Part shown: one piece after another, positions 1 through 64,000 of the stretch
Layout: each line of letters begins with the position of its first letter
Position numbering within the stretch: the first letter of the stretch is position 1
Sequence record: PQ433349.1
Length of the DNA stretch: 64,000 bases
Direction: 5' to 3' (one strand)
DNA from: Escherichia phage vB_Ec-G1
The notes under the pieces: generated by a model
What the model saw: the letters and a program-made list of their open reading frames with translations, nothing else
What the model was told of the DNA's origin: nothing
The model's database searches: none
Translations under genes and position numbers: made by a program

Positions 1-207
1 AGTGAAAGGCCAAATAACAACATTGTCATCAGCGTCAACAACGATTCCGCGACATTCTAGAAGACGAGAATCAATGCTCCATAAGTTATCCCAGAAAACT
101 TTGTTCTTATACTTAAGAACAGATAGACCAGAATACTCTCCTTCTTTATATGTTTTCTTATGAACTAAACCTTTTTCAACCAAATCGTCGCAATTAAATT
201 TAGCCAC
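1..207 (-). CDS. hypothetical protein, partial (start codon in window, body runs past window edge)
   Basis: GTG at 205-207 (minus) 2 nt after stop of upstream gene with AAGGAG in front; open frame VAKFNCDDLVEKGLVHKKTY... continues to position 1. Confidence 0.4.
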   Translation of the reverse strand, partial: MAKFNCDDLVEKGLVHKKTYKEGEYSGLSVLKYKNKVFWDNLWSIDSRLLECRGIVVDADDNVVIWPFT

Positions 208-208
208 A

Positions 209-760
209 TTACTCTCCTTTGATTATTTTGTGATGGTCTACAGTCACGATATCTCGTTTACTCATCATAGAAATTATCTCATCAAAATGCAAGATTTTTC
301 CGTGTGCATCCCAACCCACATCTAACATTTTACCATAAGCTTCATCAGGGAAAGATCCGTGGGAATGCCCGTGTAGCATGATTGATCCACGACCTTGTTT
401 ATTCCAGGAGGCCATAGGGTAATGGCTTAAGACGAAGAACAGCTTCTGATATTTCACTTCGTCATAATACACCACTTCTCCATACTCTGCAAGCACTTCT
501 CGGTGTTTGCTGTAGTCATGGTTCCCAACACAGTAGGTGATATCTCCTTGGAGACGGGAAGCAATTTTACGGGTATCTTCTTCAGTTCCGAAACAGAAGT
601 CGCCCAAATGCCACATCTTAACACCAGGAGTAGTAGCACATTTGTTCCATGCTTCGATCAAGGCTTCTGTCATGTGGTCCATATCTTCCCAGGGACGATA
701 TTCAGGAGCAAACTCTCGAATACGTTTATGCATAAAATGCAAATCGCTTGTAATAAACAT
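209..760 (-). CDS. metallophosphoesterase (calcineurin-like Ser/Thr phosphatase family)
   Basis: 183 aa; motifs ITSDLHFMH, GDF, GNHD, HGHSH typical of binuclear metallophosphatases. Confidence 0.8.
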   Translation of the reverse strand: MFITSDLHFMHKRIREFAPEYRPWEDMDHMTEALIEAWNKCATTPGVKMWHLGDFCFGTEEDTRKIASRLQGDITYCVGNHDYSKHREVLAEYGEVVYYDEVKYQKLFFVLSHYPMASWNKQGRGSIMLHGHSHGSFPDEAYGKMLDVGWDAHGKILHFDEIISMMSKRDIVTVDHHKIIKGE

Positions 761-1116
761 TAGTATAATCCCTCGCTAAATAATTCATGGTCGTGACCAT
801 TACGCTCATGGTCGATCTGGTCAGCATTTTCCGCGATGATGTAAGCATCCGCACGACTCCACCAATTGTAATACTGATCGATAAAGCCTTGATTATCTGG
901 TCTGCACAAAGTTTTGTTGATTACACCTGCTTCTTTCAACACGTTTAACTGTGCATATAGTACAGGATTTGCATGTCGAACACAAGGAATAATTAACTCT
1001 TCACCATTATTCAAAATATACTTATTTGCAGCACAGACGATAACACGTTGCGCATAATGACCCTCACCCATCCAAGTGAGAGGTTGGTAACAAATGTTCT
1101 GATCAATACTGCTCAT
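760..1116 (-). CDS. hypothetical protein
   Basis: 118 aa ORF, start/stop coupled to neighbours in leftward operon. Confidence 0.55.
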   Translation of the reverse strand: MSSIDQNICYQPLTWMGEGHYAQRVIVCAANKYILNNGEELIIPCVRHANPVLYAQLNVLKEAGVINKTLCRPDNQGFIDQYYNWWSRADAYIIAENADQIDHERNGHDHELFSEGLY

Positions 1117-1127
1117 TAAGTTTCTCC

Positions 1128-1484
1128 TTAATAGTGAACACGCTTCATTTGAATACCATAACGCAGCATGGATTCTTTTGCAAGCATGAATTTATCCCCA
1201 GCGGAGGGATTAGAAGTATGCACGAAAATAGTAGGTGAACCAAAACAAGGTTTACCAAACATCAGGAGTTCTTCCAAACGTAAGAAAACATCATACCCAT
1301 CTTGATCAGAGTCTTCACCCAAATCGTTGTCAAAATGCCACTCGTCTACAAAACGATAACCCTTCTGCACCTCGTTCATGTAACGAGAGGCAAGAAGTTC
1401 CTGTGATGTTTTAAACCAGATTGCATCTGGATAACCATAATCTTTTGGATCACGTAAATCATCAAGCCAAATAATAGTATCCAT
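1128..1484 (-). CDS. hypothetical protein
   Basis: 118 aa ORF in leftward operon. Confidence 0.55.
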   Translation of the reverse strand: MDTIIWLDDLRDPKDYGYPDAIWFKTSQELLASRYMNEVQKGYRFVDEWHFDNDLGEDSDQDGYDVFLRLEELLMFGKPCFGSPTIFVHTSNPSAGDKFMLAKESMLRYGIQMKRVHY

Positions 1485-1494
1485 ATAACCTCCT

Positions 1495-1965
1495 CTAAGC
1501 AGGCATGATTAAAAAAGAACTCTCTACTTCAAAATGCCAATCCTCCACAAGCCCTGATTCCCAATCCTTCTCTTCATGGAAAGAGCAAATCCAACGGTAC
1601 ATACCTGGCGGTGTATTCTCAACATCTTCTGGCAACCCATAATCCAAAGCTGTCTTACCGTTCTCTGTAAAACTAGGATGGAGATTAGGAGCTTTCAATA
1701 CAGAAACCCTGCCTCCAACATCTACAGCCACAATCCACTCTGTCATGTATGGGCTGTCATATTGAGGCTCATCAGAACCTAACTCAACAGCCTCTGTGCG
1801 TAAGATGATAATAGCCTGCTCTGTGATTGGAGCTTTGACAATATAACCGTGGTCCTCAAAAAGATCGATAACCTCGAACTCATCGCCGTTTTCGACACCA
1901 TAACTCTTATTCAAAGAGATAAACTTCGGGTTATCATCGTAAGCTTTAGTTACTTTAATTCTCAT
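1495..1965 (-). CDS. hypothetical protein
   Basis: 156 aa ORF in leftward operon. Confidence 0.55.
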   Translation of the reverse strand: MRIKVTKAYDDNPKFISLNKSYGVENGDEFEVIDLFEDHGYIVKAPITEQAIIILRTEAVELGSDEPQYDSPYMTEWIVAVDVGGRVSVLKAPNLHPSFTENGKTALDYGLPEDVENTPPGMYRWICSFHEEKDWESGLVEDWHFEVESSFLIMPA

Positions 1966-2186
1966 TTTTCCTCCTTCACTTTAACCTCAAATTCTACAGG
2001 CTTACCCTCAATGTAAAAACACTGATACTCTGCCTTATCATCCTCGTCACGAGGCCAAGTTACCAAGGAGTTATAGCAATCTTCTGGTGCTTTGAAGATG
2101 TTTTTAGTCTCCACAGTAACATTCCCATTAAGTGTTGCCAATACCACCCAACCAGCTACAGGGATCATAGTGTCTCCACTTTCCAC
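1962..2186 (-). CDS. hypothetical protein
   Basis: 74 aa ORF, 4-nt overlap with downstream gene. Confidence 0.5.
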   Translation of the reverse strand: MESGDTMIPVAGWVVLATLNGNVTVETKNIFKAPEDCYNSLVTWPRDEDDKAEYQCFYIEGKPVEFEVKVKEEK

Positions 2187-2347
2187 GTTTTACCATTATC
2201 AACCAAGGTCTTTGCTACAGCATACTCCTTCCCATTAATAATGAAATAATAAACTATAAAAGATTTTCCGATTGTTACTGTCTTAGTAACCTCTACGCGT
2301 TTAACACCTTGCATGTATTTCGCCTTACCGGAATAGAGTAAAATCAT
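2165..2347 (-). CDS. hypothetical protein
   Basis: 60 aa ORF; true start may be internal. Confidence 0.4.
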   Translation of the reverse strand: MILLYSGKAKYMQGVKRVEVTKTVTIGKSFIVYYFIINGKEYAVAKTLVDNGKTWKVETL

Positions 2348-2625
2348 TTTGCATTCCTCTTGTTGTTGATAACATCCATAGCAGTATATGGTTTATTAGT
2401 GCCATGATACTCTAGAATCATTGGAGAGCCTTCTTGCACTACTTCAAAGATACCATAAACAGAACTTTCAGCAAATACCATTTGCTTCGTGCCTTCATCG
2501 TTTACAACGAGAGAAAACTTCTTGCCTGTCCCGTTGAGGATCTCGTATTTCTTGCCAGCAGTGAATAATCCAGAGTACCACTCATTATCTGTTGCTTTTA
2601 CACACTTCAGGAAAGTCTTGATCAT
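2344..2625 (-). CDS. hypothetical protein
   Basis: 93 aa ORF, coupled stops/starts. Confidence 0.5.
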   Translation of the reverse strand: MIKTFLKCVKATDNEWYSGLFTAGKKYEILNGTGKKFSLVVNDEGTKQMVFAESSVYGIFEVVQEGSPMILEYHGTNKPYTAMDVINNKRNAK

Positions 2626-2975
2626 TTCTTTTTGCTCCTCTTTTTAGATTTCTCATACAAACCTAACACAGCCGCTTCTTTTGCACAAGTAGGAACTGAA
2701 GTCATTCCTCTTCTTTTTGCTTCTGGTAGTTGCAAAGTCCATATTCCCCACCAATAAATTTGGTCTGCCGTGAGTGGTTCAGCCATTGGATCTGCCTCCT
2801 GCTCCTCAAGACGTTGCAACGCTTCTTCAATCTTCGCGATTGGTGTGTCAAAGACGAATGCCTCCGTATCAAATTTATCTTTCTTAGGAACTGATTTGGC
2901 TACTTTGAGAACCTCGTTTTTCGGTTTCTTAGTAACGTTCTTTGGCTTTGATAACTTCTTCGGTGTTTTCGCCAC
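2622..2975 (-). CDS. hypothetical lysine-rich basic protein (possible nucleic-acid binding)
   Basis: 117 aa; N-terminus MAKTPKKLSKPKNVTKKPKN and C-terminal KKRSKKK. Confidence 0.5.
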   Translation of the reverse strand: MAKTPKKLSKPKNVTKKPKNEVLKVAKSVPKKDKFDTEAFVFDTPIAKIEEALQRLEEQEADPMAEPLTADQIYWWGIWTLQLPEAKRRGMTSVPTCAKEAAVLGLYEKSKKRSKKK

Positions 2976-3168
2976 TTACTACCTCCATACGATCTAAAAA
3001 GTCATTCACAAATCTCCAATAACGTTGACCTGTTCTAAGATCTTCATAGATAACAACAGGATCAAACACTTTAGATATTCCGGCAGGTTTTGGAAATTCC
3101 ACGACCGTATATAAGCCACCTTTTGATACACAAGAATAGGTTACACCTGTAATTGGATATTTGCTCAT
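2929..3168 (-). CDS. hypothetical protein
   Basis: 79 aa ORF. Confidence 0.45.
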   Translation of the reverse strand: MSKYPITGVTYSCVSKGGLYTVVEFPKPAGISKVFDPVVIYEDLRTGQRYWRFVNDFLDRMEVVSGENTEEVIKAKERY

Positions 3169-3359
3169 TTCTTTACGTACTCCATGATTGGGGTATGGTC
3201 GCCAGTGAGCGTCACACGGTTGTAGGAAACGTTTTGTGTCTTCAACGTCTCAATCCATTCCAGGAAATGTTCTTTCGCTTCTGTGTAGTTCTGGGTGCCT
3301 TTAACAACATGAATATCATCCAGGGTGACACGGAATACCATTTGAATAACGTCTTTCAT
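3165..3359 (-). CDS. hypothetical protein
   Basis: 64 aa ORF. Confidence 0.45.
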   Translation of the reverse strand: MKDVIQMVFRVTLDDIHVVKGTQNYTEAKEHFLEWIETLKTQNVSYNRVTLTGDHTPIMEYVKK

Positions 3360-3455
3360 TTCTTACCTCCTTTGCTGTCAAAATAGCTTACCAGAACATC
3401 GTGAACCACACAAATGGCGAAAATCAGAACAATTGTTGCCAGGACTGGGTGCTCA

Positions 3456-3779
3456 CTAATTAGTGCTATCATCTTTAACTACCTCCAGTTGCCTTTCGAG
3501 TTTAACTTTGTTTGAGAACTGATAATGACACAGCTTACAATCAATGTCAACAATCTGATCGTGATTTAACCCTACAATTTTAACTTCCTTTGCACCATCC
3601 CACTCTAAGTATTCGAAGTCTGATAAACAACTACTCTTACTTAAAATAAAATCCACCTGTTGCCACTCCACCTGCATATCATCGATATGATAAGCTGCAC
3701 AGAATACATCATGGTAGTAAAATGCTATCATAACCATCTTTTCATCAATAGCAACTACTTCCCGCCTTGTAAATCTCAT
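3456..3779 (-). CDS. hypothetical protein (first gene of leftward early operon)
   Basis: 107 aa ORF immediately left of divergent intergenic region. Confidence 0.5.
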   Translation of the reverse strand: MRFTRREVVAIDEKMVMIAFYYHDVFCAAYHIDDMQVEWQQVDFILSKSSCLSDFEYLEWDGAKEVKIVGLNHDQIVDIDCKLCHYQFSNKVKLERQLEVVKDDSTN

Positions 3780-4030
3780 TCTAGCCTCCTAAACGCGTCT
3801 CTGACGCACTTTTTATATATAAGATGATAAATCACCTTACCTCGTAAGTAAACTTGCTCTACGAGCCTCTTATGAAGCTTGTGTTATAGGCTATACTATT
3901 GCTACCTGCTTAAGCAAGGTTTTTGCACACAGAAAATAATTTTAATAAAACTCTTGACTTTTGTGTTCGAAGTATGCTACCCTAGAAATCTATTAACGAG
4001 CGCAGCGAGTTAAGGTTTTAGGTTGTTGAT

Positions 4031-4232
4031 GTAGTACTCTGTACTCAAGTACTGTACTCCGTACTAGATTAATAATTATTAAATATTAATAATAAATAAT
4101 TATTAGATCTAACAAACAGGTACAGTGTATCAGAACTGGTACGTACAGATCAACTTCTATCAATTAAAAAATAAAATAATAAATTATTATAAATAATAGT
4201 TGATCTATAGATCAGTATGAAGTACAGTACGG
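4031..4232. repeat. GTAC-rich array with perfect AT-rich palindromes (candidate origin or operator region)
   Basis: about ten GTAC tetramers in ~200 bp (five as GTACT within 4034-4065), 14-bp palindrome TTAATAATTATTAA, 12-bp palindrome GATCTATAGATC, inverted copies of CAGATCAACT / AGTTGATCT. Confidence 0.6.
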
Positions 4233-4260
4233 AACATCTTAACAAGAATGGAGGTGTGCA

Positions 4261-4446
4261 ATGATTAGTGAGAATCCGTGCAAATGGCATCATGTGCCTA
4301 TTAAAGATTGTATGTCTTGTAATCCACGTTCTATTTATAACATTGCATCTTATGACGATGACAATGTGTTAGACGATGATGAAGGCTGGGAGGATTTAGA
4401 TTGGACTGGTTATGAAACCAAAAAGGATAAAATTATTCCTAGTTGA
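4261..4446 (+). CDS. hypothetical small acidic protein
   Basis: 61 aa, RBS GGAGGTG before ATG. Confidence 0.5.
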   Translation: MISENPCKWHHVPIKDCMSCNPRSIYNIASYDDDNVLDDDEGWEDLDWTGYETKKDKIIPS

Positions 4447-4483
4447 CTTAAGATATCCTTCGTGCTAAACTAGAAGTGAGGAG

Positions 4484-4735
4484 ATGCCGATCACTCCCCA
4501 TTTGGGGTTCGAAGGATATATGCAAAATAGTTTTTATTTTAGGTGCCGTGCTTGTAATAGGCATTTGACAAACCACTCCAGACGTGATAAAAATGGAGTC
4601 ATCAAGGAATCAGACCTCTGTTCTATTTGCACAGGTTTGGCTTTTGATGATAGTCCCGAAAGGGTTTATCAGCATCAATGTATAACAGACGTTCTCGTGT
4701 CAAACTTGGTAGAGGACGAACAACTAACAGATTAG
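4484..4735 (+). CDS. hypothetical Cys-rich protein (possible zinc ribbon)
   Basis: 83 aa with CRACN...CSIC pairs; RBS GAGGAG. Confidence 0.5.
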   Translation: MPITPHLGFEGYMQNSFYFRCRACNRHLTNHSRRDKNGVIKESDLCSICTGLAFDDSPERVYQHQCITDVLVSNLVEDEQLTD

Positions 4736-4743
4736 GAGGAACA

Positions 4744-4992
4744 ATGTCTCTATTAGAAAAACACGTGTTTGAAGATGGTAACGGCAATGCAGTTTTTCTT
4801 TTCCATCCAGAAAAATACACATCTGAAAACAATGGTACAACTTCTATTGTAATCACTAAAGATGTTAAAGTTATTGATTTCTTGGCTCTGATGCGAGAGA
4901 TGGATCTTGAAATTAATACTTTTAACGCAGAAGCTTTGGTTGTTGCTCTTCTGGAAAAGAAAGATAGTGAAGAAGTAGCAGAATATGCTTAA
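4744..4992 (+). CDS. hypothetical protein
   Basis: ATG at 4744 preceded by AGGAGGA; in-frame upstream extension to 4678 lacks RBS. Confidence 0.5.
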   Translation: MSLLEKHVFEDGNGNAVFLFHPEKYTSENNGTTSIVITKDVKVIDFLALMREMDLEINTFNAEALVVALLEKKDSEEVAEYA

Positions 4993-4999
4993 ATAACTA

Positions 5000-5029
5000 T
5001 TGACAAACGTATCCTTCATATGTTAGGAT
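5000..5029 (+). promoter_or_regulatory. sigma70-like promoter upstream of tRNA cluster
   Basis: TTGACA 5000-5005, 17/18-nt spacer, TTAGGAT; shares extended motif ACTATTGACAA...TATGTTAG with promoter at 5586. Confidence 0.5.
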
Positions 5030-5238
5030 ACGTTCATCAAGTGTGGTAACAGGGTCGTTGACTTTTGTTAAGAGGGGCTTGCACTGCGGTAGTGTTAGAG
5101 ACTACTTCTTCAGAGGTTAGCTACCAAAGAGGAAAAGGAATAGTCTCGGCTCAAGAACTTTTACGCTGAAAGTTGGGCTTGGTCTTAGAGAATGTAGCGG
5201 TTCTCTGCAATTGTCAGCGTCTCTGTTACCACATTTAT

Positions 5239-5313
5239 GGCCCTGTAGCTCAATGGGAGAGCTGTCGGCTCATAACCGATAGGTAGCTGGATCGAAACCA
5301 GCCAGGGCCACCA
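5239..5313 (+). tRNA. tRNA-Met: tRNA with CAT anticodon (Met/fMet/Ile2 not distinguishable)
   Basis: acceptor GGCCCTG/CAGGGCC, D-stem GCTC/GAGC, anticodon loop CTCATAA, T-arm GCTGG-ATCGAAA-CCAGC, CCA encoded. Confidence 0.75.
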
Positions 5314-5315
5314 AC

Positions 5316-5390
5316 GTCTTTATGGTGTAATGGATAGCACAGGAGTCTTCTAAACTCTTAGTCAAGGTTCGATTCCTTGTAAAGACACCA
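5316..5390 (+). tRNA. tRNA-Arg: tRNA-Arg (anticodon TCT)
   Basis: acceptor GTCTTTA/TAAAGAC, anticodon loop CTTCTAA, T-arm CAAGG-TTCGATT-CCTTG, CCA encoded. Confidence 0.75.
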
Positions 5391-5585
5391 GAACATTTTA
5401 ACATGAATTAGCTCAAGTGATTTGAACCCACTACTGATCATGGTGGCAGAGAATGAGGCAAGTATGTCAGACATTATAAACAAAGGCCACGGTTATATTA
5501 GAAGACATAAATGCTCGAAGAGCACCGTTCGTGGAGAACGGGGGTTGGTGGAGTCACCATTCATGGTAAAATGTTTTAAAAAACT

Positions 5586-5614
5586 ATTGACAACAAACAT
5601 TATTTTATGTTAGA
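5586..5614 (+). promoter_or_regulatory. sigma70-like promoter
   Basis: TTGACA 5586-5591, 17-nt spacer, TTAGAT. Confidence 0.5.
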
Positions 5615-5622
5615 TTATAAAT

Positions 5623-5713
5623 ATGGAAGGGCAAATCGACGTGGCGACGAAAACGGTCTTGAAAACCGCCGAGCTTGAAAGAGCCTTGGGAGTTCGACTC
5701 TCCCTCCTTCCGC
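5623..5713 (+). tRNA. tRNA-Ser: tRNA-Ser (anticodon TGA), long variable arm
   Basis: acceptor GGAAGGG/TCCTTCC, anticodon loop CTTGAAA, variable hairpin GAGC-TTGAAA-GAGC, T-arm GGGAG-TTCGACT-CTCCC, CCA; D-region spacing slightly atypical. Confidence 0.6.
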
Positions 5714-5737
5714 CAGATTGGTAGATTGGTAGATTGG
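5714..5737 (+). repeat. perfect tandem repeat (GATTGGTA)x3 spanning 5' end of tRNA-Ser(GCT)
   Basis: GATTGGTAGATTGGTAGATTGGTG read directly; second copy supplies the tRNA acceptor strand. Confidence 0.8.
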
Positions 5738-5811
5738 TGAAATGGTAGCCACAACAGTTTGCTAAACTGTAGTCGGAAACGGCGTGTAGGTTCGAGTCCT
5801 ACATCTACCGC
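5726..5811 (+). tRNA. tRNA-Ser: tRNA-Ser (anticodon GCT), long variable arm
   Basis: acceptor GGTAGAT/ATCTACC, anticodon stem ACAGT/ACTGT with loop TTGCTAA, T-arm GTAGG-TTCGAGT-CCTAC, CCA. Confidence 0.7.
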
Positions 5812-5941
5812 CAAGTTCTTTTTAATATAGCTTACTTTAATAGAGTAAATTTTCGGCAGATGGCCCCCATCATCTTACCGATACCTCATAGTTAGTGGTG
5901 CGAACACTGGCTATTTTAAAAAGAATTTAAATATTAGTATT

Positions 5942-6029
5942 TAGGTGAGTTAATTCCGTAGGGGTAGCGGGGCAGACTGTAAATCTGTTATCATTGCGAT
6001 TCGGGTGGTTCGACTCCATCACTCACCAC
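5942..6029 (+). tRNA. tRNA-Tyr: tRNA-Tyr (anticodon GTA), long variable arm
   Basis: acceptor GGTGAGT/ACTCACC, anticodon arm GCAGA-CTGTAAA-TCTGT, T-arm GGTGG-TTCGACT-CCATC, CCA; anticodon arm matches E. coli tRNA-Tyr as recalled. Confidence 0.8.
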
Positions 6030-6035
6030 CAAATT

Positions 6036-6121
6036 AAGATGAGTTGGCTGAATGGTTTAAGCAGCGGACTGTTAATCCGTGTTCGAAAGAACAATATAGG
6101 TTCGAATCCTATACTCATCGC
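6036..6121 (+). tRNA. tRNA, probable anticodon GTT (Asn) but with atypical long variable arm
   Basis: perfect acceptor GATGAGT/ACTCATC, T-arm ATAGG-TTCGAAT-CCTAT, CCA; best anticodon arm GCGGA-CTGTTAA-TCCGT; 15-nt extra hairpin GTTC-GAAA-GAAC. Confidence 0.45.
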
Positions 6122-6128
6122 CAGAATT

Positions 6129-6205
6129 ATGGACTTGTAGAGTTAAGGTAAACCCCCAGTCGCCAATAGGCTTCTGGAATTGCAGGTATCGAATCCTGCC
6201 GAGTC
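6129..6205 (+). pseudogene. tRNA-like element, probably non-functional or non-canonical
   Basis: acceptor-like GGACTTG/CGAGTCC and T-arm-like GCAGG-TATCGAAT-CCTGC (8-nt loop) but no convincing anticodon arm and no CCA. Confidence 0.3.
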
Positions 6206-6211
6206 CCAGCA

Positions 6212-6286
6212 TTGCTCCTATAGTATAATGGCTATTACAACGGTTTTGTAATCCGTGGATCTCTGTTCGATTCAGTGTGGGAGCAC
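6212..6286 (+). tRNA. tRNA-Thr: tRNA-Thr (anticodon TGT)
   Basis: acceptor GCTCCTA/TGGGAGC, anticodon stem ACGG/CCGT with loop containing TTTGTAA, T-loop TTCGATT, CCA. Confidence 0.6.
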
Positions 6287-6561
6287 CAACACAACATTAA
6301 GAGCACTGTGATTGATCGTCGTATCCTGTGCACAAGGTCTGCTCGAAAGACAGTGTTCTTAGTATTGTGTTGATCACAAAAAGAGTCACCCGAAACTTGA
6401 CCGGAGTAGGGTTGGATGGGGCAAAATGAGAAGCGGCTCTCCCATCGACAGCAACGAAGAATAATATTTGACTTTGGTTTTGTATTATTTTAAGTTAGCT
6501 TACCGAACGTAGGGCTAGTCACCCAACGGGATACTCGTCACTGTCCCAATCAATAAAAGTC

Positions 6562-6591
6562 TTGACAACAAATAGTAAAATGTAGTATAGT
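6562..6591 (+). promoter_or_regulatory. sigma70-like promoter upstream of tRNA-Gly
   Basis: TTGACA 6562-6567, 18-nt spacer, TATAGT. Confidence 0.55.
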
Positions 6592-6602
6592 AAATATATA
6601 GG

Positions 6603-6676
6603 GCGTTCTTGGTGTAGCGGTAGCATTCCGTCCTTCCAAGTCGGCGGCACGAGTTCGATCCTCGTAGAACGCTCCA
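6603..6676 (+). tRNA. tRNA-Gly: tRNA-Gly (anticodon TCC)
   Basis: acceptor GCGTTCT/AGAACGC, anticodon loop CTTCCAA, T-arm ACGAG-TTCGATC-CTCGT, CCA. Confidence 0.7.
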
Positions 6677-6772
6677 AATTATTTAATAAAGGGTTGCCAG
6701 AAAACTTTCTCTTTTACTCATGGTTTTCTCCTTCTCTCACACTTCTTCTGGTTGCCCTTCATTAAATGATTT

Positions 6773-6850
6773 ATTGGTTTGTAGTGTAGTCCGGTAGCAC
6801 ACGACACTTTGACTGTCGTAGGTTTGGTTCAAATCCAGACAGACCAGCCA
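6773..6850 (+). tRNA. tRNA-Gln: tRNA-Gln (anticodon TTG)
   Basis: acceptor TGGTTTG/CAGACCA (U1-A72), anticodon arm CGACA-CTTTGAC-TGTCG, T-arm TTTGG-TTCAAAT-CCAGA, CCA. Confidence 0.7.
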
Positions 6851-6855
6851 TATAA

Positions 6856-6932
6856 CGGAGTTTAGCTCAGTTTGGTAGAGCATACGCTTTGGGAGCGTAG
6901 GGTCGCAGGTTCGAATCCTGCAATTCCGACCA
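6856..6932 (+). tRNA. tRNA-Pro: tRNA-Pro (anticodon TGG)
   Basis: acceptor CGGAGTT/AATTCCG, D-stem GCTC/GAGC, anticodon arm TACGC-TTTGGGA-GCGTA, T-arm GCAGG-TTCGAAT-CCTGC, CCA. Confidence 0.8.
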
Positions 6933-6938
6933 ATTAAA

Positions 6939-7012
6939 TGTTTCGTAGTTCAATGGTAGAACCCACGACTGATAATCGTGAGACACAAGTTCGATTCTTG
7001 TCGAAACAACCA
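6939..7012 (+). tRNA. tRNA-Ile: tRNA-Ile (anticodon GAT)
   Basis: acceptor TGTTTCG/CGAAACA, D-stem GTTC/GAAC, anticodon arm CACGA-CTGATAA-TCGTG, T-arm ACAAG-TTCGATT-CTTGT, CCA. Confidence 0.8.
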
Positions 7013-7014
7013 GT

Positions 7015-7084
7015 TTCCCGTTAGACTTACAGGATAAGAGTTCCACAGCTTATTGTGATGCTGGTTCGAATCCAGCACGGGATA
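7015..7084 (+). tRNA. tRNA-like gene, anticodon unresolved (possible pseudo-tRNA)
   Basis: T-arm GCTGG-TTCGAAT-CCAGC and acceptor TTCCCGT/ACGGGAT (1:72 mismatch) but only a 4-bp CACA/TGTG stem with 6-nt loop where the anticodon arm should be; no CCA. Confidence 0.35.
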
Positions 7085-7090
7085 CATAAT

Positions 7091-7169
7091 AGCGGGATAG
7101 AGGAGTCTGGTCGTCCTCGCCAGTTTCATATGCTGGAGATCATCGGTTCAAATCCGATTCCCGCCTCCA
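7091..7169 (+). tRNA. tRNA-Met: tRNA with CAT anticodon, second copy (1:72 mismatch, initiator-like feature)
   Basis: acceptor AGCGGGA/TCCCGCC, D-stem GAGG/CCTC, anticodon arm CCAGT-TTCATAT-GCTGG, T-arm ATCGG-TTCAAAT-CCGAT, CCA. Confidence 0.65.
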
Positions 7170-7284
7170 AATATCGCTTGCCAGCGGTATCTTTGAAGAC
7201 CTTGCCTGGTTCCTTCTAAGATGGAGGGGTGCGACTCCTTAACGCACAATTATAATAAAGCATTTCAACTTAACAGTATTTACT

Positions 7285-7307
7285 AGCCTCCTTATTGGAG
7301 GCTTTTT
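7285..7307 (+). terminator. rho-independent terminator closing the tRNA cluster
   Basis: AGCCTCC-TTATT-GGAGGCT followed by TTTT. Confidence 0.7.
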
Positions 7308-7325
7308 GCTATCTATTGAATAAAA

Positions 7326-7354
7326 CTTGACTTATTATTTTTTATATGCTAAGA
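7326..7354 (+). promoter_or_regulatory. sigma70-like promoter
   Basis: TTGACT, 17-nt spacer, TAAGAT, then RBS AGGAGG and ATG at 7377. Confidence 0.6.
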
Positions 7355-7376
7355 TAAAGTTTAGGAGGATTTTATT

Positions 7377-7673
7377 ATGCCTAAACTAAAACGTGGTCGT
7401 GGAAGACCAACAGCCGAAATGCAACAGATCTATGCAATGGATGCGGCGCAAGCAAGTGTAAAAGAATTATTTGCAGAGCATTATTTAGAAGCTATGCGAT
7501 ATATTGTTGAACTTGTTAATGATAAGGATGCAGCAAAACCTCTCCGCTTCCAAGCAGCCAAAGCTATTAAAGAGCAAGTAGAAGAATGGTTAGAAGAACA
7601 TTATGAAGCTATGGAAGAAGAAACTCCTGCCGTGCAGAATACAGATGACGTTCCTAAAAAGATCGTAATCTAA
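7377..7673 (+). CDS. hypothetical DNA-binding protein (AT-hook-like N-terminus; small-terminase role not excluded)
   Basis: 98 aa; N-terminal PKLKRGRGRPT; strong RBS. Confidence 0.55.
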   Translation: MPKLKRGRGRPTAEMQQIYAMDAAQASVKELFAEHYLEAMRYIVELVNDKDAAKPLRFQAAKAIKEQVEEWLEEHYEAMEEETPAVQNTDDVPKKIVI

Positions 7674-7721
7674 TCCCTCTCCTCTCTTGGGGCTTTGCCC
7701 CTCCTCCTTGTTATTTTTAAC

Positions 7722-7760
7722 ACCCCTCTCCGAAAGGTTAGGGGCTTTTTTATTTTTAAT
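7722..7760 (+). terminator. rho-independent terminator
   Basis: CCCCT...AGGGG hairpin followed by CTTTTTTATTTTT; a second small hairpin GGGGC-TTT-GCCCC at 7689-7701. Confidence 0.6.
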
Positions 7761-7762
7761 AC

Positions 7763-7792
7763 TTGCAATTGTATATACTTTTGTGATAAGAT
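7763..7792 (+). promoter_or_regulatory. sigma70-like promoter
   Basis: TTGCAA, 18-nt spacer, TAAGAT (same -10 as promoter at 7326). Confidence 0.5.
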
Positions 7793-7813
7793 CAGATATG
7801 AGGAGGATAAAAT

Positions 7814-7984
7814 ATGCGCAATTTTGTAGTTAAAAATGATTTTAACCGTTCTTCTTATCATAAAGATAAAAAGAATGATTACACACGGGCTTGGAACTTG
7901 GAGGAAGAACTTTATGATGACAGAGAAGACGTGGGAAGAGATCCTAGCGGAGGCTCAACCAATGGAAGTGAAGAAGATAGTTAA
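7814..7984 (+). CDS. hypothetical small protein (alternative to overlapping frame 7914-8051)
   Basis: ATG 6 nt after AGGAGGA; 56 codons; not in supplied ORF track (<60 aa). Confidence 0.3.
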   Translation: MRNFVVKNDFNRSSYHKDKKNDYTRAWNLEEELYDDREDVGRDPSGGSTNGSEEDS

Positions 7985-8051
7985 TAATGCCCCTTCTCTT
8001 CCTAAAATAAAATTTTACGAGGAAGTAGAAGATAATGAATCTAAAGACTAA
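7914..8051 (+). CDS. hypothetical small protein (alternative frame)
   Basis: ATGATG after GGAGGAAG; 45 codons; overlaps 7814-7984 in another frame so at most one is likely real. Confidence 0.3.
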   Translation: MMTEKTWEEILAEAQPMEVKKIVNNAPSLPKIKFYEEVEDNESKD

Positions 8052-8427
8052 AACTGTATTAGGTTTTGTTTTAATTGTTGTTCTTATTCTTGCCGGAATG
8101 TTTGCTTATAACAAGATACGTGAGTCTGGCTACAAAGATGGTGTTGCCTATCAAACGCAATTATATCAAGCAGCCCAAGCAAAAGCAAAACAGGATTTTG
8201 ATGTTCTTCAAAAAAGAGCCGATGAAGAAAGAGCATTATTAAATACCCAAATAAACAACTTGTCTAAAAACAATGCACAATTAAAAGCAGATTTAGAGAA
8301 GAAGAAACAAACGATCAATGAGGATACAACGAATTATGCAAAAACTAATTCTGGCAGTATGTCTTGCTTTGCCCCTAATGATGACGGGTTGTTCATCATC
8401 AACAAAAGTTTCCCCAGTTCTTATTGA
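8035..8427 (+). CDS. putative i-spanin (Rz-like inner-membrane spanin subunit)
   Basis: 130 aa; N-terminal TM segment VLGFVLIVVLILAGMFAY then coiled-coil-like segment; o-spanin-like lipoprotein gene overlaps its 3' end in another frame. Confidence 0.6.
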   Translation: MNLKTKTVLGFVLIVVLILAGMFAYNKIRESGYKDGVAYQTQLYQAAQAKAKQDFDVLQKRADEERALLNTQINNLSKNNAQLKADLEKKKQTINEDTTNYAKTNSGSMSCFAPNDDGLFIINKSFPSSY

Positions 8428-8662
8428 TGAGTGTAAGGCTGTAGCCATAGAAAAGGTTAAAGGTCCAGATTCAGACTTGATGGATAAAGTATCGACACCT
8501 GTGCCATACACTAAAAATAAAATTGCAAAAGGGGTCAGTAGATCTGAAGTTGTTAACAACCAAACTCAAAACAACGCTCTTTGGGAGCAAGATAGACGAA
8601 AGGTTTTAGGTTTACAAACATATATTAAAACACTGCAAGAAAAAGGTATTATTGCTGAATAA
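8336..8662 (+). CDS. putative o-spanin (Rz1-like outer-membrane lipoprotein)
   Basis: signal peptide with lipobox LMMTGC; overlaps i-spanin out of frame; alternative start at 8318. Confidence 0.6.
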   Translation: MQKLILAVCLALPLMMTGCSSSTKVSPVLIDECKAVAIEKVKGPDSDLMDKVSTPVPYTKNKIAKGVSRSEVVNNQTQNNALWEQDRRKVLGLQTYIKTLQEKGIIAE

Positions 8663-8671
8663 GGAGGAAAT

Positions 8672-10747
8672 GTGGCAAAGAAAAAGGCAGCAGGTAGTTT
8701 AGCTGGAGTAGATATTGAAGTAAAGGCTCAACCAGGTAAACAGACTCTTGCAATGGATTTAATGCCAGAAGTTATGATTTATGGTGGTGCCGCTGGATGT
8801 GTTTCTGCTGAAACGGAATATCTTACAAAAGATGGTTGGAGACAGATTAGTGAATATTCAGGAGAGGATATTTACCAATACAACCCTAAGAATAAGCGTT
8901 TAGAATTGGTAACACCTTATTTTGTAGAATACGATTTAAATGGAGATAACCTATACAGAATAACAAATGGTGTAGGGTTGTTCCAAGAACTTAGTATGGA
9001 ACACCGTTTTGTATTCTATAAGAAAAAGAAATCAAAGAAACATTTCGAGATTCTTGTAGGAGATCTTATTGCATTACAGCAAATAGGAAAACCCCTTCAA
9101 GGTTATGTAGAAAATCCATTCGGTAAACGTGTTCCTTTTAACATACCTGGTAAAAAGAGCACTTACTTAAAAATACACGAGGTTATTTCAACAGATGATA
9201 AGAAATATTGTTTTGAGACTCCAAGCAGTTATATTGTCTTTAGACGTGGCGATCACTGCTTCGTTACTGGGAATAGCGGCAAGTCTCGTCTGCTATTGCT
9301 GAAAGCTTTAAAATACGCCTACAAAGATCCTTTGTTTGGTGGAATACTTTTTCGTAAGAACACCACTGCTCACCGTAAACCAGGTGGTCTGTTTACAGAA
9401 GCAAAACGTTTGTATCTTCCTTTACAACCGCACGTAAAAGAAAGTACAATGGATATCATTTTTGAAGCCACTGGTGGCGGAACCCTCAAATTCGACCATT
9501 TGGAAAATGATAACGTAACAGCAGAAACAAACCATCAGGGTACACAGTATTCAATGGTAGGTTTTGACGAGTTAACCCACTTCACGCAATATGAAATGCT
9601 CTATCTTCTGGGACGTATGCGTTCAGAATCAGAAACAAGCTTCATGTTGTGCACATGTAACCCCGATGCAGATAGTTGGGTTTTGAATTGGGTGTTACCT
9701 TATCTTGATGAGGGTGGTTATCCTAGAGAAGATATGTGTGGTAAACAAAAATATTTCATCATTGTTAACGATGAACCTGTTTTTGCTGACACACCTGAAG
9801 AACTGAAAGAAAAATATCCAGAAAACTGTTTCATGGAAAACCCTAATACAGGGGAGACAGTTGTTATTGAACCACAAACTTTCGTATTTATTGGTGGGAC
9901 AATATTTGATAACCCAGAACTGATTAGGCTTAACCCTAATTACTTAGCACAGCTTAAATCACAAACAGCAATTAAAAGAGCACAGCTTCTGGATGGTTGT
10001 TGGTTTGCACGTATTCAGAAAGAATCTTTCTTTCAACGTGAATGGTTACATAAAATATCTTATAAAGATGTTCCTAACAATCTTAAACTAATGCGAGCCT
10101 GGGATAAAGCTGTTTCAGTTCCTACAGAAACTTATCGTTATCCAGACTATACAACGTCTGTCAAAATGGGTAAAGATCAAGATGGTAATATCTACATCTT
10201 TGGTGACTATGACTATGACGCTGTGGATGAGAAAAGTAAAATTTTCGGAAGGTTTAGAAGACTACCTGGGGAAAGGGATAATCTGATTCTTAATCAATGT
10301 AAGATTGATGGACCAGAAGTTACAGTAGTGCTTCCTAAAGACCCATCTGGTGCTGGGACAATAGAATATACAGAGTCTGCAAAGAAACTTATTCTAGAAG
10401 GTTTTGTTGTTAAACCAGATGCTATGCCAGGTAACAAGAAAAAGCTTCAGCGTTTTATGCCTTTTAGTAGCGCGTGTCAAAATGGTTTTGTTTATATTGT
10501 TGAAGATTCTTTCCCTAATGTGGAAACTCTAACCCACTTTTATAAAGAATTGGAATCTTTCAATGGTGAAAGATCTACAGCCACTATTAAAGATGACATT
10601 CCCGATGCTGCTGCTTCTTGTTTCAATACTCTGTCAAAAGAGAATACTTTCAAGGCAGTAGCTATCCCTGCAACAACAAATGCTCCTACAGGATACAGTA
10701 GAATGAACAGCGGATTTCACCAACCGTATAGTGTCCGTAAAAGATAA
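8672..10747 (+). CDS. terminase large subunit, intein-containing precursor
   Basis: 691 aa; GTG start after AAGGAGG; Walker A split as GGAAG/SGKS around an insert, Walker B MVGFDELTHF; C-terminal nuclease-like region. Confidence 0.85.
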   Translation: MAKKKAAGSLAGVDIEVKAQPGKQTLAMDLMPEVMIYGGAAGCVSAETEYLTKDGWRQISEYSGEDIYQYNPKNKRLELVTPYFVEYDLNGDNLYRITNGVGLFQELSMEHRFVFYKKKKSKKHFEILVGDLIALQQIGKPLQGYVENPFGKRVPFNIPGKKSTYLKIHEVISTDDKKYCFETPSSYIVFRRGDHCFVTGNSGKSRLLLLKALKYAYKDPLFGGILFRKNTTAHRKPGGLFTEAKRLYLPLQPHVKESTMDIIFEATGGGTLKFDHLENDNVTAETNHQGTQYSMVGFDELTHFTQYEMLYLLGRMRSESETSFMLCTCNPDADSWVLNWVLPYLDEGGYPREDMCGKQKYFIIVNDEPVFADTPEELKEKYPENCFMENPNTGETVVIEPQTFVFIGGTIFDNPELIRLNPNYLAQLKSQTAIKRAQLLDGCWFARIQKESFFQREWLHKISYKDVPNNLKLMRAWDKAVSVPTETYRYPDYTTSVKMGKDQDGNIYIFGDYDYDAVDEKSKIFGRFRRLPGERDNLILNQCKIDGPEVTVVLPKDPSGAGTIEYTESAKKLILEGFVVKPDAMPGNKKKLQRFMPFSSACQNGFVYIVEDSFPNVETLTHFYKELESFNGERSTATIKDDIPDAAASCFNTLSKENTFKAVAIPATTNAPTGYSRMNSGFHQPYSVRKR
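8798..9274 (+). mobile_element. mini-intein (159 aa) inserted in terminase Walker A P-loop
   Basis: insert begins Cys43 (CVSAETEYLTKDGW), has TxxH-like SMEH, ends ...FVTGN201 followed by Ser; excision restores GGAAGSGKS. Confidence 0.7.
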
Positions 10748-10750
10748 TTG

Positions 10751-10779
10751 TTGACAAAAGTCACTTTAAAGTGTATTAT
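10751..10779 (+). promoter_or_regulatory. sigma70-like promoter upstream of portal gene
   Basis: TTGACA-N17-TATTAT with TG immediately upstream of -10. Confidence 0.65.
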
Positions 10780-10848
10780 AACTAGATAGGTGAGGTTGTA
10801 TATAATACAGCCTTGCCTTAACGATTTTATACCTGACTGGAGGAACAA

Positions 10849-12414
10849 GTGTCAACAGGAAAAAGAACGTACACTAAAAAGTCAGAATACTGGGACAAAG
10901 GTGCTGCAAATAAAGCTGCTCTCTCTCCAACAAAAGAAGCAGAGAAAGAGAAAACGTTACTCCTGTCACCTGAAATAGGAACGATCGGATTAAACTCAAT
11001 CAAAGCATTTACGAATTTCATGCAACCTTATGAGACTCGTTTCCCAGAATGTATTCGAACTTTTAAAGAGATGGGTGAAGACCCTGATGTAGCTACTGCT
11101 CTTGATGCTACGTATATCTTTGTAGATAGAGCATTCTTTGATTTTAAGATAAAATACAATGTAAGCTCGGCAAAGTCAAGAAAAGCTGCTAAGTTTATTG
11201 ATTATATGTTACGTAATATGCAAGCCCCTCTACGTCAATATGTTAGATCACTTTTGACATATAAGCAATATGGGTTTGCATTCGCAGAAAAAGTTTATGA
11301 GTTGGATGAAGATCCTAAGAGTCCTTACTTTGGGTATTGGCGATTAACTAAGCTGGCTTTTAGACCACAAGATACTCTTCACATGGCTCAACCTTTTACA
11401 TATTCGGCAGACGGACGTTCTATCTTGTCTGTTAACCAGAATATCACCAATACAATGTTAGCCCCAGGGAATACAACTTTAGAAACTGGTATTAAAGAAA
11501 TTCCTTTCAGTAAAGTTTTATTTGTTGGTAGCAACATTACAGAGAATAACCCACTAGGAGTTAGTCCGCTTTTAGCTGTATATCGTAGCTGGCGTGAAAA
11601 ATCTCTTATTCAGGAATTTGAGGTTATTGGGGTATCTAAAGATTTAGGCGGTATGCCAGTTCTTAAGGTTCCAAGTGACATTCTAAACAGGGCATCTTTA
11701 GATCCTGCTGGGGATGAAGCACAATCTCTTCGAGTTCTCCAAGCCAACATCGCTAACCTGCACTCTGGTGAGCAAGCCTACATGGTATTGCCTTCAGACG
11801 TTTATGAAGGTACAGTGATGCGTCAATACGATCTTGTATTCCAAGGTGTTGATGGCACGGGTAAACAGTTTGACACTCAAGCACTAATCAAACAACGCAA
11901 ACTGGATATTTATAACCGCTTTGGTGCGGGTGTGTTGATTATGGGTGATGGTGATGCAGGAAGTTTTGCGCTTTCTGACAACAAACAAACACTATTGTCT
12001 CATTTTATTGAGCGAGATGTAGATATTGTTGTAGAAGCTATAAACTCTCAACTGATCCCTCAAACACTACGACTAAACAATATCTTCCTTTCTGATGAAG
12101 ATATGCCTAAGTTTGTTAGTGGTGAAATGGGTGATCCTGATATTGAAGTAAATGCTAAAGCTATTCAACAGTTGGTAGCCTCTGGTGCAATACCTTTAAC
12201 CCCAGAAGTTATTAACGAGTTCCTTGAAAAAATTGGTTTTGAATATCGCATCCCTGACGATATTGTTGCCAATAAAGAGAAATTCTTTGAATTCATGGAT
12301 AACTATATGCCTGACAAAACTTCACGATCAGGAGATGGTTTAGCTACAGCGGGAACTGGAACGTCTGATACTGTTTCTGCTTTAGATCCTTCAGCACAAA
12401 ACCTGTCGAATTAA
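10849..12414 (+). CDS. portal protein (putative)
   Basis: 521 aa immediately after terminase; GTG start after GGAGGAA; size and position typical of portal. Confidence 0.7.
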   Translation: MSTGKRTYTKKSEYWDKGAANKAALSPTKEAEKEKTLLLSPEIGTIGLNSIKAFTNFMQPYETRFPECIRTFKEMGEDPDVATALDATYIFVDRAFFDFKIKYNVSSAKSRKAAKFIDYMLRNMQAPLRQYVRSLLTYKQYGFAFAEKVYELDEDPKSPYFGYWRLTKLAFRPQDTLHMAQPFTYSADGRSILSVNQNITNTMLAPGNTTLETGIKEIPFSKVLFVGSNITENNPLGVSPLLAVYRSWREKSLIQEFEVIGVSKDLGGMPVLKVPSDILNRASLDPAGDEAQSLRVLQANIANLHSGEQAYMVLPSDVYEGTVMRQYDLVFQGVDGTGKQFDTQALIKQRKLDIYNRFGAGVLIMGDGDAGSFALSDNKQTLLSHFIERDVDIVVEAINSQLIPQTLRLNNIFLSDEDMPKFVSGEMGDPDIEVNAKAIQQLVASGAIPLTPEVINEFLEKIGFEYRIPDDIVANKEKFFEFMDNYMPDKTSRSGDGLATAGTGTSDTVSALDPSAQNLSN

Positions 12415-12443
12415 AAATATTTAATATTTTTTAATTTTTCTAT

Positions 12444-12472
12444 TGACAAAACAACAAATATCCTGTAGACTA
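12444..12472 (+). promoter_or_regulatory. possible sigma70-like promoter (weak -10)
   Basis: TTGACA 12444-12449 then TAGACT about 17 nt downstream. Confidence 0.35.
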
Positions 12473-12507
12473 AGATTTATGGGATATCTGTTTTTAAGAG
12501 GTTTCAA

Positions 12508-12987
12508 ATGGAACTCAATAAAGATACACTGTGGGAACTCTTCAAAACCTTCGCTGGTTTTAAAGAGAATTCTGAATCCCAACAAGATTCTATACCATCT
12601 CAAAAACCTGAAACTCTAGTCAAACAAAATAAATTTGATGAAGAAAAGATGCAGGTTATTGAGGTCTTGTATTGTCCACCTGAAGAAGACGATCTCCACG
12701 GAGAGCGCATGTCTGATTTGGAAATCAGGAAGATGGTTGACAACTTCAATGAGAATATTACCAATATTAGTGGTAATCTTGGTCACATGAAGAACACCGA
12801 TAAGTTTTCTCCAATTAAAGCTTGGGTAAATGAAGTCGATTGTTACATTGGTGACGAACTCGTTGTGGAAGGAACTCCCCTCGTTAAAATCCAATTCAAC
12901 GACCCTGAATTATATCAAGCTCGTAAAGACGGCGTTCTTAAAGGTTTGAGTATAGGCGCAATGGGCGTTAAAGTCAAGAAGGACTAA
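12508..12987 (+). CDS. head morphogenesis protein (function unassigned)
   Basis: 159 aa between portal and scaffold-like gene. Confidence 0.45.
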   Translation: MELNKDTLWELFKTFAGFKENSESQQDSIPSQKPETLVKQNKFDEEKMQVIEVLYCPPEEDDLHGERMSDLEIRKMVDNFNENITNISGNLGHMKNTDKFSPIKAWVNEVDCYIGDELVVEGTPLVKIQFNDPELYQARKDGVLKGLSIGAMGVKVKKD

Positions 12988-12989
12988 TC

Positions 12990-14105
12990 GTGGCAAATAC
13001 ATATTTAACTAACGTAGACTTTTCTGGAAAAGCTACGGAAGAGTCACTAGGTGCTCATATTGCTTACACTTTTGATTTTCAAGGTGGAGCGGCATCTGGT
13101 TATAATACCCCCCTTTTATTTAAGTCAGACGGATCTCCAGACATAACTTTTGAAAAGTTAGAAGCTCTCACTAAAATGGGAGAAGATGTTACAGAGTTAC
13201 GTAAAAGCTATATTCAACAAGTAATGGATCGCATTTCTGAAAAAGTGCGTGAAAAATTTGAAGCTGGTTGGGATTGGGTTTACGTTATTGATGCTGACTT
13301 CGATGCGAACGTTGCAATTTTCTGTTCAGATAACGGTATGTTCTCTGTTGGCTTTAAAGTTGACGGACTGAATGTTGAAGTTGAAGAGGTTGCTAAACCT
13401 GTTGTTCGTGTTACTGATTATCAAGTTGTTGATGGTGATGTAATGATCTCCATTGATTTCTTTGAGGACGTTTTAGACGATGCTTTGAGTAATCTCGTTA
13501 AGAGTTCCTTGAAACAAAGTCAAGTTAAAGATTATTTAGTGAAAGCTCACGCTAAAGCTAATACAAACTCTGTGGATGCAGAGGCTAACCCCGCAGGTGA
13601 TAAATCTGCAAACACAACTGGAATCAATAAAGGAGAAACCCCTTTGGAAAATATCAACAAAGAAGAATTCCTGAAATCTGCTGAATTCCAAGAACTGATG
13701 AAAGCACAGATCGCTGAAGCTGTAGAAAAAGCAGCCGCAGATGCACGTGCAGCCGCAGAACTTGAAGCACAGGAAAAAATCGCTAAGGCAGAACAGGAAG
13801 CAGAAGAACTTCGTAAAGCTGAACAAGCTCGTATCGAAGAAGAATATACAACTGTTGTTAAATCCTATTCTTTCGTAGAAGAAGACAAAGTTGAAGCTCT
13901 CGTTAAATATCTGGTAGACAATAAAGATATCGCTGAAACTATCGTCAAAGCATTCGAAAAAGCACGTGCAGAAGTGGACGCAGTTAAGAAAGAATTTGGA
14001 ACAGAACGTGGTGTTGATGTGATCAATACTCAACCTGTAGCTAAATCTTCTTCTGAACTGATTAGTCAGAAAGCTGCTGAACTTAAAAAAGCCCAGAAAC
14101 AATAA
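12990..14105 (+). CDS. scaffolding-like protein
   Basis: 371 aa; C-terminal half Ala/Glu/Lys-rich and coiled-coil-like (AAADARAAAELEAQEKIAKAEQEAEELRKAEQARIEEE); GTG start. Confidence 0.55.
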   Translation: MANTYLTNVDFSGKATEESLGAHIAYTFDFQGGAASGYNTPLLFKSDGSPDITFEKLEALTKMGEDVTELRKSYIQQVMDRISEKVREKFEAGWDWVYVIDADFDANVAIFCSDNGMFSVGFKVDGLNVEVEEVAKPVVRVTDYQVVDGDVMISIDFFEDVLDDALSNLVKSSLKQSQVKDYLVKAHAKANTNSVDAEANPAGDKSANTTGINKGETPLENINKEEFLKSAEFQELMKAQIAEAVEKAAADARAAAELEAQEKIAKAEQEAEELRKAEQARIEEEYTTVVKSYSFVEEDKVEALVKYLVDNKDIAETIVKAFEKARAEVDAVKKEFGTERGVDVINTQPVAKSSSELISQKAAELKKAQKQ

Positions 14106-14124
14106 TCTTAGGAGATTAAATTAA

Positions 14125-14523
14125 ATGGCTAAAGGAATTACTTTATCTAACTCTCGCCAGGAATTCGGACACCTGGTTCTGGGTGGAGTGTTTAGCTCTG
14201 ACCTTGGACACTGTGTACGTGAAGTTAACCTGGTTAAAACAGCAACCATGAAAATTGGTTCTATCCTGAAAGCTGACAACACTGAAGCTGCTAAAGCTGA
14301 AGCTGCCGATGCTGCTAAAGTTCTGATTTGGACTGATGCTCTGTTCGGTATTGACGATGTAGCAGTAGGTGACACTTTCACCGCAGTTGTTGGCGTACGT
14401 GATCTTACTCTGAACCGCTTTGCAGTATACTACAAAGATGGCTCCCTGGTAGATGACGCTGGCGTAGCAGCACTGGAAACACATGATCTGAAACTGACCG
14501 AAAAAGTCGTTTTCACTTCTTAA
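14125..14523 (+). CDS. head decoration protein (putative)
   Basis: 132 aa directly upstream of major capsid gene, strong RBS, high-expression codon usage. Confidence 0.5.
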   Translation: MAKGITLSNSRQEFGHLVLGGVFSSDLGHCVREVNLVKTATMKIGSILKADNTEAAKAEAADAAKVLIWTDALFGIDDVAVGDTFTAVVGVRDLTLNRFAVYYKDGSLVDDAGVAALETHDLKLTEKVVFTS

Positions 14524-14544
14524 TTTTAATAGGAGATTAATATA

Positions 14545-15546
14545 ATGCCAGCAGTAATTTTAGATCAGGTTGTAGATTTCAGCCCTATGATCGAACTTCA
14601 GGATTCCCCTGATACACTGATTGCCAGCCTGAATCTGTTCAGCGTTGACTATCATTCAACTACCGCTATTGAAATCGGTAAAGAAAAAGCTGAAGATGCG
14701 CTGATCTCCGCTCGTGAGCGTGGTGGTGAGCGTAACTTCCTGACCATGAAAAATCCAGAACTGAAAGCATTCCGTATTCCGTTCTTCCCTCTGGATAAAA
14801 ACATCAAAGCTCAAGATATTCAATCTTTCCGTAGCTTTGCGATGGCAGGAATCAATGACTCTCTGCGCACAGACGCTGAAGTTGTTAACCGCTATATGTC
14901 CCAGATTCTGCGTGACGTAGCAAAAACCAAAGAGAAAATCTTTGCAGAAGCAGTTATGGGTCGTGCCTATAACGGCGTAGGTGGTGCAGCTAACTCTGCA
15001 TACAACTGGTATACCGAGTGGAATGCTACCCAGAAATCTGTTGCTGTAGACTTTGCTTCTACCACTGTTTCTCCAGCAGCCACTATCGAGCAAGAAGCTC
15101 GTGCTTACATCATCGATACTAAACAAGATGGCTCTACCGCTACTCGTATCGTAGCTCTGTGTTCTCGTGAATTTTTCGCATCTCTGGTTAACTCTCCATT
15201 TGTTCGCCAGGCGTATCAGTATTTCCAGGGAACTCCTAACCTTCTGCGTGACCGCCTTAGCGGTAACATGGATGTTCAGGTGTTCGAATGGAACGGTGTA
15301 ACTTACATTGAAGATATCCACGGTAACATCCCTGCTGGTGAAGCATATGTTCTGCCTATGGGTATCGAAGGTATGTTCCAGGCGCACTACGCTCCTGCGG
15401 ATACTCCAGAACTGGCTAACACCCAGGCTCGTGAACTGTATACCTTCATGATCAGCCAGCACCGCACCATTCAGCTTCAGTCTGAATTCTCGCTGCTCGC
15501 AGTTAACACCCGTCCAGAACTGGTAGTTAAACTGACTACGGCTTAA
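14545..15546 (+). CDS. major capsid protein (lambda gpE-like family)
   Basis: 333 aa; C-terminal region with LANTQARELYTF resembles lambda E motif as recalled; strong RBS, E. coli-like optimal codons, strong terminator downstream. Confidence 0.8.
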   Translation: MPAVILDQVVDFSPMIELQDSPDTLIASLNLFSVDYHSTTAIEIGKEKAEDALISARERGGERNFLTMKNPELKAFRIPFFPLDKNIKAQDIQSFRSFAMAGINDSLRTDAEVVNRYMSQILRDVAKTKEKIFAEAVMGRAYNGVGGAANSAYNWYTEWNATQKSVAVDFASTTVSPAATIEQEARAYIIDTKQDGSTATRIVALCSREFFASLVNSPFVRQAYQYFQGTPNLLRDRLSGNMDVQVFEWNGVTYIEDIHGNIPAGEAYVLPMGIEGMFQAHYAPADTPELANTQARELYTFMISQHRTIQLQSEFSLLAVNTRPELVVKLTTA

Positions 15547-15567
15547 CAGAACTCTGTTAATATTAGA

Positions 15568-15600
15568 GGCTCGTCCGTGATGGGCGAGCCTTTTCTGTTT
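15568..15600 (+). terminator. rho-independent terminator after major capsid gene
   Basis: 9-bp stem GGCTCGTCC/GGGCGAGCC with GTGAT loop, then TTTTCTGTTT. Confidence 0.8.
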
Positions 15601-15630
15601 ACAACAAGAGTTTACAATGAGGAGATTGAT

Positions 15631-15975
15631 ATGTCAAACCCAGAATTGAAACGTTACTTTAGTTATCACGAAATGATTCGTGATTTCGAATCGCTTTCAC
15701 CACTGATTGATGCTGATAAAACATTAGTATCTGCGCCACCAATGTCTTTCTATCTGAAAGATGGTCGTATTGCATTAGGTGGAAACTTCATTCACTTCCT
15801 CACACGTTTGAGAGAAGAAACAGGTATTCTTGTGCATCCTTTTGCAAGTGAAGAACACATGGGTTACTATCTTGTAAGTTACGAAGATTATGCACCTGTA
15901 AAAATCAAAGAAGAAGTTTTAAAAGTAGAAGCGGTAGACACTCCAGCTAAAAAACGTTCCCTTCGTAAAAAATAA
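15631..15975 (+). CDS. hypothetical head-tail joining protein
   Basis: ATG at 15631 after GAGGAG; the track ORF start at 15577 lies inside the terminator loop. Confidence 0.5.
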   Translation: MSNPELKRYFSYHEMIRDFESLSPLIDADKTLVSAPPMSFYLKDGRIALGGNFIHFLTRLREETGILVHPFASEEHMGYYLVSYEDYAPVKIKEEVLKVEAVDTPAKKRSLRKK

Positions 15976-15984
15976 GGTGGGCTT

Positions 15985-16533
15985 ATGCTGAATGCGGTAG
16001 AGTTGGCACCACTGATCCGAATTCTTGTTTATAACCCTTCTCAAGAAGTATTGCCAGATGCAATGCTGATTCAGATCATCCAGACTTGGATTGATATTAT
16101 AGGGAATGAAGATAAGGATAAGTGTGCAGTATTGTGGAACAGCTTGATTTCTGTTTTAGAGTATTTATGGAACAACGATGTTCTTAATAACAATACTCAA
16201 ACAGGAGGAGCTATGTCCCGCAGAGAAAAGATGGGTGAAGTCGAAGTTGAAGTTAAATTTAACAACGGTCAAGTAACTTATAAGTCTCCGTGGGAAGATA
16301 TTTATCATAACTATTTAAATGGTCTTATGGTTATTCCTGGGTGCACGGCAGGACGAGGAGCAACCAGTAAAGTTCTTATTGGTGGTGTTGATGCTCGTGA
16401 GATTGATCGAGTAAACAGTGATCCTAACTCTGTAAATGGTCTTGGTAATGTTGCAAGTGTTGATCGTAATACACGCAACGTTAATTATTTGCGAAATTAT
16501 GGACCTGTTTCTTTTTATCGTAGGGACAAATAA
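15985..16533 (+). CDS. hypothetical structural protein (head completion/connector region)
   Basis: 182 aa, position between capsid and tail genes. Confidence 0.45.
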   Translation: MLNAVELAPLIRILVYNPSQEVLPDAMLIQIIQTWIDIIGNEDKDKCAVLWNSLISVLEYLWNNDVLNNNTQTGGAMSRREKMGEVEVEVKFNNGQVTYKSPWEDIYHNYLNGLMVIPGCTAGRGATSKVLIGGVDAREIDRVNSDPNSVNGLGNVASVDRNTRNVNYLRNYGPVSFYRRDK

Positions 16534-17021
16534 TGGAAAGTGAGATCTTACCAGGTGATGATACGGATTGGGAAACCATTATCAAAAAGATGATGGACCT
16601 TGAACAAGTTCAAATCGAAGCTGGTTTTTTAACAAACAAAAGGCATCCTGAATCAGATCTCACTATTCCTGCAATAGCAGCTATTCAACAATATGGTAAT
16701 GAAACAAATAACATACCTGCTCGCCCTTTTATAACAGATGGCGCTGTTATCTCACAGAACAATATCGCTAAAAAGATGAAGCAGGTGTTTGCAAATTACT
16801 TAATGAATAATGTCGGGTTAGCTGTTTTTGAGCCTATAGCGAGAGCCTCTAGAGAAGGAATAGCTCAAGCGATTGCAATGCAACGTTATCGTCCTTTATC
16901 TCCTGTGACAATTAAGATACGACAAGATAAAGGCAACTATTCTAATCATATCTTAATAGATACGGCACACATGATAAATGCAATCGAAACAAAAATCACA
17001 AAAAGCAAGTCTAAAAAATAA
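16533..17021 (+). CDS. hypothetical structural protein
   Basis: 162 aa, ATGA start/stop overlap with upstream gene. Confidence 0.45.
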   Translation: MESEILPGDDTDWETIIKKMMDLEQVQIEAGFLTNKRHPESDLTIPAIAAIQQYGNETNNIPARPFITDGAVISQNNIAKKMKQVFANYLMNNVGLAVFEPIARASREGIAQAIAMQRYRPLSPVTIKIRQDKGNYSNHILIDTAHMINAIETKITKSKSKK

Positions 17022-17066
17022 CTTGCATAAACTTTGTTTTTGATGTATACTAAAAAGGAGATACAA

Positions 17067-17483
17067 GTGTTACTAGATCAATTTACTCTCCTTGATCTAA
17101 CTGAATACCAAGGTCGTAGACGAATCTACAAAGAGGCAGTTGATTCAGTTATTGCTAACTTAGACAGTAGTGTAGAATATGAACCATTTACTATTGAAGC
17201 GGCAAGCTTACAACCGATATCTGGTAAAACACTGAATGCACTACCTGAAGGTTACAGATCTAAGGCTCAATATAGTTTCTGGACTAAAACAGAAATGAAG
17301 GGGTTACAACAAGGAACAGAACAGTTATCAGATCAGATATTGATAGATGGTAAATGGTATTCTGTTTATTCCCTTAAAGATTGGACCAGAACATCTTTCT
17401 TAGTCCATCATCACTGTGTTGCAATATTAGACGATCAAAACAACTCCTGGTCTTATGGAACAGAAGGAGGAAACTTTGGCTAA
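17067..17483 (+). CDS. hypothetical structural protein
   Basis: GTG start after AAAGGAGA; track start at 17034 lacks RBS. Confidence 0.45.
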   Translation: MLLDQFTLLDLTEYQGRRRIYKEAVDSVIANLDSSVEYEPFTIEAASLQPISGKTLNALPEGYRSKAQYSFWTKTEMKGLQQGTEQLSDQILIDGKWYSVYSLKDWTRTSFLVHHHCVAILDDQNNSWSYGTEGGNFG

Positions 17484-18114
17484 TATTTACCAACAAATAG
17501 AAGCATACGAAAATGCCATCTACTTAAATATAGGTGGCTTCCTTCAAGAATTAGTGGGGTTGCCAGTCTATGTTATGGATAAGCCATTCATTAAACCGGA
17601 TACTCCTTACCTAGCACTACGTATTATCACTTCCAGCGATTCTGGAGGTTGGTCTTACCGAAGCTCTATTCAAAATGATATGTATTCCTACGAGATGGAT
17701 AATACCTACGAGATTGAACTTGTAGCCTATCGTGGAAGACCTACCACTTTGATGAGCTATGTTCTGGCTGCTCTCCGTGGTGCAGAGGAATTAAAATACA
17801 AACATCTCTATTCTAAAGGTCTTGGTTTTTTAGGAGCCTCTAATATAGCTCAAGCCAATACGATTGTAGACGGAGATAAGACTGAATTAAGAGCGCGTAT
17901 GGTTATGACGTTCAACACTCGTATGAGTATTGAAGATATTGCTACTACACCAATAGAAGCAATCAACATGCACATCCGTTCATTCAGAGATAGTTACAAT
18001 GATCCTATCCCTTTAGATTTAATTCTAAACAGGGTTTATGCAATTACTTTGGTTCCAGGCGAATACTCGTCAGTTAATCAAAATGGATCATTATTTAACA
18101 ACCCTACCGAATAA
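17455..18114 (+). CDS. hypothetical tail-associated protein
   Basis: 219 aa ORF; alternative TTG start at 17476 directly after GAAGGAGG. Confidence 0.45.
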   Translation: MEQKEETLANIYQQIEAYENAIYLNIGGFLQELVGLPVYVMDKPFIKPDTPYLALRIITSSDSGGWSYRSSIQNDMYSYEMDNTYEIELVAYRGRPTTLMSYVLAALRGAEELKYKHLYSKGLGFLGASNIAQANTIVDGDKTELRARMVMTFNTRMSIEDIATTPIEAINMHIRSFRDSYNDPIPLDLILNRVYAITLVPGEYSSVNQNGSLFNNPTE

Positions 18115-18148
18115 ACTCATTGGAATTAAGTTTCTAACAGGAGCATAA

Positions 18149-19522
18149 ATGGCAACTTTTCGTGAAAAGGTAGCAACCGTAACTTTACTGTATGGTGCTA
18201 CATCAATTCGTGAAACCCAGTTCGATATTCCTCTGATCCTTACAGGTCAGAACGTAACTGGCGAAGCGATTCAATATTACTCTTCTTCCGATGCACTTTT
18301 GGAAGCAGGTTATGGATTAAATGATCCAGCGTATATTATGGCAGTCAAACTGTTTAACGGTTTGTTCCCACCAGATCAAGTCATGGTTGGTAAGCGTGAA
18401 GTTACAAACTTTACTCTAACTCCAATCGTAGAAGATAGTGCAACTTACACAATTACCATCAAAAATGGTACCAAGAAAAAAGAATTTAAATTCATTGCTG
18501 ATGACACTGCAACTGCACAAGAGATTGTAGTTGGTCTGACTGAAATGATCAATGCAGATCTTGTTTATGGCCCACTGTTTACAGTAGCTAACAACGGCGC
18601 TGCAATGACTTTCACTCCAGTAGAAGGTAAGTTTGGTTCTATTGACAGCACAGGTTTCACTCAAGAAACTGTCTATGCTAATGCTATTACGGAAGATATC
18701 GCTGCTCTGCATGATATTGATAGTAGCTGGTTCTGGACCCTTTCAGATTCCCATGAAACAGAAGATGTTCTAGCTTTGGCTGCATGGGTAGAAGAGAATG
18801 ATAAAGTTTACTTCTTCTCTAGCTCTGAACCTGGAATTAAAACGAAAGCAGAAGATAACGTTCTGGAACGACTGAATGACCTCGGTTATAATAACACTTG
18901 CTTTGCTTTGTGGATGACTGATGCAGATTCTGTATTCCCAGAAGCAGCAGTTGTTGGTGCAATCTGTTCTCGTCAACCTGGTTTAACTACCCTTCACGGT
19001 AAAACACTGGTAGGAGTAGAGATCGAGAAACTGGATCAGACTTCGGAAAACAATATTGTTCAACAGAACGGTAACATCTATCGTAAAGAGCATGGAACTC
19101 TGTTCTATCGTGATGGATTGATGGTTAGCGGTTTCTTTGTTGACTATGTTGTTCATGCTTTGTGGTTTAAAGCTCGCACAGAAGAATCACTGTTTACACT
19201 GTTTAAACAACAGTCTATGCTGGGTGGTGGTGTTCGTGCTACTTCAAACGGTCTGGCTTTGATTCGACAAGCTGTTCTGGCTAACCCGATCCAAGTAGGT
19301 ATCCTCAACGGTTCCATCGCTAATGAAGTTGTTACTTCTGAAGAGACTGGTTTGCGTGTCGATCTGAAACCTATTGTTTATATTCCTTCTCGTGCCGATA
19401 TGACCGATGCGCAAATCAATGCTCGTCTGGTTGATGGGATGAAGATTGAATATGTTTACGCTGGCTTCTTCCATTACGTTAAAGTTCAGGTCAACGTCCT
19501 GACTAACCGTACTGCAAACTAA
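18149..19522 (+). CDS. tail sheath protein (putative)
   Basis: 457 aa immediately upstream of a ~160 aa tube-sized gene and chaperone/tape-measure set; strong RBS. Confidence 0.7.
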   Translation: MATFREKVATVTLLYGATSIRETQFDIPLILTGQNVTGEAIQYYSSSDALLEAGYGLNDPAYIMAVKLFNGLFPPDQVMVGKREVTNFTLTPIVEDSATYTITIKNGTKKKEFKFIADDTATAQEIVVGLTEMINADLVYGPLFTVANNGAAMTFTPVEGKFGSIDSTGFTQETVYANAITEDIAALHDIDSSWFWTLSDSHETEDVLALAAWVEENDKVYFFSSSEPGIKTKAEDNVLERLNDLGYNNTCFALWMTDADSVFPEAAVVGAICSRQPGLTTLHGKTLVGVEIEKLDQTSENNIVQQNGNIYRKEHGTLFYRDGLMVSGFFVDYVVHALWFKARTEESLFTLFKQQSMLGGGVRATSNGLALIRQAVLANPIQVGILNGSIANEVVTSEETGLRVDLKPIVYIPSRADMTDAQINARLVDGMKIEYVYAGFFHYVKVQVNVLTNRTAN

Positions 19523-19527
19523 TACGG

Positions 19528-19547
19528 CGGGGGTTAAGCCCCCGTTA
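19528..19547 (+). terminator. GC hairpin (attenuator or partial terminator) between sheath and tube genes
   Basis: CGGGGG-TTAAG-CCCCCG, weak T-tract. Confidence 0.4.
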
Positions 19548-19568
19548 TCAAAATAAAGAGGATCTATA

Positions 19569-20048
19569 ATGGATAAAATGCTTACTGGCGTAATGGCCTA
19601 CGACCCATCTCAAGTTATCCTTTCATTAGGTGGTTGGGAACCGTGGGGTTTTGCGGCTGATACTAAAATCGTTATTGCTAAATCTAACGATATTATCAAC
19701 CCTTATTCAGGGACTGATGGTGACGTTTCACTAGCTTTGAGTCGTAACCGTTTGGGAACACTCACAATGTCTTTGCAACGCACATCTCCAGCTAACGAAG
19801 TACTTGCAACATATGCACAAACAATGTATTCTACTCGTCAAGTAGCATTCAGCGTTTACTTGGAAGACCCACGTGGCTATTACATTAGCACGATTGGATG
19901 GATTCAAAGTCAGCCTGAAGATACTATTGGCGAAATGATTACAGAGAACCAATGGGTTATTGGTCTTAAAGATGCAAGCCTTCTGCGTAATGAAGTTGGT
20001 GTAGGTTTGAGCACCCTTAACTCAATCTCTGCTCTGACAATTCAATAA
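19569..20048 (+). CDS. tail tube protein (putative)
   Basis: 159 aa directly after sheath gene. Confidence 0.65.
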   Translation: MDKMLTGVMAYDPSQVILSLGGWEPWGFAADTKIVIAKSNDIINPYSGTDGDVSLALSRNRLGTLTMSLQRTSPANEVLATYAQTMYSTRQVAFSVYLEDPRGYYISTIGWIQSQPEDTIGEMITENQWVIGLKDASLLRNEVGVGLSTLNSISALTIQ

Positions 20049-20054
20049 TAAATA

Positions 20055-20076
20055 AAGGGCAGAAATGCCCTTTTTA
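20055..20076 (+). terminator. rho-independent terminator
   Basis: AAGGGCA-GAAA-TGCCCTT followed by TTT. Confidence 0.7.
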
Positions 20077-20093
20077 TCATTAGAGAGGAAAAT

Positions 20094-20576
20094 ATGTCAC
20101 AAGAACAAGATAACACAATTCAAAAATATGCTCGACCAGAAGAAGTAGTTGAGATTCCGTTAGATGGAAACAGATCTGTTACTTTCCGTATTATGAAGTG
20201 GAGTCCATCTAAAGTGTTTGACAGGATTCCAGAATTGGGTAGTGTTCTGGTTGTTCCTATGACTATGTATAGCACAGCAACAATGTCAGCAGACGAAGAC
20301 CTTGAGTCACGTATTGCTATGGCACTGATCCAACTTTTTGCGGGTTTGGAAGAAAAGAATTTAACTGTCTTTTTGCGTAAAATTTTAGATGAGGTTTATA
20401 CTCAAGACGGTTATAACGTTGCAGAAAATTTTGATGAATTATTTATGGCTCACCCAGAACTAGTGTTAGATCTTACTGCTAAAGTTCTGGAGGTAAACTA
20501 CGGCCCTTTTTTCAAACGAGGTTTCGGAAAACTGTTCACACAGCTTCAGGCGATGACGAGTTTAGCAGCAAATTAA
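20094..20576 (+). CDS. tail assembly chaperone (gpG-like)
   Basis: 160 aa between tube and tape measure; contains slippery TTTTTTC near 3' end. Confidence 0.6.
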   Translation: MSQEQDNTIQKYARPEEVVEIPLDGNRSVTFRIMKWSPSKVFDRIPELGSVLVVPMTMYSTATMSADEDLESRIAMALIQLFAGLEEKNLTVFLRKILDEVYTQDGYNVAENFDELFMAHPELVLDLTAKVLEVNYGPFFKRGFGKLFTQLQAMTSLAAN

Positions 20577-20842
20577 CACCTGCGATTGAACATGCTATCG
20601 ACACAGCAACGAAAACCCTTACTTTGAAGTGGTATGAGGTTATTCTTTGCAAAGTCGTTAAAGATACCTCGGAAACACTGAAAACATTGGATAACTACGG
20701 TGTAGATTATCTTTTAAAACTATATGAGTATTTAACATACGAAGAGTATGTTGAAGCCATGTATGTTAAAGACACTTCAATAAAGAGAAAACATCAAAAC
20801 CAGACAAATAAAATGTCAGATTTGTTTAAGAAACTTGTTTAA
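20094..20842 (+). CDS. predicted chaperone frameshift fusion product (gpGT-like)
   Basis: chaperone frame to 20512 joined to -1 frame 20513-20842, ending 21 nt before tape measure start. Confidence 0.5.
20507..20513 (+). other. candidate -1 programmed ribosomal frameshift site
   Basis: T TTT TTC in X_XXY_YYZ register of chaperone frame, 21 codons before its stop; -1 frame stays open to 20842. Confidence 0.55.
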
Positions 20843-20862
20843 TCCAACACGAGGAACATACT

Positions 20863-22851
20863 TTGTTAGAAATTAACGCCTCCAAAATTAGTAACGTGGT
20901 TACGTTTAAGGTGGACAAGAACAGTCTCAAGGAAGCAAAAGATGCCGTGTTGAGTGTTCAGAAGTTTGCAAATAAAATGCAACCCACTATGAACATGACC
21001 AAGTTTAGACAACAAATGAAAGAGATTGAGCGTGAACTTAAGAAAGCTCAAACTCAAAGTCAAAAACCTATGCGAGCACCTACTCCCGCTGGAGCGGGTG
21101 CTCCTGTAGGCGGATCTGGCAGACCTAGAACTCCTAAAACCCCGCAAGGAAGAGAAGAAGAAAAAGCTCGTAAAGCTGCTGAACGCGAAGCTAAAGCAGC
21201 AGCACGTAGGGAAGACTTAGGTAATCTTCGTTTGCAGAACTTTAACTATCGAGCAAGAGCATTTAGTAAAGCCAGTCCTGGCGCTATGCAAGAAGCTAGA
21301 GACGTTATGGGTAAAGCTGTAGAGCAATACAAAAAGGGTGAAATAACTCTTCAACGTATGAACCAAGCTCTTGCTCACCAGTTGGATGCTTTACGCAGAT
21401 CTCATCGTGAAAAGAATGCTGAAATAGAAGACGAGGTTCGCGGTCGTCGCCGTATTCGTAGAGAGTTAGAAGCAGAAGCTAAAATGCGTATACGTATGCG
21501 AAATCGTGAACTTAGGGATATAGAACGCAATCGTAAACGTGAATTAGCTCAACAAAGACGTGACCGTGATCGTCGATATGGACAATTAAAAGAAGGTGCA
21601 GCAGGTCTTAATCCACGCATGATTGCATCCTCTTTGATTGGTGCTGGGCTGTTTGCGGGTGGTTCTGTAGTTGGTAATACGTTGATGAATACTAATGAAA
21701 GAATTAAACTTGTAAGCCGTGGTGCTGAAAACGTTCAGACAAACGCCAACGCTATTTTGGCAATGACAGCTTGGGGTGAACAGAACGGTGTAGACTCTGC
21801 AAATATTATTAAGTCAATAGATAATATTAAAGACGTTCGTGAACGTCTTGGTAATACAGTTTTAGCCTCAAAATGGAATGAGAAAGAAGGGAAGTGGAAA
21901 GGCGGCGATAATGGCATAAATGACATTATGAACTTGTTTGGATGGAATCCAGAACAGCTTAAACCTTTACAGAACGATCCTTTAGCTTTTATTCAGGCTA
22001 CTGTTAATGAAGGTGAGCGTCGAGGTATGAACTCTGCTCAAATCGGGCGACTTCTTGAAAACCTTGGTGATGACCTTATGCACTACCAACGTATGTTTAG
22101 TAAAAACGGCGAAGGGTATAATGAAGTATTGAAAATGCTTCAAAGAACAGGTGCAACATTAACTCAAGAACAAATAGATGCTTCTAAAGAGTTTACTCGT
22201 TTTGCTGCAACAGTTCAGCTTGTAGGTCAAGGTATGCAGAACCATTTCTTAGAGGGTTTTGTGAAAGCCTTACCTAAAGATGATTCTTGGTTGGATAACG
22301 TTAAAGTGCTAGATCAGTTTGCCAAAGATTTAGGTGAAGAACTTGGTAAGACAACAGTGCAATTAGGAGGTTTTGCTAAAGAATTGGGAGATGGTTTCGG
22401 ATCTTTTACCAATTGGCTTAAAGAAACATTCCCAGATACATTCGGAGACAACACAGATCCTAATAAATCTATGGCACAAAAAGCATACGAGGCAACGCAA
22501 AGTGGAGACAGCAATCCTGTAGCAGATTGGTTGTACAATTTAACAGGTATTGATACACAAGATATTGGTCGTATGTGGAGAGGAGAACAAACAAGGACAC
22601 GTGCTTTTGGATTTGGTAATCCTCTTGAAGATTTACGTGAATCAGCCTATACACCTAACGTAAGTTTGGCTCGTAATCAACCTGTTGTTGAGAATACGGT
22701 AGCAATACCAAGTGATCTTATCAAAGTTACGATCAGCCCTTCTTCAGAGTTTGGAAATATTCTTGATGCAAGAATTCAAAATAGCGGAAATAGCATTTTC
22801 CAACGTTTGTCTCTTTCAACTCTAAGTGGACAATCTAACACTGGTGGTTAA
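20863..22851 (+). CDS. tail tape measure protein
   Basis: 662 aa, charged coiled-coil-like N-half, Gly-rich TM-like segment SSLIGAGLFAGGSVVG; TTG start after GAGGAA; follows chaperone pair. Confidence 0.75.
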   Translation: MLEINASKISNVVTFKVDKNSLKEAKDAVLSVQKFANKMQPTMNMTKFRQQMKEIERELKKAQTQSQKPMRAPTPAGAGAPVGGSGRPRTPKTPQGREEEKARKAAEREAKAAARREDLGNLRLQNFNYRARAFSKASPGAMQEARDVMGKAVEQYKKGEITLQRMNQALAHQLDALRRSHREKNAEIEDEVRGRRRIRRELEAEAKMRIRMRNRELRDIERNRKRELAQQRRDRDRRYGQLKEGAAGLNPRMIASSLIGAGLFAGGSVVGNTLMNTNERIKLVSRGAENVQTNANAILAMTAWGEQNGVDSANIIKSIDNIKDVRERLGNTVLASKWNEKEGKWKGGDNGINDIMNLFGWNPEQLKPLQNDPLAFIQATVNEGERRGMNSAQIGRLLENLGDDLMHYQRMFSKNGEGYNEVLKMLQRTGATLTQEQIDASKEFTRFAATVQLVGQGMQNHFLEGFVKALPKDDSWLDNVKVLDQFAKDLGEELGKTTVQLGGFAKELGDGFGSFTNWLKETFPDTFGDNTDPNKSMAQKAYEATQSGDSNPVADWLYNLTGIDTQDIGRMWRGEQTRTRAFGFGNPLEDLRESAYTPNVSLARNQPVVENTVAIPSDLIKVTISPSSEFGNILDARIQNSGNSIFQRLSLSTLSGQSNTGG

Positions 22852-22858
22852 TAAAATA

Positions 22859-22880
22859 CCTCGCTTCGGCGGGGTTTTTT
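22859..22880 (+). terminator. rho-independent terminator after tape measure
   Basis: CCTCGC-TTCG-GCGGGG then TTTTTT. Confidence 0.75.
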
Positions 22881-22888
22881 CGTTTCCC

Positions 22889-22918
22889 TTGACACGAAGT
22901 TTCTATATGTGTTACAAT
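22889..22918 (+). promoter_or_regulatory. sigma70-like promoter for baseplate genes
   Basis: TTGACA-N18-TACAAT. Confidence 0.6.
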
Positions 22919-22977
22919 AATCAATATGGGAAGATCTTGCATCTTCCTTTTGGCATTATCATTACTACGAGGTTATC

Positions 22978-23679
22978 ATGGCAGCAATGACTCCACAACA
23001 GTCGGTGAGAGCCGTCTATAAGGCAGAACAGGAAATCAACTCTACCGAGAATAAAAATACCTCGGCATCTACCGTAAAGGGTGATAATGGTTTCTGTATT
23101 TTAGCAAGTGTTTATAATAGTTCAAGCGATCAATACATTCAAAACTTTAAAGCAATTACTTTCGATTCAGTCCCTGAAATAGGTGTAACTCGTGAAGCAG
23201 ACGTTACAAGTTTTCCTGTGGAATCAGGATCGGATGTAAGCGATCATGTTCAGATAAAAAATAACAGATTTAAACTTTCAGGTATAATTACCGAAACACC
23301 AATTCGGCTTATGCGAGATCAATTATACAGTGCAGGTGTAAATGGAGCAAGGATTTCTCAAGCAATAGAATATCTAGACCAAATATTTGAGGCAAGACAA
23401 CCAATAGTTCTTTTGACAGAACACAGAACTTTTGAAAATGTTATCCTCAAAGGTTATTCGTATGATTATAAATCTGAATTTGCTATGCAATTTGATTTAG
23501 AGTTTGAACAAATCCGTCTCGTTTCTAAGGCCACTACTAACGCTATTGCTGTAAAAACAGCACCAAATAAGTCAACTGGTGGTGATGTGAAAGGTCAAGT
23601 TGCTTCGAATGGTCCTAAGTCAGATATTACAGTAAGAACTGCTGAAGCTACTAATACCCCAACAAACAACGGAGGTTAA
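22978..23679 (+). CDS. tail/baseplate assembly protein (putative)
   Basis: 233 aa, first gene after tape measure. Confidence 0.45.
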   Translation: MAAMTPQQSVRAVYKAEQEINSTENKNTSASTVKGDNGFCILASVYNSSSDQYIQNFKAITFDSVPEIGVTREADVTSFPVESGSDVSDHVQIKNNRFKLSGIITETPIRLMRDQLYSAGVNGARISQAIEYLDQIFEARQPIVLLTEHRTFENVILKGYSYDYKSEFAMQFDLEFEQIRLVSKATTNAIAVKTAPNKSTGGDVKGQVASNGPKSDITVRTAEATNTPTNNGG

Positions 23680-23681
23680 TA

Positions 23682-24095
23682 GTGACAACTTATTCTAAAA
23701 CAACAAGGTCTACAAGTAATACAGGCTACAGTGCAGTTTATCTGGAGGACCATTCTACTTATTTTGCATGGTATCTGAAAACTGAAGAGTACCCTGATCA
23801 AACATATACAGTTACATTGGATGGAGTTGATTATGACATTCGTTTAAGGTGGAACACTAGGGACGAGTCTTGGCAATGTCAGATAGGATTATCTGGAGAT
23901 GATCCAAGTATAAGTTTCAAAGTTACAAATGGTTTAGATCTTCTTAAACCTTATAAATATCTTGAAAGTGTGCCAGATGGTCAATTGTATATAGTAGATA
24001 CAGTTAAGATTAATGGTCGTCCTGGGTATACAACTACAGGTCGAGATAAACGTTTTGTATTGGTTTATATTGATAACAAACCTAATCAGGCGTAA
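23682..24095 (+). CDS. tail/baseplate protein (putative)
   Basis: 137 aa, GTG start after ACGGAGG. Confidence 0.45.
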   Translation: MTTYSKTTRSTSNTGYSAVYLEDHSTYFAWYLKTEEYPDQTYTVTLDGVDYDIRLRWNTRDESWQCQIGLSGDDPSISFKVTNGLDLLKPYKYLESVPDGQLYIVDTVKINGRPGYTTTGRDKRFVLVYIDNKPNQA

Positions 24096-24104
24096 GGAGA
24101 TAAT

Positions 24105-25115
24105 ATGGCAGAAAGAGAGTATACAAAAGCTCCTGCCCCTAATTTAAACAGGGCATACAAATTATTAATTGGTTCTGCCACAAACACAATACAGAAGAGA
24201 ACTAAGAACTCGGCATTTAAATCTACAGTAGATTTGGATACCAAGTTAGGGACAACAGAAAAATCCTCTTCTAATTTGTATTTGTTGCAAGACCATCAAA
24301 TAACCTTCAGTATTAAGAAAGATAATAACAAAGATCCTAACCAAGCAGAGATTGTAGTTTATAACCTTTCGGATGATACTGTTAACTATATAAACCGTGG
24401 TATCCGAAATAACTTGGCTGTTGCTTTAGCGGTAGGATACGAAGGTGAAGAGTTGGTTATGGTCTTCAAAGGAACTATCCAGTGGGTTAGTGATACTTTT
24501 GACTCGGTAGACAGGAAAACCACTTTACACTGTTTGGATGGCGGTATTAACATTGCAGAAGCAAGAACAAGCCGCAGTTATCCAAAAGGAACTAAAATCA
24601 AACGTGTTGTGACAGATTTGGTAAAGGATTTAGGAACTACAGAAGGTAATATACACGTAGATAATGATCAAACCTTATCCTCAGCAACAGCTATGTGTGG
24701 AAACACTTCACATTACCTAGAACATATTTGTAAAAGTATTGATCACAATGTGTCAATACAAGATGGATCTGTTTATGTCACTCCTCGTTCACAAATGTCT
24801 AGTGCACGTAGCGCCTACATTAGCCCTGAAACTGGTCTGATAGGAAGTCCAGAACCATTCCACAACGATATAAAACCTACTAAAAAAGTTACCAAGTCAT
24901 CTAAGAAGGCAAAGAAACCTACAGATGGTGTTAAATTCAAATGCCAAATGAATGGTGCAATATTACCAGAAAAAACAATCTGGTTAAAAAGCCGAGATTA
25001 TGATGGTCCATTTAAAGTTGTTTCTGTTTCTCACAATGGTGATAAAGAGGGTAAAGAGTGGGTTACTGAAGTGGAGTGTGTATCCGTGTCTGAAATAATG
25101 ACTAAGGAGAAATAA
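24105..25115 (+). CDS. tail protein (baseplate hub region)
   Basis: 336 aa, position. Confidence 0.45.
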   Translation: MAEREYTKAPAPNLNRAYKLLIGSATNTIQKRTKNSAFKSTVDLDTKLGTTEKSSSNLYLLQDHQITFSIKKDNNKDPNQAEIVVYNLSDDTVNYINRGIRNNLAVALAVGYEGEELVMVFKGTIQWVSDTFDSVDRKTTLHCLDGGINIAEARTSRSYPKGTKIKRVVTDLVKDLGTTEGNIHVDNDQTLSSATAMCGNTSHYLEHICKSIDHNVSIQDGSVYVTPRSQMSSARSAYISPETGLIGSPEPFHNDIKPTKKVTKSSKKAKKPTDGVKFKCQMNGAILPEKTIWLKSRDYDGPFKVVSVSHNGDKEGKEWVTEVECVSVSEIMTKEK

Positions 25116-25849
25116 TGGATGCATTAAATTTTGTCACAGCAATGCGTGGCTTAATGACAGAACAATTAGCAGAAGTCCATACAGCCCTGCCAGTCCGTGT
25201 GACTGGCGTTAATTATGGTGCTAAAACTGTCACTTTAGAATCTATTGTTAAAAACACACGATCTAGTGAAGATGAAATAGATTACCCTACTTTTGAAGAT
25301 GTTCCTTTTATGGTTAATGGGGGTGGGACAGGAAGAATCTCATTCCCTATTAAAGCTGGCGATTTAGGAACTGTTATATTTTCTGAAAGAGATCCTTCTA
25401 ATGCACTGCAAACTAGTGGGGAAACCTCTTCATCATCCACTTTTATGCAGCCTTGTGGATTATACCCTATTTGTTTTATTCCTAAAATAGCTACAGGAAC
25501 AGATTCAACAGAAGCTGTAGATTCTGAAAAGGTGGTTATTTCTAATAACAAAAACACATACGCTTCTTTCGACCCCACAGGAAATATCTCAATATGGAAT
25601 AGTCAAGGGATGAAAATAGATATTACTACCTCTGGCATCACTATTACAGATGGCACAGGGACTTTGGATCTAAAAGGTGGTAATTTAACTTTCAAAGGCG
25701 GCGTAGCAGATATCAATGGTCTTAAAATAGATCAGAATGGTTTGATGACAGATGGCAATGGCATCGGATTCCATACTCACACGCACACGGTTCGTAACAT
25801 TCAGAGCGGTAACTCAAGTGCCGAGTCCTTAAAACCAACAGGAGCCTAA
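25115..25849 (+). CDS. baseplate spike / gpV-like protein (putative)
   Basis: 244 aa; C-terminal IGFHTHTHTV His-rich tip. Confidence 0.5.
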   Translation: MDALNFVTAMRGLMTEQLAEVHTALPVRVTGVNYGAKTVTLESIVKNTRSSEDEIDYPTFEDVPFMVNGGGTGRISFPIKAGDLGTVIFSERDPSNALQTSGETSSSSTFMQPCGLYPICFIPKIATGTDSTEAVDSEKVVISNNKNTYASFDPTGNISIWNSQGMKIDITTSGITITDGTGTLDLKGGNLTFKGGVADINGLKIDQNGLMTDGNGIGFHTHTHTVRNIQSGNSSAESLKPTGA

Positions 25850-25850
25850 C

Positions 25851-26477
25851 ATGGGAATCCCTTTTGACTTAAAACTTGGGCCAAACAACGACCTCATCAT
25901 GGATGATGGGGATTTGGTCCTCACTACAACCAGAACAGAAATTGCAGCACAAACTCTTGGGATAACTCTGAACACGTATCGTGGGGAGTGGTTTTTAAAT
26001 ACTAACTTCGGTGTTCCTTACTTACAAGAGATTATTGGTGTTGCTAGAAAGAAAGATATTGTAGACAGAATATTTTTAGCAGAGATTGCCAAAAACGTTT
26101 ACATAGATACAATAAACAGTTATAAATCTGCTTATGACATGGACCAACGTTATTATTCAATGACAGTTATGGTCACAGTTGGAGCAGATACAGTAACATC
26201 TATATTCAATACTCAACCTTCTGAAGAGTTTATTTACCCTGAAGCTGGTGAAGACAATGCAGCGATCATTTGTGAAGCTTACAGTATTGTTGAGAATTCG
26301 AATAGACTTTATCGCTTTATCAACTTTGTTGGTTTGCCACGTGATACCTACTCTACTTGGTGGAATGAATGGTCTACAGAGTCAGCAGTGGAAAGAATCA
26401 TGGTTAACGAAAAAGGTGATGCATTAGCTACAAACAATAACTTCGGTATAACAGCTATGACAGGAGTAGAAGAGTAA
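25851..26477 (+). CDS. baseplate wedge protein (putative)
   Basis: 208 aa, position after spike gene. Confidence 0.45.
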   Translation: MGIPFDLKLGPNNDLIMDDGDLVLTTTRTEIAAQTLGITLNTYRGEWFLNTNFGVPYLQEIIGVARKKDIVDRIFLAEIAKNVYIDTINSYKSAYDMDQRYYSMTVMVTVGADTVTSIFNTQPSEEFIYPEAGEDNAAIICEAYSIVENSNRLYRFINFVGLPRDTYSTWWNEWSTESAVERIMVNEKGDALATNNNFGITAMTGVEE

Positions 26478-26950
26478 TGGCAGATTTAACTACGATCAAA
26501 ATTTCTGATCTTACACAAACAACCTCTGTGTCTGATACAGATTTCTTTGTAACAGATCAGGCTGGAATAACAAAGAAAACTTCTTTGAAAGTGCTGTTGA
26601 GTGGTGCAGGGGTAACTAGAAACCGTCTGAATGCACGGGGAACAGTAACTAGCACCCTGGCATTAGATATTAGTTCGGCAGAATATTTTTCAGCAACTTT
26701 ATCTTCTGCAACGTGCACAATTAGTTTTACTAATATTCCAGTAGCAACAAATGCAGTTTTAAACTTTACTTTAGCTTTGCGTCAAGGAAGTGGTGCAAAT
26801 AAAGTCGTATGGCCTTCTTCTGTAAAATGGAGTTTTGGTCGTTCCCCAGTTTTGAGTTATCGTCAAGGTGCAACAGACACTTTTGAGTTTATCAGTTATG
26901 ATAATGGAGCAACTTGGACAGGTAGCTTAGTTTTAGCAGGAGTTATTTAA
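26477..26950 (+). CDS. hypothetical baseplate protein
   Basis: 157 aa, ATGA overlap with upstream gene. Confidence 0.45.
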   Translation: MADLTTIKISDLTQTTSVSDTDFFVTDQAGITKKTSLKVLLSGAGVTRNRLNARGTVTSTLALDISSAEYFSATLSSATCTISFTNIPVATNAVLNFTLALRQGSGANKVVWPSSVKWSFGRSPVLSYRQGATDTFEFISYDNGATWTGSLVLAGVI

Positions 26951-29826
26951 TGTCAAGAGTTAAGCACAATATTGACAACACGTTTCAGTTGATTGAAGGG
27001 TTGGTTCAGTTTTTGGAAAGAAATACTGGGCTTACCATAGATCCTACGGTTCAGCATTACATTATCAACCCACAAAACGTATTGGCGAACAACAGACACT
27101 TTATTAACTGGACAGCGCAGGAAGGGCAACCAAACGGTGACGCTACTACCGAAGGTCAATCTGTGCTTATCACTGGTTTTGCTTATGCATATTTGGCTAC
27201 AGGGGATAAAAAATATCTTGAATCTGCCGAGAAGTATTGGCAAGCCTATATAGATCACTTCTTCGGGGGCCAACCTATTCCTGATCCTCCGGCTAAATAT
27301 CGTCCCAACTGGATCATCAATGGTAAAGAACCACGTTTAGCACACTACCCTCTCACAGATGATGGATATCCTACGCACGGCGGGTTCAAAGGTAGCATGA
27401 TGACTTGGATTAACGGAAGGACTGTTATTCCTAAAGGTGCGCCACACTGGGGAGAATACTTAGATAAAGCTTGGTTTGCTTTCAATGGTAATCTTGGTTG
27501 GAACTCTGTTAACGCAACAGTGTATGCAATTAACCCAGATGGTTCAACCAACTGGAAAGAATATGGAGATCAGTGGGACGTTGAATGGATTATAGATCGT
27601 CTAGGACGTAAAGTTGACTGGGATGGTAACATTTTATCTACTGGTCATAGCTTTGCAGAATATGGAACAGTGCAACTTAAAAACGCTTCTGTGAACGGTG
27701 ACTATAAATTCAACTACGCTACATGCAACCCTGTAGAACACGGTGGGTATCTACTTAAGCGTAATGAGATGTGGCATAACCGTCCTGTAAACGTTCCGGT
27801 AGAGTTAGGTTATCAAGATAATGCTTCCGATGCTGAAACGTGGTGGTGTGATGCAAACTACTTGATGTATCAGATCACAGGAGAGAGAAAATACTGGCTT
27901 TGCTGGCAATCTTCTTTATTGTTGTGTCAAGACTACTCAAACATCGATATGTTTGATAAATTCTTCCGTAGATCTACGTCAGCAATAATTCCTTTTACAG
28001 ATGGTATCTCTTATGATTACTCATACCCATCTACAGCAATACCTAAATATTCTCGTGACGAATTAGGATACACAGTAATTCGCCAAGATGTTTCAGCACA
28101 AACAACTCTAGAACAACAGGCAGTTTGGTTCAGAGTGGATCAGAATTCAAAACTGCGTATTGAGTTTCAAGGTGTAGATGATGCAGGGGAAGGCGTTCTT
28201 TTCCGTCCAGAGTTAGAATTAAGCAAGACTAAGAGTGAAACAGACACAGTGACATATCGTTGTGGCTTACCTCTTGGTGCAGCTAATATGACTAAGATGG
28301 ATATACCTCTATCTAGTTTTATGCGCACCGAACCTCCTGGAGGTGGTGTATATATTATTGCTGAACCTAGAATCATTGTTGACTGGGGAAGCAATACTGT
28401 GATACAATATAAATATGCAACTGGTATTGCTGGGACAAATAGTGATCAGATAGTTTCTGCTAATATGGATTCAGATGGTGGTTTTACTATTGGGTTTTGG
28501 TTAACACCAACTAAAACAACCAATTTAAAATCTATTACGTATCGTTCATACGCAGATGATTTTAACATCACTATTACGGATTCCGCAGGTTGGAGATGGT
28601 GGGCCATGTTAGAAAAAACAAATTCTACATGGGTTACTAAAGCTTTAAGTCCTGCTGATTTCAAATTAAGCACTTGGCAACCCAATCATAACGACACAGA
28701 GACAAAACCTTCGTCAATAAACCTGACTGCTGTTGATCAGATCAACATTGCATTGGATTCTGAACCTGCAAATGGCTTGACAGGGGCAATCGACTTTTAT
28801 TGCGTTAACGATATCCCATCTTTGTATTCTTCAGCCGCTGGTGATGATTACACAATGTATTTCAGGGTTACAGTTTCATCTGAAAATCCTTATACAGCAA
28901 AACTTGGAGATTGTACAATACTGGACTACAAACTTGACAGTTTGAATTATACTCCAGGAATCATTCCATTTTCCAATATTAGTGATCCTAACACAGCATT
29001 ATATGACGGTTGGCGTGGTATTCCTTACCCAGGTTATCAATACCCATCCTTATATTGTTTTAAAGGGAGAGATATTGACTGGGTTCGTATGAACAACAGT
29101 ATAGACTTTTTATATGATTCACAAATGTGGTTTTATAATAAGTTTGCTCCTGTAATGCCTGGGCCAATGGCACAAGCTTATGTTTGGGATCGTTGGGATG
29201 CTCATAAATATGGAAACAAAAATGAGTTCACAATGTATCATTGGAACGATAAAGCTTGGGATGGTTATGAAGCACGAGCATTCTTCTGTGCGTGTCATAC
29301 GGTATACGAACTGAAACAACGAGGAGCCGAAGTTCCTGAAAAACTTTTAACAGTTTGTAAAAACTGGATCAACTATCTGAAATGGTTCCAAGATAACAAC
29401 GAAGGAAGAACACCAACAATATTTTATCCCAATGGAGAAGTGGCTGCGCCTGTAGATGACTTTACAAGTCACATGTCTGCGCTCTTTATGGCGGGATGTG
29501 CTATAATGGGGATGGCTGGATATGATTCAGAAATTCCTAACATTAGAATAGTAGCAGACCGCTGTTTTGAACTTATTCAGGAAAACTATATTGTTCTTGG
29601 TCCTAATCACGTCATGAATGGTTGTTGGAGTGCCGCTCCTAGACCAGACAGTGATAACGGAGTCTTCTTTGGCTTCCACGCTGGAGAGTTGTTACGTGGT
29701 TTTGGGTTGTATGCTTTATACAAAAAACTTAATCCCCAAAATGCATTACCTGTTTTGGATTCGAGCAATATTCCTGCACTTACTGTTTTGACAATGGCAA
29801 ACATTAGTGTGGACGTTACCGAGTAA
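26950..29826 (+). CDS. large virion protein, possible glycoside-hydrolase-like barrel domains
   Basis: 958 aa; Trp/Tyr-rich segments (GFAYAYLATGDKKYLESAEKYWQAY) loosely resembling (alpha/alpha)-barrel glycosidases; no firm motif. Confidence 0.5.
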   Translation: MSRVKHNIDNTFQLIEGLVQFLERNTGLTIDPTVQHYIINPQNVLANNRHFINWTAQEGQPNGDATTEGQSVLITGFAYAYLATGDKKYLESAEKYWQAYIDHFFGGQPIPDPPAKYRPNWIINGKEPRLAHYPLTDDGYPTHGGFKGSMMTWINGRTVIPKGAPHWGEYLDKAWFAFNGNLGWNSVNATVYAINPDGSTNWKEYGDQWDVEWIIDRLGRKVDWDGNILSTGHSFAEYGTVQLKNASVNGDYKFNYATCNPVEHGGYLLKRNEMWHNRPVNVPVELGYQDNASDAETWWCDANYLMYQITGERKYWLCWQSSLLLCQDYSNIDMFDKFFRRSTSAIIPFTDGISYDYSYPSTAIPKYSRDELGYTVIRQDVSAQTTLEQQAVWFRVDQNSKLRIEFQGVDDAGEGVLFRPELELSKTKSETDTVTYRCGLPLGAANMTKMDIPLSSFMRTEPPGGGVYIIAEPRIIVDWGSNTVIQYKYATGIAGTNSDQIVSANMDSDGGFTIGFWLTPTKTTNLKSITYRSYADDFNITITDSAGWRWWAMLEKTNSTWVTKALSPADFKLSTWQPNHNDTETKPSSINLTAVDQINIALDSEPANGLTGAIDFYCVNDIPSLYSSAAGDDYTMYFRVTVSSENPYTAKLGDCTILDYKLDSLNYTPGIIPFSNISDPNTALYDGWRGIPYPGYQYPSLYCFKGRDIDWVRMNNSIDFLYDSQMWFYNKFAPVMPGPMAQAYVWDRWDAHKYGNKNEFTMYHWNDKAWDGYEARAFFCACHTVYELKQRGAEVPEKLLTVCKNWINYLKWFQDNNEGRTPTIFYPNGEVAAPVDDFTSHMSALFMAGCAIMGMAGYDSEIPNIRIVADRCFELIQENYIVLGPNHVMNGCWSAAPRPDSDNGVFFGFHAGELLRGFGLYALYKKLNPQNALPVLDSSNIPALTVLTMANISVDVTE

Positions 29827-29834
29827 GGGGTAAA

Positions 29835-31988
29835 ATGAAACAAGCTATATTTACTGTCACGCGAGACAAGAGAGTAAATGCGAGTTCATTTAACTACACG
29901 ACTGTTGACGGAACAGCAGTCGCTGGTAGAGATTATATAGCAAAATCGGGAACACTTGTGTTCCCTGATGATGCTGATTCTGCTACCATTGTGGTTGAAG
30001 TATTTGAACGACCAAAGAACTCAATAGATCTTAACTTCTCCCTCCAAGTTTCAGGGATTAGTCAAAATAACATGATGGTTGAAACGACCATCAATTGTAT
30101 TATAACTACTATCCAAGAAAATACTACTCCAATAACTTGGACTACAAAAGACGTTAAAATGTTCTCTCCTATGTATTGGACAATAGATTCTCAAGCAACG
30201 GAAAGTTGTTCTATTGTATCTCATGGAGACTCTTTTACTGCAAGATTTGTAAACAGAACAACAGCAGGTTTGGCAGGGGTTATCTGGAGCACAGTTGACA
30301 AATATGACCATAAAGGTGTTGGGTATTTACCCCACACAGATTTAAGTTCAGAGAAACTTTGGTTTAAAATGGAAATTAGTCAAAACATGCCAGGTTTTAA
30401 AGAAGAACCTTTGGTGCCAACTTTGACTGTAACTCTCTTGGATAAAAGTGTCCACTATGTTAGTTTAGGATTTTATGCTTCAGATATTTCAGAAGATGGT
30501 AAAACAGCTACAATCAAATTAGATTTTGGTAATATCTTCTCTGGTCCTAATAATGATATTCCTTTGGACATGAGTGCTGTAGATAATATTTTCTTCTCTT
30601 TGATTACAGCAAGGTATGAAGAAATAGAAGAGGTTGTACCTATTGACAGTCAAGAGGCTTGGTTTACTTTCACTCTTCTTGAACCTACCTCTGGTTACAG
30701 TATGATGAAAGTCAGCAACCTTGTCCAGCCTGAACATGATATTCGCATGTGCACATCTTATGATGATATGTATAACCTGACTCCAGAGAGAGTTATTTAT
30801 AATACGTATGCACTAGGTTATCGTGGAATGATTAACCATTACAACGGAATGTCTCACTATTATGAGTTCTCATGGAACGGAACATCTTGGGCTTTAAATA
30901 GATCTGTTTTCCTGAATCCGGCTACAGAAGCTTGGCTTAACAGTTTCCATTCTATAGCTAATGAAAATGGCTACACAATAATGAACTCTTTGAGTTTTGA
31001 GTTGATGAGCACAGTTTGTCCTGTAGAATGGGTTCAACATGATTGGAACGATGCTCTTGCAGCAACAGGTTATGAGCCGCCTAGTTATGTGTTATCTCCA
31101 ACAATTGATGAAGGTATGGAATATTTGCAAAATGTTATTAACAAAATAGCATCTATTTCTCAAGCTAACAATATTCCAGTCGTCATTCAAATTGGTGAAC
31201 CTTGGTGGTGGTATAATACAGCAAGTAAAATGCCTTGTATATATGATTACACTACCAAACTGGCATTCAATACAGAAACAGGCTTATTTGCACAAGATGC
31301 AGGAACAATAGATAATTATAAAACAGGAACGCCATTTGACGAATACTATGCATTTTTGTCTCGTAAACTAGGGTTAAGAGTTACAAAGTTTGCAACAGAT
31401 ACTAGAGCAACTTATCCAGGAGCTAAAGTAACATTGCTTCCATTCTTACCATCAATTATTGGCAACGGGTTGATGGAGAAAGTTAACTTTCCGTCTGATT
31501 ACTACATTCCTGAAGCTTTTGATTTTTACTGTTCGGAGTGTTACGACTGGCTTCTGGAAGGTAAAATGATGAAAGCATTTGATGCAATTACCATACCACA
31601 TGAAAAATTAGGTTTTGAATATTCTGATATTCACTACCTTTCAGGTTTTGTTCCAGATGCTACTCTTGCACCTTTGTATGGCTTTGATCCTAAATCAAAC
31701 TACCGCACATATCTTTGGAAGATGATTATAGGTAACATAGTGTTGAACGCCAATAAGTTTGACGGACTTACACAATATATATGGGCCTATCCTCAAATAA
31801 TGCATGATTCTATCACGGTAGTTAATTCTCAATCCCAAGTTTTCTATATGGGTAACGTGCCTTTGAACGTTTATTTACAGGATATCACTCTTAAACAGGT
31901 AAATGTTGAGATTGCCACCATAAGTGGAATTACATTAGCCACTAAATCTGGAGAAGATTTAGTAACAACACAAAAATTTTATATATAG
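29835..31988 (+). CDS. structural protein with N-terminal Calx-beta-like domain
   Basis: 717 aa; N-terminus NYTTVDGTAVAGRDYIAKSGTLVFPDDADSATIVVEVFE matches Calx-beta pattern as recalled. Confidence 0.5.
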   Translation: MKQAIFTVTRDKRVNASSFNYTTVDGTAVAGRDYIAKSGTLVFPDDADSATIVVEVFERPKNSIDLNFSLQVSGISQNNMMVETTINCIITTIQENTTPITWTTKDVKMFSPMYWTIDSQATESCSIVSHGDSFTARFVNRTTAGLAGVIWSTVDKYDHKGVGYLPHTDLSSEKLWFKMEISQNMPGFKEEPLVPTLTVTLLDKSVHYVSLGFYASDISEDGKTATIKLDFGNIFSGPNNDIPLDMSAVDNIFFSLITARYEEIEEVVPIDSQEAWFTFTLLEPTSGYSMMKVSNLVQPEHDIRMCTSYDDMYNLTPERVIYNTYALGYRGMINHYNGMSHYYEFSWNGTSWALNRSVFLNPATEAWLNSFHSIANENGYTIMNSLSFELMSTVCPVEWVQHDWNDALAATGYEPPSYVLSPTIDEGMEYLQNVINKIASISQANNIPVVIQIGEPWWWYNTASKMPCIYDYTTKLAFNTETGLFAQDAGTIDNYKTGTPFDEYYAFLSRKLGLRVTKFATDTRATYPGAKVTLLPFLPSIIGNGLMEKVNFPSDYYIPEAFDFYCSECYDWLLEGKMMKAFDAITIPHEKLGFEYSDIHYLSGFVPDATLAPLYGFDPKSNYRTYLWKMIIGNIVLNANKFDGLTQYIWAYPQIMHDSITVVNSQSQVFYMGNVPLNVYLQDITLKQVNVEIATISGITLATKSGEDLVTTQKFYI

Positions 31989-31996
31989 GAGTAAAA

Positions 31997-33619
31997 ATGT
32001 CAACTACAATTACTAATTTACCCGAAACATCAAAAGTTAATGGTTCAGATTACCTGGTTTTAGACCAACCTGATAAGACTGTTAAAAGCACAGTTTCCAA
32101 CTTTCTTGCTGACACTGGGGTGGTTTTAGCCACCCAGTTGAAAGATACAGATGGAGCAGATTTAATAGGCTCACCACATGCCGGAACTCTGGCACAAATG
32201 TTGCCGTGGGTTACTCCAGAGCAATTTGGCGCTGTTGGTGACGGTGTAACAGATGATATTGCGGCTCTTGACGCCTGTATGTCATACGCGAGAGAACGCG
32301 GAGTAGATATCGTATTTTCCAAAACTTATGCCATTTCCAGACCCTACGTAATATATATGGGGCTACGGAGGAACCCACGCCATATAGGTATGGGTAATAT
32401 GGCAAAAATAATCATTACAACTACGGCCACATCTGGGCTTCCGGTTGATTCTTATGAGATTCCTATGGACGTTAACGCGGCTGTTATTGTAGCCGCGATC
32501 ACAGGTACAGGGTATAACCAGCAACCACAGAACTTCCGCTGGGAAAACATCGACATTGATACTACTGTAAATGCAGATTACGGCATGTATACGACAAAAA
32601 TGCAATCAGCATCCATACGGAACTTCAGGACTCATAATTTCAAAACAGGTATCCAAGATAACGGGTCATGGAATACTTTGTATGAAAATATAAAAATGAC
32701 AAAACACAGTATTGTTGGCTTCCGTAAGACTAGGGGTACTAGCACTACTATACGTAACTGTTATGTAGAGCAATCCACCGTAGGGTATCACGTTCGCAGT
32801 GGCTATTCTCAGCTTGAGGGTTGTGCTTGTGATACAAGTACAGATGTATCTTATTGGATTGAAGGCAACCCTGTAGCGTCTAGTAGTGACGATACTTTCT
32901 CTATTGTATCTTGTGGCTCAGAGAACTCAGGCAAAGCTGTTATACGATTAACTGGTACAGTTACACTTAGTGTAAGAAACTTCCAAGCATTTAACTGGGC
33001 GCAGCAGCAAGACCCTATACCTGAATACTTCATGGATTTACAGTCAAATAGCGCTAGTATATCTCTTGAAGATATACGGTATTTAGGTATTAGCGCCGGA
33101 CGAATAAAAGATACTGGGGTTAGTAACAATATAACCATTCGCAACATGACTACACGTGGAAGCGATGTGCGCAGCGGCGATGTACTGCCGAATAGCACCA
33201 AGATTATTGAAATGTCGCGTTCAGGTGTTCGTGTGTCTTCCGGTTATTCCCCTGATGGGATACTTATAGATTTTGACAATCTCTTCTTCACCACAGGGTC
33301 TAGCACTCAGCCAGTAAACTACAGTCCATTATTCAATAAGCAGCGTATATACCGCACGAAGGTGACGGTAACAAGAACATCGGGAACATATGGGAGAGCA
33401 CAAGTAACTTTGCCATTCAATTTTTCTGATACAAGTTATGTAGTGCAACTTACACCCAATGTGTACCATACCGACATAGCTACACATGCTCTCGTGGCTA
33501 CTGTTGGGCCTACAGACAAGACAGTAAACAGTTTTTATGTAAATTTAGGTAGCATCAACGGCAGCAGTACGTGGACTAGTTGTCAGGTTGATGTTACCGT
33601 TTTCGGACTGACTCCATAA
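31997..33619 (+). CDS. tailspike with right-handed beta-helix (pectate-lyase-like) domain, putative depolymerase
   Basis: 540 aa; FGAVGDGVTDDIAALDAC motif near N-terminus of the helix domain; N-terminal virion-attachment-like segment. Confidence 0.7.
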   Translation: MSTTITNLPETSKVNGSDYLVLDQPDKTVKSTVSNFLADTGVVLATQLKDTDGADLIGSPHAGTLAQMLPWVTPEQFGAVGDGVTDDIAALDACMSYARERGVDIVFSKTYAISRPYVIYMGLRRNPRHIGMGNMAKIIITTTATSGLPVDSYEIPMDVNAAVIVAAITGTGYNQQPQNFRWENIDIDTTVNADYGMYTTKMQSASIRNFRTHNFKTGIQDNGSWNTLYENIKMTKHSIVGFRKTRGTSTTIRNCYVEQSTVGYHVRSGYSQLEGCACDTSTDVSYWIEGNPVASSSDDTFSIVSCGSENSGKAVIRLTGTVTLSVRNFQAFNWAQQQDPIPEYFMDLQSNSASISLEDIRYLGISAGRIKDTGVSNNITIRNMTTRGSDVRSGDVLPNSTKIIEMSRSGVRVSSGYSPDGILIDFDNLFFTTGSSTQPVNYSPLFNKQRIYRTKVTVTRTSGTYGRAQVTLPFNFSDTSYVVQLTPNVYHTDIATHALVATVGPTDKTVNSFYVNLGSINGSSTWTSCQVDVTVFGLTP

Positions 33620-33624
33620 AACTA

Positions 33625-33643
33625 AGCCCCCGAATTGGGGGGC
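33625..33643 (+). terminator. GC hairpin after tailspike gene
   Basis: GCCCCC-GAATT-GGGGGGC, no clear T-tract. Confidence 0.4.
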
Positions 33644-33660
33644 ACAATTACGGTAATATT

Positions 33661-34104
33661 ATGAATGAATCAGGTGAACTGCTCCTAGTCAGACTGGAGA
33701 AACGATTGAAGACTCTGTTTGATAATCAGGCAATGGATAGACAGGACCGTGAGAAACTGGAGGAAACTTTGGTAGAACTACGGGATTCAATAAACGATAT
33801 AGTAAATAGACTTAACAGCGTGGAGGATATCTTAGCTAAATCTGAACCTACCATCGAAGAGTTCATCACCATTAAACATAAAGTTGCTGGTGCTGGAATT
33901 TTTGGCAAGTGGGCTTCATTAAGGTTCACACAAGATATGTCCTGCAAGCGCATGTCATCGCCATGTGATAAAATGATGAAAACATATCGTAGCAGGGTTA
34001 ATCTTGTCTTTAATTACTATCGTACTAACTCAAAGTGTTGTCACTACCACTGCAAGCCCCTCTTTGGAGGGGGCTTACTTAGAAAAACAAAGAGGTTGTT
34101 ATGA
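33661..34104 (+). CDS. hypothetical protein
   Basis: 147 aa, weak RBS. Confidence 0.4.
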   Translation: MNESGELLLVRLEKRLKTLFDNQAMDRQDREKLEETLVELRDSINDIVNRLNSVEDILAKSEPTIEEFITIKHKVAGAGIFGKWASLRFTQDMSCKRMSSPCDKMMKTYRSRVNLVFNYYRTNSKCCHYHCKPLFGGGLLRKTKRLL

Positions 34105-34409
34105 ATGAAATGTTCTCCCAAGGTGGTAAAGGTTCAACCGGAATCTTAACCAATAAACAAGCAGTAGCCCGTCACTTTGGAGTTAAACAATCTGAGGTTG
34201 TTTACTTCTCAGTTGGTGTGGATTTGGGTGGGTATAAGGTTGTCTATGATAAGGAGACGCAAAGGGCGTATTCCCTACCTGCTGATATTGCCTCAGGTAT
34301 TACTGCCATTAGTCTTAGTGCTGCTGTACTTGTGCATTCAGCGGGTTCTGTAGACCTTGGGGAATTAGCTGTATATCGTGATTTAAAAAGTAATGAGAAC
34401 GCACCATGA
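34101..34409 (+). CDS. hypothetical protein
   Basis: 102 aa, RBS AAAGAGG. Confidence 0.45.
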   Translation: MNEMFSQGGKGSTGILTNKQAVARHFGVKQSEVVYFSVGVDLGGYKVVYDKETQRAYSLPADIASGITAISLSAAVLVHSAGSVDLGELAVYRDLKSNENAP

Positions 34410-34648
34410 GAAAATTTTTAATAGGTATGTTTTGTACATATCCTGATAATAAAGTCAGTTCTACTAAAGTCTGGAACGCTGTAGGCATGTCGGTTATGAC
34501 AGGCATGTTTATCTTTTTAGGAATAGAAAAAGAAATTCCTGAATGGATGGGTTGGGCTTTTGTTTTCATGATAACCCCTTCTCGCCTCATGAAAAATCTT
34601 ATTGATTTACGTTGGGGCAGATCACAATCTACCAAAGAGGATGACTAA
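34406..34648 (+). CDS. small membrane protein with two predicted TM segments (holin-like topology)
   Basis: 80 aa; hydrophobic stretches VWNAVGMSVMTGMFIFLGI and WMGWAFVFMITPS, charged C-terminus. Confidence 0.4.
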   Translation: MRKFLIGMFCTYPDNKVSSTKVWNAVGMSVMTGMFIFLGIEKEIPEWMGWAFVFMITPSRLMKNLIDLRWGRSQSTKEDD

Positions 34649-36135
34649 TGGACGAATATGGTTTGACAGATGCGGGATTTGTAATCCCGACTTTTGACGA
34701 TGTTCTAAACAATTATATGACAGCAGTAAAAAACACATTTGGTGCAGATGCAGCCACTTCGGAAGATACTGTGATCGGACAACTGTTTAGAATAATTGCA
34801 TACACAGATTACACATTGTGGGAAGGTATGCAAGGTGTTTATAATACTCAAACACTGGATGGTGCAGAAGGTATTTATCTTGATGAAATCTTTTCTAAAC
34901 GCGGTTTCTATCGAGCAGGGGCAGCAGCAAGTACAGGTTATGCATATGTTAAGAGTAATAACAAAGCAGCTTGGACTTATGAGCTAGGCACGGATATTTA
35001 CTTCAACTCTGATAGTGATATGAACTACTATGTTAGCACACCAACTATGTTGAATGCTAAGATTGCAGCTTATCAAATCTCTCGTGCTAATGCAACTGCT
35101 ACAGGTGTTCCAAATATTACTTTTTATGCACAAAGTGCGGTAGATGGAGGACTAAACAGTAAAACACTTGCACCTGGTTCTTCTACATTTATAACCGATC
35201 TTGAAACTTTTATCAAGGCAAATTTAACAGAAGCTGATCGTAGTCTTGTATTTTCTGATTCAGGTAACTTATCAATTGGTTTTACTTCTTTAACTAGTGA
35301 TACTCCAGTGGGACTGGTAACTCCTATTAAATTTTATGCTAGTGTTCCGGTTGGAACCAAGTGGAGTGAGATTCCGGTAGTTGCAGCAGAGAAAGGATAC
35401 AATCCTGTTGGTGTGGAGTCTATTACAGGGATATCTTCTACCTTTACAGGTTATCTTGACAGTGGTAACTTCTATTCATTTTCTCCTGGTCGAGATGTTG
35501 AGACAGACGCAGAATTCCGCTCTCGTTTCAATGACAATGTTGATGAAGCTAACGCAGGGACACGAGCAGCCATTGTGAAAGCTCTGCTACTTACAGATGG
35601 TGTTACTAAGGTGAAGATTTACGATAACCCTACGTTACATGATCAAGAACATGCTCCGGCTATGACTTTCCAGACTATAGTTTATGGAGGAAGTGCTGAA
35701 GAAGTTGCTGAAGTTATTTACAAAACTAAACCAATCAACAGTTTGACACATGGAACAACCAACATAACTGTTACAACGGAAGACGGAGGACAAGAAATTA
35801 TTCGCTTCTCCCCTGGTGCTTCTGCTATGTATTCCGTAAAACTTGTTTATCAAACTGTCAACGGAACAACTTTAAGTGGAACAGAAAAACAAAACATCGT
35901 AGAAGCTTTACAAAACCTGCAAGCTTACTTTGAGTTAGGTTCTTCAGTAACGAACGATCAAATCAAAGGTGTTATTTATGCAGCACTTGCTTTTGGACGC
36001 TTGACTTCTCTTCGTGTTTATGTTAAACTTAATACTGAGGATGACAGTAAATATACAGAGAATAATATAGTTCCTGCTTATAATGTTGTCCCTTCTTTTG
36101 ACCTTGATAACATTTCTTACGAGTATGGAGTGTAA
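34648..36135 (+). CDS. baseplate J-like protein (putative)
   Basis: 495 aa, position and size. Confidence 0.5.
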   Translation: MDEYGLTDAGFVIPTFDDVLNNYMTAVKNTFGADAATSEDTVIGQLFRIIAYTDYTLWEGMQGVYNTQTLDGAEGIYLDEIFSKRGFYRAGAAASTGYAYVKSNNKAAWTYELGTDIYFNSDSDMNYYVSTPTMLNAKIAAYQISRANATATGVPNITFYAQSAVDGGLNSKTLAPGSSTFITDLETFIKANLTEADRSLVFSDSGNLSIGFTSLTSDTPVGLVTPIKFYASVPVGTKWSEIPVVAAEKGYNPVGVESITGISSTFTGYLDSGNFYSFSPGRDVETDAEFRSRFNDNVDEANAGTRAAIVKALLLTDGVTKVKIYDNPTLHDQEHAPAMTFQTIVYGGSAEEVAEVIYKTKPINSLTHGTTNITVTTEDGGQEIIRFSPGASAMYSVKLVYQTVNGTTLSGTEKQNIVEALQNLQAYFELGSSVTNDQIKGVIYAALAFGRLTSLRVYVKLNTEDDSKYTENNIVPAYNVVPSFDLDNISYEYGV

Positions 36136-36137
36136 AA

Positions 36138-36767
36138 ATGGCAGTGAGTGTTGACCATGTAACAACTTGGGCCAGTATCAATGAAGACGTTAAAAACCTT
36201 CTGATTGAAGATTTTAAATCTTCTCCTAACATTGTCAAGCTCCTCTACATCGTATCCAGTGAAAAGCAAAAGATAGATCAGGCAATGATCTATCTTGCTA
36301 AACACCGCTTGATCTCCACAGCCACAGGCAAATACCTAGATATCTTAGGAGAAGAAATGGGGATCGAACGTAATGGCTCTGATGATGAAGAGTATAGAAC
36401 AATATTAAAAATCAGGGCTTACCGCGTAGCCTCATCGGGGACTCGTGGTGACATAATTGATATCTTCGCCCGTTTCACAGGAACCGAGCGTGAAACGCTT
36501 AATACTTACGTAGGTTTGAATAAAACCTTTGATGTGTTTTTCTACAACCTGTGTCTTCAATCTGATCAAGCTTTAGAGCAGTTGCTAAGTGTTTTTCCTA
36601 TTATTAGCAGCTACCGTCTTGGAGCAAAAGCAGGATCAGCTTTTGGTTTTAGTTCTTATTATGCTACCAAACCGCCTCATGGTATTGGTGGTTTAGGTTC
36701 CCTGTACATGGAATCTACTGGGGATGAAACAGGACGCATGTGTACGCTTCTCAAGCAAATAGATTAA
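36138..36767 (+). CDS. baseplate/tail protein (gpI-like, putative)
   Basis: 209 aa following J-like gene. Confidence 0.45.
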   Translation: MAVSVDHVTTWASINEDVKNLLIEDFKSSPNIVKLLYIVSSEKQKIDQAMIYLAKHRLISTATGKYLDILGEEMGIERNGSDDEEYRTILKIRAYRVASSGTRGDIIDIFARFTGTERETLNTYVGLNKTFDVFFYNLCLQSDQALEQLLSVFPIISSYRLGAKAGSAFGFSSYYATKPPHGIGGLGSLYMESTGDETGRMCTLLKQID

Positions 36768-36776
36768 GGAGTTTAA

Positions 36777-37838
36777 ATGGCGAAGCCAATATATTATCCT
36801 GACTGGGCTACACAAACTGTAACGCTCCCAGGAACTTTAAACACAAACAAAATTAGACCTAAAGAAACCATCCGCACAGTTGGTATGGATTATGGTCAAA
36901 TCATGACTTGCGAAGAAATGAACTGGATTCTTAATAATATCGGTTTATGGATTCGTTATTTGGTGGATGACTTTATTCCAACTTTACCTAATACTTACTT
37001 GCCTTTAGTTGGAACTAAGATTACAATGGCAGGCGATGCTACTGGTGAGGCTACTTGGAACGGTGATAAAGAAGTTATTTTATCTATCCAAGTTCAAGAT
37101 AACAGTCATAATCACTTATCGGCAAACATTACAGATGCTACTAGTTCAATAGTAACACCAAATGTGTTGGTAAAACGTGATGCAGGTGGTGCTATTTATG
37201 GTGGTGATGTTTATGTTAATGGTACTTCCACAACAGATCCTGCAACCCTGTTTTTCAAGAACTTTGCAGGACAGACTAATGGTGAGATTTCTGCCGAATA
37301 CCAAAGTGGAGGTCAGCTTTATATTTATCGTAGAAATCCTAGCACAGGTAGTGTAGCCGCAGGTGTTCGTTTATATGATGCAGGTTATGTTCTAATAGAC
37401 AATCCAAGATCAAACAATGGACAAGACACTTCTAACGGAAATGCTTTAGTTCGTTTAGATTATCTGAACTCTCGTTTGACTTCCCTTCAGAACACATTGC
37501 AGACGAATATTAACACTGTTCAAAACAACTTGAATAATGTTAACAACAACCTCTCTTCTCGTATAAACAATGTAGAAAGTAATCATCAAAGTCAGATTAC
37601 AAATAACTACAACTATGCTAACGGAACCTTTGTAAGAGATATTCGTTATACTAGCCAAGGTGTGTATTATCCACCAGGGAACGAGGTTTCTTGGACTTAT
37701 ATCTGTTCTTCTGGTTATGTTCTTTCTGGTATTATCGTACAGGAAACAGGACGTAGCTCTGCGGATAACATCGGTGGGGTTTACTTCAAACGCCTCCAGC
37801 GCAACGTTAACGGAAACTGGTACGATATTGGAGGCTAA
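36777..37838 (+). CDS. tail fibre protein
   Basis: 353 aa, Asn/Thr/Ser-rich, followed by assembly-chaperone-like gene. Confidence 0.55.
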   Translation: MAKPIYYPDWATQTVTLPGTLNTNKIRPKETIRTVGMDYGQIMTCEEMNWILNNIGLWIRYLVDDFIPTLPNTYLPLVGTKITMAGDATGEATWNGDKEVILSIQVQDNSHNHLSANITDATSSIVTPNVLVKRDAGGAIYGGDVYVNGTSTTDPATLFFKNFAGQTNGEISAEYQSGGQLYIYRRNPSTGSVAAGVRLYDAGYVLIDNPRSNNGQDTSNGNALVRLDYLNSRLTSLQNTLQTNINTVQNNLNNVNNNLSSRINNVESNHQSQITNNYNYANGTFVRDIRYTSQGVYYPPGNEVSWTYICSSGYVLSGIIVQETGRSSADNIGGVYFKRLQRNVNGNWYDIGG

Positions 37839-38384
37839 ATGATATTTACAAACTTTAAAAAATATATTCCTGAAGACCCTGAAATAAAAGAATTGGTAGA
37901 AGCAGAGAACATTCTTTTTCTTCGTTGCGATCAAGGTTACGATTGGTATGATTTACGTAGCACAGAATTCAATAACGATAAAATGAAAGTCGTTTTTGAC
38001 GATCAAAATCGTATTGTGTTTTGGAACACTGATCCTACATTACTTTGCCCTGAAGATCTTTCTATAGCACAAGTGGACTTTAATATAGACACTTTTGAGG
38101 ATATTAGAAACAAGGTTCTGGATTTAGAAACTTTGACTCTTAAGGATAAAGAGTATTCCCGTGAAGAGTTGATGACACAAGCTAGTGCAAAAATTCGCTC
38201 TTTACAAGAAACAGCGGTAGCACTTATAACACCTTTACAGTATGCTAAAGATTTAGAAATGGCTACTGAAGACGAATTAGCTTATCTTAAAAATCTTCAA
38301 GTTTATGTAGTTAAACTAAATCGTGTTCCGCTTCAAAAAGACTATCCTTACGCTATAGATTGGCCTACATTACCGACAGAATAA
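37839..38384 (+). CDS. tail fibre assembly protein (putative)
   Basis: 181 aa immediately downstream of fibre gene. Confidence 0.5.
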   Translation: MIFTNFKKYIPEDPEIKELVEAENILFLRCDQGYDWYDLRSTEFNNDKMKVVFDDQNRIVFWNTDPTLLCPEDLSIAQVDFNIDTFEDIRNKVLDLETLTLKDKEYSREELMTQASAKIRSLQETAVALITPLQYAKDLEMATEDELAYLKNLQVYVVKLNRVPLQKDYPYAIDWPTLPTE

Positions 38385-38393
38385 GGGATCACT

Positions 38394-38729
38394 ATGGAAT
38401 TTCAAGAAGCATGGGGACTTGCAAAGGATGCAATAATCCCTTTAATCGGAGTCATCTGGTTCTTTTTCAAACAAAAAATGGATAAATTCGGCTCTGATCT
38501 TGAGGAAATGGAGGAGAAAAGTCGAGAGCTAGAGAAGAAGTTGGTCTTTGTTGAATCAACTTATGCAACTAAAGCCGAACTTACCCAGATGCTAAATCAA
38601 ATTAACTCTACATTAATGGCAAATAATAACACCCTTGAGCAAAAAATTGAAAAGATTATGGACCTCAAGAATGCGACTATCCAAATGATGCTAGATGACA
38701 TAGTTAAACGTACACAGAATAAGGGGTAA
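38394..38729 (+). CDS. membrane-anchored coiled-coil protein, unknown function
   Basis: 111 aa; N-terminal TM AIIPLIGVIWFFF then charged helical region. Confidence 0.45.
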   Translation: MEFQEAWGLAKDAIIPLIGVIWFFFKQKMDKFGSDLEEMEEKSRELEKKLVFVESTYATKAELTQMLNQINSTLMANNNTLEQKIEKIMDLKNATIQMMLDDIVKRTQNKG

Positions 38730-38732
38730 TTA

Positions 38733-41700
38733 ATGGCAACATTCCCAACATATCCAGCAACGTCTCTCGAACAGGGCGTAGACCTGGTTATTTTCTCATC
38801 TAACCAACTCCATGATGTTATTAATGGAAGTGCTACAGAGAGTATTGAAACAGAATCAGGGTTGATACCAACCCTGAGAAAAGCCCTTGTTGACAACTTT
38901 TTCTTTAAAAGCCCATTGGATTGGGCGCAAGGCACAAACGAAACAGTTTTTAACCAACTTCGTTATTTCCAGAATGGAGTATTGAGCGGTTATTACTATG
39001 CCCCTAACGCTACATTGGTTAACCCAATCCCTATGCAAGGGACTCCAGTAGGAGATAACAACTGGGTATTGTGGGGACTGAAAACAGAACAATTAGCAAC
39101 AGAAGTCACCCCGTGGGTATACTCTGGTGCAACGGGTTATGAAACAGTAATTAGTCCTCCTTACATCTTTGATAGTGCTATTGTTACGATCAATGGTGTT
39201 ATTCAGGTTCTGGGGGAAGCTTTCCGTATAGAAGATAGTAAGATCATCCTATCTGAACCTTTGGGACACGATCCTGCAACAGGACTGCCAAACAAGCTTT
39301 TTGCTTACATTGGTAAAATCGTAGCTTCCGCAGATACAGATCCTAACCTAGAGAACCGTCTTGTCAGTTTAGAAACAAAAACGGAAGAACTAACAGAAAG
39401 CATGGATAAAGTCCCTCTGCAAACTATTGCTCGTAAATATGGTTTGTTAGATGATGAGGTGGCTTACGCAACAGCAGGTCAATCGTTAACAGGGATTAAA
39501 GCTCTGTATGATCCAGTAGCACAGTCTTCCTACACATTACCTCCTAACATCACAGGAACTTTAACATCCTTGTCTGTTTCTGGAGTAATGACTTATTCTG
39601 GGGGGTCTGTAGATCTTTCTGCACTAGCTGTTGAACGTGGACAGTTTGTTCATTTGCCTACAAGCTTTGGTAATAACGTAACTCTGACAGCTAAAAATCA
39701 GACGATTGGACGTGGTGCTGGTCGTTATCGTTGGGCTGGAAGTTTACCAAAAAGTATTTTGGCCTCCGATACATTGGAGACAAGTGGTGGATTAGGTCCA
39801 AATGCATGGGTTCTGACCAATACAGAAGGACTGTTAACCCCTCGTGGTGGAACATACAACGATTTATTCGATGTTGTCTACTTGTCAGAATTTGCTAACA
39901 ACACAACAACATATACCACACCAGAAGCAGCTTTCCAAGCGGCACTGTTAGCAGCAAAAGCTTCGAAAAGCAAGATTCTCGATGCTTACGGTTGCGATAT
40001 GACTTTCACGACAAGCTCTTTTGATATTCAAGGTATCACTTTGCGTGGGGGTGTGTTCCGTGGTCAACGCGACTATCGTGTGCAAAATGCTACAGTAGAA
40101 GGCACAACTTTCCGTAACTCTCGTGTTATGTATTGGGGTGGTGCTGTGCGCATGTTCGATTGTTTGTGGGACGGTGCTCCTCGCGCAGGTCAAGTTGGTA
40201 GCTTGGTATTCCAAGGCAACCCAATATCAGGTACTTTTGAAATTGATAATTGTACTTTTAAAAACGGGTTGTATGGCATCCTTCAACAAGGAACAGGGGA
40301 ACCAGTAACACGTGGTGTCTTCCGTAACCTTACCTTCATGGACATGCAAGGTGATGCAATAGAACTGAACGTCATCAATAAACATTATGACGATGGTTGT
40401 GTGATTGAGAATATTTACCTGTCTAATATCGATGGGACTAACGCTCCTATTCCTCTGTCCAACTGGGGTATCGGTATCGGTGTAGCTGGTAAAGGACCAT
40501 ATGGTTACGGAATCCCTGATGATCAATATTGCAAGAATATTACAATTCGTAACGTTTTTGCAAAACGTTGTCGTCAGATTGTCCACGTAGAAGTTGGTCG
40601 TAATATCTCTATCGAAAACATTCATGGCGATCCAGACCAGACCGTATCTGTTGGGACAGGTTTGGCAACTGGCGCAGTTGTAATGTACGGAAGTAAAGAT
40701 TTTACGATTGACGGTGTTTACGGAGAGCCTAAAACAGACGGTAGCACACTTGCAAGTAATATCCGTATGATTTATTTGGAGTGGGGAACTAACGCAGTTC
40801 TGGACGGAGAGGGTAATCCGGTAGTTCCGGCACAGGGTAGACCTTCAAACCCATGCTTTAACTATTCTGTTCGTAATATTCATACCAAAACTGGACGTGT
40901 TTTTGCGGGAGTTTCCGCTGGGCCAGGTTATGAAAACAGAGTTAGCTTTGAAAATATTCGTTGCGCTGCATTGCAGTTGTTCGGTATAGCTTCTTGGCTT
41001 TCAATGTCTAACATCACCTGTAATATCTTCGATTGTGTTGGTCAACCTGAATCTGGTCCAGGGACATTTTATGATGGATTCTTCCGTAGAGAAAAATCTG
41101 TTCTTGAAATGGTTAACGTAAACTGTTACCCAGATGGCAAGACGATGGTTACTGGTCGTCCACAGTGGAGCCGTTGCCGTTACTCGGATATTCATCGTGT
41201 CAACTGTAATGTTGAAGCTAATATGTATACCAATATCGCAGGTGGTATTGGAGCTATTGTAGGGACAACGGGCAAAGTTTATTACTTAGAGCCTAATCCT
41301 AGTCGAAACATTGATGGAATGCATTTCCCAACAGGGAAAGAGTTTGACAAAGGGGATATGATAGTCAAGGCGGATAATACGTTCTTCCTTGTAACAACAA
41401 GTGGGGCATATATTCCAGATATCCCAGCTTTCGGTATTCGAGCTACACAGGCAGGAGATACCTTCCTGACACAGAACTTGACTCCTAACGGGACAGCAAC
41501 AAATGCTTCTTGGTTGTATCATTACCCTCTGTCAGCAGGGACACGTATCCGTATTCCTGGTGCTGGCGTAGGTGGAGCAGATTTGGACACAGTTATTACT
41601 CGTGCACCTTATCAAGATAATGATACGTGGACTAACCCAGTTAAAATAGACATTGCAGATCCAATTGTAACGCCTACAAGTGCTGGAGTTAGAATTAAAA

Positions 41701-41786
41701 CCATACCTAATGATTCCAGTAATGTTTCTGTAGGTAATACTGCGGTTATTCGCCCAACGCCAGTAGTAGATGTGCCAACAACCTAA
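38733..41786 (+). CDS. large tailspike/fibre with parallel beta-helix repeats (second putative depolymerase)
   Basis: 1017 aa; repeated beta-helix-like rungs (NCTFKNGLYGIL..., NLTFMDMQGDAIELNV..., IENIYLSNIDG..., NITIRNVFAKRCRQIVHVEVG...). Confidence 0.6.
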   Translation: MATFPTYPATSLEQGVDLVIFSSNQLHDVINGSATESIETESGLIPTLRKALVDNFFFKSPLDWAQGTNETVFNQLRYFQNGVLSGYYYAPNATLVNPIPMQGTPVGDNNWVLWGLKTEQLATEVTPWVYSGATGYETVISPPYIFDSAIVTINGVIQVLGEAFRIEDSKIILSEPLGHDPATGLPNKLFAYIGKIVASADTDPNLENRLVSLETKTEELTESMDKVPLQTIARKYGLLDDEVAYATAGQSLTGIKALYDPVAQSSYTLPPNITGTLTSLSVSGVMTYSGGSVDLSALAVERGQFVHLPTSFGNNVTLTAKNQTIGRGAGRYRWAGSLPKSILASDTLETSGGLGPNAWVLTNTEGLLTPRGGTYNDLFDVVYLSEFANNTTTYTTPEAAFQAALLAAKASKSKILDAYGCDMTFTTSSFDIQGITLRGGVFRGQRDYRVQNATVEGTTFRNSRVMYWGGAVRMFDCLWDGAPRAGQVGSLVFQGNPISGTFEIDNCTFKNGLYGILQQGTGEPVTRGVFRNLTFMDMQGDAIELNVINKHYDDGCVIENIYLSNIDGTNAPIPLSNWGIGIGVAGKGPYGYGIPDDQYCKNITIRNVFAKRCRQIVHVEVGRNISIENIHGDPDQTVSVGTGLATGAVVMYGSKDFTIDGVYGEPKTDGSTLASNIRMIYLEWGTNAVLDGEGNPVVPAQGRPSNPCFNYSVRNIHTKTGRVFAGVSAGPGYENRVSFENIRCAALQLFGIASWLSMSNITCNIFDCVGQPESGPGTFYDGFFRREKSVLEMVNVNCYPDGKTMVTGRPQWSRCRYSDIHRVNCNVEANMYTNIAGGIGAIVGTTGKVYYLEPNPSRNIDGMHFPTGKEFDKGDMIVKADNTFFLVTTSGAYIPDIPAFGIRATQAGDTFLTQNLTPNGTATNASWLYHYPLSAGTRIRIPGAGVGGADLDTVITRAPYQDNDTWTNPVKIDIADPIVTPTSAGVRIKTIPNDSSNVSVGNTAVIRPTPVVDVPTT

Positions 41787-41792
41787 TGGAAT

Positions 41793-41812
41793 AGAGGGGG
41801 AATTCCCCCTCT
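41793..41812 (+). terminator. perfect palindromic hairpin between tailspike and collagen-like fibre genes
   Basis: AGAGGGGG-AATT-CCCCCTCT. Confidence 0.4.
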
Positions 41813-41848
41813 TCTTCCAATAGAATGGTCTAATGATAGGAGAGATAA

Positions 41849-43873
41849 ATGAATTTAACAAGACCTAATAGTGCGATAGCCGATCTGGTAGAAGCTACTT
41901 ATCGAAAACGTCGCAGCTTTGAGGCAGGTTTTACATTACGTAATTCCCGTGAAGTTTTGCTGTTAGCAGCAGAAGGGAATTATTACCAATGGAAAGGAAC
42001 TTTTCCTAAAGTAGTTCCAGCAAACTCTACGCCAGCCACCACAGGTGGTATTTCTTCCCTTGCATGGCAAAGTGTTGGGACCGCTGATGATATAGCAATT
42101 ATCAATGCCAAGTTTACGGCAATGCAGCAACAGATTGATGATCTGTCGGAAACAATACCTGAAGCTGGTAAATCGGCTTATCAGATCGCACTTGATAATG
42201 GTTTTGTTGGAACAGAAGCACAATGGCTTGCTTCTTTGAAAGGGGATACTGGTGCTCAACTTAATATTAAAGGATCATTAGCAAGCACTAGTGAACTACC
42301 ATCCACAGGTAACGTTGCAGGGGATGGTTATATCGTAGGTGATGTAATCTACGCTTGGGATGGTTCTGTTTGGAAACTTATTTCTTCTCTTGGGCCAGAA
42401 GGTAAATCAGCTTACGAGGTATGGTTGGCAGATGGTAATACAGGATCTGTTTATGATTTTCTTACCTCTATAAAAGGTGATAAAGGCGATGTTGGTCCTA
42501 CAGGGCCACAGGGAGCACCTGGTGTTAACGCCAACGGTTTTGATTATCGTGGGGATTTGCCTTCTACAAGTAACTTACCACAACCTAACTCTGAAAACGT
42601 AAGCCAAGCTTATTCTATCAATGGTAATCTTTATGTCTCTAATGGGACAGCTTGGGTCAACATGGGTAATATTGTTGGTCCTCAAGGTCCACAAGGTGAG
42701 GCAGGTAAAGACGGTCTAGATGGAACAGATGGGGATGAAGGGAAATCTGCATATCAAAGTTGGCTGGATGCTGGTAATGAAGGGACAGAAGTAGATTTTA
42801 TTGCCTCACTTAAAGGTCCAAAAGGAGACAAGGGTGATCAAGGAGAGCGAGGTCCACAAGGTGAACTAGGTCCACAAGGACCAGTGGGTGCAACAGGATC
42901 AGGCTTAGAGATTATCGGGGTTCTGAACAGTGAAGCTGAACTTCCTCCTACTGGAGAAGTAGGTGATGCATATAAAATTAATAATGATTTGTATGTTTGG
43001 GTTCAAGATGCTACGGAATGGATGAATGTTGGCAGTCTTGGAGGAACATCAATTACAGCTAAAGGTCATGTTCCGAACAGTGAAGCTCTCCCTGTTTATA
43101 ATAACTATGGTGATGCCTACTTAACTGAAGATACTAGTAATCTTTACATCTATACCTACGATCAAGACACCAATTCCGCATCTTTTGTTGACATGGGAAG
43201 TATTAAAGGCGACAAAGGTGAAAAAGGGGATAAAGGAGATAAGGGTGATCCTGGAACAAACGGAACCAACGGTACTAATGGGACCAACGGTAAGGACGGC
43301 GCACAGTGGTTTGTAGCAACAACTAATCCAGTCGCAGGTGATGGTGTTATCAATGATTACGCTTTCAATACTACCACTGGGGCAGTGTTTAAGAAAACAG
43401 ATTCTTCTACGTGGACACTTATAGGAACTCTTCCTAGTATACCAGAAGCCCCTCAAGATGGCTTGACGTATGGTCGTTCTGATGGAAACTGGATCGAAAT
43501 ATCAGGATCAGATCCTACGGAAGCTATAACACCAACTAGAGTTACAGCAGGTTTCATGGAACTTGAAACAACTACTGCCAACTCTGGAGCATCTTGGACT
43601 CCTTCTGGAACTTCCAATATGTATGTTGTTACAGTAACTGATGCTCTGACAGTTGGAGCATGGCCTGGTGTCACTGGCTCTACAAAACCTAAAGCGTTTT
43701 CAGCAATGATTTATTTGATTCAAGATACAACGGGACACACGGTTACACTAGATGCGTCTTATGGAGCACTAAATGATACAGAAATAGCAACTGCTGCTAA
43801 CGCAGTAACAATTTTGCAATTAACGTATCCTGGTGTGGGTGATATCGTGGACATGGTTGTTGTAACACGATAA
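41849..43873 (+). CDS. collagen-like tail fibre protein
   Basis: 674 aa; Gly-X-Y runs (GPQGPQGEAGKDGLDGTDGDEGK; GDKGEKGDKGDKGDPGTNGTNGTNGTNGKDG) and three ~30-aa repeats GKSAYxxWLxxGxxG...SLKG. Confidence 0.7.
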   Translation: MNLTRPNSAIADLVEATYRKRRSFEAGFTLRNSREVLLLAAEGNYYQWKGTFPKVVPANSTPATTGGISSLAWQSVGTADDIAIINAKFTAMQQQIDDLSETIPEAGKSAYQIALDNGFVGTEAQWLASLKGDTGAQLNIKGSLASTSELPSTGNVAGDGYIVGDVIYAWDGSVWKLISSLGPEGKSAYEVWLADGNTGSVYDFLTSIKGDKGDVGPTGPQGAPGVNANGFDYRGDLPSTSNLPQPNSENVSQAYSINGNLYVSNGTAWVNMGNIVGPQGPQGEAGKDGLDGTDGDEGKSAYQSWLDAGNEGTEVDFIASLKGPKGDKGDQGERGPQGELGPQGPVGATGSGLEIIGVLNSEAELPPTGEVGDAYKINNDLYVWVQDATEWMNVGSLGGTSITAKGHVPNSEALPVYNNYGDAYLTEDTSNLYIYTYDQDTNSASFVDMGSIKGDKGEKGDKGDKGDPGTNGTNGTNGTNGKDGAQWFVATTNPVAGDGVINDYAFNTTTGAVFKKTDSSTWTLIGTLPSIPEAPQDGLTYGRSDGNWIEISGSDPTEAITPTRVTAGFMELETTTANSGASWTPSGTSNMYVVTVTDALTVGAWPGVTGSTKPKAFSAMIYLIQDTTGHTVTLDASYGALNDTEIATAANAVTILQLTYPGVGDIVDMVVVTR

Positions 43874-43875
43874 CA

Positions 43876-43900
43876 GAAGCCCCGAAAGGGGCTTTCTTTT
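43876..43900 (+). terminator. rho-independent terminator
   Basis: GAAGCCCC-GAAA-GGGGCTTTC then TTTTT. Confidence 0.7.
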
Positions 43901-43914
43901 TATGGAGGGTTTAA

Positions 43915-46587
43915 ATGTTTCCAATTCCAATATTTACTATTATGACCAGCACTGGTGTCGTTCCTCTGCCAGCAGGTATTGTTAAAAAAGTAATTACTTT
44001 AGATTACCCAGATAACGCTGGTAATTCTAACAGCAGTTTAGCAATTTTGCTTAATGATGGTAGATTGTTTACTCAAGGTGCAAACCTCTTTGGTGAGATT
44101 GCAGATGGAACTCGTAGTGCACGATTCAATAATTTCCACTTAGCTTCTACTGTAGTAGCAGATGTGTTTACCGCAGATCGTTGTTTTGTTATTAAAACTA
44201 ACAGTGGGGGATGGCAATATTCAGGATTGACAGCAGGGTTGGTAGGATCTATAGCAGCAGGTGGTACGGATGCATGTGTAACTACTTGGACCAGCTTTCC
44301 ATCTGTGATAACAGGGACTATTTCTTTAGCCAATCTTAAAGAGGTTAAAGGAGGGTATAACAATACTCTCTGGTTAATGAATAGCGGCGTTCTTTATGGA
44401 TCGGGTCAAAACACAGTAGGCAGTTTAGGTGCAAGTACTACTAACGAAGTTTCTACTCCTCGTCAGATAACAAGCGCAGCAGTTGCTTTTGATGCAGGTT
44501 ACAACCAATGCTCTTATGTCAACAATGTGGGAACCTTGCGTGTTTGTGGAGCTAGTAAAGGTTTAGCAGGTAATAATAACACAACAACAGCTTTTGTCAA
44601 TGCCAAGATATCCGCTACTGAAACAGTGTATGTCAAAGATTACATCAATACAGTTTCCCAGACAATAGTTGTAGGAGATACCTCCGGTGGCACGGGTACA
44701 GTAAACTACTTATATGTTAGATCTAATACAGAAACAACCTACACTAAACTGGATACCTTTGCAGCAGGTTTCTCAACATGGAAGTTTCCACCAAGCCGCC
44801 ACTCTTTTTTCGTTGGGATCAATAATTCCTTGTGGGCTATTGGTAAGAACTACACTGCAAACTTAGGTTTGGGGTATGATTCTGCGAGCGGAGATCCACT
44901 CCAAGTGGGAAAACCAGTTAAACCTGAAGGAGTGGGTTCCTGGGATATAAACAAGCTCACAAGCGTTCATACGCTGAATATGGATGTTACTAACCAATTA
45001 GGTTATCAAGGAACCTTTTTCGTTTATAATGGAGATATGTATTATTCCGGTATTTGGAAAGATGGGAAAGCCTCGTATCTGTTCAATAGTGGTCTAAACT
45101 ATAATAAATTCACACCAATAGCAAGCTCCGTGATTACGGGTGATATTCTGGCAACTGGTTTAACTACAGATTCTTTAGGAATTTGTATTGTAGGTGGAAC
45201 TAAACAGTTGACACATTCTGTTAGCCCAGAAGGAGGTAAACTTTTCAATATTAAATACACTTCTTCTGCCCCTCCAAACATGACAATATCATCTACTGGT
45301 TTAATGACTTTCCATGCAGAAGGTGGTTTTGATGCAGGTATGACAGCCTTAAACGCTGAAGGAACAACTTTATCAGATACCTCTGGAGGATATGCTTCAA
45401 CATTGAGCGTTTACACCCCTAGCTTATCTGCGATGGATGTAGGAACAACACAAACAATGGTAGCAGAAATAACACCAACAGGAGCAGCAAGCTTACCTGA
45501 TATGGTTGTTGAGTATACAACTACAGATCCTAATGTTGCTACAGTAGATCCTACAACTGGTGTAATAACTGGTGTTGGTGATGGTGGTTGTAGGATTGGT
45601 TGCACAGCTACGTATCAAGGTGTTGTTACCGCTTCTGATAGTTCTTATTTAACGGTGAATGCTGTTGCGGGAAAGGAGTTAGCTCCATCTCCGAGTAGTA
45701 GTTTAACGGTTCTAAACGGATATTTCAACCACTCGGCAGATGGGGCAATTACGTTCCCAACTTTATCGGGTACTGTTACACCAGCTAACTTTGTAGTTAA
45801 GGTGGATGACGTTGTAGTTCCTTCAAGTAAAGTAATATTTAGAAACAAAGCTTTCTCTACAGTGGATAGTTATCCAGCAGGAGAATATAGACTGACTATT
45901 GAATTTGCAAGTGCTTCAGTAGTTAATAGTGTGGAAGTGTCTATGGAAGCAAACCCAAGTCTTTTAGAACTTTGGGGCGGTAATAGAATCAGTTATTCTA
46001 CAAGCCCAGCCTCACAATTCTTAAAAGGTTGTGCTAACTTAAGACGAATAACTTCTGATTGTTTTAGTAACACATCTTACACCGGAACATCTATAAGCGG
46101 TATCTTCTCTGGCTGCACAAGTTTGACAGCTATCCCTGAAGGATTATTCAGTGATGCTTTATTTCCTTCAATGACAACAATGTCAAGCACGTTTGAAGGT
46201 TGTACATCTTTAACATCTATTCCTTCAGATTTATTTAAGAATCTGTCAAAAGTTACAAGATATTCTTACACCTTTAAAGATTGCACCTCTCTTGCAGAAG
46301 TTCCAGCAGGAATGTTTGATAATATTCCAACGAAAGTGACCTCTTTAACAGCTACATTCCAAGGTTGTTTAGGACTTACAGATTTTAATAAGATCTTTAA
46401 TGACAACCCAGGGTTAACTGTTTGTGGTAAACGTGGAGCATTATCTTCTTTCTTTAGTGGATGCACAAATCTTACAGGAACAGGAACAACATTAACAAAT
46501 ACATTAGGCGGAGTAGCTAATAGTTACCTATTCAGGTATTGCACAAAACTTTCTGATTATAACAACATTCCTTCGGGTTATAAATAA
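43915..46587 (+). CDS. tail fibre / receptor-binding protein with Ig-like (Big_2-like) region and C-terminal BspA-type leucine-rich-repeat-like units
   Basis: 890 aa; C-terminal repeats FSGCTSLTAIP, FEGCTSLTSIP, FKDCTSLAEVP, FQGCLGLTDF, FSGCTNLTG; upstream DPNVATVDPTTGVITGVGDG Ig-like signature. Confidence 0.6.
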   Translation: MFPIPIFTIMTSTGVVPLPAGIVKKVITLDYPDNAGNSNSSLAILLNDGRLFTQGANLFGEIADGTRSARFNNFHLASTVVADVFTADRCFVIKTNSGGWQYSGLTAGLVGSIAAGGTDACVTTWTSFPSVITGTISLANLKEVKGGYNNTLWLMNSGVLYGSGQNTVGSLGASTTNEVSTPRQITSAAVAFDAGYNQCSYVNNVGTLRVCGASKGLAGNNNTTTAFVNAKISATETVYVKDYINTVSQTIVVGDTSGGTGTVNYLYVRSNTETTYTKLDTFAAGFSTWKFPPSRHSFFVGINNSLWAIGKNYTANLGLGYDSASGDPLQVGKPVKPEGVGSWDINKLTSVHTLNMDVTNQLGYQGTFFVYNGDMYYSGIWKDGKASYLFNSGLNYNKFTPIASSVITGDILATGLTTDSLGICIVGGTKQLTHSVSPEGGKLFNIKYTSSAPPNMTISSTGLMTFHAEGGFDAGMTALNAEGTTLSDTSGGYASTLSVYTPSLSAMDVGTTQTMVAEITPTGAASLPDMVVEYTTTDPNVATVDPTTGVITGVGDGGCRIGCTATYQGVVTASDSSYLTVNAVAGKELAPSPSSSLTVLNGYFNHSADGAITFPTLSGTVTPANFVVKVDDVVVPSSKVIFRNKAFSTVDSYPAGEYRLTIEFASASVVNSVEVSMEANPSLLELWGGNRISYSTSPASQFLKGCANLRRITSDCFSNTSYTGTSISGIFSGCTSLTAIPEGLFSDALFPSMTTMSSTFEGCTSLTSIPSDLFKNLSKVTRYSYTFKDCTSLAEVPAGMFDNIPTKVTSLTATFQGCLGLTDFNKIFNDNPGLTVCGKRGALSSFFSGCTNLTGTGTTLTNTLGGVANSYLFRYCTKLSDYNNIPSGYK

Positions 46588-46589
46588 GA

Positions 46590-46619
46590 AAAGGAGCCAT
46601 TTGGCTCCTTTCTTTTATT
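46590..46619. terminator. bidirectional terminator between convergent late and replication blocks
   Basis: AAAGGAGCC-ATTT-GGCTCCTTT flanked by A-run on one side and T-run on the other. Confidence 0.7.
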
Positions 46620-46651
46620 CAGCGTTCAACCTCATACACTTGAAACAAACC

Positions 46652-47578
46652 TTAGAAGCAATGCAGGAAGTTTCTACCATATTGCAGTCCAATAGGGGCA
46701 AATGGAATATCATCATCGAAGTCCATTGGAGGTTCTTCTTGATTACTTGGTTCTGGTTGTGGTTCAGGTTTCTTCTCTTCTTTCTTCTCTTCTTTCTTAG
46801 GTTGTTCTGCGGAACCACGAATGGCAGCAGCAACTTTATCAGACAGAGCCAGAACTTTACGAGCAGAATCAATCAGATCTTCTACAGATACAGTCTTAAT
46901 GGTATGGTCTTTACAAGCATTGAGAATAGCGTGACCAACAGATGCCCCAAGATCATAATCATTAATATCAACGCCACGAGATTCAGCAATTTCAGATTTC
47001 AGCGTGACAGTTGCAGATTGAACAACCCCAGCGATATCGAAAGCATCGCCTTTAACACCATTACGAATCAGTTCCAGTGCACCATTTACTGCGTGACCAG
47101 TTTCCAGACCTACAGTATCACGTTTTTTATAGGACTGTTTAGGAGCAGCATCGTTGGAACCTTTATTGCCAGAAGATTTGTTAGACTTCTGAACACCATC
47201 GGTAGACAATACTGTAATACGAGATTTTTTAGTATTGTAGTAAGTTTTACCGCCTTTATTATCAACGCGATCAATATCAATACTTACTTCTACACCTTTT
47301 TCAATAGTGATCCAATTATCACCTTCTTTGACTTGCAGGTTTTCATAACCTTCTTTCAGTTCAATATCACCAAGAGAAATCCAAACACCTTTCTCATCTG
47401 GTTTAGCACCTTTCTCTTTCAGAACAAGAGAAGCTCGGTGAGTTGAAACAATCGTTTTTCCTTCCCAATGAAAAGTTTTAGGTTCAGCGAATTTATCCAG
47501 TTTAACGTAGTCTACGATACCAGTTGCATAAGTTACGGTTTTGCCTTTACGATCAGTTTCAGTATTAATTACGGACAT
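46652..47578 (-). CDS. ssb: single-stranded DNA-binding protein
   Basis: 308 aa; OB-fold-like N-terminus, Gly/Lys-rich linker, acidic C-terminal tail ending DFDDDIPF; RBS GAGGAGA. Confidence 0.8.
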   Translation of the reverse strand: MSVINTETDRKGKTVTYATGIVDYVKLDKFAEPKTFHWEGKTIVSTHRASLVLKEKGAKPDEKGVWISLGDIELKEGYENLQVKEGDNWITIEKGVEVSIDIDRVDNKGGKTYYNTKKSRITVLSTDGVQKSNKSSGNKGSNDAAPKQSYKKRDTVGLETGHAVNGALELIRNGVKGDAFDIAGVVQSATVTLKSEIAESRGVDINDYDLGASVGHAILNACKDHTIKTVSVEDLIDSARKVLALSDKVAAAIRGSAEQPKKEEKKEEKKPEPQPEPSNQEEPPMDFDDDIPFAPIGLQYGRNFLHCF

Positions 47579-47594
47579 TATTATCTCCTCTACA

Positions 47595-47987
47595 TTACAT
47601 TAATTTTGCACAGAAAGAGCGGAGTCTTTCCATATCATCTTGCTCTAACAGGTATTTACCTTTACCTATTCCAACTCCAATTTCACCATTAGGGAAATGA
47701 ACTATTTGCACTGGAAAACCTCCGAGTTTAATTGTGGCAGCTTTGCCTTCTTCGTCTATAACGTTTCGGATTGTATCTTGCAGTGAAATGAATTCTTTGT
47801 TTGTAACAGTGGTTTCAATTATTTCAGATGCTTCAACACGAGCAGTTAGCTTCTTGTTTCCACCTTGAATAACCAAAATCTGAAAATAAAAAGAGTTGTC
47901 AAGACCTACAACATTTTTCTCAACTAGTGTTAAACTGGTATAGTTTCCATAAACAGTTTCAACAGCTATCTTAGAACGTTCAGTCAT
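47595..47987 (-). CDS. hypothetical protein
   Basis: 130 aa. Confidence 0.5.
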   Translation of the reverse strand: MTERSKIAVETVYGNYTSLTLVEKNVVGLDNSFYFQILVIQGGNKKLTARVEASEIIETTVTNKEFISLQDTIRNVIDEEGKAATIKLGGFPVQIVHFPNGEIGVGIGKGKYLLEQDDMERLRSFCAKLM

Positions 47988-48032
47988 TGAATGCTATCCT
48001 ATCATAAAATGTTTAATATTGTCAAGCTTTAA

Positions 48033-48626
48033 TTACCAAGGAATATCATCTTCTTCTAATCTGGTATCTACTTGAGGTGGACGTGGAACCTTAACCTCTT
48101 TCACAAAACGAAGATATGGGAAACGTGTAGCAATTTTAATAACATGTTTGGCATCTTCTCTAACATCTTTGTGCAAGAAGCAGATCCCTGTTTCCAAGGT
48201 TGTTTCAAAATCTTTAGAATAATAACAGTCCTTCCCATCAAATGCAGCCTGGCAGATGGATAGATCGAACTCATTTAGAAAGGTTGTCATTACGCTTGGT
48301 TCCATAATCATAAGGTTGCAAAGCTGACCATCACGTTCAAACTCAAAAACGTGTTTAAGACCAGTAACACCCTCGTAGTTATCCGAAGCTTCTTTGTTTC
48401 CTAATTTACGAACATTAGTTCCCATCAAAGCAGATGCAATCAATTCTTGTATTTGCTCTTCTGATCGATGTGCAGGAAGAGACGTGTAAAAATCCAGATC
48501 ACGTCCAGCAATATCAAGAATACGCCAATCACGAACAGCGCCGCCAGCCAAGACAGAATTAGGATCAGCAATCTTTAATACGGTAAGAATTTCTTTGGCA
48601 ATATTGATTTGTTTTGATTTAGTCAT
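48033..48626 (-). CDS. nucleotidyltransferase (pol-beta superfamily) with SSB-like acidic C-terminal tail
   Basis: 197 aa; GGAVRD...DLDF motif; C-terminus EEDDIPW. Confidence 0.55.
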   Translation of the reverse strand: MTKSKQINIAKEILTVLKIADPNSVLAGGAVRDWRILDIAGRDLDFYTSLPAHRSEEQIQELIASALMGTNVRKLGNKEASDNYEGVTGLKHVFEFERDGQLCNLMIMEPSVMTTFLNEFDLSICQAAFDGKDCYYSKDFETTLETGICFLHKDVREDAKHVIKIATRFPYLRFVKEVKVPRPPQVDTRLEEDDIPW

Positions 48627-48837
48627 GGATACGCTCCACAGTTACTTTTACAACATCGTCCATATTAATCTCATCCCCCAAGACCTCAATAACACCTTCC
48701 TCATAAAGTCGAGCACATTCTTCCCACACTTCAGCTTCCGTCATTCCACCTGCAATCTTATTTGCAAGACCTTTAATAACATCTTCATTTTGTTCATCAA
48801 CAAGAATTGAAACATTAAAGCTCACTAATTTACGCAT
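48619..48837 (-). CDS. hypothetical protein
   Basis: 72 aa, RBS AAGGAGA. Confidence 0.5.
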   Translation of the reverse strand: MRKLVSFNVSILVDEQNEDVIKGLANKIAGGMTEAEVWEECARLYEEGVIEVLGDEINMDDVVKVTVERIHD

Positions 48838-48848
48838 TGTTTTCTCCT

Positions 48849-49015
48849 TATACTTCTAAACGGAAAGTTTCTTTAGATACAAAATCGTATCCACCTTTTT
48901 CAAGCCAGTCATTGTAAACCTCATCGGCTTGAGACTCTATCATAAAATACCGAGTGATAACTTCGTCTCCGACAATACGCACAATTTTATAGCAAATCAT
49001 GATACCATTTCCCAT
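48849..49015 (-). CDS. hypothetical small protein (not in ORF track)
   Basis: 55 codons MGNGIMICYKIVRIVGDEV...; ATG after GGAGGAAG, TAATG coupling to upstream gene. Confidence 0.4.
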
Positions 49016-49206
49016 TAATCTTCCTCCAGATCAATTTCATTATAACAATGTATGCAGAAACCATCATTGTGCATATGTTGTTCATAGGACATATCTTTAC
49101 CACAAGACCAACAACGGATATCCCCATCGTCCCATTCACGTTCTTCTTCACCTTCAAATTCATCTGGTAGGTAAGGCATACCAAGACAATCTAAATCGTA
49201 ATGCAT
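49015..49206 (-). CDS. small zinc-ribbon-like protein
   Basis: 63 aa; CWSCG...CIHCY; RBS AGGAGGAG. Confidence 0.5.
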   Translation of the reverse strand: MHYDLDCLGMPYLPDEFEGEEEREWDDGDIRCWSCGKDMSYEQHMHNDGFCIHCYNEIDLEED

Positions 49207-49219
49207 ATCTCCTCCTATA

Positions 49220-49237
49220 AAGGGGCAGAAGCCCCTT
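49220..49237 (-). terminator. hairpin downstream of DNA polymerase gene
   Basis: AAGGGGC-AGAA-GCCCCTT. Confidence 0.45.
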
Positions 49238-49254
49238 ATAAAACAATGAGTTAA

Positions 49255-52200
49255 CTAGTGACAGGACGCCCAGGAGTTACCCACATCATATCCGGCAGTA
49301 AGCTGAACATTAAGATTGTAAAATTCTCCAGCCTTAGTAACAGCTAAAGCAGCAAGTTCACCTGCCCGACTATAGGCTGTAAACCATCCACCTTTGGGAG
49401 ATTCATGAATGTTAGCCCAAATTTGCCCTGTCTCTTTTTCCTTATTATGCTTCCATTCTTCAACTTTAGCAAGGCATTCTTTATCAATTTTCTTTTGTTC
49501 TTCAGGATCGTCTACTTTCTTCCAACCTAATGATTCAGGTGAAAACCATTTAAATTCTACAAGGTTACGAGAAACTTCAAGCTGGGCTTCATCGTGATAT
49601 GCAATCATTTGTTGCACGAAGTCTTTATTCTTCCAGTCATCTTTAAAGAAGTCAACACTTAGCCCTTCTTCTTCGATCATGTCGTCATAAATAACCATTG
49701 CACGTTTAGCACAGATAACCCCACCACTTTGGAACAGAGAGTTAAGAATCGCGTGAGCAGAACGAGTAGGAACCTTACGACCGTCAATACCCAAAACATA
49801 CTGTTTACCAGTCTTAACCCAGAAATCGTTTAAACGTTCTTTAAGACGCGCCAGTGGGAATGCAGCTTCCCAGAAAGCATCGAACACCAACTGACCTGTA
49901 AACTTATCGCTACCAATTGTTTTAGCAACCTTGTCGGCTTGTGCACCATAAGTAATACCATACTTAACAGATTTAGCAGGACTACGTTCAAATTTACGTC
50001 CAATAGTTTCAGTGATACGTTTTGCCATCATTGTGTGAACATCATTAGGTTTCTCTAACAACAGAGCGTTACAATATTCATGTGGCTCCGGCTCGTACCG
50101 CCAACAGTTTCCTGTGATGGTAATGCAGTCTTTCTGACGCATGACCCACGTACCAAGTTCTGTTTGTGGACACCAAACATCCTCTACACCCCACTCTTCA
50201 ATAGTCAAACTTTGAACAGGAATGTGAGAGCGGTTAGCCAATGTTACCACTTTTACTTTCTGCTCTTTTGTATTGAAAGCTACAGAGATATTGCCTCCAT
50301 GCACCAGGTACGAGGCAGTTAAAGCTGCTTCAAAAAGTTCACCTGGGTTCTGCGCCCAACGCCAAACAGGTTTTTGTTTATGTTCATGCCAGTAACCATC
50401 TGCAATCAAGAAACCTTCCAAGAAAGCTACACGCTCGGCATGAGACATATTAACTACACGCTCTACCCACGGAACATCCCATTTACCTTGTTGAACAGAA
50501 GTTAAACTATTTACCTGATCTTGTTCCATGTTAAATGGAGCATTACAAATAATATTATCTCCTGTGCAAAGCTCGGCAGTTGTTCTGACTTTAGGCACAT
50601 AAGTATTCCCTTTACTACGGGTATTAACATACCAACGGTGATCTGCTGTTGCACGGTAAGTGTGTGATTTCCCTTTAATCTCAAACGTCTTACTATTTTT
50701 ATAGAAGACCTTACCTTTTACTTTAGTCCATTCTTTCAGACCTGTTTCAGCATTGTACCCTAAAATCTCATCCCCTTCCTTCAGGTCGTGATATCCTACC
50801 CAACCTTTACGAGTCAAAGCTTGAGCATCCATCGGCACACAGTAGTGTGACTCAATCTTTGCTTCCAAAGAGTCGAAGTCATAACCGATCTGGAAGTATT
50901 TAGGAACTTCTACACCAAACAAGTTACGCATCTCCCATCCAAACAAAGATGTGACACGAGGAATATTAGCTACAGATCTATGTTTCATACGAGAGGTTGC
51001 AGCATCACATGTAGCGGCTGGGGTAGGAATACGCCCATCTGCCCTTACTGCGGCTAAGAAACCTTTATCGTATTCTTGATCTTCTTCATCTTCTTCCCAA
51101 TCAGCACCGCCACCTAAAATAGAGTTCCTACGATGCTTATACGTTAAGTATTCTACAATCTGTGTAGCATAGGGAAATTTCTCACCCAAAGCTTGCAAAT
51201 TGGGACAGATTTCTTTTTCCTGACCTTTGGTAAAACATGGGTTAGTCAATACTTTAAGACCGCGACCTTTACCTTTTGCTATACGCTCTTGAATCTTCCT
51301 TTCCAAGGTTTCCGGTGTGCACTCCAGATGATCACAACGGTCCTGACAAAAATTAGAAGATAAAGTTTGCTCAACGTAAGCTCGAATACCTTTCTGAAGT
51401 TCTTCCTCACTCTTTTTAATCTTGGTGCCAGATTTAAGAGTCAAATCTTTATCTTTATATTCTGATGGTACCCAACCTAATCCTACAAGCCAGTTTTTAA
51501 TATGGGTTGTATCGTTCAATGTTGCAGGGATGTTAGGATCACACAGAGGCTCATCTGCTGCAACTGGCAGTTTCCACTCTTTCCCCAACATAACTAACCA
51601 CCAATCGCCATCCCTCTCTTCCAAATGACCATCATGTTTCTTAGCAAAATTGATCATATGGTTAGTTGGTTCTAGGTTCTTTTTAATTTGCAATTTAGGC
51701 GGAATAAAAGCTTTAAGATAACCTTTTGTTGCTGGTTTAGGTGGCAAAATAGGCTCAACGAGTAAACGAAGACGCTCCATTTCTGCATCCAAAAAAGCAA
51801 GGTTCTCTTCTGCTTGTTTCATGTTAAAAGCAAACCCACGGTGTTCCTGGCGTGTAATAATGTCTGCTACACGTTGTTCAAGTTCAAATGGACCTTCCCA
51901 TTTATCATAATCACCCCATTCTTCCATAAGGTAATTATATACGCTCGTATTGGCTTTGTTGTCATAGATACAGTAATAAAGCATATCCGCAGCAAAAGTC
52001 TTAAATCGATCTTCTTCTGGAATCTCTTTACGGAAATCTATTTTTACATCACCACCTGCTTTTCGAGAAAGTGCTGCCAAGCTATGTCCTGATTTGCCCT
52101 CAATCTTTCGATCTGGGTTTAACACTTTACTCAAAATCAAGGAGTCAATAAGTTTTACCTTATTTTTGCCCCACGTATTATATTTAACACTGTAATCTAA

Positions 52201-52587
52201 TCCATAAAACAGTTTTGTAGCCAACCAGTCGTAGTTGATACCGTTGTGAGCCACAGCCATTTCAACCAGATATTCAGGCTTGTCTTTAAAATAACCTTCA
52301 TGATTAATAAAATCTGGGAAATCTTTTAGTTGAAAATGCGTGTAATCTTGCGCCACATACTCTTTAAGAACATATGTGTATTTACCATCTGACTCTTCAT
52401 AAGGACGCCCATCAAAGATGTATTTAGGGCCATCGTGGAAAGCTACTATTTCTCCTGTTTCATGGTTCTCTAAGACAATACAGTGCATTTGAAATGTGTC
52501 TTTGAGACGATAAGGACTAGCTAAATAATCAATAGTGTCATTATTCAACAATCCGTTTGCTTCAATATCCCATGTAAACTTACTCAC
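49255..52587 (-). CDS. family A DNA polymerase with 3'-5' exonuclease domain, intein-containing precursor
   Basis: 1110 aa; exo motif DIEANGL; motif A GYDFDSLEAKIESHY, motif B RSPAKSVKYGITYG, motif C YHDEAQLEV; GTG start after AAAGGAGG. Confidence 0.9.
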   Translation of the reverse strand: MSKFTWDIEANGLLNNDTIDYLASPYRLKDTFQMHCIVLENHETGEIVAFHDGPKYIFDGRPYEESDGKYTYVLKEYVAQDYTHFQLKDFPDFINHEGYFKDKPEYLVEMAVAHNGINYDWLATKLFYGLDYSVKYNTWGKNKVKLIDSLILSKVLNPDRKIEGKSGHSLAALSRKAGGDVKIDFRKEIPEEDRFKTFAADMLYYCIYDNKANTSVYNYLMEEWGDYDKWEGPFELEQRVADIITRQEHRGFAFNMKQAEENLAFLDAEMERLRLLVEPILPPKPATKGYLKAFIPPKLQIKKNLEPTNHMINFAKKHDGHLEERDGDWWLVMLGKEWKLPVAADEPLCDPNIPATLNDTTHIKNWLVGLGWVPSEYKDKDLTLKSGTKIKKSEEELQKGIRAYVEQTLSSNFCQDRCDHLECTPETLERKIQERIAKGKGRGLKVLTNPCFTKGQEKEICPNLQALGEKFPYATQIVEYLTYKHRRNSILGGGADWEEDEEDQEYDKGFLAAVRADGRIPTPAATCDAATSRMKHRSVANIPRVTSLFGWEMRNLFGVEVPKYFQIGYDFDSLEAKIESHYCVPMDAQALTRKGWVGYHDLKEGDEILGYNAETGLKEWTKVKGKVFYKNSKTFEIKGKSHTYRATADHRWYVNTRSKGNTYVPKVRTTAELCTGDNIICNAPFNMEQDQVNSLTSVQQGKWDVPWVERVVNMSHAERVAFLEGFLIADGYWHEHKQKPVWRWAQNPGELFEAALTASYLVHGGNISVAFNTKEQKVKVVTLANRSHIPVQSLTIEEWGVEDVWCPQTELGTWVMRQKDCITITGNCWRYEPEPHEYCNALLLEKPNDVHTMMAKRITETIGRKFERSPAKSVKYGITYGAQADKVAKTIGSDKFTGQLVFDAFWEAAFPLARLKERLNDFWVKTGKQYVLGIDGRKVPTRSAHAILNSLFQSGGVICAKRAMVIYDDMIEEEGLSVDFFKDDWKNKDFVQQMIAYHDEAQLEVSRNLVEFKWFSPESLGWKKVDDPEEQKKIDKECLAKVEEWKHNKEKETGQIWANIHESPKGGWFTAYSRAGELAALAVTKAGEFYNLNVQLTAGYDVGNSWASCH
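50107..50841 (-). mobile_element. intein (245 aa) with LAGLIDADG-type homing endonuclease motif in DNA polymerase
   Basis: insert starts Cys583 right after motif A, has TxxH-like TADH, LEGFLIADG, ends ...ITITGN827 followed by Cys828; separates motifs A and B. Confidence 0.75.
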
Positions 52588-53381
52588 TATTCCTCCTTTC
52601 TAATGTTCTCCAGAACCCACTGAAGTTCTTTTAAACTTAAACTTCTTACTCCCGCAGTTTTACTAGCTTCAGCTTTAAGTAACGGGTAAGCCTCAATGAT
52701 ACGCGTTTTAAGATCAGAAGTCAAGGCTTTTAAAAAATAGGTAGATGCTTCAGATAAAGAATCTTCTTCTGATAACACTTTACCTGCACTTGCTCCCGCT
52801 CTCCTAACGGCTATATCGTAGTCTTTACTGTTACCTAATACGAATAGTCGATTCTCTCCTAAAACAACGGGAGAACGCTTCTCGTTGCGTTTAATCCATA
52901 TCTGGAATACACAAGGAACATCCCAAGGTTCTCCATGAAGAATAAAAGATCCTTTTGGACATTCTTCTTCGTAAAGAAGATGCATGTGGGGATTTAGTTT
53001 GTGTGCAAAAAAGATTTTTTGAAATGTGCGAGGCAAGATAAAACAAATACCACCTTCGTTATCCAACATTTCAGCACAATGGTTAAAGAACTTAATGGCA
53101 AGACTAGCATTTTTTCCAAACGGAGGATTACCGACAAAAGCAGTTACACTACCAACAGACTCAACAGATTGAGCTAAAAAATCTGCCTCAATACAATCTT
53201 CAAACTTAGGGTCAATATCAAAAGAAGTTATGTTTTTAAAACAAGAAGAGAAAGCTCCTTCTCCCGCAGATGGTTCTACGTAGTTAGCTTCCTCTCCAAA
53301 AATTTCTTTGATCTTATCACATAAGAACCCCGCATAAGCGGGGTTAGTGTAATATTGATCAAGTGTGTTCAACTTGCTCAA
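52587..53381 (-). CDS. N6-adenine DNA methyltransferase (motif I before NPPF; N4-cytosine not excluded)
   Basis: 264 aa; VEPSAGEGAF then VGNPPFG; TTG start after AAGGAGG; 1-nt overlap with polymerase start. Confidence 0.7.
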   Translation of the reverse strand: MSKLNTLDQYYTNPAYAGFLCDKIKEIFGEEANYVEPSAGEGAFSSCFKNITSFDIDPKFEDCIEADFLAQSVESVGSVTAFVGNPPFGKNASLAIKFFNHCAEMLDNEGGICFILPRTFQKIFFAHKLNPHMHLLYEEECPKGSFILHGEPWDVPCVFQIWIKRNEKRSPVVLGENRLFVLGNSKDYDIAVRRAGASAGKVLSEEDSLSEASTYFLKALTSDLKTRIIEAYPLLKAEASKTAGVRSLSLKELQWVLENIRKEE

Positions 53382-53390
53382 TAGTCCTCC

Positions 53391-53822
53391 TTAGTTGTTA
53401 GCGAACTCAATAGTGAGGTCAACTTTACCATCATCAGAAATAACCATGTTTTTAGTATTTTTAAAGATGATATCTACTTTACCTTCACTTACACGACAGA
53501 ATGCAACACCATCTGCAACTTTATCGATATAATATTTGTAAGAAAGAATACCCACTTTACTACGACCAGCACCTTTTGTGAAAGAAGGGCTTACATCGAA
53601 ACGGAAACCTTTAGAAGAAACAACACGGTAAGAACGTCCAGTTGGGATATGTTCAATAACAGAGACATTGTTCTCAACAACTTTTACAGCAAACTCTTCA
53701 GGATGATCCTCAACAATCATGTGCGGAATGGCAAATGCCAACGCTTGTTTGTGTTTAATAACACCAGCACCCAGAGCACCAGCAGCTTTAACTTTTGCAT
53801 TCAGATCGATTGTCATACGCAT
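53391..53822 (-). CDS. hypothetical protein
   Basis: 143 aa, RBS AGAGGAGAAG. Confidence 0.5.
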   Translation of the reverse strand: MRMTIDLNAKVKAAGALGAGVIKHKQALAFAIPHMIVEDHPEEFAVKVVENNVSVIEHIPTGRSYRVVSSKGFRFDVSPSFTKGAGRSKVGILSYKYYIDKVADGVAFCRVSEGKVDIIFKNTKNMVISDDGKVDLTIEFANN

Positions 53823-53855
53823 TTTTACTTCTCCTCTTGTTTGGTTGATGAGACA

Positions 53856-53884
53856 AGTATAAGTCCCTTCCGCAAAGTTGTCAA
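53856..53884 (-). promoter_or_regulatory. sigma70-like promoter (minus strand)
   Basis: minus-strand TTGACA-N17-TATACT between terminator hairpin and gene 53391-53822. Confidence 0.6.
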
Positions 53885-53888
53885 CAGG

Positions 53889-53916
53889 TATTTTTAATAA
53901 AAGGGCCGAAGCCCTT
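53889..53916 (-). terminator. terminator hairpin at primase-helicase stop codon
   Basis: AAGGGC-CGAA-GCCCTT overlapping stop, T/A-rich tract on minus strand. Confidence 0.55.
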
Positions 53917-55693
53917 AATAGTTGCTATCCGTAGGCAAATTAGCAGGATTGTTGAAATACTGCTCTTTGTCATGCAGAGTTGCAGTTCTAATATCATAGT
54001 AAAACTGCCCTGCTGGACCAGTTTCCGAGAACTCACGGTTTTTTAGGATAAAGCAATGAGTCGTATTGCGTTCTACAGGGTCTTCAGCGGCTTTATCTCG
54101 TTCCAAAGCCAAGGTAATACCAGCACCTTTAGCCAAGAAACTACTACCCATTGCATCGTCCTCTGTTAAGTGTTCATTGCCACCATTAGCCGATTTCTTA
54201 ACGTGTGAGATGACGATAATAGTTATAGCATACTCTTTCATGATGCGCTTCAACCATGTTGCTAACTCTTCCTGGGCTTGAACATCCATACCAGAAAGCA
54301 AATCAGAATAAGGGTCGATAACAAGAATTGTTACTCCAAAATAGATGATCATCTCCAAAACTTTTTCTTTGATAGACTCCACATCTGCTCCACGATCATC
54401 ACACACATAAAAACGTGGTGATCCATCTTCTCTTTCGTAAAAATCTAGGATTTTTTCTTTATTCTCTTCCAAGATTTGAAATTTCTCTTCCGGTGTTTTC
54501 CTGTGTAGAGGAATATGCAGGAACGAGGACAACAGGTTACGAGAATATTTCTTATAAGTTGCTTCCAAGGACAGAATACCTAGGGTATGTTCTGGGTGCG
54601 CAACAATAATATGTTTGGTGATCTCGTTCACCATCAAAGTTTTACCGATACTGGTCTTTGCCAGGATGACTGTAATCTCTTCCTCTACTAAACCACCACC
54701 CAGCATATTTGCAGCAACACGCATAAAAGGAGGCAAGGTAATCATCTTGGATTCCAAGCATTCTAATGCAGCTTCATACAAGACATTAGAAGCATAAACA
54801 CCTGCTGGGGTGTATAGACGAGCACTCCAAAAAGCTTTTACGAAATCTTTTGCACGACCTTCTTCCAGATACTGATTGGCATCCTTAAGATCCATCTGCA
54901 TACGGTAGACTTTGTTACGAGGCAGCACCTTAACAATATTTTCAAATGCCTCATTACCTGCTTTGTCATTATCCATGCAAACAATAATCTTCTTAAATTT
55001 TTCAAAGAAAGGGTATTGTGCCTGAACTTGTTTATACATACTGGTTTCACCAGTTGTGCCACTAACTACTGCTGGAAGTTCATATTTGTTGTCCAAGTTT
55101 TCAGACAGCATTTGATAAGCTGCCAGAGCATCGTGTTCACCACCTGTAATTACCACAGTATGAGAACGGTCTGCAAAACGGATTTGTCCAAAAAGATCTA
55201 CATCTTTACCTACTTGACCAATAGGTTTACTGAAATCTTTAGGATGAATACGACGCTTAAAACCAACCAATTCTTTACCGATAGTAGTTGGATATAAACA
55301 ACTTTCTACTACCATCTGATCCCCTTCCTGACGGTATTCATAACGAACACCATAGAAAGATGAAACTTTTTCTTTAATGCCTCGATAACCACGTGGGTTG
55401 GTTGATGTTTCTTGAACAATTTTACGATGAATCTGTTTATTAAATTCCGAACCCACAATCTCCTCCTCTTCTTCTAAAACTTCACCATTTTCTCGTAACC
55501 ATTCTACGCTAGGAATAGTGTATTCACACGCAAAGCACTTAGCACCTTTATGCTCTCCATTAGAATCTAATCCATAAACCATCAGGTTATTACGAGAGCG
55601 ATCCTTGCCATTTTTCATGCAGCGCGGACAACCTGTATGCCCTTCCTTGCTAAGATCAACATCAAATCCATATTTAGTTATAATGTGCGACAC
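53915..55693 (-). CDS. bifunctional primase-helicase (T7 gp4-like)
   Basis: 592 aa; N-terminal zinc ribbon CPRC...CFAC, TOPRIM-like region, helicase Walker A AKTSIGKT and Walker B LVIDPYSD; GTG start. Confidence 0.85.
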   Translation of the reverse strand: MSHIITKYGFDVDLSKEGHTGCPRCMKNGKDRSRNNLMVYGLDSNGEHKGAKCFACEYTIPSVEWLRENGEVLEEEEEIVGSEFNKQIHRKIVQETSTNPRGYRGIKEKVSSFYGVRYEYRQEGDQMVVESCLYPTTIGKELVGFKRRIHPKDFSKPIGQVGKDVDLFGQIRFADRSHTVVITGGEHDALAAYQMLSENLDNKYELPAVVSGTTGETSMYKQVQAQYPFFEKFKKIIVCMDNDKAGNEAFENIVKVLPRNKVYRMQMDLKDANQYLEEGRAKDFVKAFWSARLYTPAGVYASNVLYEAALECLESKMITLPPFMRVAANMLGGGLVEEEITVILAKTSIGKTLMVNEITKHIIVAHPEHTLGILSLEATYKKYSRNLLSSFLHIPLHRKTPEEKFQILEENKEKILDFYEREDGSPRFYVCDDRGADVESIKEKVLEMIIYFGVTILVIDPYSDLLSGMDVQAQEELATWLKRIMKEYAITIIVISHVKKSANGGNEHLTEDDAMGSSFLAKGAGITLALERDKAAEDPVERNTTHCFILKNREFSETGPAGQFYYDIRTATLHDKEQYFNNPANLPTDSNY

Positions 55694-55705
55694 TTTGTTC
55701 TCCTG

Positions 55706-55984
55706 TTAAAATGGTTCGTTAGTCTCCATCATATATTCTGCTTCTAGTTCTTCCATGTGCTTTCTAAATTGGAAAGCAATTTCTGCTACAGTTACATTTA
55801 AATCTTTTTCAAAAACTTCTGTAGAGCCTTCATAAAAACGAATACCGTCAATTAAAAGCCCTCCGTGGTAATCCCAATCACTTTCACGAGAAAGCGGGTT
55901 AGGCTCTTCATAATAGTAATCCACCTCCACGACTAAGGCTTTCCCGTTACGAGTGGTGTATTCAAAATCAAAAGTGTTAATCAT
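55706..55984 (-). CDS. hypothetical protein
   Basis: 92 aa. Confidence 0.5.
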   Translation of the reverse strand: MINTFDFEYTTRNGKALVVEVDYYYEEPNPLSRESDWDYHGGLLIDGIRFYEGSTEVFEKDLNVTVAEIAFQFRKHMEELEAEYMMETNEPF

Positions 55985-56928
55985 TATAGCTCCTCAAATA
56001 AAAGTCTACGACGCTCATTCAACACATCAATGTGATAATGAGTCCTGACATACTTAGCTAATGCTAATCCTTTCTCCATGCAAACATCGGGAGCACTTAA
56101 TAAGTATTCCGTAATATCTTTCCACTCGGAAGGTGTTTCAGCAAAGAATAACAGATCTTTAAACTCTTGTGTATGATAATTCTCACGAGGAGAACAGATC
56201 AAAGGTAAACCCTTAGCACCTGCCTCAAGAATTTTAAGATTGCTTTTTGCATTATTAAACACGTTATCAATCAATGGCGCAAGACTGATTTGATGACCAT
56301 CGTAAGATTCCATGTAGTTGGCATATGGTCTTACACCTTCATAAACACAAGTTGGTGCTACATTTTCCCTGATTACAGACCATTCACGACTACTTAAAAC
56401 TTCAGAATCCCTACGAAAACCACATATTGTAAGATCTTTACCAAAATCGGGCAAGATAGCCAAATCTTGTTTATGTGTTTCACTTCCAGCCCAGACTAAT
56501 GGAGTTTTGGAGTAGCGATCACGGGTCAACACAAATTGACCTTCATCGTAAGGAAGTCCATTAGGGATTATGTGCACATTATCATTGTATTGTGAAAGTT
56601 CAACTTGCAAGGCAGGTGTCGTAGTTGTAACAAGGTCACTGTGCTCTAAAAACCATTTTAAATGTTCACGAATACCTGATTCAAAAATACCTTCTAACAT
56701 GTGTCCTTTTGGAATAACTAAAGAGTCATCCAAATCCATAACCATTTTAAAGCCTAGGTTTTTAAGGGCTAAAAAGCCCTCTTTACCTTTTGTTGGCACC
56801 CCGTTAAAAACGAAAACGTTGTGTTTAGGTTGTGAAGAGAACTGCCTTGAGTAAGGCAGCACTACCCTATGGAAATCGCAGACACTATAATTGATTCCGT
56901 TACGATTGTCAAGAATTATTTGTCCCAT
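55984..56928 (-). CDS. glycosyltransferase-like protein (GT-B-like)
   Basis: 314 aa; KILEAGAKGLPLICS; paralogous to 56936-57883. Confidence 0.55.
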   Translation of the reverse strand: MGQIILDNRNGINYSVCDFHRVVLPYSRQFSSQPKHNVFVFNGVPTKGKEGFLALKNLGFKMVMDLDDSLVIPKGHMLEGIFESGIREHLKWFLEHSDLVTTTTPALQVELSQYNDNVHIIPNGLPYDEGQFVLTRDRYSKTPLVWAGSETHKQDLAILPDFGKDLTICGFRRDSEVLSSREWSVIRENVAPTCVYEGVRPYANYMESYDGHQISLAPLIDNVFNNAKSNLKILEAGAKGLPLICSPRENYHTQEFKDLLFFAETPSEWKDITEYLLSAPDVCMEKGLALAKYVRTHYHIDVLNERRRLLFEEL

Positions 56929-56935
56929 ACATCAC

Positions 56936-57883
56936 CTACAAACTTTCAATAACCTGGCGTCGCAATTCGTTTGCATCTGCCAGATTGTAGTGTGTTCGAA
57001 CATGTTCAGCCAAGAACAAGCCACGATCTTCCCGATAGTTTGGATTGCGAAGAAGCTTAACAATTTCGTAATGCCATTCTGCTTTATTCTCTGCGTAAGC
57101 AACAGCACGAGCATCTACAGGGTTAAAATAAGGTAACACCTTAGAACAAACAATCGGAATACCTTTTGCCCCAGCTTCCAGGATTTTGAGATTACTTTTG
57201 CAATTATTAAAATCATTATCTACCAAAGGAGCTATAGCAATAGCATGACTTTCGTAAACATTCATGTAATTATCTAAATCTTTTACAGCAGCTTTATATT
57301 TGGCATTTGGTAAATTTCTGCGAATCTTAATCCACTCTTGTCCCGTGATGCTCTGCGATGCTTCATATCCCGCAATAGTAAGAAGTTCATCATCGAAAGT
57401 ATTAGAGACTAGTCGTAAATCGGGTTCGTGACTAGCACCGCCAGCCCATACAACAGGGGTACCGGATGAACGATCATTTGACAAAGTGAATTGTCCACTA
57501 TCAAAAGGAAGTGCATTTCGGATCACAACAACATTCCTATTTAAGTGACGGATCTTATATGCCAAGTATTCCGTAGTCACAATAACCACATCAGCAAGCT
57601 TAACCATAGCCACAATAGCATGAGTGTTTGACTCGTATAAACTTGCCAAATAATGCTCTGGATTAAGTTGGTAAAAATCATCTAAGTCTACAACAATCTT
57701 AACACCTTGGCGTTTCAAAGATAAAACGTATTCTGCACCTTTAGAGTGGATACGGTTAAACACAACAACATCTTTCTTAGGTTGAATATTATTGTTGTTA
57801 AATGGTATAACAATACGATGATAGTCACAACCGCTGTGAGGTTTTGCATCAATTTTTAGTTTAGACCATTTTTTATTTGACAT
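56936..57883 (-). CDS. glycosyltransferase-like protein (GT-B-like), paralog
   Basis: 315 aa; shares CD(F/Y)HR, VDLDD, P(L/V)VWAG, APL(I/V)DN.FNN.KSNLKILEAGAKG, VRTHY with neighbour. Confidence 0.55.
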   Translation of the reverse strand: MSNKKWSKLKIDAKPHSGCDYHRIVIPFNNNNIQPKKDVVVFNRIHSKGAEYVLSLKRQGVKIVVDLDDFYQLNPEHYLASLYESNTHAIVAMVKLADVVIVTTEYLAYKIRHLNRNVVVIRNALPFDSGQFTLSNDRSSGTPVVWAGGASHEPDLRLVSNTFDDELLTIAGYEASQSITGQEWIKIRRNLPNAKYKAAVKDLDNYMNVYESHAIAIAPLVDNDFNNCKSNLKILEAGAKGIPIVCSKVLPYFNPVDARAVAYAENKAEWHYEIVKLLRNPNYREDRGLFLAEHVRTHYNLADANELRRQVIESL

Positions 57884-58556
57884 GTGCTAGTGCCTCCTCA
57901 TAAGAAAGTCGGATTTTCCCATTTTTAATATCCTCTAAAGATGCTTTGTATTCTTCCCAGTTAATACCAATAGCAGCTTCTTTCTCTTCTTTTGTCAGAT
58001 TAGCAAAAGGCATAGGATTGTTTCCAAAAACATCGTCTGGGTGGATATAAGCCATGATACGAAGTGGACAAGGTGTTGCCTGAATACCATGATTCAAACC
58101 AGCAGCTTTCAAACGGTGTCCCCATTCAGCATCTTCAAAACCATAACCGTGAGTGTAAGGGCGGAAATAACCCATCTTCTCAACAACGGCACGAGAATAC
58201 ATTGCAAATTGACACATTGCAAGTTCCCAGAGAATAACTTCTCCTTTGCTTCCAACAACTTTATCTTTGAAATACTCCGGCATACCAAAGAAATCCCATC
58301 CTCCAGAAACAGCCTGATCTACAAAGTATGTTTCCCATCCTTCCATGACTGGGTAGCAATCATCGTCAAAAATAAACCAATAATCATAACCTTCTTCATA
58401 AAACTGGTGCATAAGTTCATTCCTGGCATAAGCTACACCTTTACGATCTGGATCGTTGAATACTCGAAAATCTGCACGTGGATCTGTTACAAGGTAGTCT
58501 TTAAGTGGACGGACGCCTACAGTGATAACACCCACTCCGATTTTAATATTTTCCAT
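57873..58556 (-). CDS. glycosyltransferase (GT-A-like, DxD motif)
   Basis: 227 aa; YWFIFDDDCYP. Confidence 0.55.
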   Translation of the reverse strand: MENIKIGVGVITVGVRPLKDYLVTDPRADFRVFNDPDRKGVAYARNELMHQFYEEGYDYWFIFDDDCYPVMEGWETYFVDQAVSGGWDFFGMPEYFKDKVVGSKGEVILWELAMCQFAMYSRAVVEKMGYFRPYTHGYGFEDAEWGHRLKAAGLNHGIQATPCPLRIMAYIHPDDVFGNNPMPFANLTKEEKEAAIGINWEEYKASLEDIKNGKIRLSYEEALAHVK

Positions 58557-58564
58557 TATCTCTC

Positions 58565-59128
58565 CTAAATAGTTTTACTGTGATCGTGACAGTGTAATAA
58601 ATGATGTATAGACCGTTGAGGATTTGTTTGACCTAATCTGTAAATGTGAAACAGATACATTCCCCGCATCAATCCTAACCTCTTTCCTTTTTCATGTAAA
58701 GTGCGAGAGAAAATTAAGTCGAATTGGATAGATTTTTCTTCGAAAGGAATTTCATTCCACAACGATTTTCTAAAAAGCAAAAAGAAACCTGCCAGAGGTG
58801 TTCCGAAAGGAACTTCTTCAACACTCACTTTATGATATTCTCTTGCAATCTTAGCATATTCTATATGGTTTAGAATATCTGGATCATCGTTAATTTGGTT
58901 AGAGAAAAGCTGATAACCACTACCTAACCTGTTACAAGTTGCACCTATTACATCAAAAGGTGGGTTTGAAATAACAAGCTCTTCAAGCATAGATGGTTGA
59001 TCAGGCAGGAGGAACATTGTATCGGTATCTCTTAAGCACACCCAACTATCATCTGGAAGAACGGCAATAGCTTCATTGATAGCCTTGCCGATATTTCCTG
59101 TCAGATAGGGAGTAATATAATAAATCAT
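58565..59128 (-). CDS. putative glycosyltransferase-like protein
   Basis: 187 aa; N-terminal YYITPY...LRDTDTMFL DxD-like pattern; weak assignment. Confidence 0.4.
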   Translation of the reverse strand: MIYYITPYLTGNIGKAINEAIAVLPDDSWVCLRDTDTMFLLPDQPSMLEELVISNPPFDVIGATCNRLGSGYQLFSNQINDDPDILNHIEYAKIAREYHKVSVEEVPFGTPLAGFFLLFRKSLWNEIPFEEKSIQFDLIFSRTLHEKGKRLGLMRGMYLFHIYRLGQTNPQRSIHHLLHCHDHSKTI

Positions 59129-59144
59129 TCTCCCCTCCGTTATA

Positions 59145-59336
59145 TTAACTGTCAGCTACAATCCCACGTTTAATCATTTCTTGTTGGATTTGGATGACAC
59201 GATCTCGTGCTTCCATATATTCTTTAAAAGATTCTTGGAGATGGTCACGAGCTACATCCCGTAGTTTAATCAGTTTGTCGTTTGTCACTTCTTGAAGAGA
59301 GATCTCGCCAGTTTCATTGGTCCCAAGCGTTTTCAT
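59145..59336 (-). CDS. hypothetical protein
   Basis: 63 aa, RBS AAGGAGG. Confidence 0.45.
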   Translation of the reverse strand: MKTLGTNETGEISLQEVTNDKLIKLRDVARDHLQESFKEYMEARDRVIQIQQEMIKRGIVADS

Positions 59337-59544
59337 TTACAACCTCCTTAATAGCTACTGCACAGTTCTTACAAATACATTGACCTTTGTTCTTAGAAAT
59401 TTCAATGTAAGGTTCATTTTCGTTTTCTCCGCGTCGTGAATCGTATATTACAGTATTGAAGCAGACAACGCAAATGTTTTTAATAACGACATATTTTTGC
59501 ACTTTCTGTTTAGTGCGGAAATTGACTTCAATGACTTCTCCCAT
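59314..59544 (-). CDS. small Cys-rich protein
   Basis: start at internal ATG (MGEVIEV...) after AGGGGAG; two CxxC pairs. Confidence 0.45.
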   Translation of the reverse strand: MGEVIEVNFRTKQKVQKYVVIKNICVVCFNTVIYDSRRGENENEPYIEISKNKGQCICKNCAVAIKEVVNENAWDQ

Positions 59545-59828
59545 CAGTGAATCTCCCCTAAAATGTTGTTTTGAGACATTACTGCGGAGCATTCTACAGC
59601 ATCATGAGTCCTTGCAAAACGCTCCCACAGCACAGCATCTACTTTAAGAACCATACAAGGATAAATACTGTCGTTGATCATATCAATGCTATATTTATCT
59701 ACATCCTTTTCATCTTCCATAAACAAAGTAGCGTATGCTTCCAAATGTTTACGGGTGTAGTATACGTCCTCTTCGGTAAGACCGACAACCAGGTAACTTG
59801 CTACAACAACAGTATTATCTTCTTGCAT
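59544..59828 (-). CDS. hypothetical protein
   Basis: start at internal ATG 59828 after AAAGGGGAG; track start at 59891 is GTG without RBS. Confidence 0.45.
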   Translation of the reverse strand: MQEDNTVVVASYLVVGLTEEDVYYTRKHLEAYATLFMEDEKDVDKYSIDMINDSIYPCMVLKVDAVLWERFARTHDAVECSAVMSQNNILGEIH

Positions 59829-59829
59829 T

Positions 59830-60351
59830 TTAACTCCCCTTTGGTAGATAGAAACCATGCACTTTATCTCGATAAACAAGACGCATATCACGCTCCCAGT
59901 GTGTCCTTATATTCCGTTTCTTGAAGTATAGAGCACCTTTAGTAACATCTAAAACAGACCGCAATTCAGGAAAATGTTTCTCTAAATAAAGTAAACGCTC
60001 CGCTATTGCTTTTGCTTCCTGCCACTTATCTTTCTCTGTTACGTTAAAAGTTTTCGCATATGAGAATTGCCCTTTCTGGAACAAGACTCCTCTGACTGTG
60101 TTAGGAAAGTAGGCATCATTTCTTCTATTGATTACCACATTCCCAACGGCATTCATTCCTTTTTTACCCAGACCGCGACCTTCTGCGTAAATTGCACAAG
60201 CTAATAGAATTTTATCATTATATTGCTTTGTACATTTGTGAACTACTTTAGCGGTTTTTACGTTTGCAGCTTCGGCTTTCGCCACAACAGGTGTAAATGT
60301 AAAAGCAGTTAAGGATAGTAACGCAACTGTTACAAAGTTTTTTATCAGCAA
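59830..60351 (-). CDS. secreted cell-wall hydrolase (SleB-like), candidate endolysin
   Basis: 173 aa; N-terminal signal peptide-like FVTVALLSLTAFTFTPVVAKA; CAIYAEGRG...GNVVINR; TTG start after AAGGAGG. Confidence 0.65.
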   Translation of the reverse strand: MLIKNFVTVALLSLTAFTFTPVVAKAEAANVKTAKVVHKCTKQYNDKILLACAIYAEGRGLGKKGMNAVGNVVINRRNDAYFPNTVRGVLFQKGQFSYAKTFNVTEKDKWQEAKAIAERLLYLEKHFPELRSVLDVTKGALYFKKRNIRTHWERDMRLVYRDKVHGFYLPKGS

Positions 60352-60383
60352 ATTTTGCCTCCTTTTTAAGTTAACGAATTTCT

Positions 60384-60412
60384 AGTATAACACGATAGAG
60401 GCTTTATTGCAA
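60384..60412 (-). promoter_or_regulatory. sigma70-like promoter (minus strand) for hydrolase gene
   Basis: minus-strand TTGCAA-N17-TATACT. Confidence 0.55.
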
Positions 60413-60432
60413 GAGGGGGATTTCTCCCCCTC
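60413..60432 (-). terminator. GC hairpin downstream of TerD-like gene
   Basis: GAGGGGGA-TTTC-TCCCCCTC; no clear T-tract. Confidence 0.4.
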
Positions 60433-60450
60433 AAAATCATTTGTTAATTA

Positions 60451-61053
60451 TTATGGACATTCATACCATTCTTTTTTACCACCGAAGGCCATCACCACAT
60501 CACAAATATCCAGACCAGCTTTGCCTACACCATATGCTTTCAGCTTCCATTCCCCATCTTCACGAACCAAGGAAGCCACGTGGCAGATTGTGTTGCCAGC
60601 TACTTCAGGAGCCAGGAAGTCAAAATCCAGAATTTCCACATTGCGCTCGGAGTCGAAGATTTTAAGCATACCTTCAGAAGCATGACCAAAACGTTTCAGA
60701 CCTGTATCATCATCAATGGTCAGAACAAAGGCAATCTCTTGTGCATCAGGGGAGATTTTAGCCAGAGTAATATCAATCTGCTCCATGCTGCCAGTTCCAT
60801 CACGAACATCGTCACCAGCGAAGGTAGAACGTTCAGGATCAAACTTGTTAGCATAGCAAACCAGATGACGTGCAGACAGCATTTCAGGATTGCCAGCGGC
60901 ATTGTGACGACAAACCAGTGCACTTACATCCAGATCCAGTTTAGAATCAGATTTCCAAGAGAATTCCAGGCGCAGTTCTTTCAGAGCCGGAGCAACTTTC
61001 TTCAGGGAAATTTTTTCGCTAGAGCCTTTTTTCAGGGAAATTTTATCAGTCAT
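60451..61053 (-). CDS. TerD-domain protein
   Basis: 200 aa; duplicated ISLKK N-terminus, LDLDVSALV, GDDVRDG, GEWK consistent with TerD family as recalled. Confidence 0.75.
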   Translation of the reverse strand: MTDKISLKKGSSEKISLKKVAPALKELRLEFSWKSDSKLDLDVSALVCRHNAAGNPEMLSARHLVCYANKFDPERSTFAGDDVRDGTGSMEQIDITLAKISPDAQEIAFVLTIDDDTGLKRFGHASEGMLKIFDSERNVEILDFDFLAPEVAGNTICHVASLVREDGEWKLKAYGVGKAGLDICDVVMAFGGKKEWYECP

Positions 61054-61068
61054 CTTTTGTCTCCTCTA

Positions 61069-61338
61069 TTATTTAAGTGTAATACCAGTTACAGTCAATT
61101 CTACTTCCAAAAGCTTAGATGTGTTTTGGATTGATACTAATTGTGCATGATGGTTTAGTTCTACAGCAGAATAATCATTTTCCCCATCGTCTACTTTTAA
61201 ATAAACAATGATTTCACTAAGGTCTAAACCATTTTCGTCAAATGCATTTTCATAGACGAAAGTATCTCCTACATCCAAATCTTTAATGGTAAGGCATCGT
61301 TTATTTACTTTTTGCTCATCAATTTCGAAGTTTAACAC
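61069..61338 (-). CDS. small hypothetical protein, paralog B
   Basis: 89 aa; aligns along its length with 62360-62638 product (shared LDVG.TF, VELTVTGITLK / VDLEVTNITLK). Confidence 0.5.
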   Translation of the reverse strand: MLNFEIDEQKVNKRCLTIKDLDVGDTFVYENAFDENGLDLSEIIVYLKVDDGENDYSAVELNHHAQLVSIQNTSKLLEVELTVTGITLK

Positions 61339-61567
61339 TTCTTCCTCCTAATGTTATCTCCGGTTTGTATATACGAAGAATTATAGCGTTTTCATTTTCT
61401 TTGTCAACCCATTCTTCATAATCAGGCCATACATGAATCTCTACTCTACTTACAATATCTTCCATTCGCACAGTCCCAATGAAATACTCTTTGAGACTGC
61501 GCATAATGAAAGCTTCTCTCTCACGCCAATAATTTTCTATGACTTGAGAGGCAAGCTCGTCGATCAT
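61319..61567 (-). CDS. hypothetical protein
   Basis: 82 aa. Confidence 0.45.
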   Translation of the reverse strand: MIDELASQVIENYWREREAFIMRSLKEYFIGTVRMEDIVSRVEIHVWPDYEEWVDKENENAIILRIYKPEITLGGRSVKLRN

Positions 61568-62358
61568 TTTTTAGCACCTACTTTAACAACCCACTCTCCG
61601 AACTCTTCAGATAAGAGTTTGTCATAAAGCTCTGAATCTGTCAAGTCTAAATCTTTAATACCAATAAAACCAACATTATCATAAGCATTTGCCAGTTCTT
61701 TCAGGAAGCCAAACTTCTCATTACCAACGCCAACCATGAACCAATAAATAGGTTTATTCTTATTCTCTTCGATAAGACGACGAACAGCACTAGGATCACC
61801 ATTCTCACCATCCGTCTGGAAGAATACAACACCAGGGGTAACGTCAGCACCTGGTTCAGATACAGCTACAACTTTTTCACGCTCTACAGACACTGTTTCA
61901 GTTTTACCAAGCAGACGATTAAAGAAGCCTTTCTTTGGAGCCTCCTCTTGTACCACTTGTTTAGTGGTAATATATTTAGTAACAGTGCCAAAATACTCAT
62001 CGTAGATATCCGCCATTACAGGGGCGTAATTTGTTCCACCTCCGATACGAACATTACGCATACATTTACCAACATAGTCATCGTAAACATCTGCTGTTGC
62101 TGGAGTAAGCTCTTGGGAACTCGTATTGAAGGCCCACATATCAATTTGTTGATTATCGTCGAACAGCATACCAAAAGGAAGCAGTTTACCTACAAAATCA
62201 CTCACTACCCCACTAGAATATAGACCATGCATACTACCAGAAATATCTAGAGCACATGCTACACGAAGAACAATCTTACCTTCATTCAGGTTCTTATTCT
62301 TTTTCAGAGAGAAAGCAAGGTTTTCTTGACGTTTTTTCAGGCTGATTTTCTCGGACAT
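61564..62358 (-). CDS. von Willebrand factor A (vWA) domain protein, TerY-like
   Basis: 264 aa; MIDAS motif DISGSM; N-terminus MSEKISLKK echoes TerD N-terminus. Confidence 0.7.
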   Translation of the reverse strand: MSEKISLKKRQENLAFSLKKNKNLNEGKIVLRVACALDISGSMHGLYSSGVVSDFVGKLLPFGMLFDDNQQIDMWAFNTSSQELTPATADVYDDYVGKCMRNVRIGGGTNYAPVMADIYDEYFGTVTKYITTKQVVQEEAPKKGFFNRLLGKTETVSVEREKVVAVSEPGADVTPGVVFFQTDGENGDPSAVRRLIEENKNKPIYWFMVGVGNEKFGFLKELANAYDNVGFIGIKDLDLTDSELYDKLLSEEFGEWVVKVGAKK

Positions 62359-62359
62359 A

Positions 62360-62638
62360 TTATTTCTCCTTCTTAAGTGTGATATTGGTAACTTCTAAAT
62401 CTACTTCCACCATATTTGTATCTGGTGGGATGCAATGAGTATAGCCTCGTTGTGCTAGTGATCCATTAATACAGATCGCACTGTTTGTGGAATTTTTAAT
62501 GAACACCAAGTTACGGTAGGTATCCAACCCTGCGTCTTCATAGGCATCATAATACATGAATGTGGCCCCTACGTCAAGATCTTCGAAAGCAATAGGTAAA
62601 TCCTGACTTTTTTCTTCTTGAATATTGAATCTAAACAC
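62360..62638 (-). CDS. small hypothetical protein, paralog A
   Basis: GTG start overlapping upstream stop after GAGGAGG; product VFRFNIQEEK... Confidence 0.5.
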   Translation of the reverse strand: MFRFNIQEEKSQDLPIAFEDLDVGATFMYYDAYEDAGLDTYRNLVFIKNSTNSAICINGSLAQRGYTHCIPPDTNMVEVDLEVTNITLKKEK

Positions 62639-63194
62639 GCATACCTCCTCTACCAATTTTGAAGCCCAAATCGTAAGCTTCCTTAGTGATCTTTTGTAAC
62701 TCACTTATAGGAAGTGTTACAAGAGGATCATCTTCTTCAATTTCCATCTTGTCATCTTCTGTTTCAATGAGAGTATTATGCACTTTGTGATAAGGGTTGT
62801 CAACACGTTTAAACTTATTCTTTTCTGTGCTGAAAAAACAGTCTGGATCTTCTTCACCATCACCCCAACCTTGGTTAGGATCTCCGTCAGATTGTTCTGT
62901 AGGGATTTCACCTGTAAAGTACTCTTCCAGCACCATAGCAATACCGTCCCTTGGATTTGAGGAATGCATTAAATCACAAACCTTACCCCAATCCATAGCC
63001 CATTCGAACCGTTCACGAATGCCATTTTCATCCTCCTTCCCAGAGAAAACACAACCATAACTATCATAGTTGCCATACATCTCTTCAATAACAACACCGT
63101 CCTTCAAAAGAAAGAGGTAGCAAGGTGATCCGTCGAAAGAAGTAGAAAGGGCAGCTTTGCCCGATTCTTTGCACAAAAAGCTAAAACAACCCAT
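62631..63194 (-). CDS. hypothetical acidic protein
   Basis: 187 aa. Confidence 0.5.
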   Translation of the reverse strand: MGCFSFLCKESGKAALSTSFDGSPCYLFLLKDGVVIEEMYGNYDSYGCVFSGKEDENGIRERFEWAMDWGKVCDLMHSSNPRDGIAMVLEEYFTGEIPTEQSDGDPNQGWGDGEEDPDCFFSTEKNKFKRVDNPYHKVHNTLIETEDDKMEIEEDDPLVTLPISELQKITKEAYDLGFKIGRGGMRV

Positions 63195-63592
63195 TACAAA
63201 CCCTCCTTCAGATTATCAAGAGCTACAGTGGTTTCACAAAATTCTCCATAAGCTTTATGATGTTCCAGAAAAGCTTCGGGTCCACCCCAGTCATTATCTT
63301 GTGTATTCCAGCCATCAATAAAAGCATCTTCAATGATTGTGATCAGTTCCTGTCGAGTCAACGTAATGGTATCAGGTTTCTGCGTAGTTTCCACACGGAA
63401 CCCTGGTTCTTCATAAAAACCTTTAGTTACAATGGATTCTAACTCTTCTGCATCACAGAGGAAGTAGCCACAAAGATAACACCAACCGTCATCATCTTTC
63501 ATTACTTCATAAACTTCACCACTTGCTAACTTGGTGAAAAGAGTAGGGTCTGTTACTGTAAGTTTTAAAAGAATACCTGTTGGATTATACAT
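63194..63592 (-). CDS. hypothetical protein
   Basis: 132 aa. Confidence 0.5.
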   Translation of the reverse strand: MYNPTGILLKLTVTDPTLFTKLASGEVYEVMKDDDGWCYLCGYFLCDAEELESIVTKGFYEEPGFRVETTQKPDTITLTRQELITIIEDAFIDGWNTQDNDWGGPEAFLEHHKAYGEFCETTVALDNLKEGL

Positions 63593-63758
63593 CTTCTTCC
63601 TCCTCTAAAATATGGAACCCGTAATTACAATAATCCTGAAAGGTTTCGTGTGCAAGATCTTCTATATCCTCTTGAGACATATCATCTTCAATTTCGATAT
63701 CCACAACCTCATTGCATCCACACCAAGCAGTTTCAATATTCACTCGTAATATTTTCAT
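63585..63758 (-). CDS. hypothetical small acidic Cys-containing protein (not in ORF track)
   Basis: 57 codons MKILRVNIETAWCGCNEVVD...; ATG after GGAGGAGGAG. Confidence 0.4.
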   Translation of the reverse strand: MKILRVNIETAWCGCNEVVDIEIEDDMSQEDIEDLAHETFQDYCNYGFHILEEEEDV

Positions 63759-63955
63759 TACTCCTCCTCCTCATTGAAGTCAATATCTGCAAGGAGTTCG
63801 AATTTACGGAAGTTACGACAACCTTCATAAATATAACAATCACGACAAACTGCTAGAACACTTGGGGGATATATGCCTCCCATCGGTGCGAATCGTTTTT
63901 CGTCATCATAACGGACACCAATGTCTTCATCAATTATATAGATACGGATTCTCAT
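63758..63955 (-). CDS. hypothetical protein
   Basis: 65 aa; CRDCYIYEGC. Confidence 0.45.
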   Translation of the reverse strand: MRIRIYIIDEDIGVRYDDEKRFAPMGGIYPPSVLAVCRDCYIYEGCRNFRKFELLADIDFNEEEE

Positions 63956-64000
63956 TTACCAAGCCCTCGTTTCACAGCAGCTACCATCCCGTCTTCCAGA
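63956..64000 (-). CDS. hypothetical protein, partial (only last 14 codons in window)
   Basis: open minus-strand frame ending TAA at 63956-63958 overlapping downstream ATG. Confidence 0.3.
   Translation of the reverse strand, partial: SGRRDGSCCETRAW

What the first reader, a model, noticed from the sequence alone, without database searches (positions are those of the whole stretch)
55984..59128. Four-gene glycosyltransferase cluster next to replication genes and a DNA methyltransferase
Three to four consecutive leftward genes look like glycosyltransferases: a tandem GT-B-like paralog pair (KILEAGAKG(L/I)P), a GT-A-like protein with FIFDDDCYP, and a weaker DTD-containing candidate. They sit directly upstream of the primase-helicase, methyltransferase and polymerase. 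In phages, glycosyltransferases in a replication operon often decorate modified DNA bases; alternatives are modification of host surface glycans or virion proteins. No hydroxymethylase or other base-modifying enzyme is visible in this window.
Basis: inference. Interest (0 to 1): 0.7.

Follow-up and report, generated by a model that had tools for sequence, protein, structure and literature searches.

The report
Four-glycosyltransferase cassette of a coliphage
Four neighbouring genes of this phAPEC8-like E. coli phage do encode sugar-adding enzymes, but the evidence points away from sugar-coated DNA and towards a short, probably rhamnose-containing glycan built on another target, most likely the proteins of the virus particle.

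Summary
Window 55984-59128 (minus strand) holds four glycosyltransferase genes: two GT-B paralogs (41% identical) and two DXD-bearing GT-A enzymes, directly upstream of the primase-helicase, an adenine-methylase-like gene and PolA. The window is a Phapecoctavirus (about 98% identical to phAPEC8), where these genes are already annotated 'glycosyltransferase'.

The DNA-decoration reading is not supported:
- No ThyA-type hydroxylase or hydroxymethylase exists anywhere in the phAPEC8 genome; its only thymidylate-synthase-like gene is ThyX-like.
- Published work shows Phapecoctavirus DNA is cut by HincII. phi92-like phages with the orthologous cluster are exceptionally restriction-sensitive.
- The folds are no closer to T4 DNA glucosyltransferases than to many other glycosyltransferases.

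The link to replication genes is lineage-specific. The core pair (GT-A 'GT3' plus GT-B) is a mobile cassette, sometimes fused into one protein. In lambdoid, HK97-like and P22-like phages it sits in the late operon beside terminase, portal and head genes.

The phage family also carries a complete dTDP-L-rhamnose pathway. My best guess (about 0.4) is cytoplasmic glycosylation of virion proteins, as in mycobacteriophage Che8. Rivals are host envelope glycans (about 0.25), sparse or unconventional DNA glycosylation (about 0.1), and other acceptors. The acceptor must be found experimentally.

The parts
55984..56928 (-). GT1: GT-B fold glycosyltransferase (GT4-family-like, Pfam Glyco_trans_1_2). A lineage-specific extra paralog of GT2.
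   Evidence: PHROG 7162, E 1.9e-145. Pfam PF13524 scores 25.2 bits against a cut-off of 25. It is 41% identical to GT2. It is present only in phAPEC8-like, phi92-like and L005/L006-type phages; other carriers have a single GT-B that is closer to GT2.
56936..57883 (-). GT2: GT-B fold glycosyltransferase, the conserved GT-B member of the mobile cassette.
57873..58556 (-). GT3: GT-A fold glycosyltransferase with an invariant DDD (DXD) motif and a YGxED motif. It is GT2/GT7-like and is the second core member of the cassette.
   Evidence: PHROG 2456, E 3e-78. Invariant residues. Weak Pfam hits to TAGT, Glycos_transf_2 and Glyco_transf_7C, all below their cut-offs. Family member P0126 passes the Glyco_transf_7C and Glycos_transf_2 cut-offs. 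It is 25-28% identical to glycosyltransferases of 356 Mycobacterium phage records and 23% identical to the Che8 gp108 N-terminal domain. Natural fusions with the GT-B exist: P0130 and P0134.
58565..59128 (-). GT4: small GT-A fold glycosyltransferase with a D34-x-D36 motif. It is a variable accessory member of the cassette.
55706..55984 (-). 92-aa ORF between GT1 and the primase-helicase gene (phAPEC8 gp075-like). It is syntenic context, not shown to belong to the glycosylation function.
   Evidence: PHROG 4240, unknown function. It is conserved at this position in the large myovirus relatives L004-L008 but not in the small-phage cassettes.
53915..55693 (-). Primase-helicase gene (context; same leftward gene block).
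   Evidence: Toprim_2 and DnaB_C domains in the orthologs. Annotated as such in phAPEC8. Homologs occur in 690 phage records, most of them without the GT cassette.

Best explanation
**What is shown.** The four genes encode soluble cytoplasmic glycosyltransferases: two inverting-type GT-A enzymes (GT3, GT4) and two GT4-family-like GT-B enzymes (GT2 and its duplicate GT1). They form one pathway. GT3 and the GT-B travel together between unrelated phages and occur fused into one polypeptide. The phage family also encodes a complete RmlB/A/C/D pathway.

**What is inferred.** Acting in sequence, the enzymes assemble a short glycan of about three or four sugars during lytic growth. dTDP-L-rhamnose is the likely donor for at least one step. 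One enzyme attaches the first sugar to an acceptor made in the infected cell, and the others extend it.

**The acceptor I think most likely** is one or more virion proteins (capsid, tail or fibre subunits), glycosylated in the cytoplasm before or during assembly. This would give the particle a glycan coat, as in mycobacteriophage Che8. DNA is unlikely as the acceptor.
For: **Enzyme identity.**
- PHROG matches.
- Invariant DXD motifs.
- No hydrophobic segment that could span a membrane.

**One pathway.**
- GT4-GT3-GT-B keep the same order in Stephanstirmvirinae, Klebsiella phage KP13-16 and a Serratia prophage.
- The GT3 plus GT-B pair is adjacent in at least 8 further distinct, unrelated viral contigs.
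- Natural GT3::GT-B fusion proteins exist.
- In contig L004 an NDP-hexose 4,6-dehydratase-like gene is inserted inside the cassette.

**Sugar supply.**
- phAPEC8 gp166-169 pass the NCBIfam equivalog cut-offs for RmlB, RmlA, RmlC and RmlD.
- RmlC is found in the same phage lineages as the cassette.

**Timing and virion link.**
- In lambdoid and HK97-like phages the pair lies, in the late-gene orientation, between the Q antiterminator or lysis genes and the terminase and portal genes.
- In a P22-like contig it lies between TerL and the portal gene.
- In Cellulophaga phages the GT4-like domain is fused to a second GT domain and sits between the portal/minor capsid genes and the protease/major capsid genes, next to a Methyltransf_24 gene.
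- In L026 and L033 the immediate upstream neighbours are an Ig-domain structural protein and a tail-fibre protein.

**Precedent.**
- The only phage relatives of GT3 outside this lineage group are glycosyltransferases of cluster-F-type mycobacteriophages, from the gene block 108-110 of Che8.
- Che8 virions are reported to carry glycans on capsid and tail-tube proteins made by the phage's own glycosyltransferases.
- The structural neighbours of GT2 include protein O-glycosyltransferases: GtfA, Gtf3 and SdgB.
Against: - No glycoprotein has been demonstrated in any of these phages, and none of the papers I could read reports one.
- The similarity of GT3 to the mycobacteriophage enzymes is weak: 23-28% identity, confined to the GT-A core.
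- The structural proteins in the window show no serine/threonine-rich tail or repeat that would mark an obvious acceptor.
- A cassette that hops between phages with unrelated capsids needs either a very permissive first enzyme or a universal acceptor. That consideration favours DNA or host lipid-linked glycans.
- In lambdoid prophages, the slot between Q or the lysis genes and the terminase gene is also a classical site for cargo genes unrelated to the virion.
- The structural neighbours of GT2 equally include enzymes acting on undecaprenyl-linked glycans, LPS core and lipids.
Confidence: 0.4

Rival explanations
1. Remodelling of host envelope glycans. The enzymes would add rhamnose-containing side chains to undecaprenyl-linked intermediates, LPS core, ECA or capsule units of the infected cell or lysogen. 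This would mask receptors, exclude superinfecting phages, or stop progeny from adsorbing to debris.
For: - The best structural matches of GT2 include PglA, WlaC/PglH, PimA/B, WbnH, WaaB and WaaG, which act on lipid-linked or LPS acceptors.
- In prophage-type contexts the cassette lies in slots typical of cargo genes, after Q or after the lysis genes.
- These phages recognise surface glycans, and rhamnose is a common O-antigen sugar (own knowledge).
Against: - None of the four proteins has a membrane segment, unlike the classical Gtr conversion systems (the Gtr architecture is from own knowledge).
- There is no flippase, polymerase or ligase partner.
- The genes are strictly conserved in more than 130 virulent phages with short lytic cycles.
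- In the lambdoid contexts they are oriented and packed as part of the late lytic transcript rather than next to the integrase.
Confidence: 0.25
2. DNA glycosylation. The enzymes would transfer sugars to bases of phage DNA, either on an as yet unrecognised hydroxylated base or directly on canonical bases, at low density or at specific sequences.
For: - The genes lie in the same leftward block as the primase-helicase and PolA genes, as b-gt and gene 42 do in T4.
- GT3 has weak TAGT and beta-glucosyl-HMC-alpha-glucosyltransferase similarity around the DXD motif.
- DNA is a universal acceptor that would suit a mobile cassette.
- A late-operon position would also suit modification just before packaging.
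- Olsen et al. proposed rhamnosylation of hydroxymethylated nucleotides.
- One small-phage contig with the cassette carries an Nmad5 gene 5 kb away.
Against: - No ThyA-family homolog exists in the complete phAPEC8 genome or the window (best E 0.047), nor near the cassette in 34 loci. The genome's thymidylate-synthase-like gene is ThyX-like.
- Known glycosylated pyrimidines all start from a hydroxyl handle made by a ThyA homolog or TET.
- The annotated 'DNA methyltransferases' lack Pfam support, and none is a C5-methylase.
- The TAGT and PHROG 842 matches cover only about 40 residues and fall below the cut-off.
- HincII cuts Phapecoctavirus and Justusliebigvirus DNA.
- phi92-like phages with the orthologous cluster are exceptionally sensitive to restriction-modification systems.
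- Three of the four enzymes are acidic, with pI 5.0-6.0.
- The cassette occurs in lambdoid phages with O-type replication genes.
Confidence: 0.1
3. Another acceptor: a host or phage non-structural protein (host takeover by glycosylation), an RNA such as a tRNA, or a small-molecule or nucleotide metabolite, possibly linked to the adjacent Ter-type stress gene set.
For: - The structural neighbours of GT2 also include small-molecule glycosyltransferases: BshA, sucrose-phosphate synthase, trehalose synthases, tetrahydrobiopterin glucosyltransferase and SenB.
- In all large-myovirus relatives the cassette is syntenic with the TerC-TelA-vWA/TerF-TerD genes and the endolysin gene.
Against: - Three or four different transferases plus a dedicated deoxysugar pathway argue for an oligosaccharide on a macromolecule rather than a single glycoside.
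- The Ter genes do not accompany the cassette in small phages.
Confidence: 0.2

Closest known systems
Mycobacteriophage virion glycosylation operon (Che8 gp108-110; Freeman et al. 2023, known here through citing papers)
   Same: Both are phage-encoded blocks of several soluble glycosyltransferases outside the structural module that build glycans on a product of the infected cell. GT3 shares detectable sequence similarity with the GT-A domain of gp108-type proteins.
   Different: Che8 has three GT-A-type genes, one fused to a methyltransferase domain, and no GT-B. Here there are two GT-A and two GT-B enzymes, no methyltransferase, a Gram-negative host and a phage-encoded rhamnose pathway. Glycosylated virion proteins have not been shown for this phage.
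T-even DNA glucosylation (gp42 dCMP hydroxymethylase with alpha- and beta-glucosyltransferases)
   Same: Both have glycosyltransferase genes embedded among replication genes. The T4 enzymes are also GT-B folds.
   Different: There is no ThyA-family partner and no sequence similarity to b-gt. The structural similarity is only at the generic GT-B level (ranks 20 and 35). The DNA is restriction-sensitive. Four enzymes and a dTDP-sugar pathway replace one or two UDP-glucose transferases.
Arabinosyl-5-hydroxycytosine systems of RB69, DLP3 and HY126 (Lee et al. 2026, PMC13326640)
   Different: Those systems depend on a flavin-dependent ThyA homolog that makes 5-hydroxy-dCMP, and their DNA is highly restriction-resistant. 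Neither feature is present here.
TET-associated glycosyltransferases (Pfam TAGT, PF20691)
   Same: GT3 and some members of its family give weak TAGT matches around the DXD region.
   Different: The scores fall below the family cut-off (19.3 against 27.5 bits), and only about 37 residues align. No C5-methylase or dioxygenase partner was found in the annotation or by Pfam.
Autonomous capsid glycosylation of chloroviruses and giant viruses (review PMC4691112, seen)
   Same: In both, the virus encodes cytoplasmic glycosyltransferases together with its own deoxysugar (rhamnose) synthesis. GT4's structural matches include Mimivirus R699 and R655 and STIV A197.
   Different: Those are eukaryotic or archaeal viruses. 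Homology is only at the fold level, and the acceptor here is unknown.
Prophage O-antigen conversion systems (GtrABC and O-acetylases)
   Same: Both are phage-borne sugar-modifying genes, and some copies of the cassette lie in prophage cargo slots.
   Different: Gtr proteins are integral membrane proteins encoded next to the integrase (own knowledge). The four proteins here are soluble, and the cassette lies in late or replication gene blocks.

Membership tests
GT-B fold, GT4-like glycosyltransferases (Pfam Glyco_trans_1_2 / Glycos_transf_1 clan): GT1 and GT2 | Two Rossmann-like domains with the GT-B topology | tested here: met
GT-B fold, GT4-like glycosyltransferases (Pfam Glyco_trans_1_2 / Glycos_transf_1 clan): GT1 and GT2 | Score at or above the Pfam gathering threshold | tested here: inconclusive
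   GT1 scores 25.2 bits against 25 (just met). GT2 scores 20.6 against 25 and 22.8 against 27 (not met). Many orthologs carry precomputed PF13524 hits. A profile search against PDB finds only the C-terminal region of TreT, PglA and BshA, at E 0.002-0.03.
GT-A fold, DXD glycosyltransferases: GT3 and GT4 | Conserved DXD metal and nucleotide-sugar binding motif | tested here: met
   In GT3, D64, D65 and D66 are invariant in 17 sequences. In GT4, D34 and D36 are invariant in 21 sequences.
GT-A fold, DXD glycosyltransferases: GT3 and GT4 | GT-A Rossmann-like fold | tested here: met
T-even type DNA glucosylation system | ThyA-family dCMP hydroxymethylase (or hydroxylase) encoded by the phage | tested here: not met
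   phmmer --max with T4 gp42 against all six-frame ORFs of the complete phAPEC8 genome and the window gave a best E of 0.047 at 9 bits. The only thymidylate-synthase-like gene is ThyX-like.
T-even type DNA glucosylation system | Virion DNA resistant to most restriction enzymes and systems | tested here: not met
   This rests on literature, not on my own experiment. HincII cuts all Phapecoctavirus and Justusliebigvirus isolates. phi92-like BASEL phages are exceptionally RM-sensitive and carry the orthologous cluster.
T-even type DNA glucosylation system | Transferase homologous to T4 alpha- or beta-glucosyltransferase | tested here: not met
   There is no sequence match to b-gt. The structural match is at the generic GT-B level only, below about 19 other enzymes.
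TET-associated glycosyltransferase (TAGT) systems | TAGT domain above the Pfam threshold, with C5-methyltransferase and TET/JBP dioxygenase partners | tested here: not met
   TAGT scores 19.3 bits against 27.5, over residues 32-68 only. No such partners appear in the phAPEC8 annotation. The annotated methyltransferases have no Pfam support. I did not run a dedicated TET profile search.
Mycobacteriophage-type virion glycosylation | Operon of several phage glycosyltransferases homologous to Che8 gp108-110 | tested here: inconclusive
   A multi-GT operon is present. Only GT3 shows homology: 23% identity to the gp108 N-terminal domain, E 6e-4 pairwise, and E 3e-8 to other cluster-F phages. GT1, GT2 and GT4 have no counterpart there.
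Mycobacteriophage-type virion glycosylation | Glycans covalently attached to capsid or tail proteins | not testable with these tools
   This needs mass spectrometry or glycan staining of virions. No S/T-rich acceptor-like segment stands out in the structural proteins.
Prophage Gtr-type O-antigen conversion | Integral membrane transferase and flippase proteins encoded beside the integrase | tested here: not met
   The maximum 19-residue hydropathy is 0.8-1.7, so no transmembrane segment is present. The contexts are late operons or replication blocks.
dTDP-L-rhamnose pathway (donor supply), in the same phage genome but outside the window | RmlA, RmlB, RmlC and RmlD all present and above the equivalog cut-offs | tested here: met
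   For phAPEC8 gp166-169, scores against cut-offs are 431/365, 464/361, 225/156 and 237/224 bits. That any of the four transferases uses dTDP-rhamnose is inferred, not tested.

The most novel reading that the evidence does not exclude
The cassette glycosylates phage DNA without any hydroxymethyl or hydroxy-pyrimidine handle. Examples would be sparse or sequence-specific N- or O-linked rhamnosyl oligosaccharides on canonical or methylated bases, added just before packaging. This would be a new chemistry of DNA modification. It could move between unrelated phages as a two- or three-gene module, and it would escape ordinary restriction tests.
Probability: 0.06. Interest if true: 0.9.

Novelty: new variant of a known kind. 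Interest (0 to 1): 0.45.

Why it matters
Phapecoctavirus and phi92-like phages are among the most frequently isolated broad-host-range coliphages and are used in therapeutic cocktails. A conserved set of four glycosyltransferases plus a private rhamnose pathway, eight genes in all, must pay for itself, yet its target is unknown. Two papers raised the question in passing.

If the target is the virion, this would be, to my knowledge, the first glycan-coated phage of a Gram-negative host. It could affect antibody recognition, clearance and stability of therapeutic phages, as reported for mycobacteriophages.

The GT-A plus GT-B pair is a mobile cassette found in lambdoid, P22-like and HK97-like phages. 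This gives small, genetically tractable systems in which to identify the acceptor.

The analysis also serves as a caution: glycosyltransferases next to replication genes are not sufficient evidence for DNA hypermodification.

Tried and rejected
1. Single-sequence and profile searches against PDB sequences for GT1, GT3 and GT4 gave nothing usable for GT3 and GT4. For the GT-B they gave only weak GT4-family hits.
2. NCBIfam has no model for any of the four proteins.
3. The word-indexed homolog searches returned almost only the same phage lineage. Context in distant phages came from the viral-contig scan instead.
4. Pfam on multidomain relatives of GT3 did not identify the extra domains. BLAST showed that two of them are GT-B fusions.
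5. A scan for serine/threonine-rich acceptor-like segments in the structural proteins was negative.
6. Promoter and terminator scans were uninformative beyond showing no terminator inside the cluster.
7. The BFVD fold search for GT4 gave only generic GT-A viral proteins apart from the Cellulophaga homolog. TAGT ranked 38th.
8. I considered the neighbouring methylase as a functional partner and rejected it, because it is missing in relatives that keep the cassette.
9. I considered rV5-type phages as a natural 'minus cassette' control, but they do not share this primase-helicase, so synteny could not be compared.
10. The Freeman 2023 and Schwarzer 2012 papers are not held in the library. Their content is cited second-hand or from memory.
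11. The family appeared phage-restricted, and the expected gain was low.


Full report
**Identity of the window.** The region 55700-59400 is 98-99% identical to 64 phage records of the genus Phapecoctavirus (phAPEC8-like E. coli myoviruses, subfamily Stephanstirmvirinae) and 60-80% identical to 6 more. In RefSeq phAPEC8 the four genes are gp071-gp074, already annotated 'glycosyltransferase'. They lie between small hypothetical genes and an endolysin gene on one side, and gp075, the primase-helicase, a putative N6-adenine methyltransferase and DNA polymerase I on the other.

**The observation.**
- Each matches a PHROG glycosyltransferase family over its full length.
- Pfam is weak: GT1 just reaches Glyco_trans_1_2. 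GT2 and GT3 are below threshold. GT4 has no Pfam glycosyltransferase match, only a chance-level hit at E 0.23.
- NCBIfam and PDB sequence searches are silent.
- GT1 and GT2 are 41% identical paralogs.
- GT3 has an invariant FDDD and a YGxED motif. Its profile finds 1,516 cluster representatives, some of which pass the Pfam Glyco_transf_7C and Glycos_transf_2 cut-offs.
- None of the four proteins has a membrane segment. Three are acidic.
- There is no minus-strand terminator-like site within the cluster.

**Is DNA the acceptor?** Known phage DNA glycosylation attaches sugars to a hydroxyl created by a ThyA homolog (5-hydroxymethyl- or 5-hydroxy-pyrimidines) or by TET. This was restated in a 2026 study of arabinosyl-5-hydroxycytosine.
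- I retrieved the complete phAPEC8 genome in four pieces and searched every six-frame ORF of it and of the window with T4 gp42 at maximum sensitivity. Nothing beyond noise was found.
- The gene annotated 'thymidylate synthase' is a divergent ThyX.
- Three genes annotated 'DNA methyltransferase' have no Pfam methylase domain. One of them is the XkdF-type prohead protease.
- GT3's TAGT and beta-glucosyl-HMC-alpha-glucosyltransferase matches cover only the roughly 40 residues around the DXD motif and are below threshold.
- T4 alpha- and beta-glucosyltransferases rank 20th and 35th among the structural neighbours of GT2.
- In one phage collection, HincII fingerprinting cut all isolates except three Tevenvirinae. 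The five Phapecoctavirus and the Justusliebigvirus phages were among those cut.
- The BASEL study found the phi92-like phages 'exceptionally susceptible' to restriction-modification systems 'despite a putative dTDP glycosylation machinery'. Those phages, for example PaulScherrer, carry the orthologous four-gene cluster at 66-77% identity.

Wholesale base replacement or dense glycosylation is thus very unlikely. Sparse or unconventional modification cannot be excluded.

**What the cassette is.** Context in distant relatives was the most informative evidence.
- In divergent large myoviruses the order GT4-GT3-GT-B, small ORF, primase-helicase, PolA is conserved. This holds in contigs L004-L006 and in Klebsiella phage KP13-16.
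- Within that group the methylase is absent from L004-L006. Some members have a single GT-B that is closer to GT2. One (L004) has an NDP-hexose 4,6-dehydratase-like gene inserted between GT4 and GT3.
- GT1 is therefore a lineage-specific duplicate.
- The same GT4-GT3-GT-B trio, 37-51% identical, lies in a Serratia sp. M24T3 prophage between the lysis genes and the HNH, TerS, TerL and capsid genes.
- A P22-like contig has the GT-B and GT3 between TerL and the portal gene.
- A scan of viral contigs with the GT3 profile returned 27 loci. In the loci that are not Stephanstirmvirinae-like, GT3 is usually directly adjacent to a GT2-type GT-B.
- The neighbours of the cassette in those loci are enriched for portal, terminase, cement, NinG, Q-antiterminator and replication-O domains.
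- Individual examples read: Q, GT3, GT-B, endolysin; endolysin, GT3, GT-B, HNH, terminase; Ig-domain structural protein, GT3, GT-B, TerL; and tail fibre, GT-B, GT3, homing endonuclease, TerL.
- The GT4-like domain is the C-terminal half of a two-GT-domain protein of Cellulophaga siphophages. That gene sits inside the head module next to a Methyltransf_24 gene.
- Two metagenomic proteins are natural GT3::GT-B fusions.
- No ThyA homolog lies within 10 kb of the cassette in any of 34 loci.
- The primase-helicase family occurs in 690 phage records, against about 140 with the glycosyltransferases.

The association with replication genes is therefore an accident of one lineage. The cassette itself is a mobile glycan-building module, and in small phages it is placed in the late lytic transcription unit.

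**Sugar donors.**
- phAPEC8 gp166-169 are bona fide RmlB, RmlA, RmlC and RmlD. They lie about 70 kb from the cluster and outside the window.
- RmlC is distributed in the same lineages as the cassette: Phapecoctavirus, Justusliebigvirus, Klebsiella KP13-26, Citrobacter Tr1 and Pseudomonas PsgM04F.
- One isolate, ESCO37, keeps the cluster but lacks rmlA and rmlB. This suggests the host pathway can supply the precursors.
- dTDP-beta-L-rhamnose is normally used by inverting enzymes (own knowledge). GT3 or GT4 would then be the likely rhamnosyltransferase, and the GT4-like GT-B enzymes would use UDP- or GDP-sugars. This assignment is inference.

**Most likely mechanism.** Three or four different soluble transferases, a dedicated deoxysugar supply and late-operon placement point to stepwise cytoplasmic assembly of a short oligosaccharide on a macromolecule made during lytic growth. 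The validated precedent is virion glycosylation in mycobacteriophages.
- The only non-lineage phage relatives of GT3 are glycosyltransferases of 356 Mycobacterium phage records. They map to the Che8 gene block 108-110.
- Protein O-glycosyltransferases (GtfA, Gtf3, SdgB) are among the structural neighbours of GT2.

I therefore favour glycosylation of virion proteins, at confidence about 0.4. The weaknesses are real:
- The homology is weak.
- There is no experimental glycoprotein.
- No obvious acceptor sequence is visible.
- Cassette mobility would be easier to explain with a universal acceptor.

The main rival is modification of host lipid-linked or LPS glycans (about 0.25). DNA (about 0.1) and other acceptors (about 0.2) follow.

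**Novelty and verdict.** The genes are already annotated, and the puzzle has been noted in the literature. No paper in the searchable library assigns a function.

New in this analysis:
- structural confirmation of all fold assignments;
- the whole-genome absence of a handle-making enzyme;
- recognition that GT3 plus GT-B is a mobile, sometimes fused cassette placed in late or head regions of small phages.

I rate it a new variant of a known kind (phage-encoded glycosylation machinery), of moderate interest.

Noticed in passing
window 50107-50841 (minus strand), inside the PolA gene 49255-52587: The DNA polymerase I gene carries a precise 245-codon insertion relative to phAPEC8. The flanking 583 and 283 residues are 100% identical. 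The insert begins with Cys, ends with ...TGN followed by Cys, and contains a LAGLIDADG-like 'LEGFLIADGY' segment. It looks like an intein with a homing-endonuclease domain, although Pfam gives no hit. Klebsiella phage KP13-16 also has a PolA ORF of about 1108 aa.
   Followed up: partly
window 60451-61053 and 61564-62358 (minus strand); relatives L005, L006, L008: A TerD-domain protein and a vWA-TerF-like protein lie just upstream of the endolysin gene and the GT cluster. In relatives the same block also contains TelA, TerC and Band_7 genes, so it is a phage-borne tellurite-resistance-type (Ter) stress gene set. It is conserved in synteny with the cassette in the large myoviruses, but not in small phages.
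   Followed up: partly
window 52587-53381 (minus strand): The methylase-like gene between the primase-helicase and PolA genes has a GNPPFG motif and only a sub-threshold Eco57I-family hit. It is absent at this position in relatives L004-L006, which keep the GT cassette.
   Followed up: partly
window 12508-12987 (plus strand); phAPEC8 gp117: The gene annotated 'DNA methyltransferase' in RefSeq phAPEC8, between the portal and scaffold/capsid genes, is an XkdF-type prohead serine protease (Peptidase_S78_2, E 1e-11). Two other phAPEC8 'DNA methyltransferase' annotations (gp177, gp194) have no Pfam support.
   Followed up: yes
phAPEC8 record 45712-46710 (L002), outside the window: The 332-aa 'putative thymidylate synthase' is a divergent ThyX-type protein (Pfam Thy1, 33 bits), not ThyA. 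Next to it lies an NT5C-like deoxyribonucleotidase.
   Followed up: partly
L012 16754-17359 (minus strand): A P22-like 45.8-kb contig that carries the GT-B plus GT3 pair also has a strong Nmad5 gene ('nucleotide modification associated domain 5', E 2e-41) inserted on the opposite strand within its head/tail gene region. It is the only DNA-modification-flavoured neighbour seen in any cassette locus.
   Followed up: no
Proteins P0130 and P0134 (metagenomic, 550 aa): These are natural single-polypeptide fusions of a GT3-like GT-A domain (N-terminal) with a GT1/GT2-like GT-B domain (C-terminal).
   Followed up: partly
Phage records MG065650, MG065689, MG065639, MG065656 ('Campylobacter phage'), OP562383 ('Acinetobacter phage vB_AbaM_ABPW7'): Records labelled as Campylobacter or Acinetobacter phages match E. 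coli Phapecoctavirus or Justusliebigvirus genomes in this region. The nucleotide sequence of OP562383 is 98.4% identical to the window. The glycosyltransferase proteins are 99.5-99.6% identical in MG065650 and OP562383, and 66-76% in the three phi92-like records. Host mislabelling or contaminating coliphages seem likely.
   Followed up: no
window 59830-60351 (minus strand): The endolysin is a SleB/Hydrolase_2-type cell-wall hydrolase with a hydrophobic N-terminal signal-like segment (MLIKNFVTVALLSLTAFTFTPVVAKAEA). This suggests a secreted or signal-anchor-release endolysin.
   Followed up: no
Escherichia phage ESCO37 (OM386659), literature: This Phapecoctavirus keeps the four-GT cluster (98.1% identical) but is reported to lack the rmlA and rmlB genes. 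It is a natural variant useful for testing dependence on the host dTDP-sugar supply.
   Followed up: no

What the first reader, a model, noticed from the sequence alone, without database searches (positions are those of the whole stretch)
59830..60351. Secreted SleB-like cell-wall hydrolase as candidate endolysin
The protein starts with a hydrophobic signal-like segment and carries the CAIYAEGRG...GNVVINR core typical of SleB-type hydrolases (from memory). A signal peptide on a phage muralytic enzyme implies Sec-dependent export and possibly a pinholin-type lysis system rather than a canonical holin. It has its own sigma70-like promoter and a TTG start.
Basis: partly seen in the sequence, partly recalled or inferred. 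Interest (0 to 1): 0.5.

Follow-up and report, generated by a model that had tools for sequence, protein, structure and literature searches.

The report
Exported SleB-like second wall hydrolase
This gene of a phAPEC8-like E. coli phage encodes a small SleB-fold cell-wall hydrolase with an export signal, but it is already annotated in public genomes and is probably a second, accessory wall-cutting enzyme, because the same phages also carry a classical T4-type lysozyme.

Summary
Window 59830..60351 (minus strand) is a 173-aa ORF with a TTG start. It has a signal-peptide-like N-terminus ending in an AxA site, and a Hydrolase_2 (SleB/CwlJ) catalytic domain. The AlphaFold model matches only the SleB catalytic domains in the PDB, and the catalytic Glu (E57) is invariant. 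The sigma70-like extended -10 promoter, the GGAGG Shine-Dalgarno and the TTG start are conserved in seven diverged lineages.

The window is a Phapecoctavirus, 99% identical to phAPEC8-like phages, where this gene is already labelled "cell wall hydrolase SleB" or "endolysin".

The reading "this is the endolysin, so a pinholin system" is only partly supported. SleB-like genes also sit apart from an annotated endolysin in T5-like and Pakpunavirus phages (both with holin-endolysin cassettes) and rV5-like phages (separate lysin).

No holin or pinholin lies next to the gene. The spanins sit beside the large terminase gene.

The most likely role is a Sec-exported accessory murein hydrolase. This role is untested. 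Novelty and interest are low.

The parts
59830..60351 (-). CDS of the 173-aa SleB-like (Hydrolase_2) murein hydrolase, TTG start, TAA stop
   Evidence: ORF list. Pfam PF07486 E=1.8e-17. 99% identical to cluster P0001 from a 150-kb contig. Annotated 'putative cell wall hydrolase SleB' or 'endolysin' in phAPEC8-like records.
60274..60351 (-). Codons 1-26: predicted Sec signal peptide (n-region MLIK, h-region F6..P21, c-region VVAKA, predicted cleavage after A26)
   Evidence: Sequence. A small-x-small site is kept in all 18 close relatives although the c-region sequence varies. 125 of 150 distant family representatives have a signal-like N-terminus. No SignalP run was possible.
60181..60183 (-). 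Codon of Glu57, the predicted catalytic glutamate
   Evidence: Aligns with the Glu of the YGESRG motif in SleB chains 4F55/4FET. That this Glu is SleB's catalytic residue is from my knowledge of the SleB structure papers. Invariant in the 51- and 121-sequence alignments.
60196..60234 (-). Codons of Cys40 (60232-60234) and Cys52 (60196-60198), a probable periplasmic disulfide pair
   Evidence: Both are invariant in the clade. They co-occur in 27 of 27 sequences. 82 other family members carry a different, equally strict pair at the positions of L49 and R87. The disulfide itself is inferred.
60358..60362 (-). Shine-Dalgarno GGAGG, six bases upstream of the TTG
   Evidence: Sequence. Invariant in seven lineages.
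60384..60412 (-). Sigma70-like promoter TTGCAA - 17 nt - TGn TATACT (extended -10)
   Evidence: Promoter scan. It is the only exact match of its pattern in the window. The -35, the TGn and a good -10 are conserved at the same place in seven lineages. Activity was not tested.
60413..60432 (-). GC-rich hairpin GAGGGGGA-GAAA-TCCCCCTC between the TerD gene and the promoter (weak terminator-like; no clear U-tract in this window)
   Evidence: Sequence. The stem varies among seven lineages but stays complementary. It was not reported by the terminator scan.
59145..59828 (-). Three small ORFs tightly packed behind the hydrolase gene (94 aa 59544-59828; 76 aa CxxC...CxxC 59314-59544; 63 aa 59145-59336), probably co-transcribed
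   Evidence: ORFs and overlaps. PHROGs 16257, 15360 and 5932, all of unknown function. The same three-ORF string follows the hydrolase gene in the relatives L005, L006 and L009-L012. No TM segment is visible in the sequences.
8035..8427 (+). i-spanin (Rz-like) of the phage's lysis machinery, about 52 kb from the hydrolase gene
   Evidence: N-terminal TM segment plus coiled-coil-like sequence. PHROG 4297 'Rz-like spanin' E=3.2e-35.
8339..8662 (+). o-spanin (lipoprotein, lipobox LMMTG|C), overlapping the i-spanin gene and ending 10 bases before TerL
   Evidence: Sequence. PHROG 1267 'Rz-like spanin' E=7.9e-20.

Best explanation
The gene encodes a small, single-domain murein hydrolase of the SleB/CwlJ (Hydrolase_2) fold. 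It is exported to the periplasm on its own, without a holin, and acts as a second, accessory wall-cutting enzyme. It is not the phage's holin-dependent endolysin. Proposed steps follow. (1) Transcription starts at a conserved sigma70-type extended -10 promoter. The gene heads a tightly packed string of three small ORFs, four glycosyltransferase genes and the primase/helicase gene. The signals are shown as sequence; their activity is inferred. (2) Translation starts at a conserved TTG behind a strong Shine-Dalgarno, which should keep output low (inferred). (3) The N-terminal signal peptide directs Sec export, and leader peptidase cuts after Ala26 at an AxA site. This leaves a basic enzyme of about 147 aa, stabilised by a Cys40-Cys52 disulfide (predicted from sequence). 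(4) Glu57 acts as the single catalytic acid, as in SleB, a lytic transglycosylase, and cleaves glycan strands (fold and residue shown; chemistry inferred). (5) The enzyme nicks or thins the sacculus from the periplasmic side during infection. This assists, but does not time, the final lysis. Lysis itself is carried out by the T4 E-type lysozyme, a still unidentified holin, and the spanin pair next to the large terminase gene (inferred).
For: Fold and active site: Pfam Hydrolase_2 at 64 bits. The sequence matches SleB chains 4F55 and 4FET. The AlphaFold model (pLDDT 87.6) matches only SleB catalytic domains (Foldseek probability 1.0, TM 0.69-0.76). E57, R59, R76, F96, W152 and H165 are invariant in 121 sequences. 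Export: the n/h/c build, with Pro at -6 and AxA, is retained in 18 relatives. Signal-like N-termini occur in 125 of 150 distant representatives. Two mutually exclusive Cys pairs co-occur strictly (27/27 and 82/82), as expected for disulfides in an oxidising compartment. The 36%-identical homologue CB7_83 is reported to have a signal peptide and to be toxic when expressed in E. coli (PMC7344957). Accessory role: a T4 E-like lysozyme (51% identity, catalytic triad, no signal) occurs in about as many phage records (132 against 131), and in every close relative listed by both searches. The Pakpunavirus phiMK has an endolysin-holin-spanin cassette and also a separate SleB-like gene. The T5-like DaisyDussoix has holin, endolysin and spanins, and also a separate SleB-like gene. 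In rV5 the authors name the Phage_lysozyme protein gp89 as the lysin, while the Hydrolase_2 protein gp2 sits next to rIIA. Low expression: TTG start in 7 of 7 lineages, and GTG in the rV5-like homologue.
Against: Nothing here is experimental. Export, cleavage, activity on E. coli murein, timing and dispensability are all untested. No SignalP-type predictor could be run. Gene position does not exclude a lysis role: the T5 holin-endolysin pair and T4 gene e also lie among non-late genes (T4 from established knowledge). Sigma70-like promoters also precede the structural genes, so the promoter type says nothing about timing (the same was noted for rV5 in PMC3606486). RefSeq and PHROGs label this protein 'endolysin'. 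No muralytic Pfam domain was found in the large tail and baseplate proteins. The T4 E-like lysozyme could therefore serve virion entry, which would leave the SleB-like enzyme as the endolysin. An active, freely exported hydrolase made before the end of the cycle risks premature lysis, so some restraint would be needed.
Confidence: 0.5

Rival explanations
1. It is the phage's principal (or co-essential) endolysin. It would be exported by Sec with a cleaved signal peptide and kept harmless in the energised periplasm until a holin or pinholin collapses the membrane potential, in the manner of Lys44 of oenophage fOg44. The T4 E-like lysozyme would then have another job, for example wall penetration at entry.
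For: The muralytic fold and export signal are present. PHROG 938 and RefSeq call it an endolysin. Some records annotate the T4 E-like protein as 'baseplate hub + tail lysozyme', and its best PHROG is a tail-lysozyme family. No muralytic Pfam domain was found in the tail and baseplate proteins of the window. The homologue is toxic in E. coli.
Against: The T4 E-like protein is a free-standing 166-aa lysozyme aligned end to end with T4 E. It has none of the OB-fold or beta-helix parts of a tail lysozyme. In T5-like and Pakpunavirus phages a separate holin-endolysin cassette exists beside the SleB-like gene. No holin-like gene lies next to it in any lineage examined here.
Confidence: 0.2
2. It has a role other than end-of-cycle lysis: remodelling of the sacculus during infection. 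Possible purposes are envelope changes linked to the downstream glycosyltransferases, altered muropeptide turnover, or interference with superinfecting phages.
For: It is always found outside lysis cassettes, among stress, replication or metabolic genes. In Stephanstirmvirinae it sits between the Ter module and the primase/helicase gene. In rV5-like phages it is next to rIIA/rIIB. In phiMK it is next to the DNA ligase and phosphohydrolase genes. A weak start codon is conserved. It heads a gene string with four glycosyltransferases.
Against: The glycosyltransferases are not constant partners: relatives have none to four. No known precedent was found in the literature searches. Gene position is weak evidence for function.
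Confidence: 0.2
3. It is a SAR-type endolysin. The N-terminal segment would not be cleaved but would tether the enzyme to the inner membrane, and a pinholin would release and activate it.
For: The h-region is long, rich in Thr, Ser and Ala, and only marginally hydrophobic: the best 19-residue Hessa sum is +1.6 kcal/mol. It is more conserved than the mature protein, with column identity 0.92 for residues 6-21 against 0.76-0.82. The Pakpunavirus homologue has an anchor-like N-terminus with no AxA site.
Against: An AxA-type cleavage site with Pro at -6 is kept in all 18 relatives while the surrounding c-region varies. Its end resembles the E. coli PhoA leader...FTPVTKA|R (from memory). There is no Gly in the segment, and Gly+Ala is 0.15 against 0.42-0.50 in the P1 and phage 21 SAR domains. 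There is no Cys in the segment. No adjacent small two-TM gene exists. PHROGs names no holin among the small membrane ORFs of the complete relative.
Confidence: 0.07
4. It is not exported at all, or it is a virion-associated entry lysin.
For: [quoted passage not shown]
Against: The N-terminus has a canonical n/h/c build. Conserved Cys pairs are present. The gene lies far from the structural module. The PA5oct SleB-domain protein was not found in virions by mass spectrometry (PMC7318152). A signal peptide is reported for CB7_83.
Confidence: 0.03

Closest known systems
Catalytic domain of the spore cortex-lytic enzyme SleB (Bacillus cereus 4F55, B. anthracis 4FET), a lytic transglycosylase
   Same: Same fold: these are the only PDB matches (TM 0.69-0.76, 26-28% identity). 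The active-site stretch is shared, AIYAEGRG against AVYGESRG, with the Glu conserved. Both belong to Pfam Hydrolase_2.
   Different: There is no N-terminal peptidoglycan-binding domain. It scores 52 bits against a cut-off of 236 for the SleB equivalog model. It comes from a phage of a non-sporulating Gram-negative host, whose murein lacks the muramic-delta-lactam that SleB needs (established knowledge). It carries a Cys40-Cys52 pair.
SleB-like 'cell wall hydrolases' of rV5-like phages (rV5 gp2, CB7_83, CR3_087), T5-like phages and Pakpunavirus
   Same: These are homologues at 33-39% identity, of similar size and with a single domain. The rV5-like and T5-like ones have a signal-like N-terminus. 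They are encoded apart from the phage's other annotated endolysin. A non-ATG start also occurs in the rV5-like homologue.
   Different: The neighbours differ: rIIA/rIIB, tRNA region, or DNA ligase. The Pakpunavirus version has an anchor-like N-terminus with no AxA site. Most carry a different Cys pair. None has a published activity or knockout in the library searched.
Signal-peptide endolysin Lys44 of Oenococcus phage fOg44 (from my own knowledge; cited)
   Same: A phage muralytic enzyme with a cleavable Sec signal, exported without a holin.
   Different: Lys44 is the only endolysin of its phage. It has a different catalytic fold and a Gram-positive host. Here a classical cytoplasmic lysozyme coexists with the exported enzyme.
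SAR endolysins (P1 Lyz, phage 21 R) with pinholins (from my own knowledge)
   Same: The N-terminal hydrophobic segment gives holin-independent export to the periplasm.
   Different: SAR domains are rich in Gly and Ala, are not cleaved, and are usually encoded next to a pinholin. This protein has an AxA site, no Gly in the segment and no neighbouring holin.
T4 E lysozyme (the phage's other muralytic enzyme, encoded outside the window)
   Same: Both are small, basic, single-domain murein glycosidases of the same phage.
   Different: The fold is different (Phage_lysozyme PF00959). It has no signal, so it depends on a holin. It is 51% identical to T4 E.

Membership tests
Pfam Hydrolase_2 (PF07486; SleB/CwlJ catalytic-domain family) | Profile score above the curated gathering threshold | tested here: met
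   64.3 bits against a cut-off of 27, E=1.8e-17, covering profile positions 3-100 of 100.
Pfam Hydrolase_2 (PF07486; SleB/CwlJ catalytic-domain family) | SleB catalytic-domain fold | tested here: met
   The AlphaFold model (pLDDT 87.6) matches 4F55 and 4FET with probability 1.0, TM 0.69-0.76 and rmsd about 3 A. No other PDB match reaches E<1.
Pfam Hydrolase_2 (PF07486; SleB/CwlJ catalytic-domain family) | Conserved catalytic glutamate | tested here: met
   E57 aligns with the Glu of the SleB YGESRG motif. It is invariant in 51 and in 121 aligned family members.
Spore cortex-lytic enzyme SleB proper (NCBIfam TIGR02869 equivalog) | Score above the equivalog cut-off | tested here: not met
   52.4 bits against a cut-off of 236.5. 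Only residues 37-117 match.
Spore cortex-lytic enzyme SleB proper (NCBIfam TIGR02869 equivalog) | N-terminal peptidoglycan-binding domain ahead of the catalytic domain | tested here: not met
   Hydrolase_2 is the only Pfam hit. Only about 10 residues separate the predicted signal cleavage site from the start of the well-folded domain.
Spore cortex-lytic enzyme SleB proper (NCBIfam TIGR02869 equivalog) | Dependence on muramic-delta-lactam in spore cortex | not testable with these tools
   This needs an enzymatic assay. The host is E. coli, which makes no cortex (established knowledge).
Phage endolysin (functional class: the muralytic enzyme required for lysis) | Peptidoglycan-degrading domain | tested here: met
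Phage endolysin (functional class: the muralytic enzyme required for lysis) | The phage's only or designated lysis hydrolase, or encoded with holin or spanin genes | tested here: not met
   A T4 E-like lysozyme is present in complete relatives. The spanins lie about 52 kb away beside TerL. There is no membrane protein among the neighbours.
Phage endolysin (functional class: the muralytic enzyme required for lysis) | Genetic requirement for host lysis | not testable with these tools
   No knockout or activity data were found in seven searches on lysis genes of these phages. An eighth search, for transcriptome data, also found nothing.
SAR endolysin / pinholin system | Uncleaved, weakly hydrophobic, Gly/Ala-rich N-terminal transmembrane segment | tested here: inconclusive
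   Hydrophobicity is marginal, as in SAR domains. Against that, Gly+Ala is 0.15 compared with 0.42-0.50, there is no Gly, and an AxA site is conserved in 18 of 18 relatives. These are heuristics only.
SAR endolysin / pinholin system | Partner pinholin gene | tested here: not met
   There is no small two-TM ORF next to the gene in the window or in relatives. Small membrane ORFs elsewhere have no holin annotation in PHROGs.
Sec-exported (signal-peptide) phage lysins | Cleavable N-terminal signal peptide | tested here: inconclusive
   The n/h/c architecture, the Pro at -6 and the conserved small-x-small site fit. No trained predictor or experiment was available.

The most novel reading that the evidence does not exclude
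Sec-exported SleB-fold hydrolases, encoded outside the lysis cassette and started from weak codons, could form a conserved class in many large virulent phages of Gram-negative bacteria: Stephanstirmvirinae, Vequintavirinae, T5-like phages and Pakpunavirus. This protein matches 1,222 phage records. The job of the class would not be end-of-cycle lysis but holin-independent remodelling of the sacculus during infection.
Probability: 0.2. Interest if true: 0.55.

Novelty: already known. Interest (0 to 1): 0.22.

Why it matters
The practical value is annotation hygiene. RefSeq and PHROG-based pipelines call this gene 'endolysin', while the T4 E-like gene of the same phages is variously called 'lysozyme', 'baseplate hub + tail lysozyme' or even 'hypothetical'. 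Anyone mining these phages for lysis biology or enzybiotics should know that there are two candidates, and that this one carries an export signal.

Scientifically, the open point is modest but real. A homologous exported hydrolase sits beside a canonical endolysin in at least four phage lineages, and no function has been shown for any of them. A knockout in one well-behaved coliphage would settle whether these enzymes are auxiliary lysis factors or do something else.

Tried and rejected
1. Promoter type as a clock. I hoped a sigma70-like promoter would mark the gene as early. However, near-consensus TTGACA-17-TAnnnT promoters, several with TGn, also precede the portal and other structural genes. 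The rV5 paper reports the same spread. The argument was dropped.

2. RNA structure as the cause of the unusually conserved 5' coding region, or as a translational switch like the one on T4 gene e. The leader plus first 40 codons folds no better than shuffles (z=+0.38). Rejected.

3. First structure prediction. With the 18-sequence alignment it was poor (pLDDT 57) and was not used. A 121-sequence alignment gave pLDDT 87.6.

4. Finding the holin. A hydropathy scan of the complete relative gave several small one- or two-TM ORFs, and an 80-aa membrane protein lies in the baseplate operon of the window. PHROGs names none of them a holin. This is unresolved.

5. Literature. Seven full-text searches on lysis genes of these phages found only annotation-level statements, with no activity, localisation or knockout data for this protein family in Gram-negative phages. 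An eighth search, for transcriptome data, was also unproductive. The phi92 and phAPEC8 genome papers are not held.

6. The N-terminal heuristics do not separate signal peptides from SAR domains by hydrophobicity alone. Only composition and the conserved AxA site discriminate.

7. Model coordinates could not be read, so the Cys40-Cys52 distance was not measured.

8. Intein test on TerL: see the noticed items. It was inconclusive.

Full report
WHAT IS THERE. The finding's coordinates coincide exactly with one ORF on the minus strand, 59830..60351, 173 aa, beginning with TTG. The quoted motifs are present (LLACAIYAEGRG...GNVVINRR). The next in-frame Met is residue 66, beyond the active site, so TTG is the only sensible start. 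It lies six bases after a GGAGG Shine-Dalgarno. The protein matches Pfam Hydrolase_2 (PF07486, E=1.8e-17, 64 bits against a cut-off of 27) and PHROG 938 'endolysin'.

WHERE IT COMES FROM. The region is 99% identical over 4 kb to phAPEC8-like E. coli myoviruses (genus Phapecoctavirus, subfamily Stephanstirmvirinae, about 150 kb), and 131 phage records match. In those records the gene is already annotated 'putative cell wall hydrolase SleB', 'cell wall hydrolase' or 'endolysin'. One genome announcement explicitly notes that such a phage 'encodes two lytic proteins', with Phage_lysozyme and Hydrolase_2 domains (PMC10793346). The feature is therefore real but not new.

PROTEIN ANATOMY. The N-terminus has a short basic n-region (MLIK), an uncharged stretch F6..A24 with Pro21, and A-K-A|E. 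Among 18 relatives of 59-99% identity, the hydrophobic core is the most conserved part of the protein. The c-region varies in sequence, yet it always keeps a small-x-small site. This is the pattern expected of a site that leader peptidase really uses. The end of the leader resembles that of E. coli PhoA (...FTPVTKA|R, from memory).

Of the 150 best representatives from a profile search that found 17,207 family members, 125 have a signal-like N-terminus.

Two cysteines, C40 and C52, are invariant in the clade. In a 121-sequence alignment they co-occur in 27 of 27 cases. Another 82 members carry a different, equally strict pair at the positions of L49 and R87. Such covarying pairs point to disulfides, and hence to an extracytoplasmic enzyme (inference).

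The catalytic domain aligns with SleB chains 4F55 and 4FET (E about 1e-7). With a deep alignment, AlphaFold gave pLDDT 87.6, and the only PDB matches were those SleB domains (probability 1.0, TM 0.69-0.76). Glu57, which aligns with the Glu of the SleB YGESRG motif, is invariant, as are R59, R76, F96, W152 and H165. That this Glu is SleB's catalytic residue is my knowledge of the SleB structure papers, not a tool result.

The protein is not an orthologue of spore SleB. It scores 52 bits against a cut-off of 236 for the equivalog model and lacks the N-terminal peptidoglycan-binding domain.

EXPRESSION SIGNALS. A 99-base gap precedes the gene. It is one of the very few intergenic gaps in a long minus-strand gene string running from the Ter-like genes to the DNA polymerase gene. 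The gap holds three elements: a GC hairpin, then TTGCAA-17 nt-TGn-TATACT, then the Shine-Dalgarno. In seven lineages (the window, two GenBank relatives and four metagenomic contigs), the -35, the TGn, a good -10, GGAGG and the TTG start are all conserved. The hairpin stem changes sequence but stays paired.

It gives no timing, however, because near-consensus sigma70-like promoters also precede the portal and other structural genes, as was noted for rV5 (PMC3606486). The conserved weak start codon suggests that little of this protein is wanted (inference). The rV5-like homologue starts with GTG.

THE REST OF THE LYSIS MACHINERY. The window contains an overlapping spanin pair directly upstream of the large terminase gene. 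The i-spanin is at 8035..8427 and the o-spanin at about 8339..8662, with lipobox LMMTG|C. No endolysin or holin lies beside them.

In the complete relative nieznany, a 166-aa protein at 23212..23712 is 51% identical over its whole length to T4 E lysozyme. It keeps the Glu/Asp/Thr triad (MLRVDEG..YQD..WTVG) and has no hydrophobic N-terminus. tblastn finds it in about as many phage records (132) as the SleB-like protein has Stephanstirmvirinae-level matches (131). By identity band, the counts are 64 at 95% or above in both searches, 68 against 67 at 60-90%, and every close relative individually listed in both searches carries both genes. It is not in this window.

The holin remains unidentified. 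Several small one- or two-TM ORFs exist in the complete relative. An 80-aa membrane protein with a charged C-terminus lies in the baseplate operon of the window at 34406..34648. PHROGs calls none of them a holin.

COMPARATIVE EVIDENCE. The protein has homologues in 1,222 phage records. In every lineage I examined, the SleB-like gene is an extra hydrolase, encoded away from an annotated endolysin.

- Pakpunavirus phiMK has an endolysin-holin-spanin cassette after the tail fibre genes. A separate SleB-like gene lies beside the DNA ligase gene.
- The T5-like DaisyDussoix has holin, endolysin and spanins. A separate SleB-like gene with a signal peptide lies 20 kb away.
- In rV5 the authors name the Phage_lysozyme protein gp89 as the lysin, and the Hydrolase_2 protein gp2 sits next to rIIA.
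- The CB7 paper lists three wall-degrading enzymes. It reports that the SleB-like CB7_83 has a signal peptide and is toxic when expressed in E. coli.

Within Stephanstirmvirinae the synteny is conserved: TelA, vWA/TerF-like, TerD, the hydrolase, three small ORFs, none to four glycosyltransferases, then primase/helicase.

MOST LIKELY MECHANISM. My best reading (confidence about 0.5) has four parts.

- The enzyme is made in small amounts.
- It is exported by Sec and cut after Ala26.
- It is oxidised to a C40-C52 disulfide form.
- It uses Glu57 to cleave glycan strands from the periplasmic side, independently of any holin.

On this reading it assists rather than times lysis. Lysis itself is executed by the T4 E-type lysozyme, an unknown holin and the spanins. 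What is shown: the ORF, the fold, the active-site residue, the signal-like N-terminus, the conserved expression signals and the presence of a second, classical lysozyme. What is inferred: export, cleavage, the disulfide, the chemistry, low expression and the accessory role.

RIVALS.
(a) It is the true endolysin, with a Lys44-like control (0.2). In its favour are the database labels, the ambiguity over whether the T4 E-like protein is virion-associated, and the absence of a muralytic Pfam domain in the tail proteins. Against it are the cassettes in other lineages and the free-standing, full-length T4 E likeness of the other enzyme.
(b) It has a non-lysis remodelling role (0.2), suggested only by gene neighbourhoods.
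(c) It is a SAR endolysin with a pinholin (0.07). The conserved AxA site, the composition and the lack of a partner gene argue against this.
(d) It is not exported, or it is a virion lysin (0.03).

NOVELTY AND SCORE. The gene, its family assignment, the two-hydrolase content of these phages and the signal peptide on homologues are all already in public records or papers. What this analysis adds is the following:

- the conserved AxA site;
- the covarying Cys pairs;
- the conservation of the promoter, Shine-Dalgarno and TTG start across seven lineages;
- the demonstration that the gene is systematically a second hydrolase outside lysis cassettes.

That leaves a small, testable open question: what exported SleB-like hydrolases do for large virulent phages. 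It is not a surprising finding. Interest is about 0.2.

Noticed in passing
window 60217-60351 (first ~45 codons of the hydrolase gene) and the same stretch in L005, L006, L009-L012: Synonymous sites are unusually conserved at the 5' end of the gene. Given the same amino acid, the same codon is used in 0.68-0.75 of comparisons in codons 1-40, against 0.26-0.57 further on. In phiWec179, 20 of 21 codons (2-22) are identical, against about 35% elsewhere. No stable RNA structure explains this (z=+0.38).
   Followed up: partly
window 7330-7362, 10748-10785, 12440-12475, and minus strand 53850-53885 and 48000-48030: Near-consensus sigma70 promoters (TTGACA/TTGACT, 17 nt, TAnnnT, several with TGn) stand in front of structural genes such as portal, as well as replication genes. 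The phage seems to use host-type promoters throughout, as reported for rV5.
   Followed up: partly
window 8672-10747 (large terminase, GTG start): The Walker A motif reads GGAAG...SGKS. It is split by about 160 residues that begin with Cys (CVSAETEYLTKDGW) and end with ...HCFVTGN followed by Ser, which is the boundary pattern of an intein. Pfam aligns the terminase domain only from residue 202. Neither Pfam nor a PDB sequence search detects a Hint domain, so this remains a pattern only.
   Followed up: partly
window 34406-34648 (+): An 80-aa protein with two hydrophobic segments and a charged C-terminus (...RWGRSQSTKEDD) is wedged between a tail-spike N-terminal module and the baseplate J gene. 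PHROG 1322 calls it 'membrane protein'. Its topology is holin-like and it sits in a late operon, so it is a candidate for the missing holin.
   Followed up: partly
window 5239-7169 (+): A cluster of 10 tRNA genes (Met, Arg, Ser, Asn, Thr, Gly, Gln, Pro, Ile, Met) lies upstream of the spanin and terminase genes.
   Followed up: yes
window 60451-62358 (-) and upstream in relatives L009, L012: A tellurite-resistance-like module lies immediately upstream of the hydrolase gene and is syntenic with it in all relatives. It comprises TerD (60451-61053) and vWA-TerF-like (61564-62358), with TelA and TerC further upstream in relatives.
   Followed up: no
window 55984-59128 (-): Four consecutive glycosyltransferase genes lie downstream of the hydrolase gene. 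Their number varies from none to four among relatives. Complete relatives also carry dTDP-rhamnose synthesis genes next to the T4 E-like lysozyme gene. The target of the glycosylation is unknown.
   Followed up: no
window 59145-59828 (-): Three small ORFs follow the hydrolase gene in every lineage and overlap or abut it. One has a CxxC...CxxC zinc-ribbon-like pattern. All three fall in PHROGs of unknown function and none shows a membrane segment.
   Followed up: no
window 20863-46587 (+), tail and baseplate genes: Pfam finds no peptidoglycan-degrading domain in ten large tail, baseplate and fibre proteins. How the virion crosses the wall at entry is not evident. The T4 E-like lysozyme could conceivably be involved.
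   Followed up: no
L007 (rV5-like EduardKellenberger) 2044-4953; rV5 supplementary table: In rV5-like phages the SleB-like gene lies directly upstream of rIIA/rIIB. Its other neighbour (rV5 gp3) is a homologue of T5.083. This hints at a small module shared between rV5-like and T5-like phages.
   Followed up: no

What the first reader, a model, noticed from the sequence alone, without database searches (positions are those of the whole stretch)
60451..62638. Ter-like module in a phage: TerD and vWA genes each preceded by a paralogous small gene
The leftward block contains a clear TerD-domain protein (60451-61053) and a vWA/MIDAS protein (61564-62358) whose N-termini both start with the same M..KISLKK motif. 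Each is preceded by a ~90 aa protein, and the two small proteins are paralogs aligned over their length. So the layout looks like a duplicated two-gene unit (small protein plus ISLKK-headed effector) with different effector domains. TerD and vWA (TerY) proteins belong to bacterial Ter stress-response clusters; their role in a virulent phage is unknown and could be host takeover or counter-defence.
Basis: partly seen in the sequence, partly recalled or inferred. Interest (0 to 1): 0.75.

Follow-up and report, generated by a model that had tools for sequence, protein, structure and literature searches.

The report
Phage Ter-like genes with small partners
A virulent E. coli phage carries the tail end of a known bacterial-type "Ter" stress-gene cluster (a TerD protein and a TerF-type vWA protein), and each of the two genes follows a member of a small, previously undescribed phage protein family that travels with them in many related phages.

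Summary
60451-61053(-) is a TerD protein, 61564-62358(-) a vWA protein of the TerF C-terminal type (not TerY), and the ~90-aa proteins at 61069-61338 and 62360-62638 are full-length paralogs (34% identity, E=2e-14).

The "duplicated two-gene unit" reading does not hold:
- TerD and vWA are not homologous.
- The shared M..KISLKK head is generic to both families. It is the canonical TerD N-terminus, and a pre-domain element of all 60 vWA-TerF-like homologs inspected that retain their N-terminus, including bacterial ones and TerD-vWA fusions.
- Sister phages have only one small gene.

The window is a Phapecoctavirus (99.6% identical to phage ZCKP1). The block is the distal end of a roughly 9-kb Ter-like cluster that runs off the window (TelA, SprT-like, TerC, Macro, PRTase, HAD). 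Ter genes in virulent phages are already published, with function unknown.

The new part is the small family. It consists of acidic, standalone 87-93-aa proteins with a loosely SH3-like predicted fold. In every context recovered it sits next to vWA and/or TerD, in two positional subtypes. I infer adaptor subunits of a membrane-associated Ter complex, but this is untested. Interest is modest.

The parts
60451..61053 (-). TerD-domain protein, 200 aa. It belongs to a phage subfamily with a shortened acidic loop and an extra C-terminal FGGxxxWY tail.
   Evidence: Pfam TerD 3.2e-28. Aligns over its full length to 2KXT and 3IBZ. 81% identical to the phi92-like TerD. Loop and tail differences are seen in the alignment of 9 TerDs.
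60997..61044 (-). TerD N-terminal KISLKKGSSEKISLKK element (residues 4-19), net basic.
   Evidence: Aligns with VSLSKGG--NVSLSK of KpTerD. L7, K9, L17 and K19 are invariant in 9 TerDs. The first 25 residues carry net charge +5.
61069..61338 (-). Small acidic protein 1 (89 aa, GTG start), the 'between vWA and TerD' subtype of the small family.
   Evidence: phrog_11278 7e-45. Paralog of small2 at E=2e-14. Clusters with PsgM04F small1 and P0077. pI 4.26.
61319..61567 (-). 82-aa gene of unknown function. It is specific to the Phapecoctavirus/PsgM04F lineage and overlaps both neighbours.
   Evidence: phrog_22387 8e-58. 60% identical in PsgM04F. Absent in phi92-like and 05F01 layouts.
61380..61407 (-). 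Perfect sigma-70 consensus TTGACA-N16-TATAAT, 42 nt upstream of the small1 start codon.
   Evidence: 12/12 match. It is the only perfect match in the 64-kb window, with 0.07 expected by chance. A perfect match also lies at the equivalent site of PsgM04F, ZCKP1 and EF1-1.
61564..62358 (-). Standalone vWA protein of the TerF C-terminal type (264 aa) with an intact MIDAS motif.
   Evidence: PF10138 1.6e-37. The Pfam domain begins at residue 31. 62 homologs were found, mostly on phage-size contigs.
62299..62349 (-). Pre-vWA KISLKKRQENLAFSLKK element (residues 4-20), net basic, outside the Pfam vWA model.
   Evidence: Conserved in the 60 inspected homologs that retain their N-terminus, including Neobacillus P0060. 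Present as repeats in the TerD-vWA linker of fusions P0066 and P0069. Pfam coordinates.
62360..62638 (-). Small acidic protein 2 (92 aa, GTG start), the 'upstream-of-vWA' subtype. Its KKEK tail codons carry the Shine-Dalgarno sequence of vWA.
60413..60432 (-). GC-rich hairpin GAGGGGGA-gaaa-TCCCCCTC just after the TerD stop. A promoter-like site and RBS for the SleB-type endolysin follow.
   Evidence: Read directly. There is no T-run, so the terminator scan did not call it.
62631..63194 (-). Conserved 187-aa acidic protein of unknown function directly upstream of small2, overlapping it by 8 nt. Whether it belongs to the module is uncertain.
   Evidence: phrog_14928 5e-125. Same position in ZCKP1, KMB37, PsgM04F and L016/17. 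No Pfam, NCBIfam or PADLOC hit.
63952..64000 (-). Last 15 codons of a TelA homolog, cut by the window end. This links the block to the rest of the Ter-like cluster.
   Evidence: The translation LEDGMVAAVKRGLGK* is identical to the C-terminus of ZCKP1 gp151. gp151 matches Pfam TelA at 3.2e-33.

Best explanation
The block is the promoter-distal end of a phage-borne Ter-like gene cluster in a Phapecoctavirus.

Shown:
- It encodes a TerD beta-sandwich protein, a standalone TerF-type vWA protein with an intact MIDAS metal site, and two ancient paralogs of a small acidic protein family found here only as standalone proteins.
- The cluster continues beyond the window with TelA, SprT-like, TerC, Macro, a ComF-like PRTase and a HAD hydrolase.
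- In every genome context recovered, a member of the small family lies immediately next to vWA and/or TerD. There are two sequence subtypes, one always just upstream of vWA and one always between vWA and TerD. This phage lineage keeps both; relatives keep one.
- The shared ISLKK head is the generic basic N-terminal element of both protein families, not a mark of duplication.

Inferred:
- The genes are expressed from host-type promoters early in infection.
- TerC and TelA sit at the membrane, and TerD and vWA assemble on them as metal-dependent scaffold or sensor subunits.
- The acidic small proteins act as dedicated adaptors or chaperones, one per soluble subunit, possibly by docking on the basic hSLxK heads.
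- The net effect would be to remodel or protect the infected cell's envelope, for example against superinfecting phages, colicins or ionic stress. This is what Iyer et al. proposed for phage Ter systems.
For: Identity:
- Pfam TerD and vWA-TerF-like hits are far above their cut-offs, and TerD aligns to solved TerD structures.
- The window is 99.6% identical to ZCKP1.

Cluster:
- TelA, SprT-like, TerC, Macro, PRTase_3 and HAD are found in ZCKP1 just beyond the window.
- The TelA C-terminus is at 63952-64000.

Small family:
- Paralogy at E=2e-14.
- An exhaustive profile search of 1.84 billion proteins finds only standalone 87-93-aa proteins, plus two truncated fragments, as genuine members.
- Adjacency to vWA/TerD in the window, PsgM04F, phi92-like, 05F01, L010, L011, L012/13, L014, L015 and L016/17.
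- Positional subtypes match the neighbour-joining clades.
- Tight coupling: a 1-nt gap between small2 and vWA with the SD inside the small2 tail, and a 15-nt gap between small1 and TerD.
- All members are acidic (pI 4.3-5.4), while both large proteins have +5 heads.
- The confident AF2 model (pLDDT 85) resembles SH3-like adaptor barrels.

Generic head motif.

Promoter: a unique perfect sigma-70 consensus, also perfect at the equivalent site in three relatives including the 74%-identical PsgM04F.

Published model for phage Ter systems: PMC7824862.
Against: - No experiment or complex prediction links the small proteins physically to TerD or vWA. Adjacency could reflect shared regulation only.
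- The small family is absent from three other phage lineages with the same vWA-TerD-endolysin synteny (L006, L007, L018), from L019 and from the bacterial locus L008. It is therefore not essential to the pair.
- The phage TerD lacks most of the acidic Ca-binding run of KpTerD, so 'metal-dependent' is uncertain for it.
- The biological role of any Ter system, bacterial or phage, is unresolved. No PADLOC defence model matches.
- The NJ tree rests on about 90 columns and has no support values.
Confidence: 0.6

Rival explanations
1. A two-gene unit (small protein plus ISLKK-headed effector) was duplicated as a whole, and the effector domain was later swapped, giving two parallel small-plus-effector cassettes.
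For: In this genome each large gene is directly preceded by a paralogous small gene, and both large proteins begin M..KISLKK. Both small genes have a GGAGG-GTG start.
Against: - TerD and vWA share no homology beyond the head.
- The head is generic to each family in bacteria and in fusions.
- An 82-aa gene interrupts the repeat.
- Relatives have one small gene with both effectors.
- DNA flanks of the two small genes show no duplicated segment beyond the coding region.
Confidence: 0.07
2. The small genes are ordinary lineage-specific phage ORFs that are merely syntenic with vWA and TerD. They have no functional tie to the Ter proteins.
For: - They are absent in L006, L007 and L018, in L019, and in the bacterial locus L008.
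- There is no annotated function (phrog_11278 'unknown').
- Many unrelated small phage proteins share the fold.
Against: - Adjacency persists down to 23-30% identity across at least 8 lineages, while other neighbouring small ORFs turn over.
- Two sequence subtypes track two positions.
- Translational coupling is conserved in three genera.
Confidence: 0.18
3. The phage Ter proteins serve counter-defence or host takeover rather than protection or exclusion. For example they might act as decoys for a host Ter complex. Or, together with the PRTase, HAD and Macro enzymes, they might make or destroy a nucleotide-derived signal used by host immunity.
For: - The cluster includes Macro, PRTase_3 and HAD enzymes, which act on nucleotide or ADP-ribose-type compounds.
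- Acidic small proteins are a common form of phage inhibitor.
- Bacterial ter clusters inhibit phages (cited in PMC8386662 and PMC9796965).
Against: - These phages are propagated on E. coli K-12 MG1655 and DH5alpha, which to my knowledge lack a ter operon. I did not check this.
- The phage encodes the membrane components TerC and TelA itself, which fits building a complex rather than mimicking one subunit.
- There is no match to known defence or anti-defence models.
Confidence: 0.15

Closest known systems
Phage-borne Ter systems (Iyer, Anantharaman, Krishnan, Burroughs, Aravind 2021, PMC7824862; phiKp34, PMC8386662; PhiPsa374, PMC9796965)
   Same: The gene set is the same: TerC, TerD, TerF-type vWA and TelA, and in the fuller versions PRTase and HAD, in virulent phages. 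The question of function is equally open. The superinfection-exclusion or stress-tolerance hypothesis applies equally.
   Different: Those descriptions, in the passages I read, do not mention a small protein family coupled to vWA and TerD. This is a ~150-kb Stephanstirmvirinae phage rather than a jumbo phage. The cluster also carries Macro and SprT-like genes.
Bacterial terZABCDEF / TerF (TerD domain fused to a C-terminal vWA, PF02342 + PF10138)
   Same: The domains are the same, and the hSLxK element precedes the vWA domain as in TerF-type fusions. TerD aligns with KpTerD 2KXT over its whole length.
   Different: - Here TerD and vWA are separate genes with small genes interposed.
- No TerB, TerZ, TerA or TerE was found among the Pfam-scanned genes from the SleB-type hydrolase through gp161.
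- The TerD acidic Ca-binding loop is 2 residues shorter and lacks the DGDDE run.
- A C-terminal FGGxxxWY tail has been added.
TerY / TerY-P triad (vWA + PP2C phosphatase + Ser/Thr kinase)
   Same: A vWA/MIDAS protein in a Ter context.
   Different: The vWA family is different (PF10138, not the TerY type). There is no adjacent kinase or PP2C, and no PADLOC hit.
SH3-like small beta-barrel adaptors (FeoA, DtxR/IdeR C-terminal domain, HspQ, ribosomal L2 SH3 domain, EF-P domain I)
   Different: - There is no sequence similarity.
- An extra helix is present at residues 30-36.
- The proteins are strongly acidic, so RNA binding as in L2 or KOW domains is unlikely.

Membership tests
TerD family (PF02342) | Full-length match to the TerD profile above the curated cut-off | tested here: met
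   98.9 bits against a cut-off of 25.3, covering residues 5-179 and profile positions 3-177 of 187.
TerD family (PF02342) | Collinear alignment with a solved TerD structure, including the N-terminal hSLxKG..hSLxK strands | tested here: met
   2KXT E=1.5e-15 and 3IBZ E=2.9e-14, with residues 5-183 aligned.
TerD family (PF02342) | Acidic Ca2+-binding loop GDNxTGEGDGDDE, as in metal-binding TerD paralogs | tested here: not met
   The phage has GDDVRDGTGSME, which is 2 residues shorter and lacks the DGDDE run. The same holds in 8 phage TerDs, whereas the bacterial L008 TerD has the longer loop GDNRTGKGEGHDE. This resembles the 'non-metal-binding paralog' class. Actual binding was not tested.
vWA-TerF-like (PF10138) | Profile match above the curated cut-off | tested here: met
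   130.1 bits against a cut-off of 29.4. The domain spans residues 31-260.
vWA-TerF-like (PF10138) | MIDAS motif DxSxS...T...D | tested here: met
   DISGS (res 38-42), GGGTNY and QTDGE are read in the translation. They are conserved in homologs.
TerF proper | TerD domain fused N-terminally to the vWA domain | tested here: not met
   The protein is standalone, 264 aa, with no TerD hit in it. Fusions such as P0066-P0069 are only 25-31% identical.
TerY-P triad | TerY-type vWA with an adjacent PP2C phosphatase and a Ser/Thr kinase | tested here: not met
   No PADLOC hit for any of the 9 proteins tested. The neighbours are small ORFs, TelA and an endolysin.
Ter 'hub' cluster (TerC + TerD + vWA + TelA, with or without PRTase/HAD biosynthetic genes) | Co-located TerC, TelA, TerD and vWA, with PRTase and HAD enzymes | tested here: met
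   TerD and vWA lie in the window and the TelA C-terminus is at 63952-64000. TelA, TerC, PRTase_3 and HAD (weak HAD hit: 19.7 bits, below the 26.4 cut-off) were scored in the 99.6%-identical ZCKP1 just beyond the window. Most of the cluster is outside the window.
Canonical terZABCDEF operon | Presence of TerB and multiple TerD paralogs (TerZ/A/D/E) | tested here: not met
   There is one TerD. No TerB or other TerD hit was found among the Pfam-scanned genes from the SleB-type hydrolase through gp161.
SH3-like small beta-barrel fold (small proteins) | Significant structural match to SH3-like barrels | tested here: inconclusive
   The small genes are paralogous. The large genes are not (different Pfam families). 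Relatives carry one small gene.

The most novel reading that the evidence does not exclude
The small acidic barrel proteins are a phage-specific third component of the Ter machinery. On this reading there are two specialised adaptor or chaperone paralogs. Each docks on the basic hSLxK head of its cognate partner (small2 on vWA, small1 on TerD). Each controls that partner's assembly, or the engagement of the vWA MIDAS site, on the TerC/TelA membrane complex. This would give the first defined protein-protein wiring inside any Ter system, and a handle on what the conserved hSLxK element does.
Probability: 0.25. Interest if true: 0.55.

Novelty: new variant of a known kind. Interest (0 to 1): 0.35.

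Why it matters
Ter clusters are widespread in pathogens and phages. They are linked to tellurite, colicin and phage resistance and to virulence, yet after three decades their mechanism is unknown. A compact phage version with separately encoded TerD and vWA subunits is genetically tractable in E. coli. Each subunit is paired with a dedicated small partner, and the block has its own strong host-type promoter. That offers a simple system for asking who binds whom and what the conserved hSLxK head does. On its own, though, the finding mostly re-identifies genes that are already annotated in sister genomes and discussed in the literature. Only the small-family linkage is new, and its function is inferred.

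Tried and rejected
1. Giant-protein hits of the small-family profile. These were He_PIG, DUF11, HYR and even ankyrin repeat proteins, with whole-protein E down to 4e-26. I rejected them. Per-repeat scores are only 3-17 bits and the families are heterogeneous, so they are summed-repeat artefacts.
2. First AF2 run with a 7-sequence alignment. It gave pLDDT 47 and was unusable. A rerun with 18 sequences succeeded.
3. Locus L009 from IMG/VR. It is a spurious YEAFGLD match inside a high-GC unrelated protein, so I discarded it.
4. The 82-aa protein as a paralog of the upstream 187-aa protein. The comparison gave no similarity (E=0.054).
5. Homology of the small family to the small ORFs at equivalent positions in L006, L007 and L018. 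hhalign probability was below 1%.
6. A second TerD in phi92-like phages. The extra 200-aa gene there has no TerD signal.
7. PADLOC and NCBIfam scans gave nothing useful.
8. The Anantharaman 2012 Ter paper is not held in the library. The afdb50 fold library was unavailable.
P0089 in IMG/VR found nothing.
Full report
**Observation**

On the minus strand the region holds, in transcription order:
- a 187-aa gene (62631-63194)
- small2 (62360-62638, 92 aa)
- vWA (61564-62358, 264 aa)
- an 82-aa gene (61319-61567)
- small1 (61069-61338, 89 aa)
- TerD (60451-61053, 200 aa)
- after a 99-nt spacer, a SleB-type cell-wall hydrolase (59830-60351)

Pfam confirms TerD (E=3.2e-28) and vWA-TerF-like PF10138 (E=1.6e-37), and also Hydrolase_2 for the endolysin. 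TerD aligns end to end with the solved TerD structures 2KXT and 3IBZ. The vWA carries DxSxS, T and D MIDAS residues. The two small proteins are 34% identical over their full length (E=2e-14) and share phrog_11278.

Three corrections apply. The vWA is the TerF C-terminal type, not TerY. Both small genes start at GTG after a GGAGG site.

**What the genome is**

The block is 99.6% identical to Klebsiella phage ZCKP1 and about 99% identical to phAPEC8-like coliphages (genus Phapecoctavirus, subfamily Stephanstirmvirinae). Sister records already annotate these genes as 'tellurium resistance protein', 'general stress protein 16U', 'VWA domain-containing protein' or 'vWA found in TerF C-terminus'.

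**Wider context**

The window ends inside the cluster. Its last 49 nt encode the C-terminal 15 residues of a TelA homolog, identical to ZCKP1 gp151. In ZCKP1 the same strand continues with the following genes:
- TelA (E=3e-33)
- a SprT-like protein
- three unknowns
- TerC (E=3e-40)
- a Macro-domain protein
- a ComF-like PRTase_3 (E=2e-41)
- a HAD hydrolase (weak hit)

The finding is therefore the distal 2.2 kb of a Ter-like cluster that spans roughly 9 kb in ZCKP1. This is the 'hub plus nucleoside-biosynthesis' type that Iyer et al. describe in jumbo and 'certain other related smaller tailed phages' (PMC7824862). Ter genes are also reported for phiKp34 (PMC8386662) and PhiPsa374 (PMC9796965). 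In all of these the function is stated to be unknown. No paper in the library links Phapecoctavirus with TerD.

**The ISLKK head**

In TerD, KISLKKGSSEKISLKK aligns with VSLSKGG--NVSLSK of KpTerD. Its L/K positions are invariant in nine TerDs, including a bacterial one.

In the vWA family, all 60 inspected homologs that retain their N-terminus begin with the same pattern, hSLxKRxExLxhSLxK. This includes Neobacillus P0060 (IDLTKK..VLEKK).

In TerD-vWA fusions the pattern occurs as repeats in the interdomain linker: ISLSKQRLISLEKT..INLAKQ in P0069, and VNLQKQRLVKLEKS..VSLAKQARISLEKA in P0066.

The element lies outside the Pfam vWA model, which starts at residue 31. It is therefore a real, conserved and generic feature of both families. 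It is not evidence that the two phage genes descend from one duplicated unit. Apart from it, TerD and vWA share nothing.

**Comparative layouts**

| Lineage | Gene order |
|---|---|
| Klebsiella phage 05F01 | small-vWA-TerD-hydrolase |
| phi92-like Justusliebigvirus | small-vWA-TerD-(200-aa unknown)-hydrolase; this TerD is 81% identical to the window's |
| Phapecoctavirus, PsgM04F-like phages | small2-vWA-82aa-small1-TerD-hydrolase |
| L010, L011, L012/13 (uncultured; small-family members 23-30% identical to small2) | vWA-small-TerD |
| L015 | vWA-small-(ORF cut by contig end) |
| L014 | small-TerD; contig starts at the small gene |
| L006, L007, L018 (phage) | vWA-TerD-hydrolase synteny kept, no detectable family member |
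| Neobacillus locus L008 and L019 | neighbouring TerD, vWA and TerC (plus TelA in L019), no family member |

A neighbour-joining tree separates two types. The 'upstream-of-vWA' type includes window small2, phi92-like, 05F01 and Psg small2, and ends in K-x-E-K. The 'between' type includes window small1, Psg small1, P0077 and the distant members.

The KKEK tail is encoded by AAGAAGGAGAAATAA, which is the Shine-Dalgarno sequence of vWA. Part of the subtype signature is therefore imposed by translational coupling.

The simplest reading is an old duplication of the small gene alone, with both copies retained only in the phAPEC8/PsgM04F lineage. The tree is short (about 90 columns) and has no support values, so the order of events is inference.

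**What the small proteins are**

An exhaustive HMMER search of 1.84 billion representatives returned, as genuine members, only standalone 87-93-aa proteins and two truncated fragments. The strong-looking hits to giant repeat proteins are artefacts of summing many 3-17-bit repeats.

All family members are acidic (pI 4.3-5.4). The first 25 residues of both TerD and vWA carry +5 net charge in otherwise acidic proteins. This argues against nucleic-acid binding. It is compatible with docking of the small proteins on the basic heads, but does not demonstrate it.

**Expression signals**

The only perfect TTGACA-N16-TATAAT in the 64-kb window (0.07 expected by chance) lies at 61407-61380, inside the 82-aa gene and 42 nt upstream of small1. 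A perfect match also lies at the equivalent site in the 74%-identical PsgM04F. phi92-like phages have TTGACT-17-TAAAAT in the vWA-TerD spacer. TerD, with small1 where present, therefore probably has its own host-type promoter.

A GC hairpin at 60432-60413 follows the TerD stop. It abuts a promoter-like site for the endolysin gene.

**Mechanism**

Shown:
- domain identities
- cluster membership
- paralogy of the small genes
- conserved adjacency and coupling
- charge pattern
- promoter consensus

Inferred from the published Ter model and from the anatomy:
- TerC and TelA are at the membrane.
- TerD and vWA act as soluble scaffold or sensor subunits.
- The small acidic barrels act as cognate adaptors.
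- The role is in protecting or sealing the infected cell, for example by superinfection exclusion or stress tolerance.

The phage TerD has a shortened loop lacking the DGDDE run of the KpTerD Ca site, so it may be a non-metal-binding paralog.

These are scored in the rivals section.

**Verdict**

The TerD and vWA part is already known and partly annotated. The 'duplicated unit' interpretation is replaced by 'one ancient small-gene duplication inside a larger, known type of phage Ter cluster'.

The modest novelty is the small SH3-like family as a recurrent, position-specific companion of phage vWA-TerF and TerD genes. I did not find this described in the held literature, and PHROGs lists the family as unknown.

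I set interest at 0.35.

Noticed in passing
window 63952-64000 (-) and beyond; L002 15455-22034: The window cuts a TelA gene after its last 15 codons. In the 99.6%-identical ZCKP1 the strand continues with SprT-like, TerC, Macro, PRTase_3 and HAD genes, so most of the Ter-like cluster lies outside the window.
   Followed up: yes
window 61380-61407 (-): This is the only perfect sigma-70 consensus (TTGACA-N16-TATAAT) in the 64-kb window. It is embedded in the 82-aa coding sequence, and a perfect match lies at the equivalent site in a 74%-identical relative. It is probably a strong early promoter for small1-TerD.
   Followed up: partly
window 63194-63592 (-): A 132-aa ORF here corresponds to a 67-aa ORF in ZCKP1 and EF1-1 (a 195-nt length difference), while PsgM04F and L016/17 have the 132-aa form. 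This is a variable spot between TelA and the vWA block.
   Followed up: no
window 62360-62374 (-): The C-terminal KKEK tail of small2 is encoded by AAGAAGGAGAAATAA, which is the Shine-Dalgarno sequence of the vWA gene 1 nt downstream. A protein-family 'signature' is here shaped by a translation signal.
   Followed up: partly
window 60413-60432 (-) and 60384-60412 (-): An 8-bp GC-rich hairpin follows the TerD stop without a T-run. It directly abuts a promoter-like TTGCAA-17-TATACT (with a TG extension) for the SleB-type endolysin.
   Followed up: no
window 59830-60351 (-); L005, L006, L007, L010-L013, L018: TerD is followed by a SleB/Hydrolase_2 endolysin gene, directly or within a few genes, in every phage lineage examined. 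I could not tell whether this is functional linkage or plain synteny.
   Followed up: no
(GenBank records): Genomes about 99% identical to this coliphage block are deposited as Klebsiella (ZCKP1), Acinetobacter (ABPW7) and Campylobacter (B15) phages. A 74%-identical relative is labelled a Pseudomonas phage (PsgM04F). Some of these host labels look doubtful.
   Followed up: no
L001 6770-7039 (EF1-1 gp198): The small1 ortholog is annotated 'RNA ligase' in phage EF1-1 with no supporting note. Nothing here supports that name, so it is probably a mis-annotation.
   Followed up: partly
window 56936-59128 (-): The window holds three consecutive glycosyltransferase-like ORFs, and the relatives annotate four glycosyltransferases in a row. 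They lie between the endolysin region and the primase/helicase gene, and their target (host surface or phage DNA) is unknown.
   Followed up: no
vWA-TerF-like family generally (P0008-P0069): A conserved ~30-residue basic hSLxK...hSLxK element precedes the vWA domain in standalone proteins and is repeated in the TerD-vWA linker of fusions. It is not covered by Pfam PF10138 and mimics the first two strands of TerD. Its role is unexplained.
   Followed up: partly
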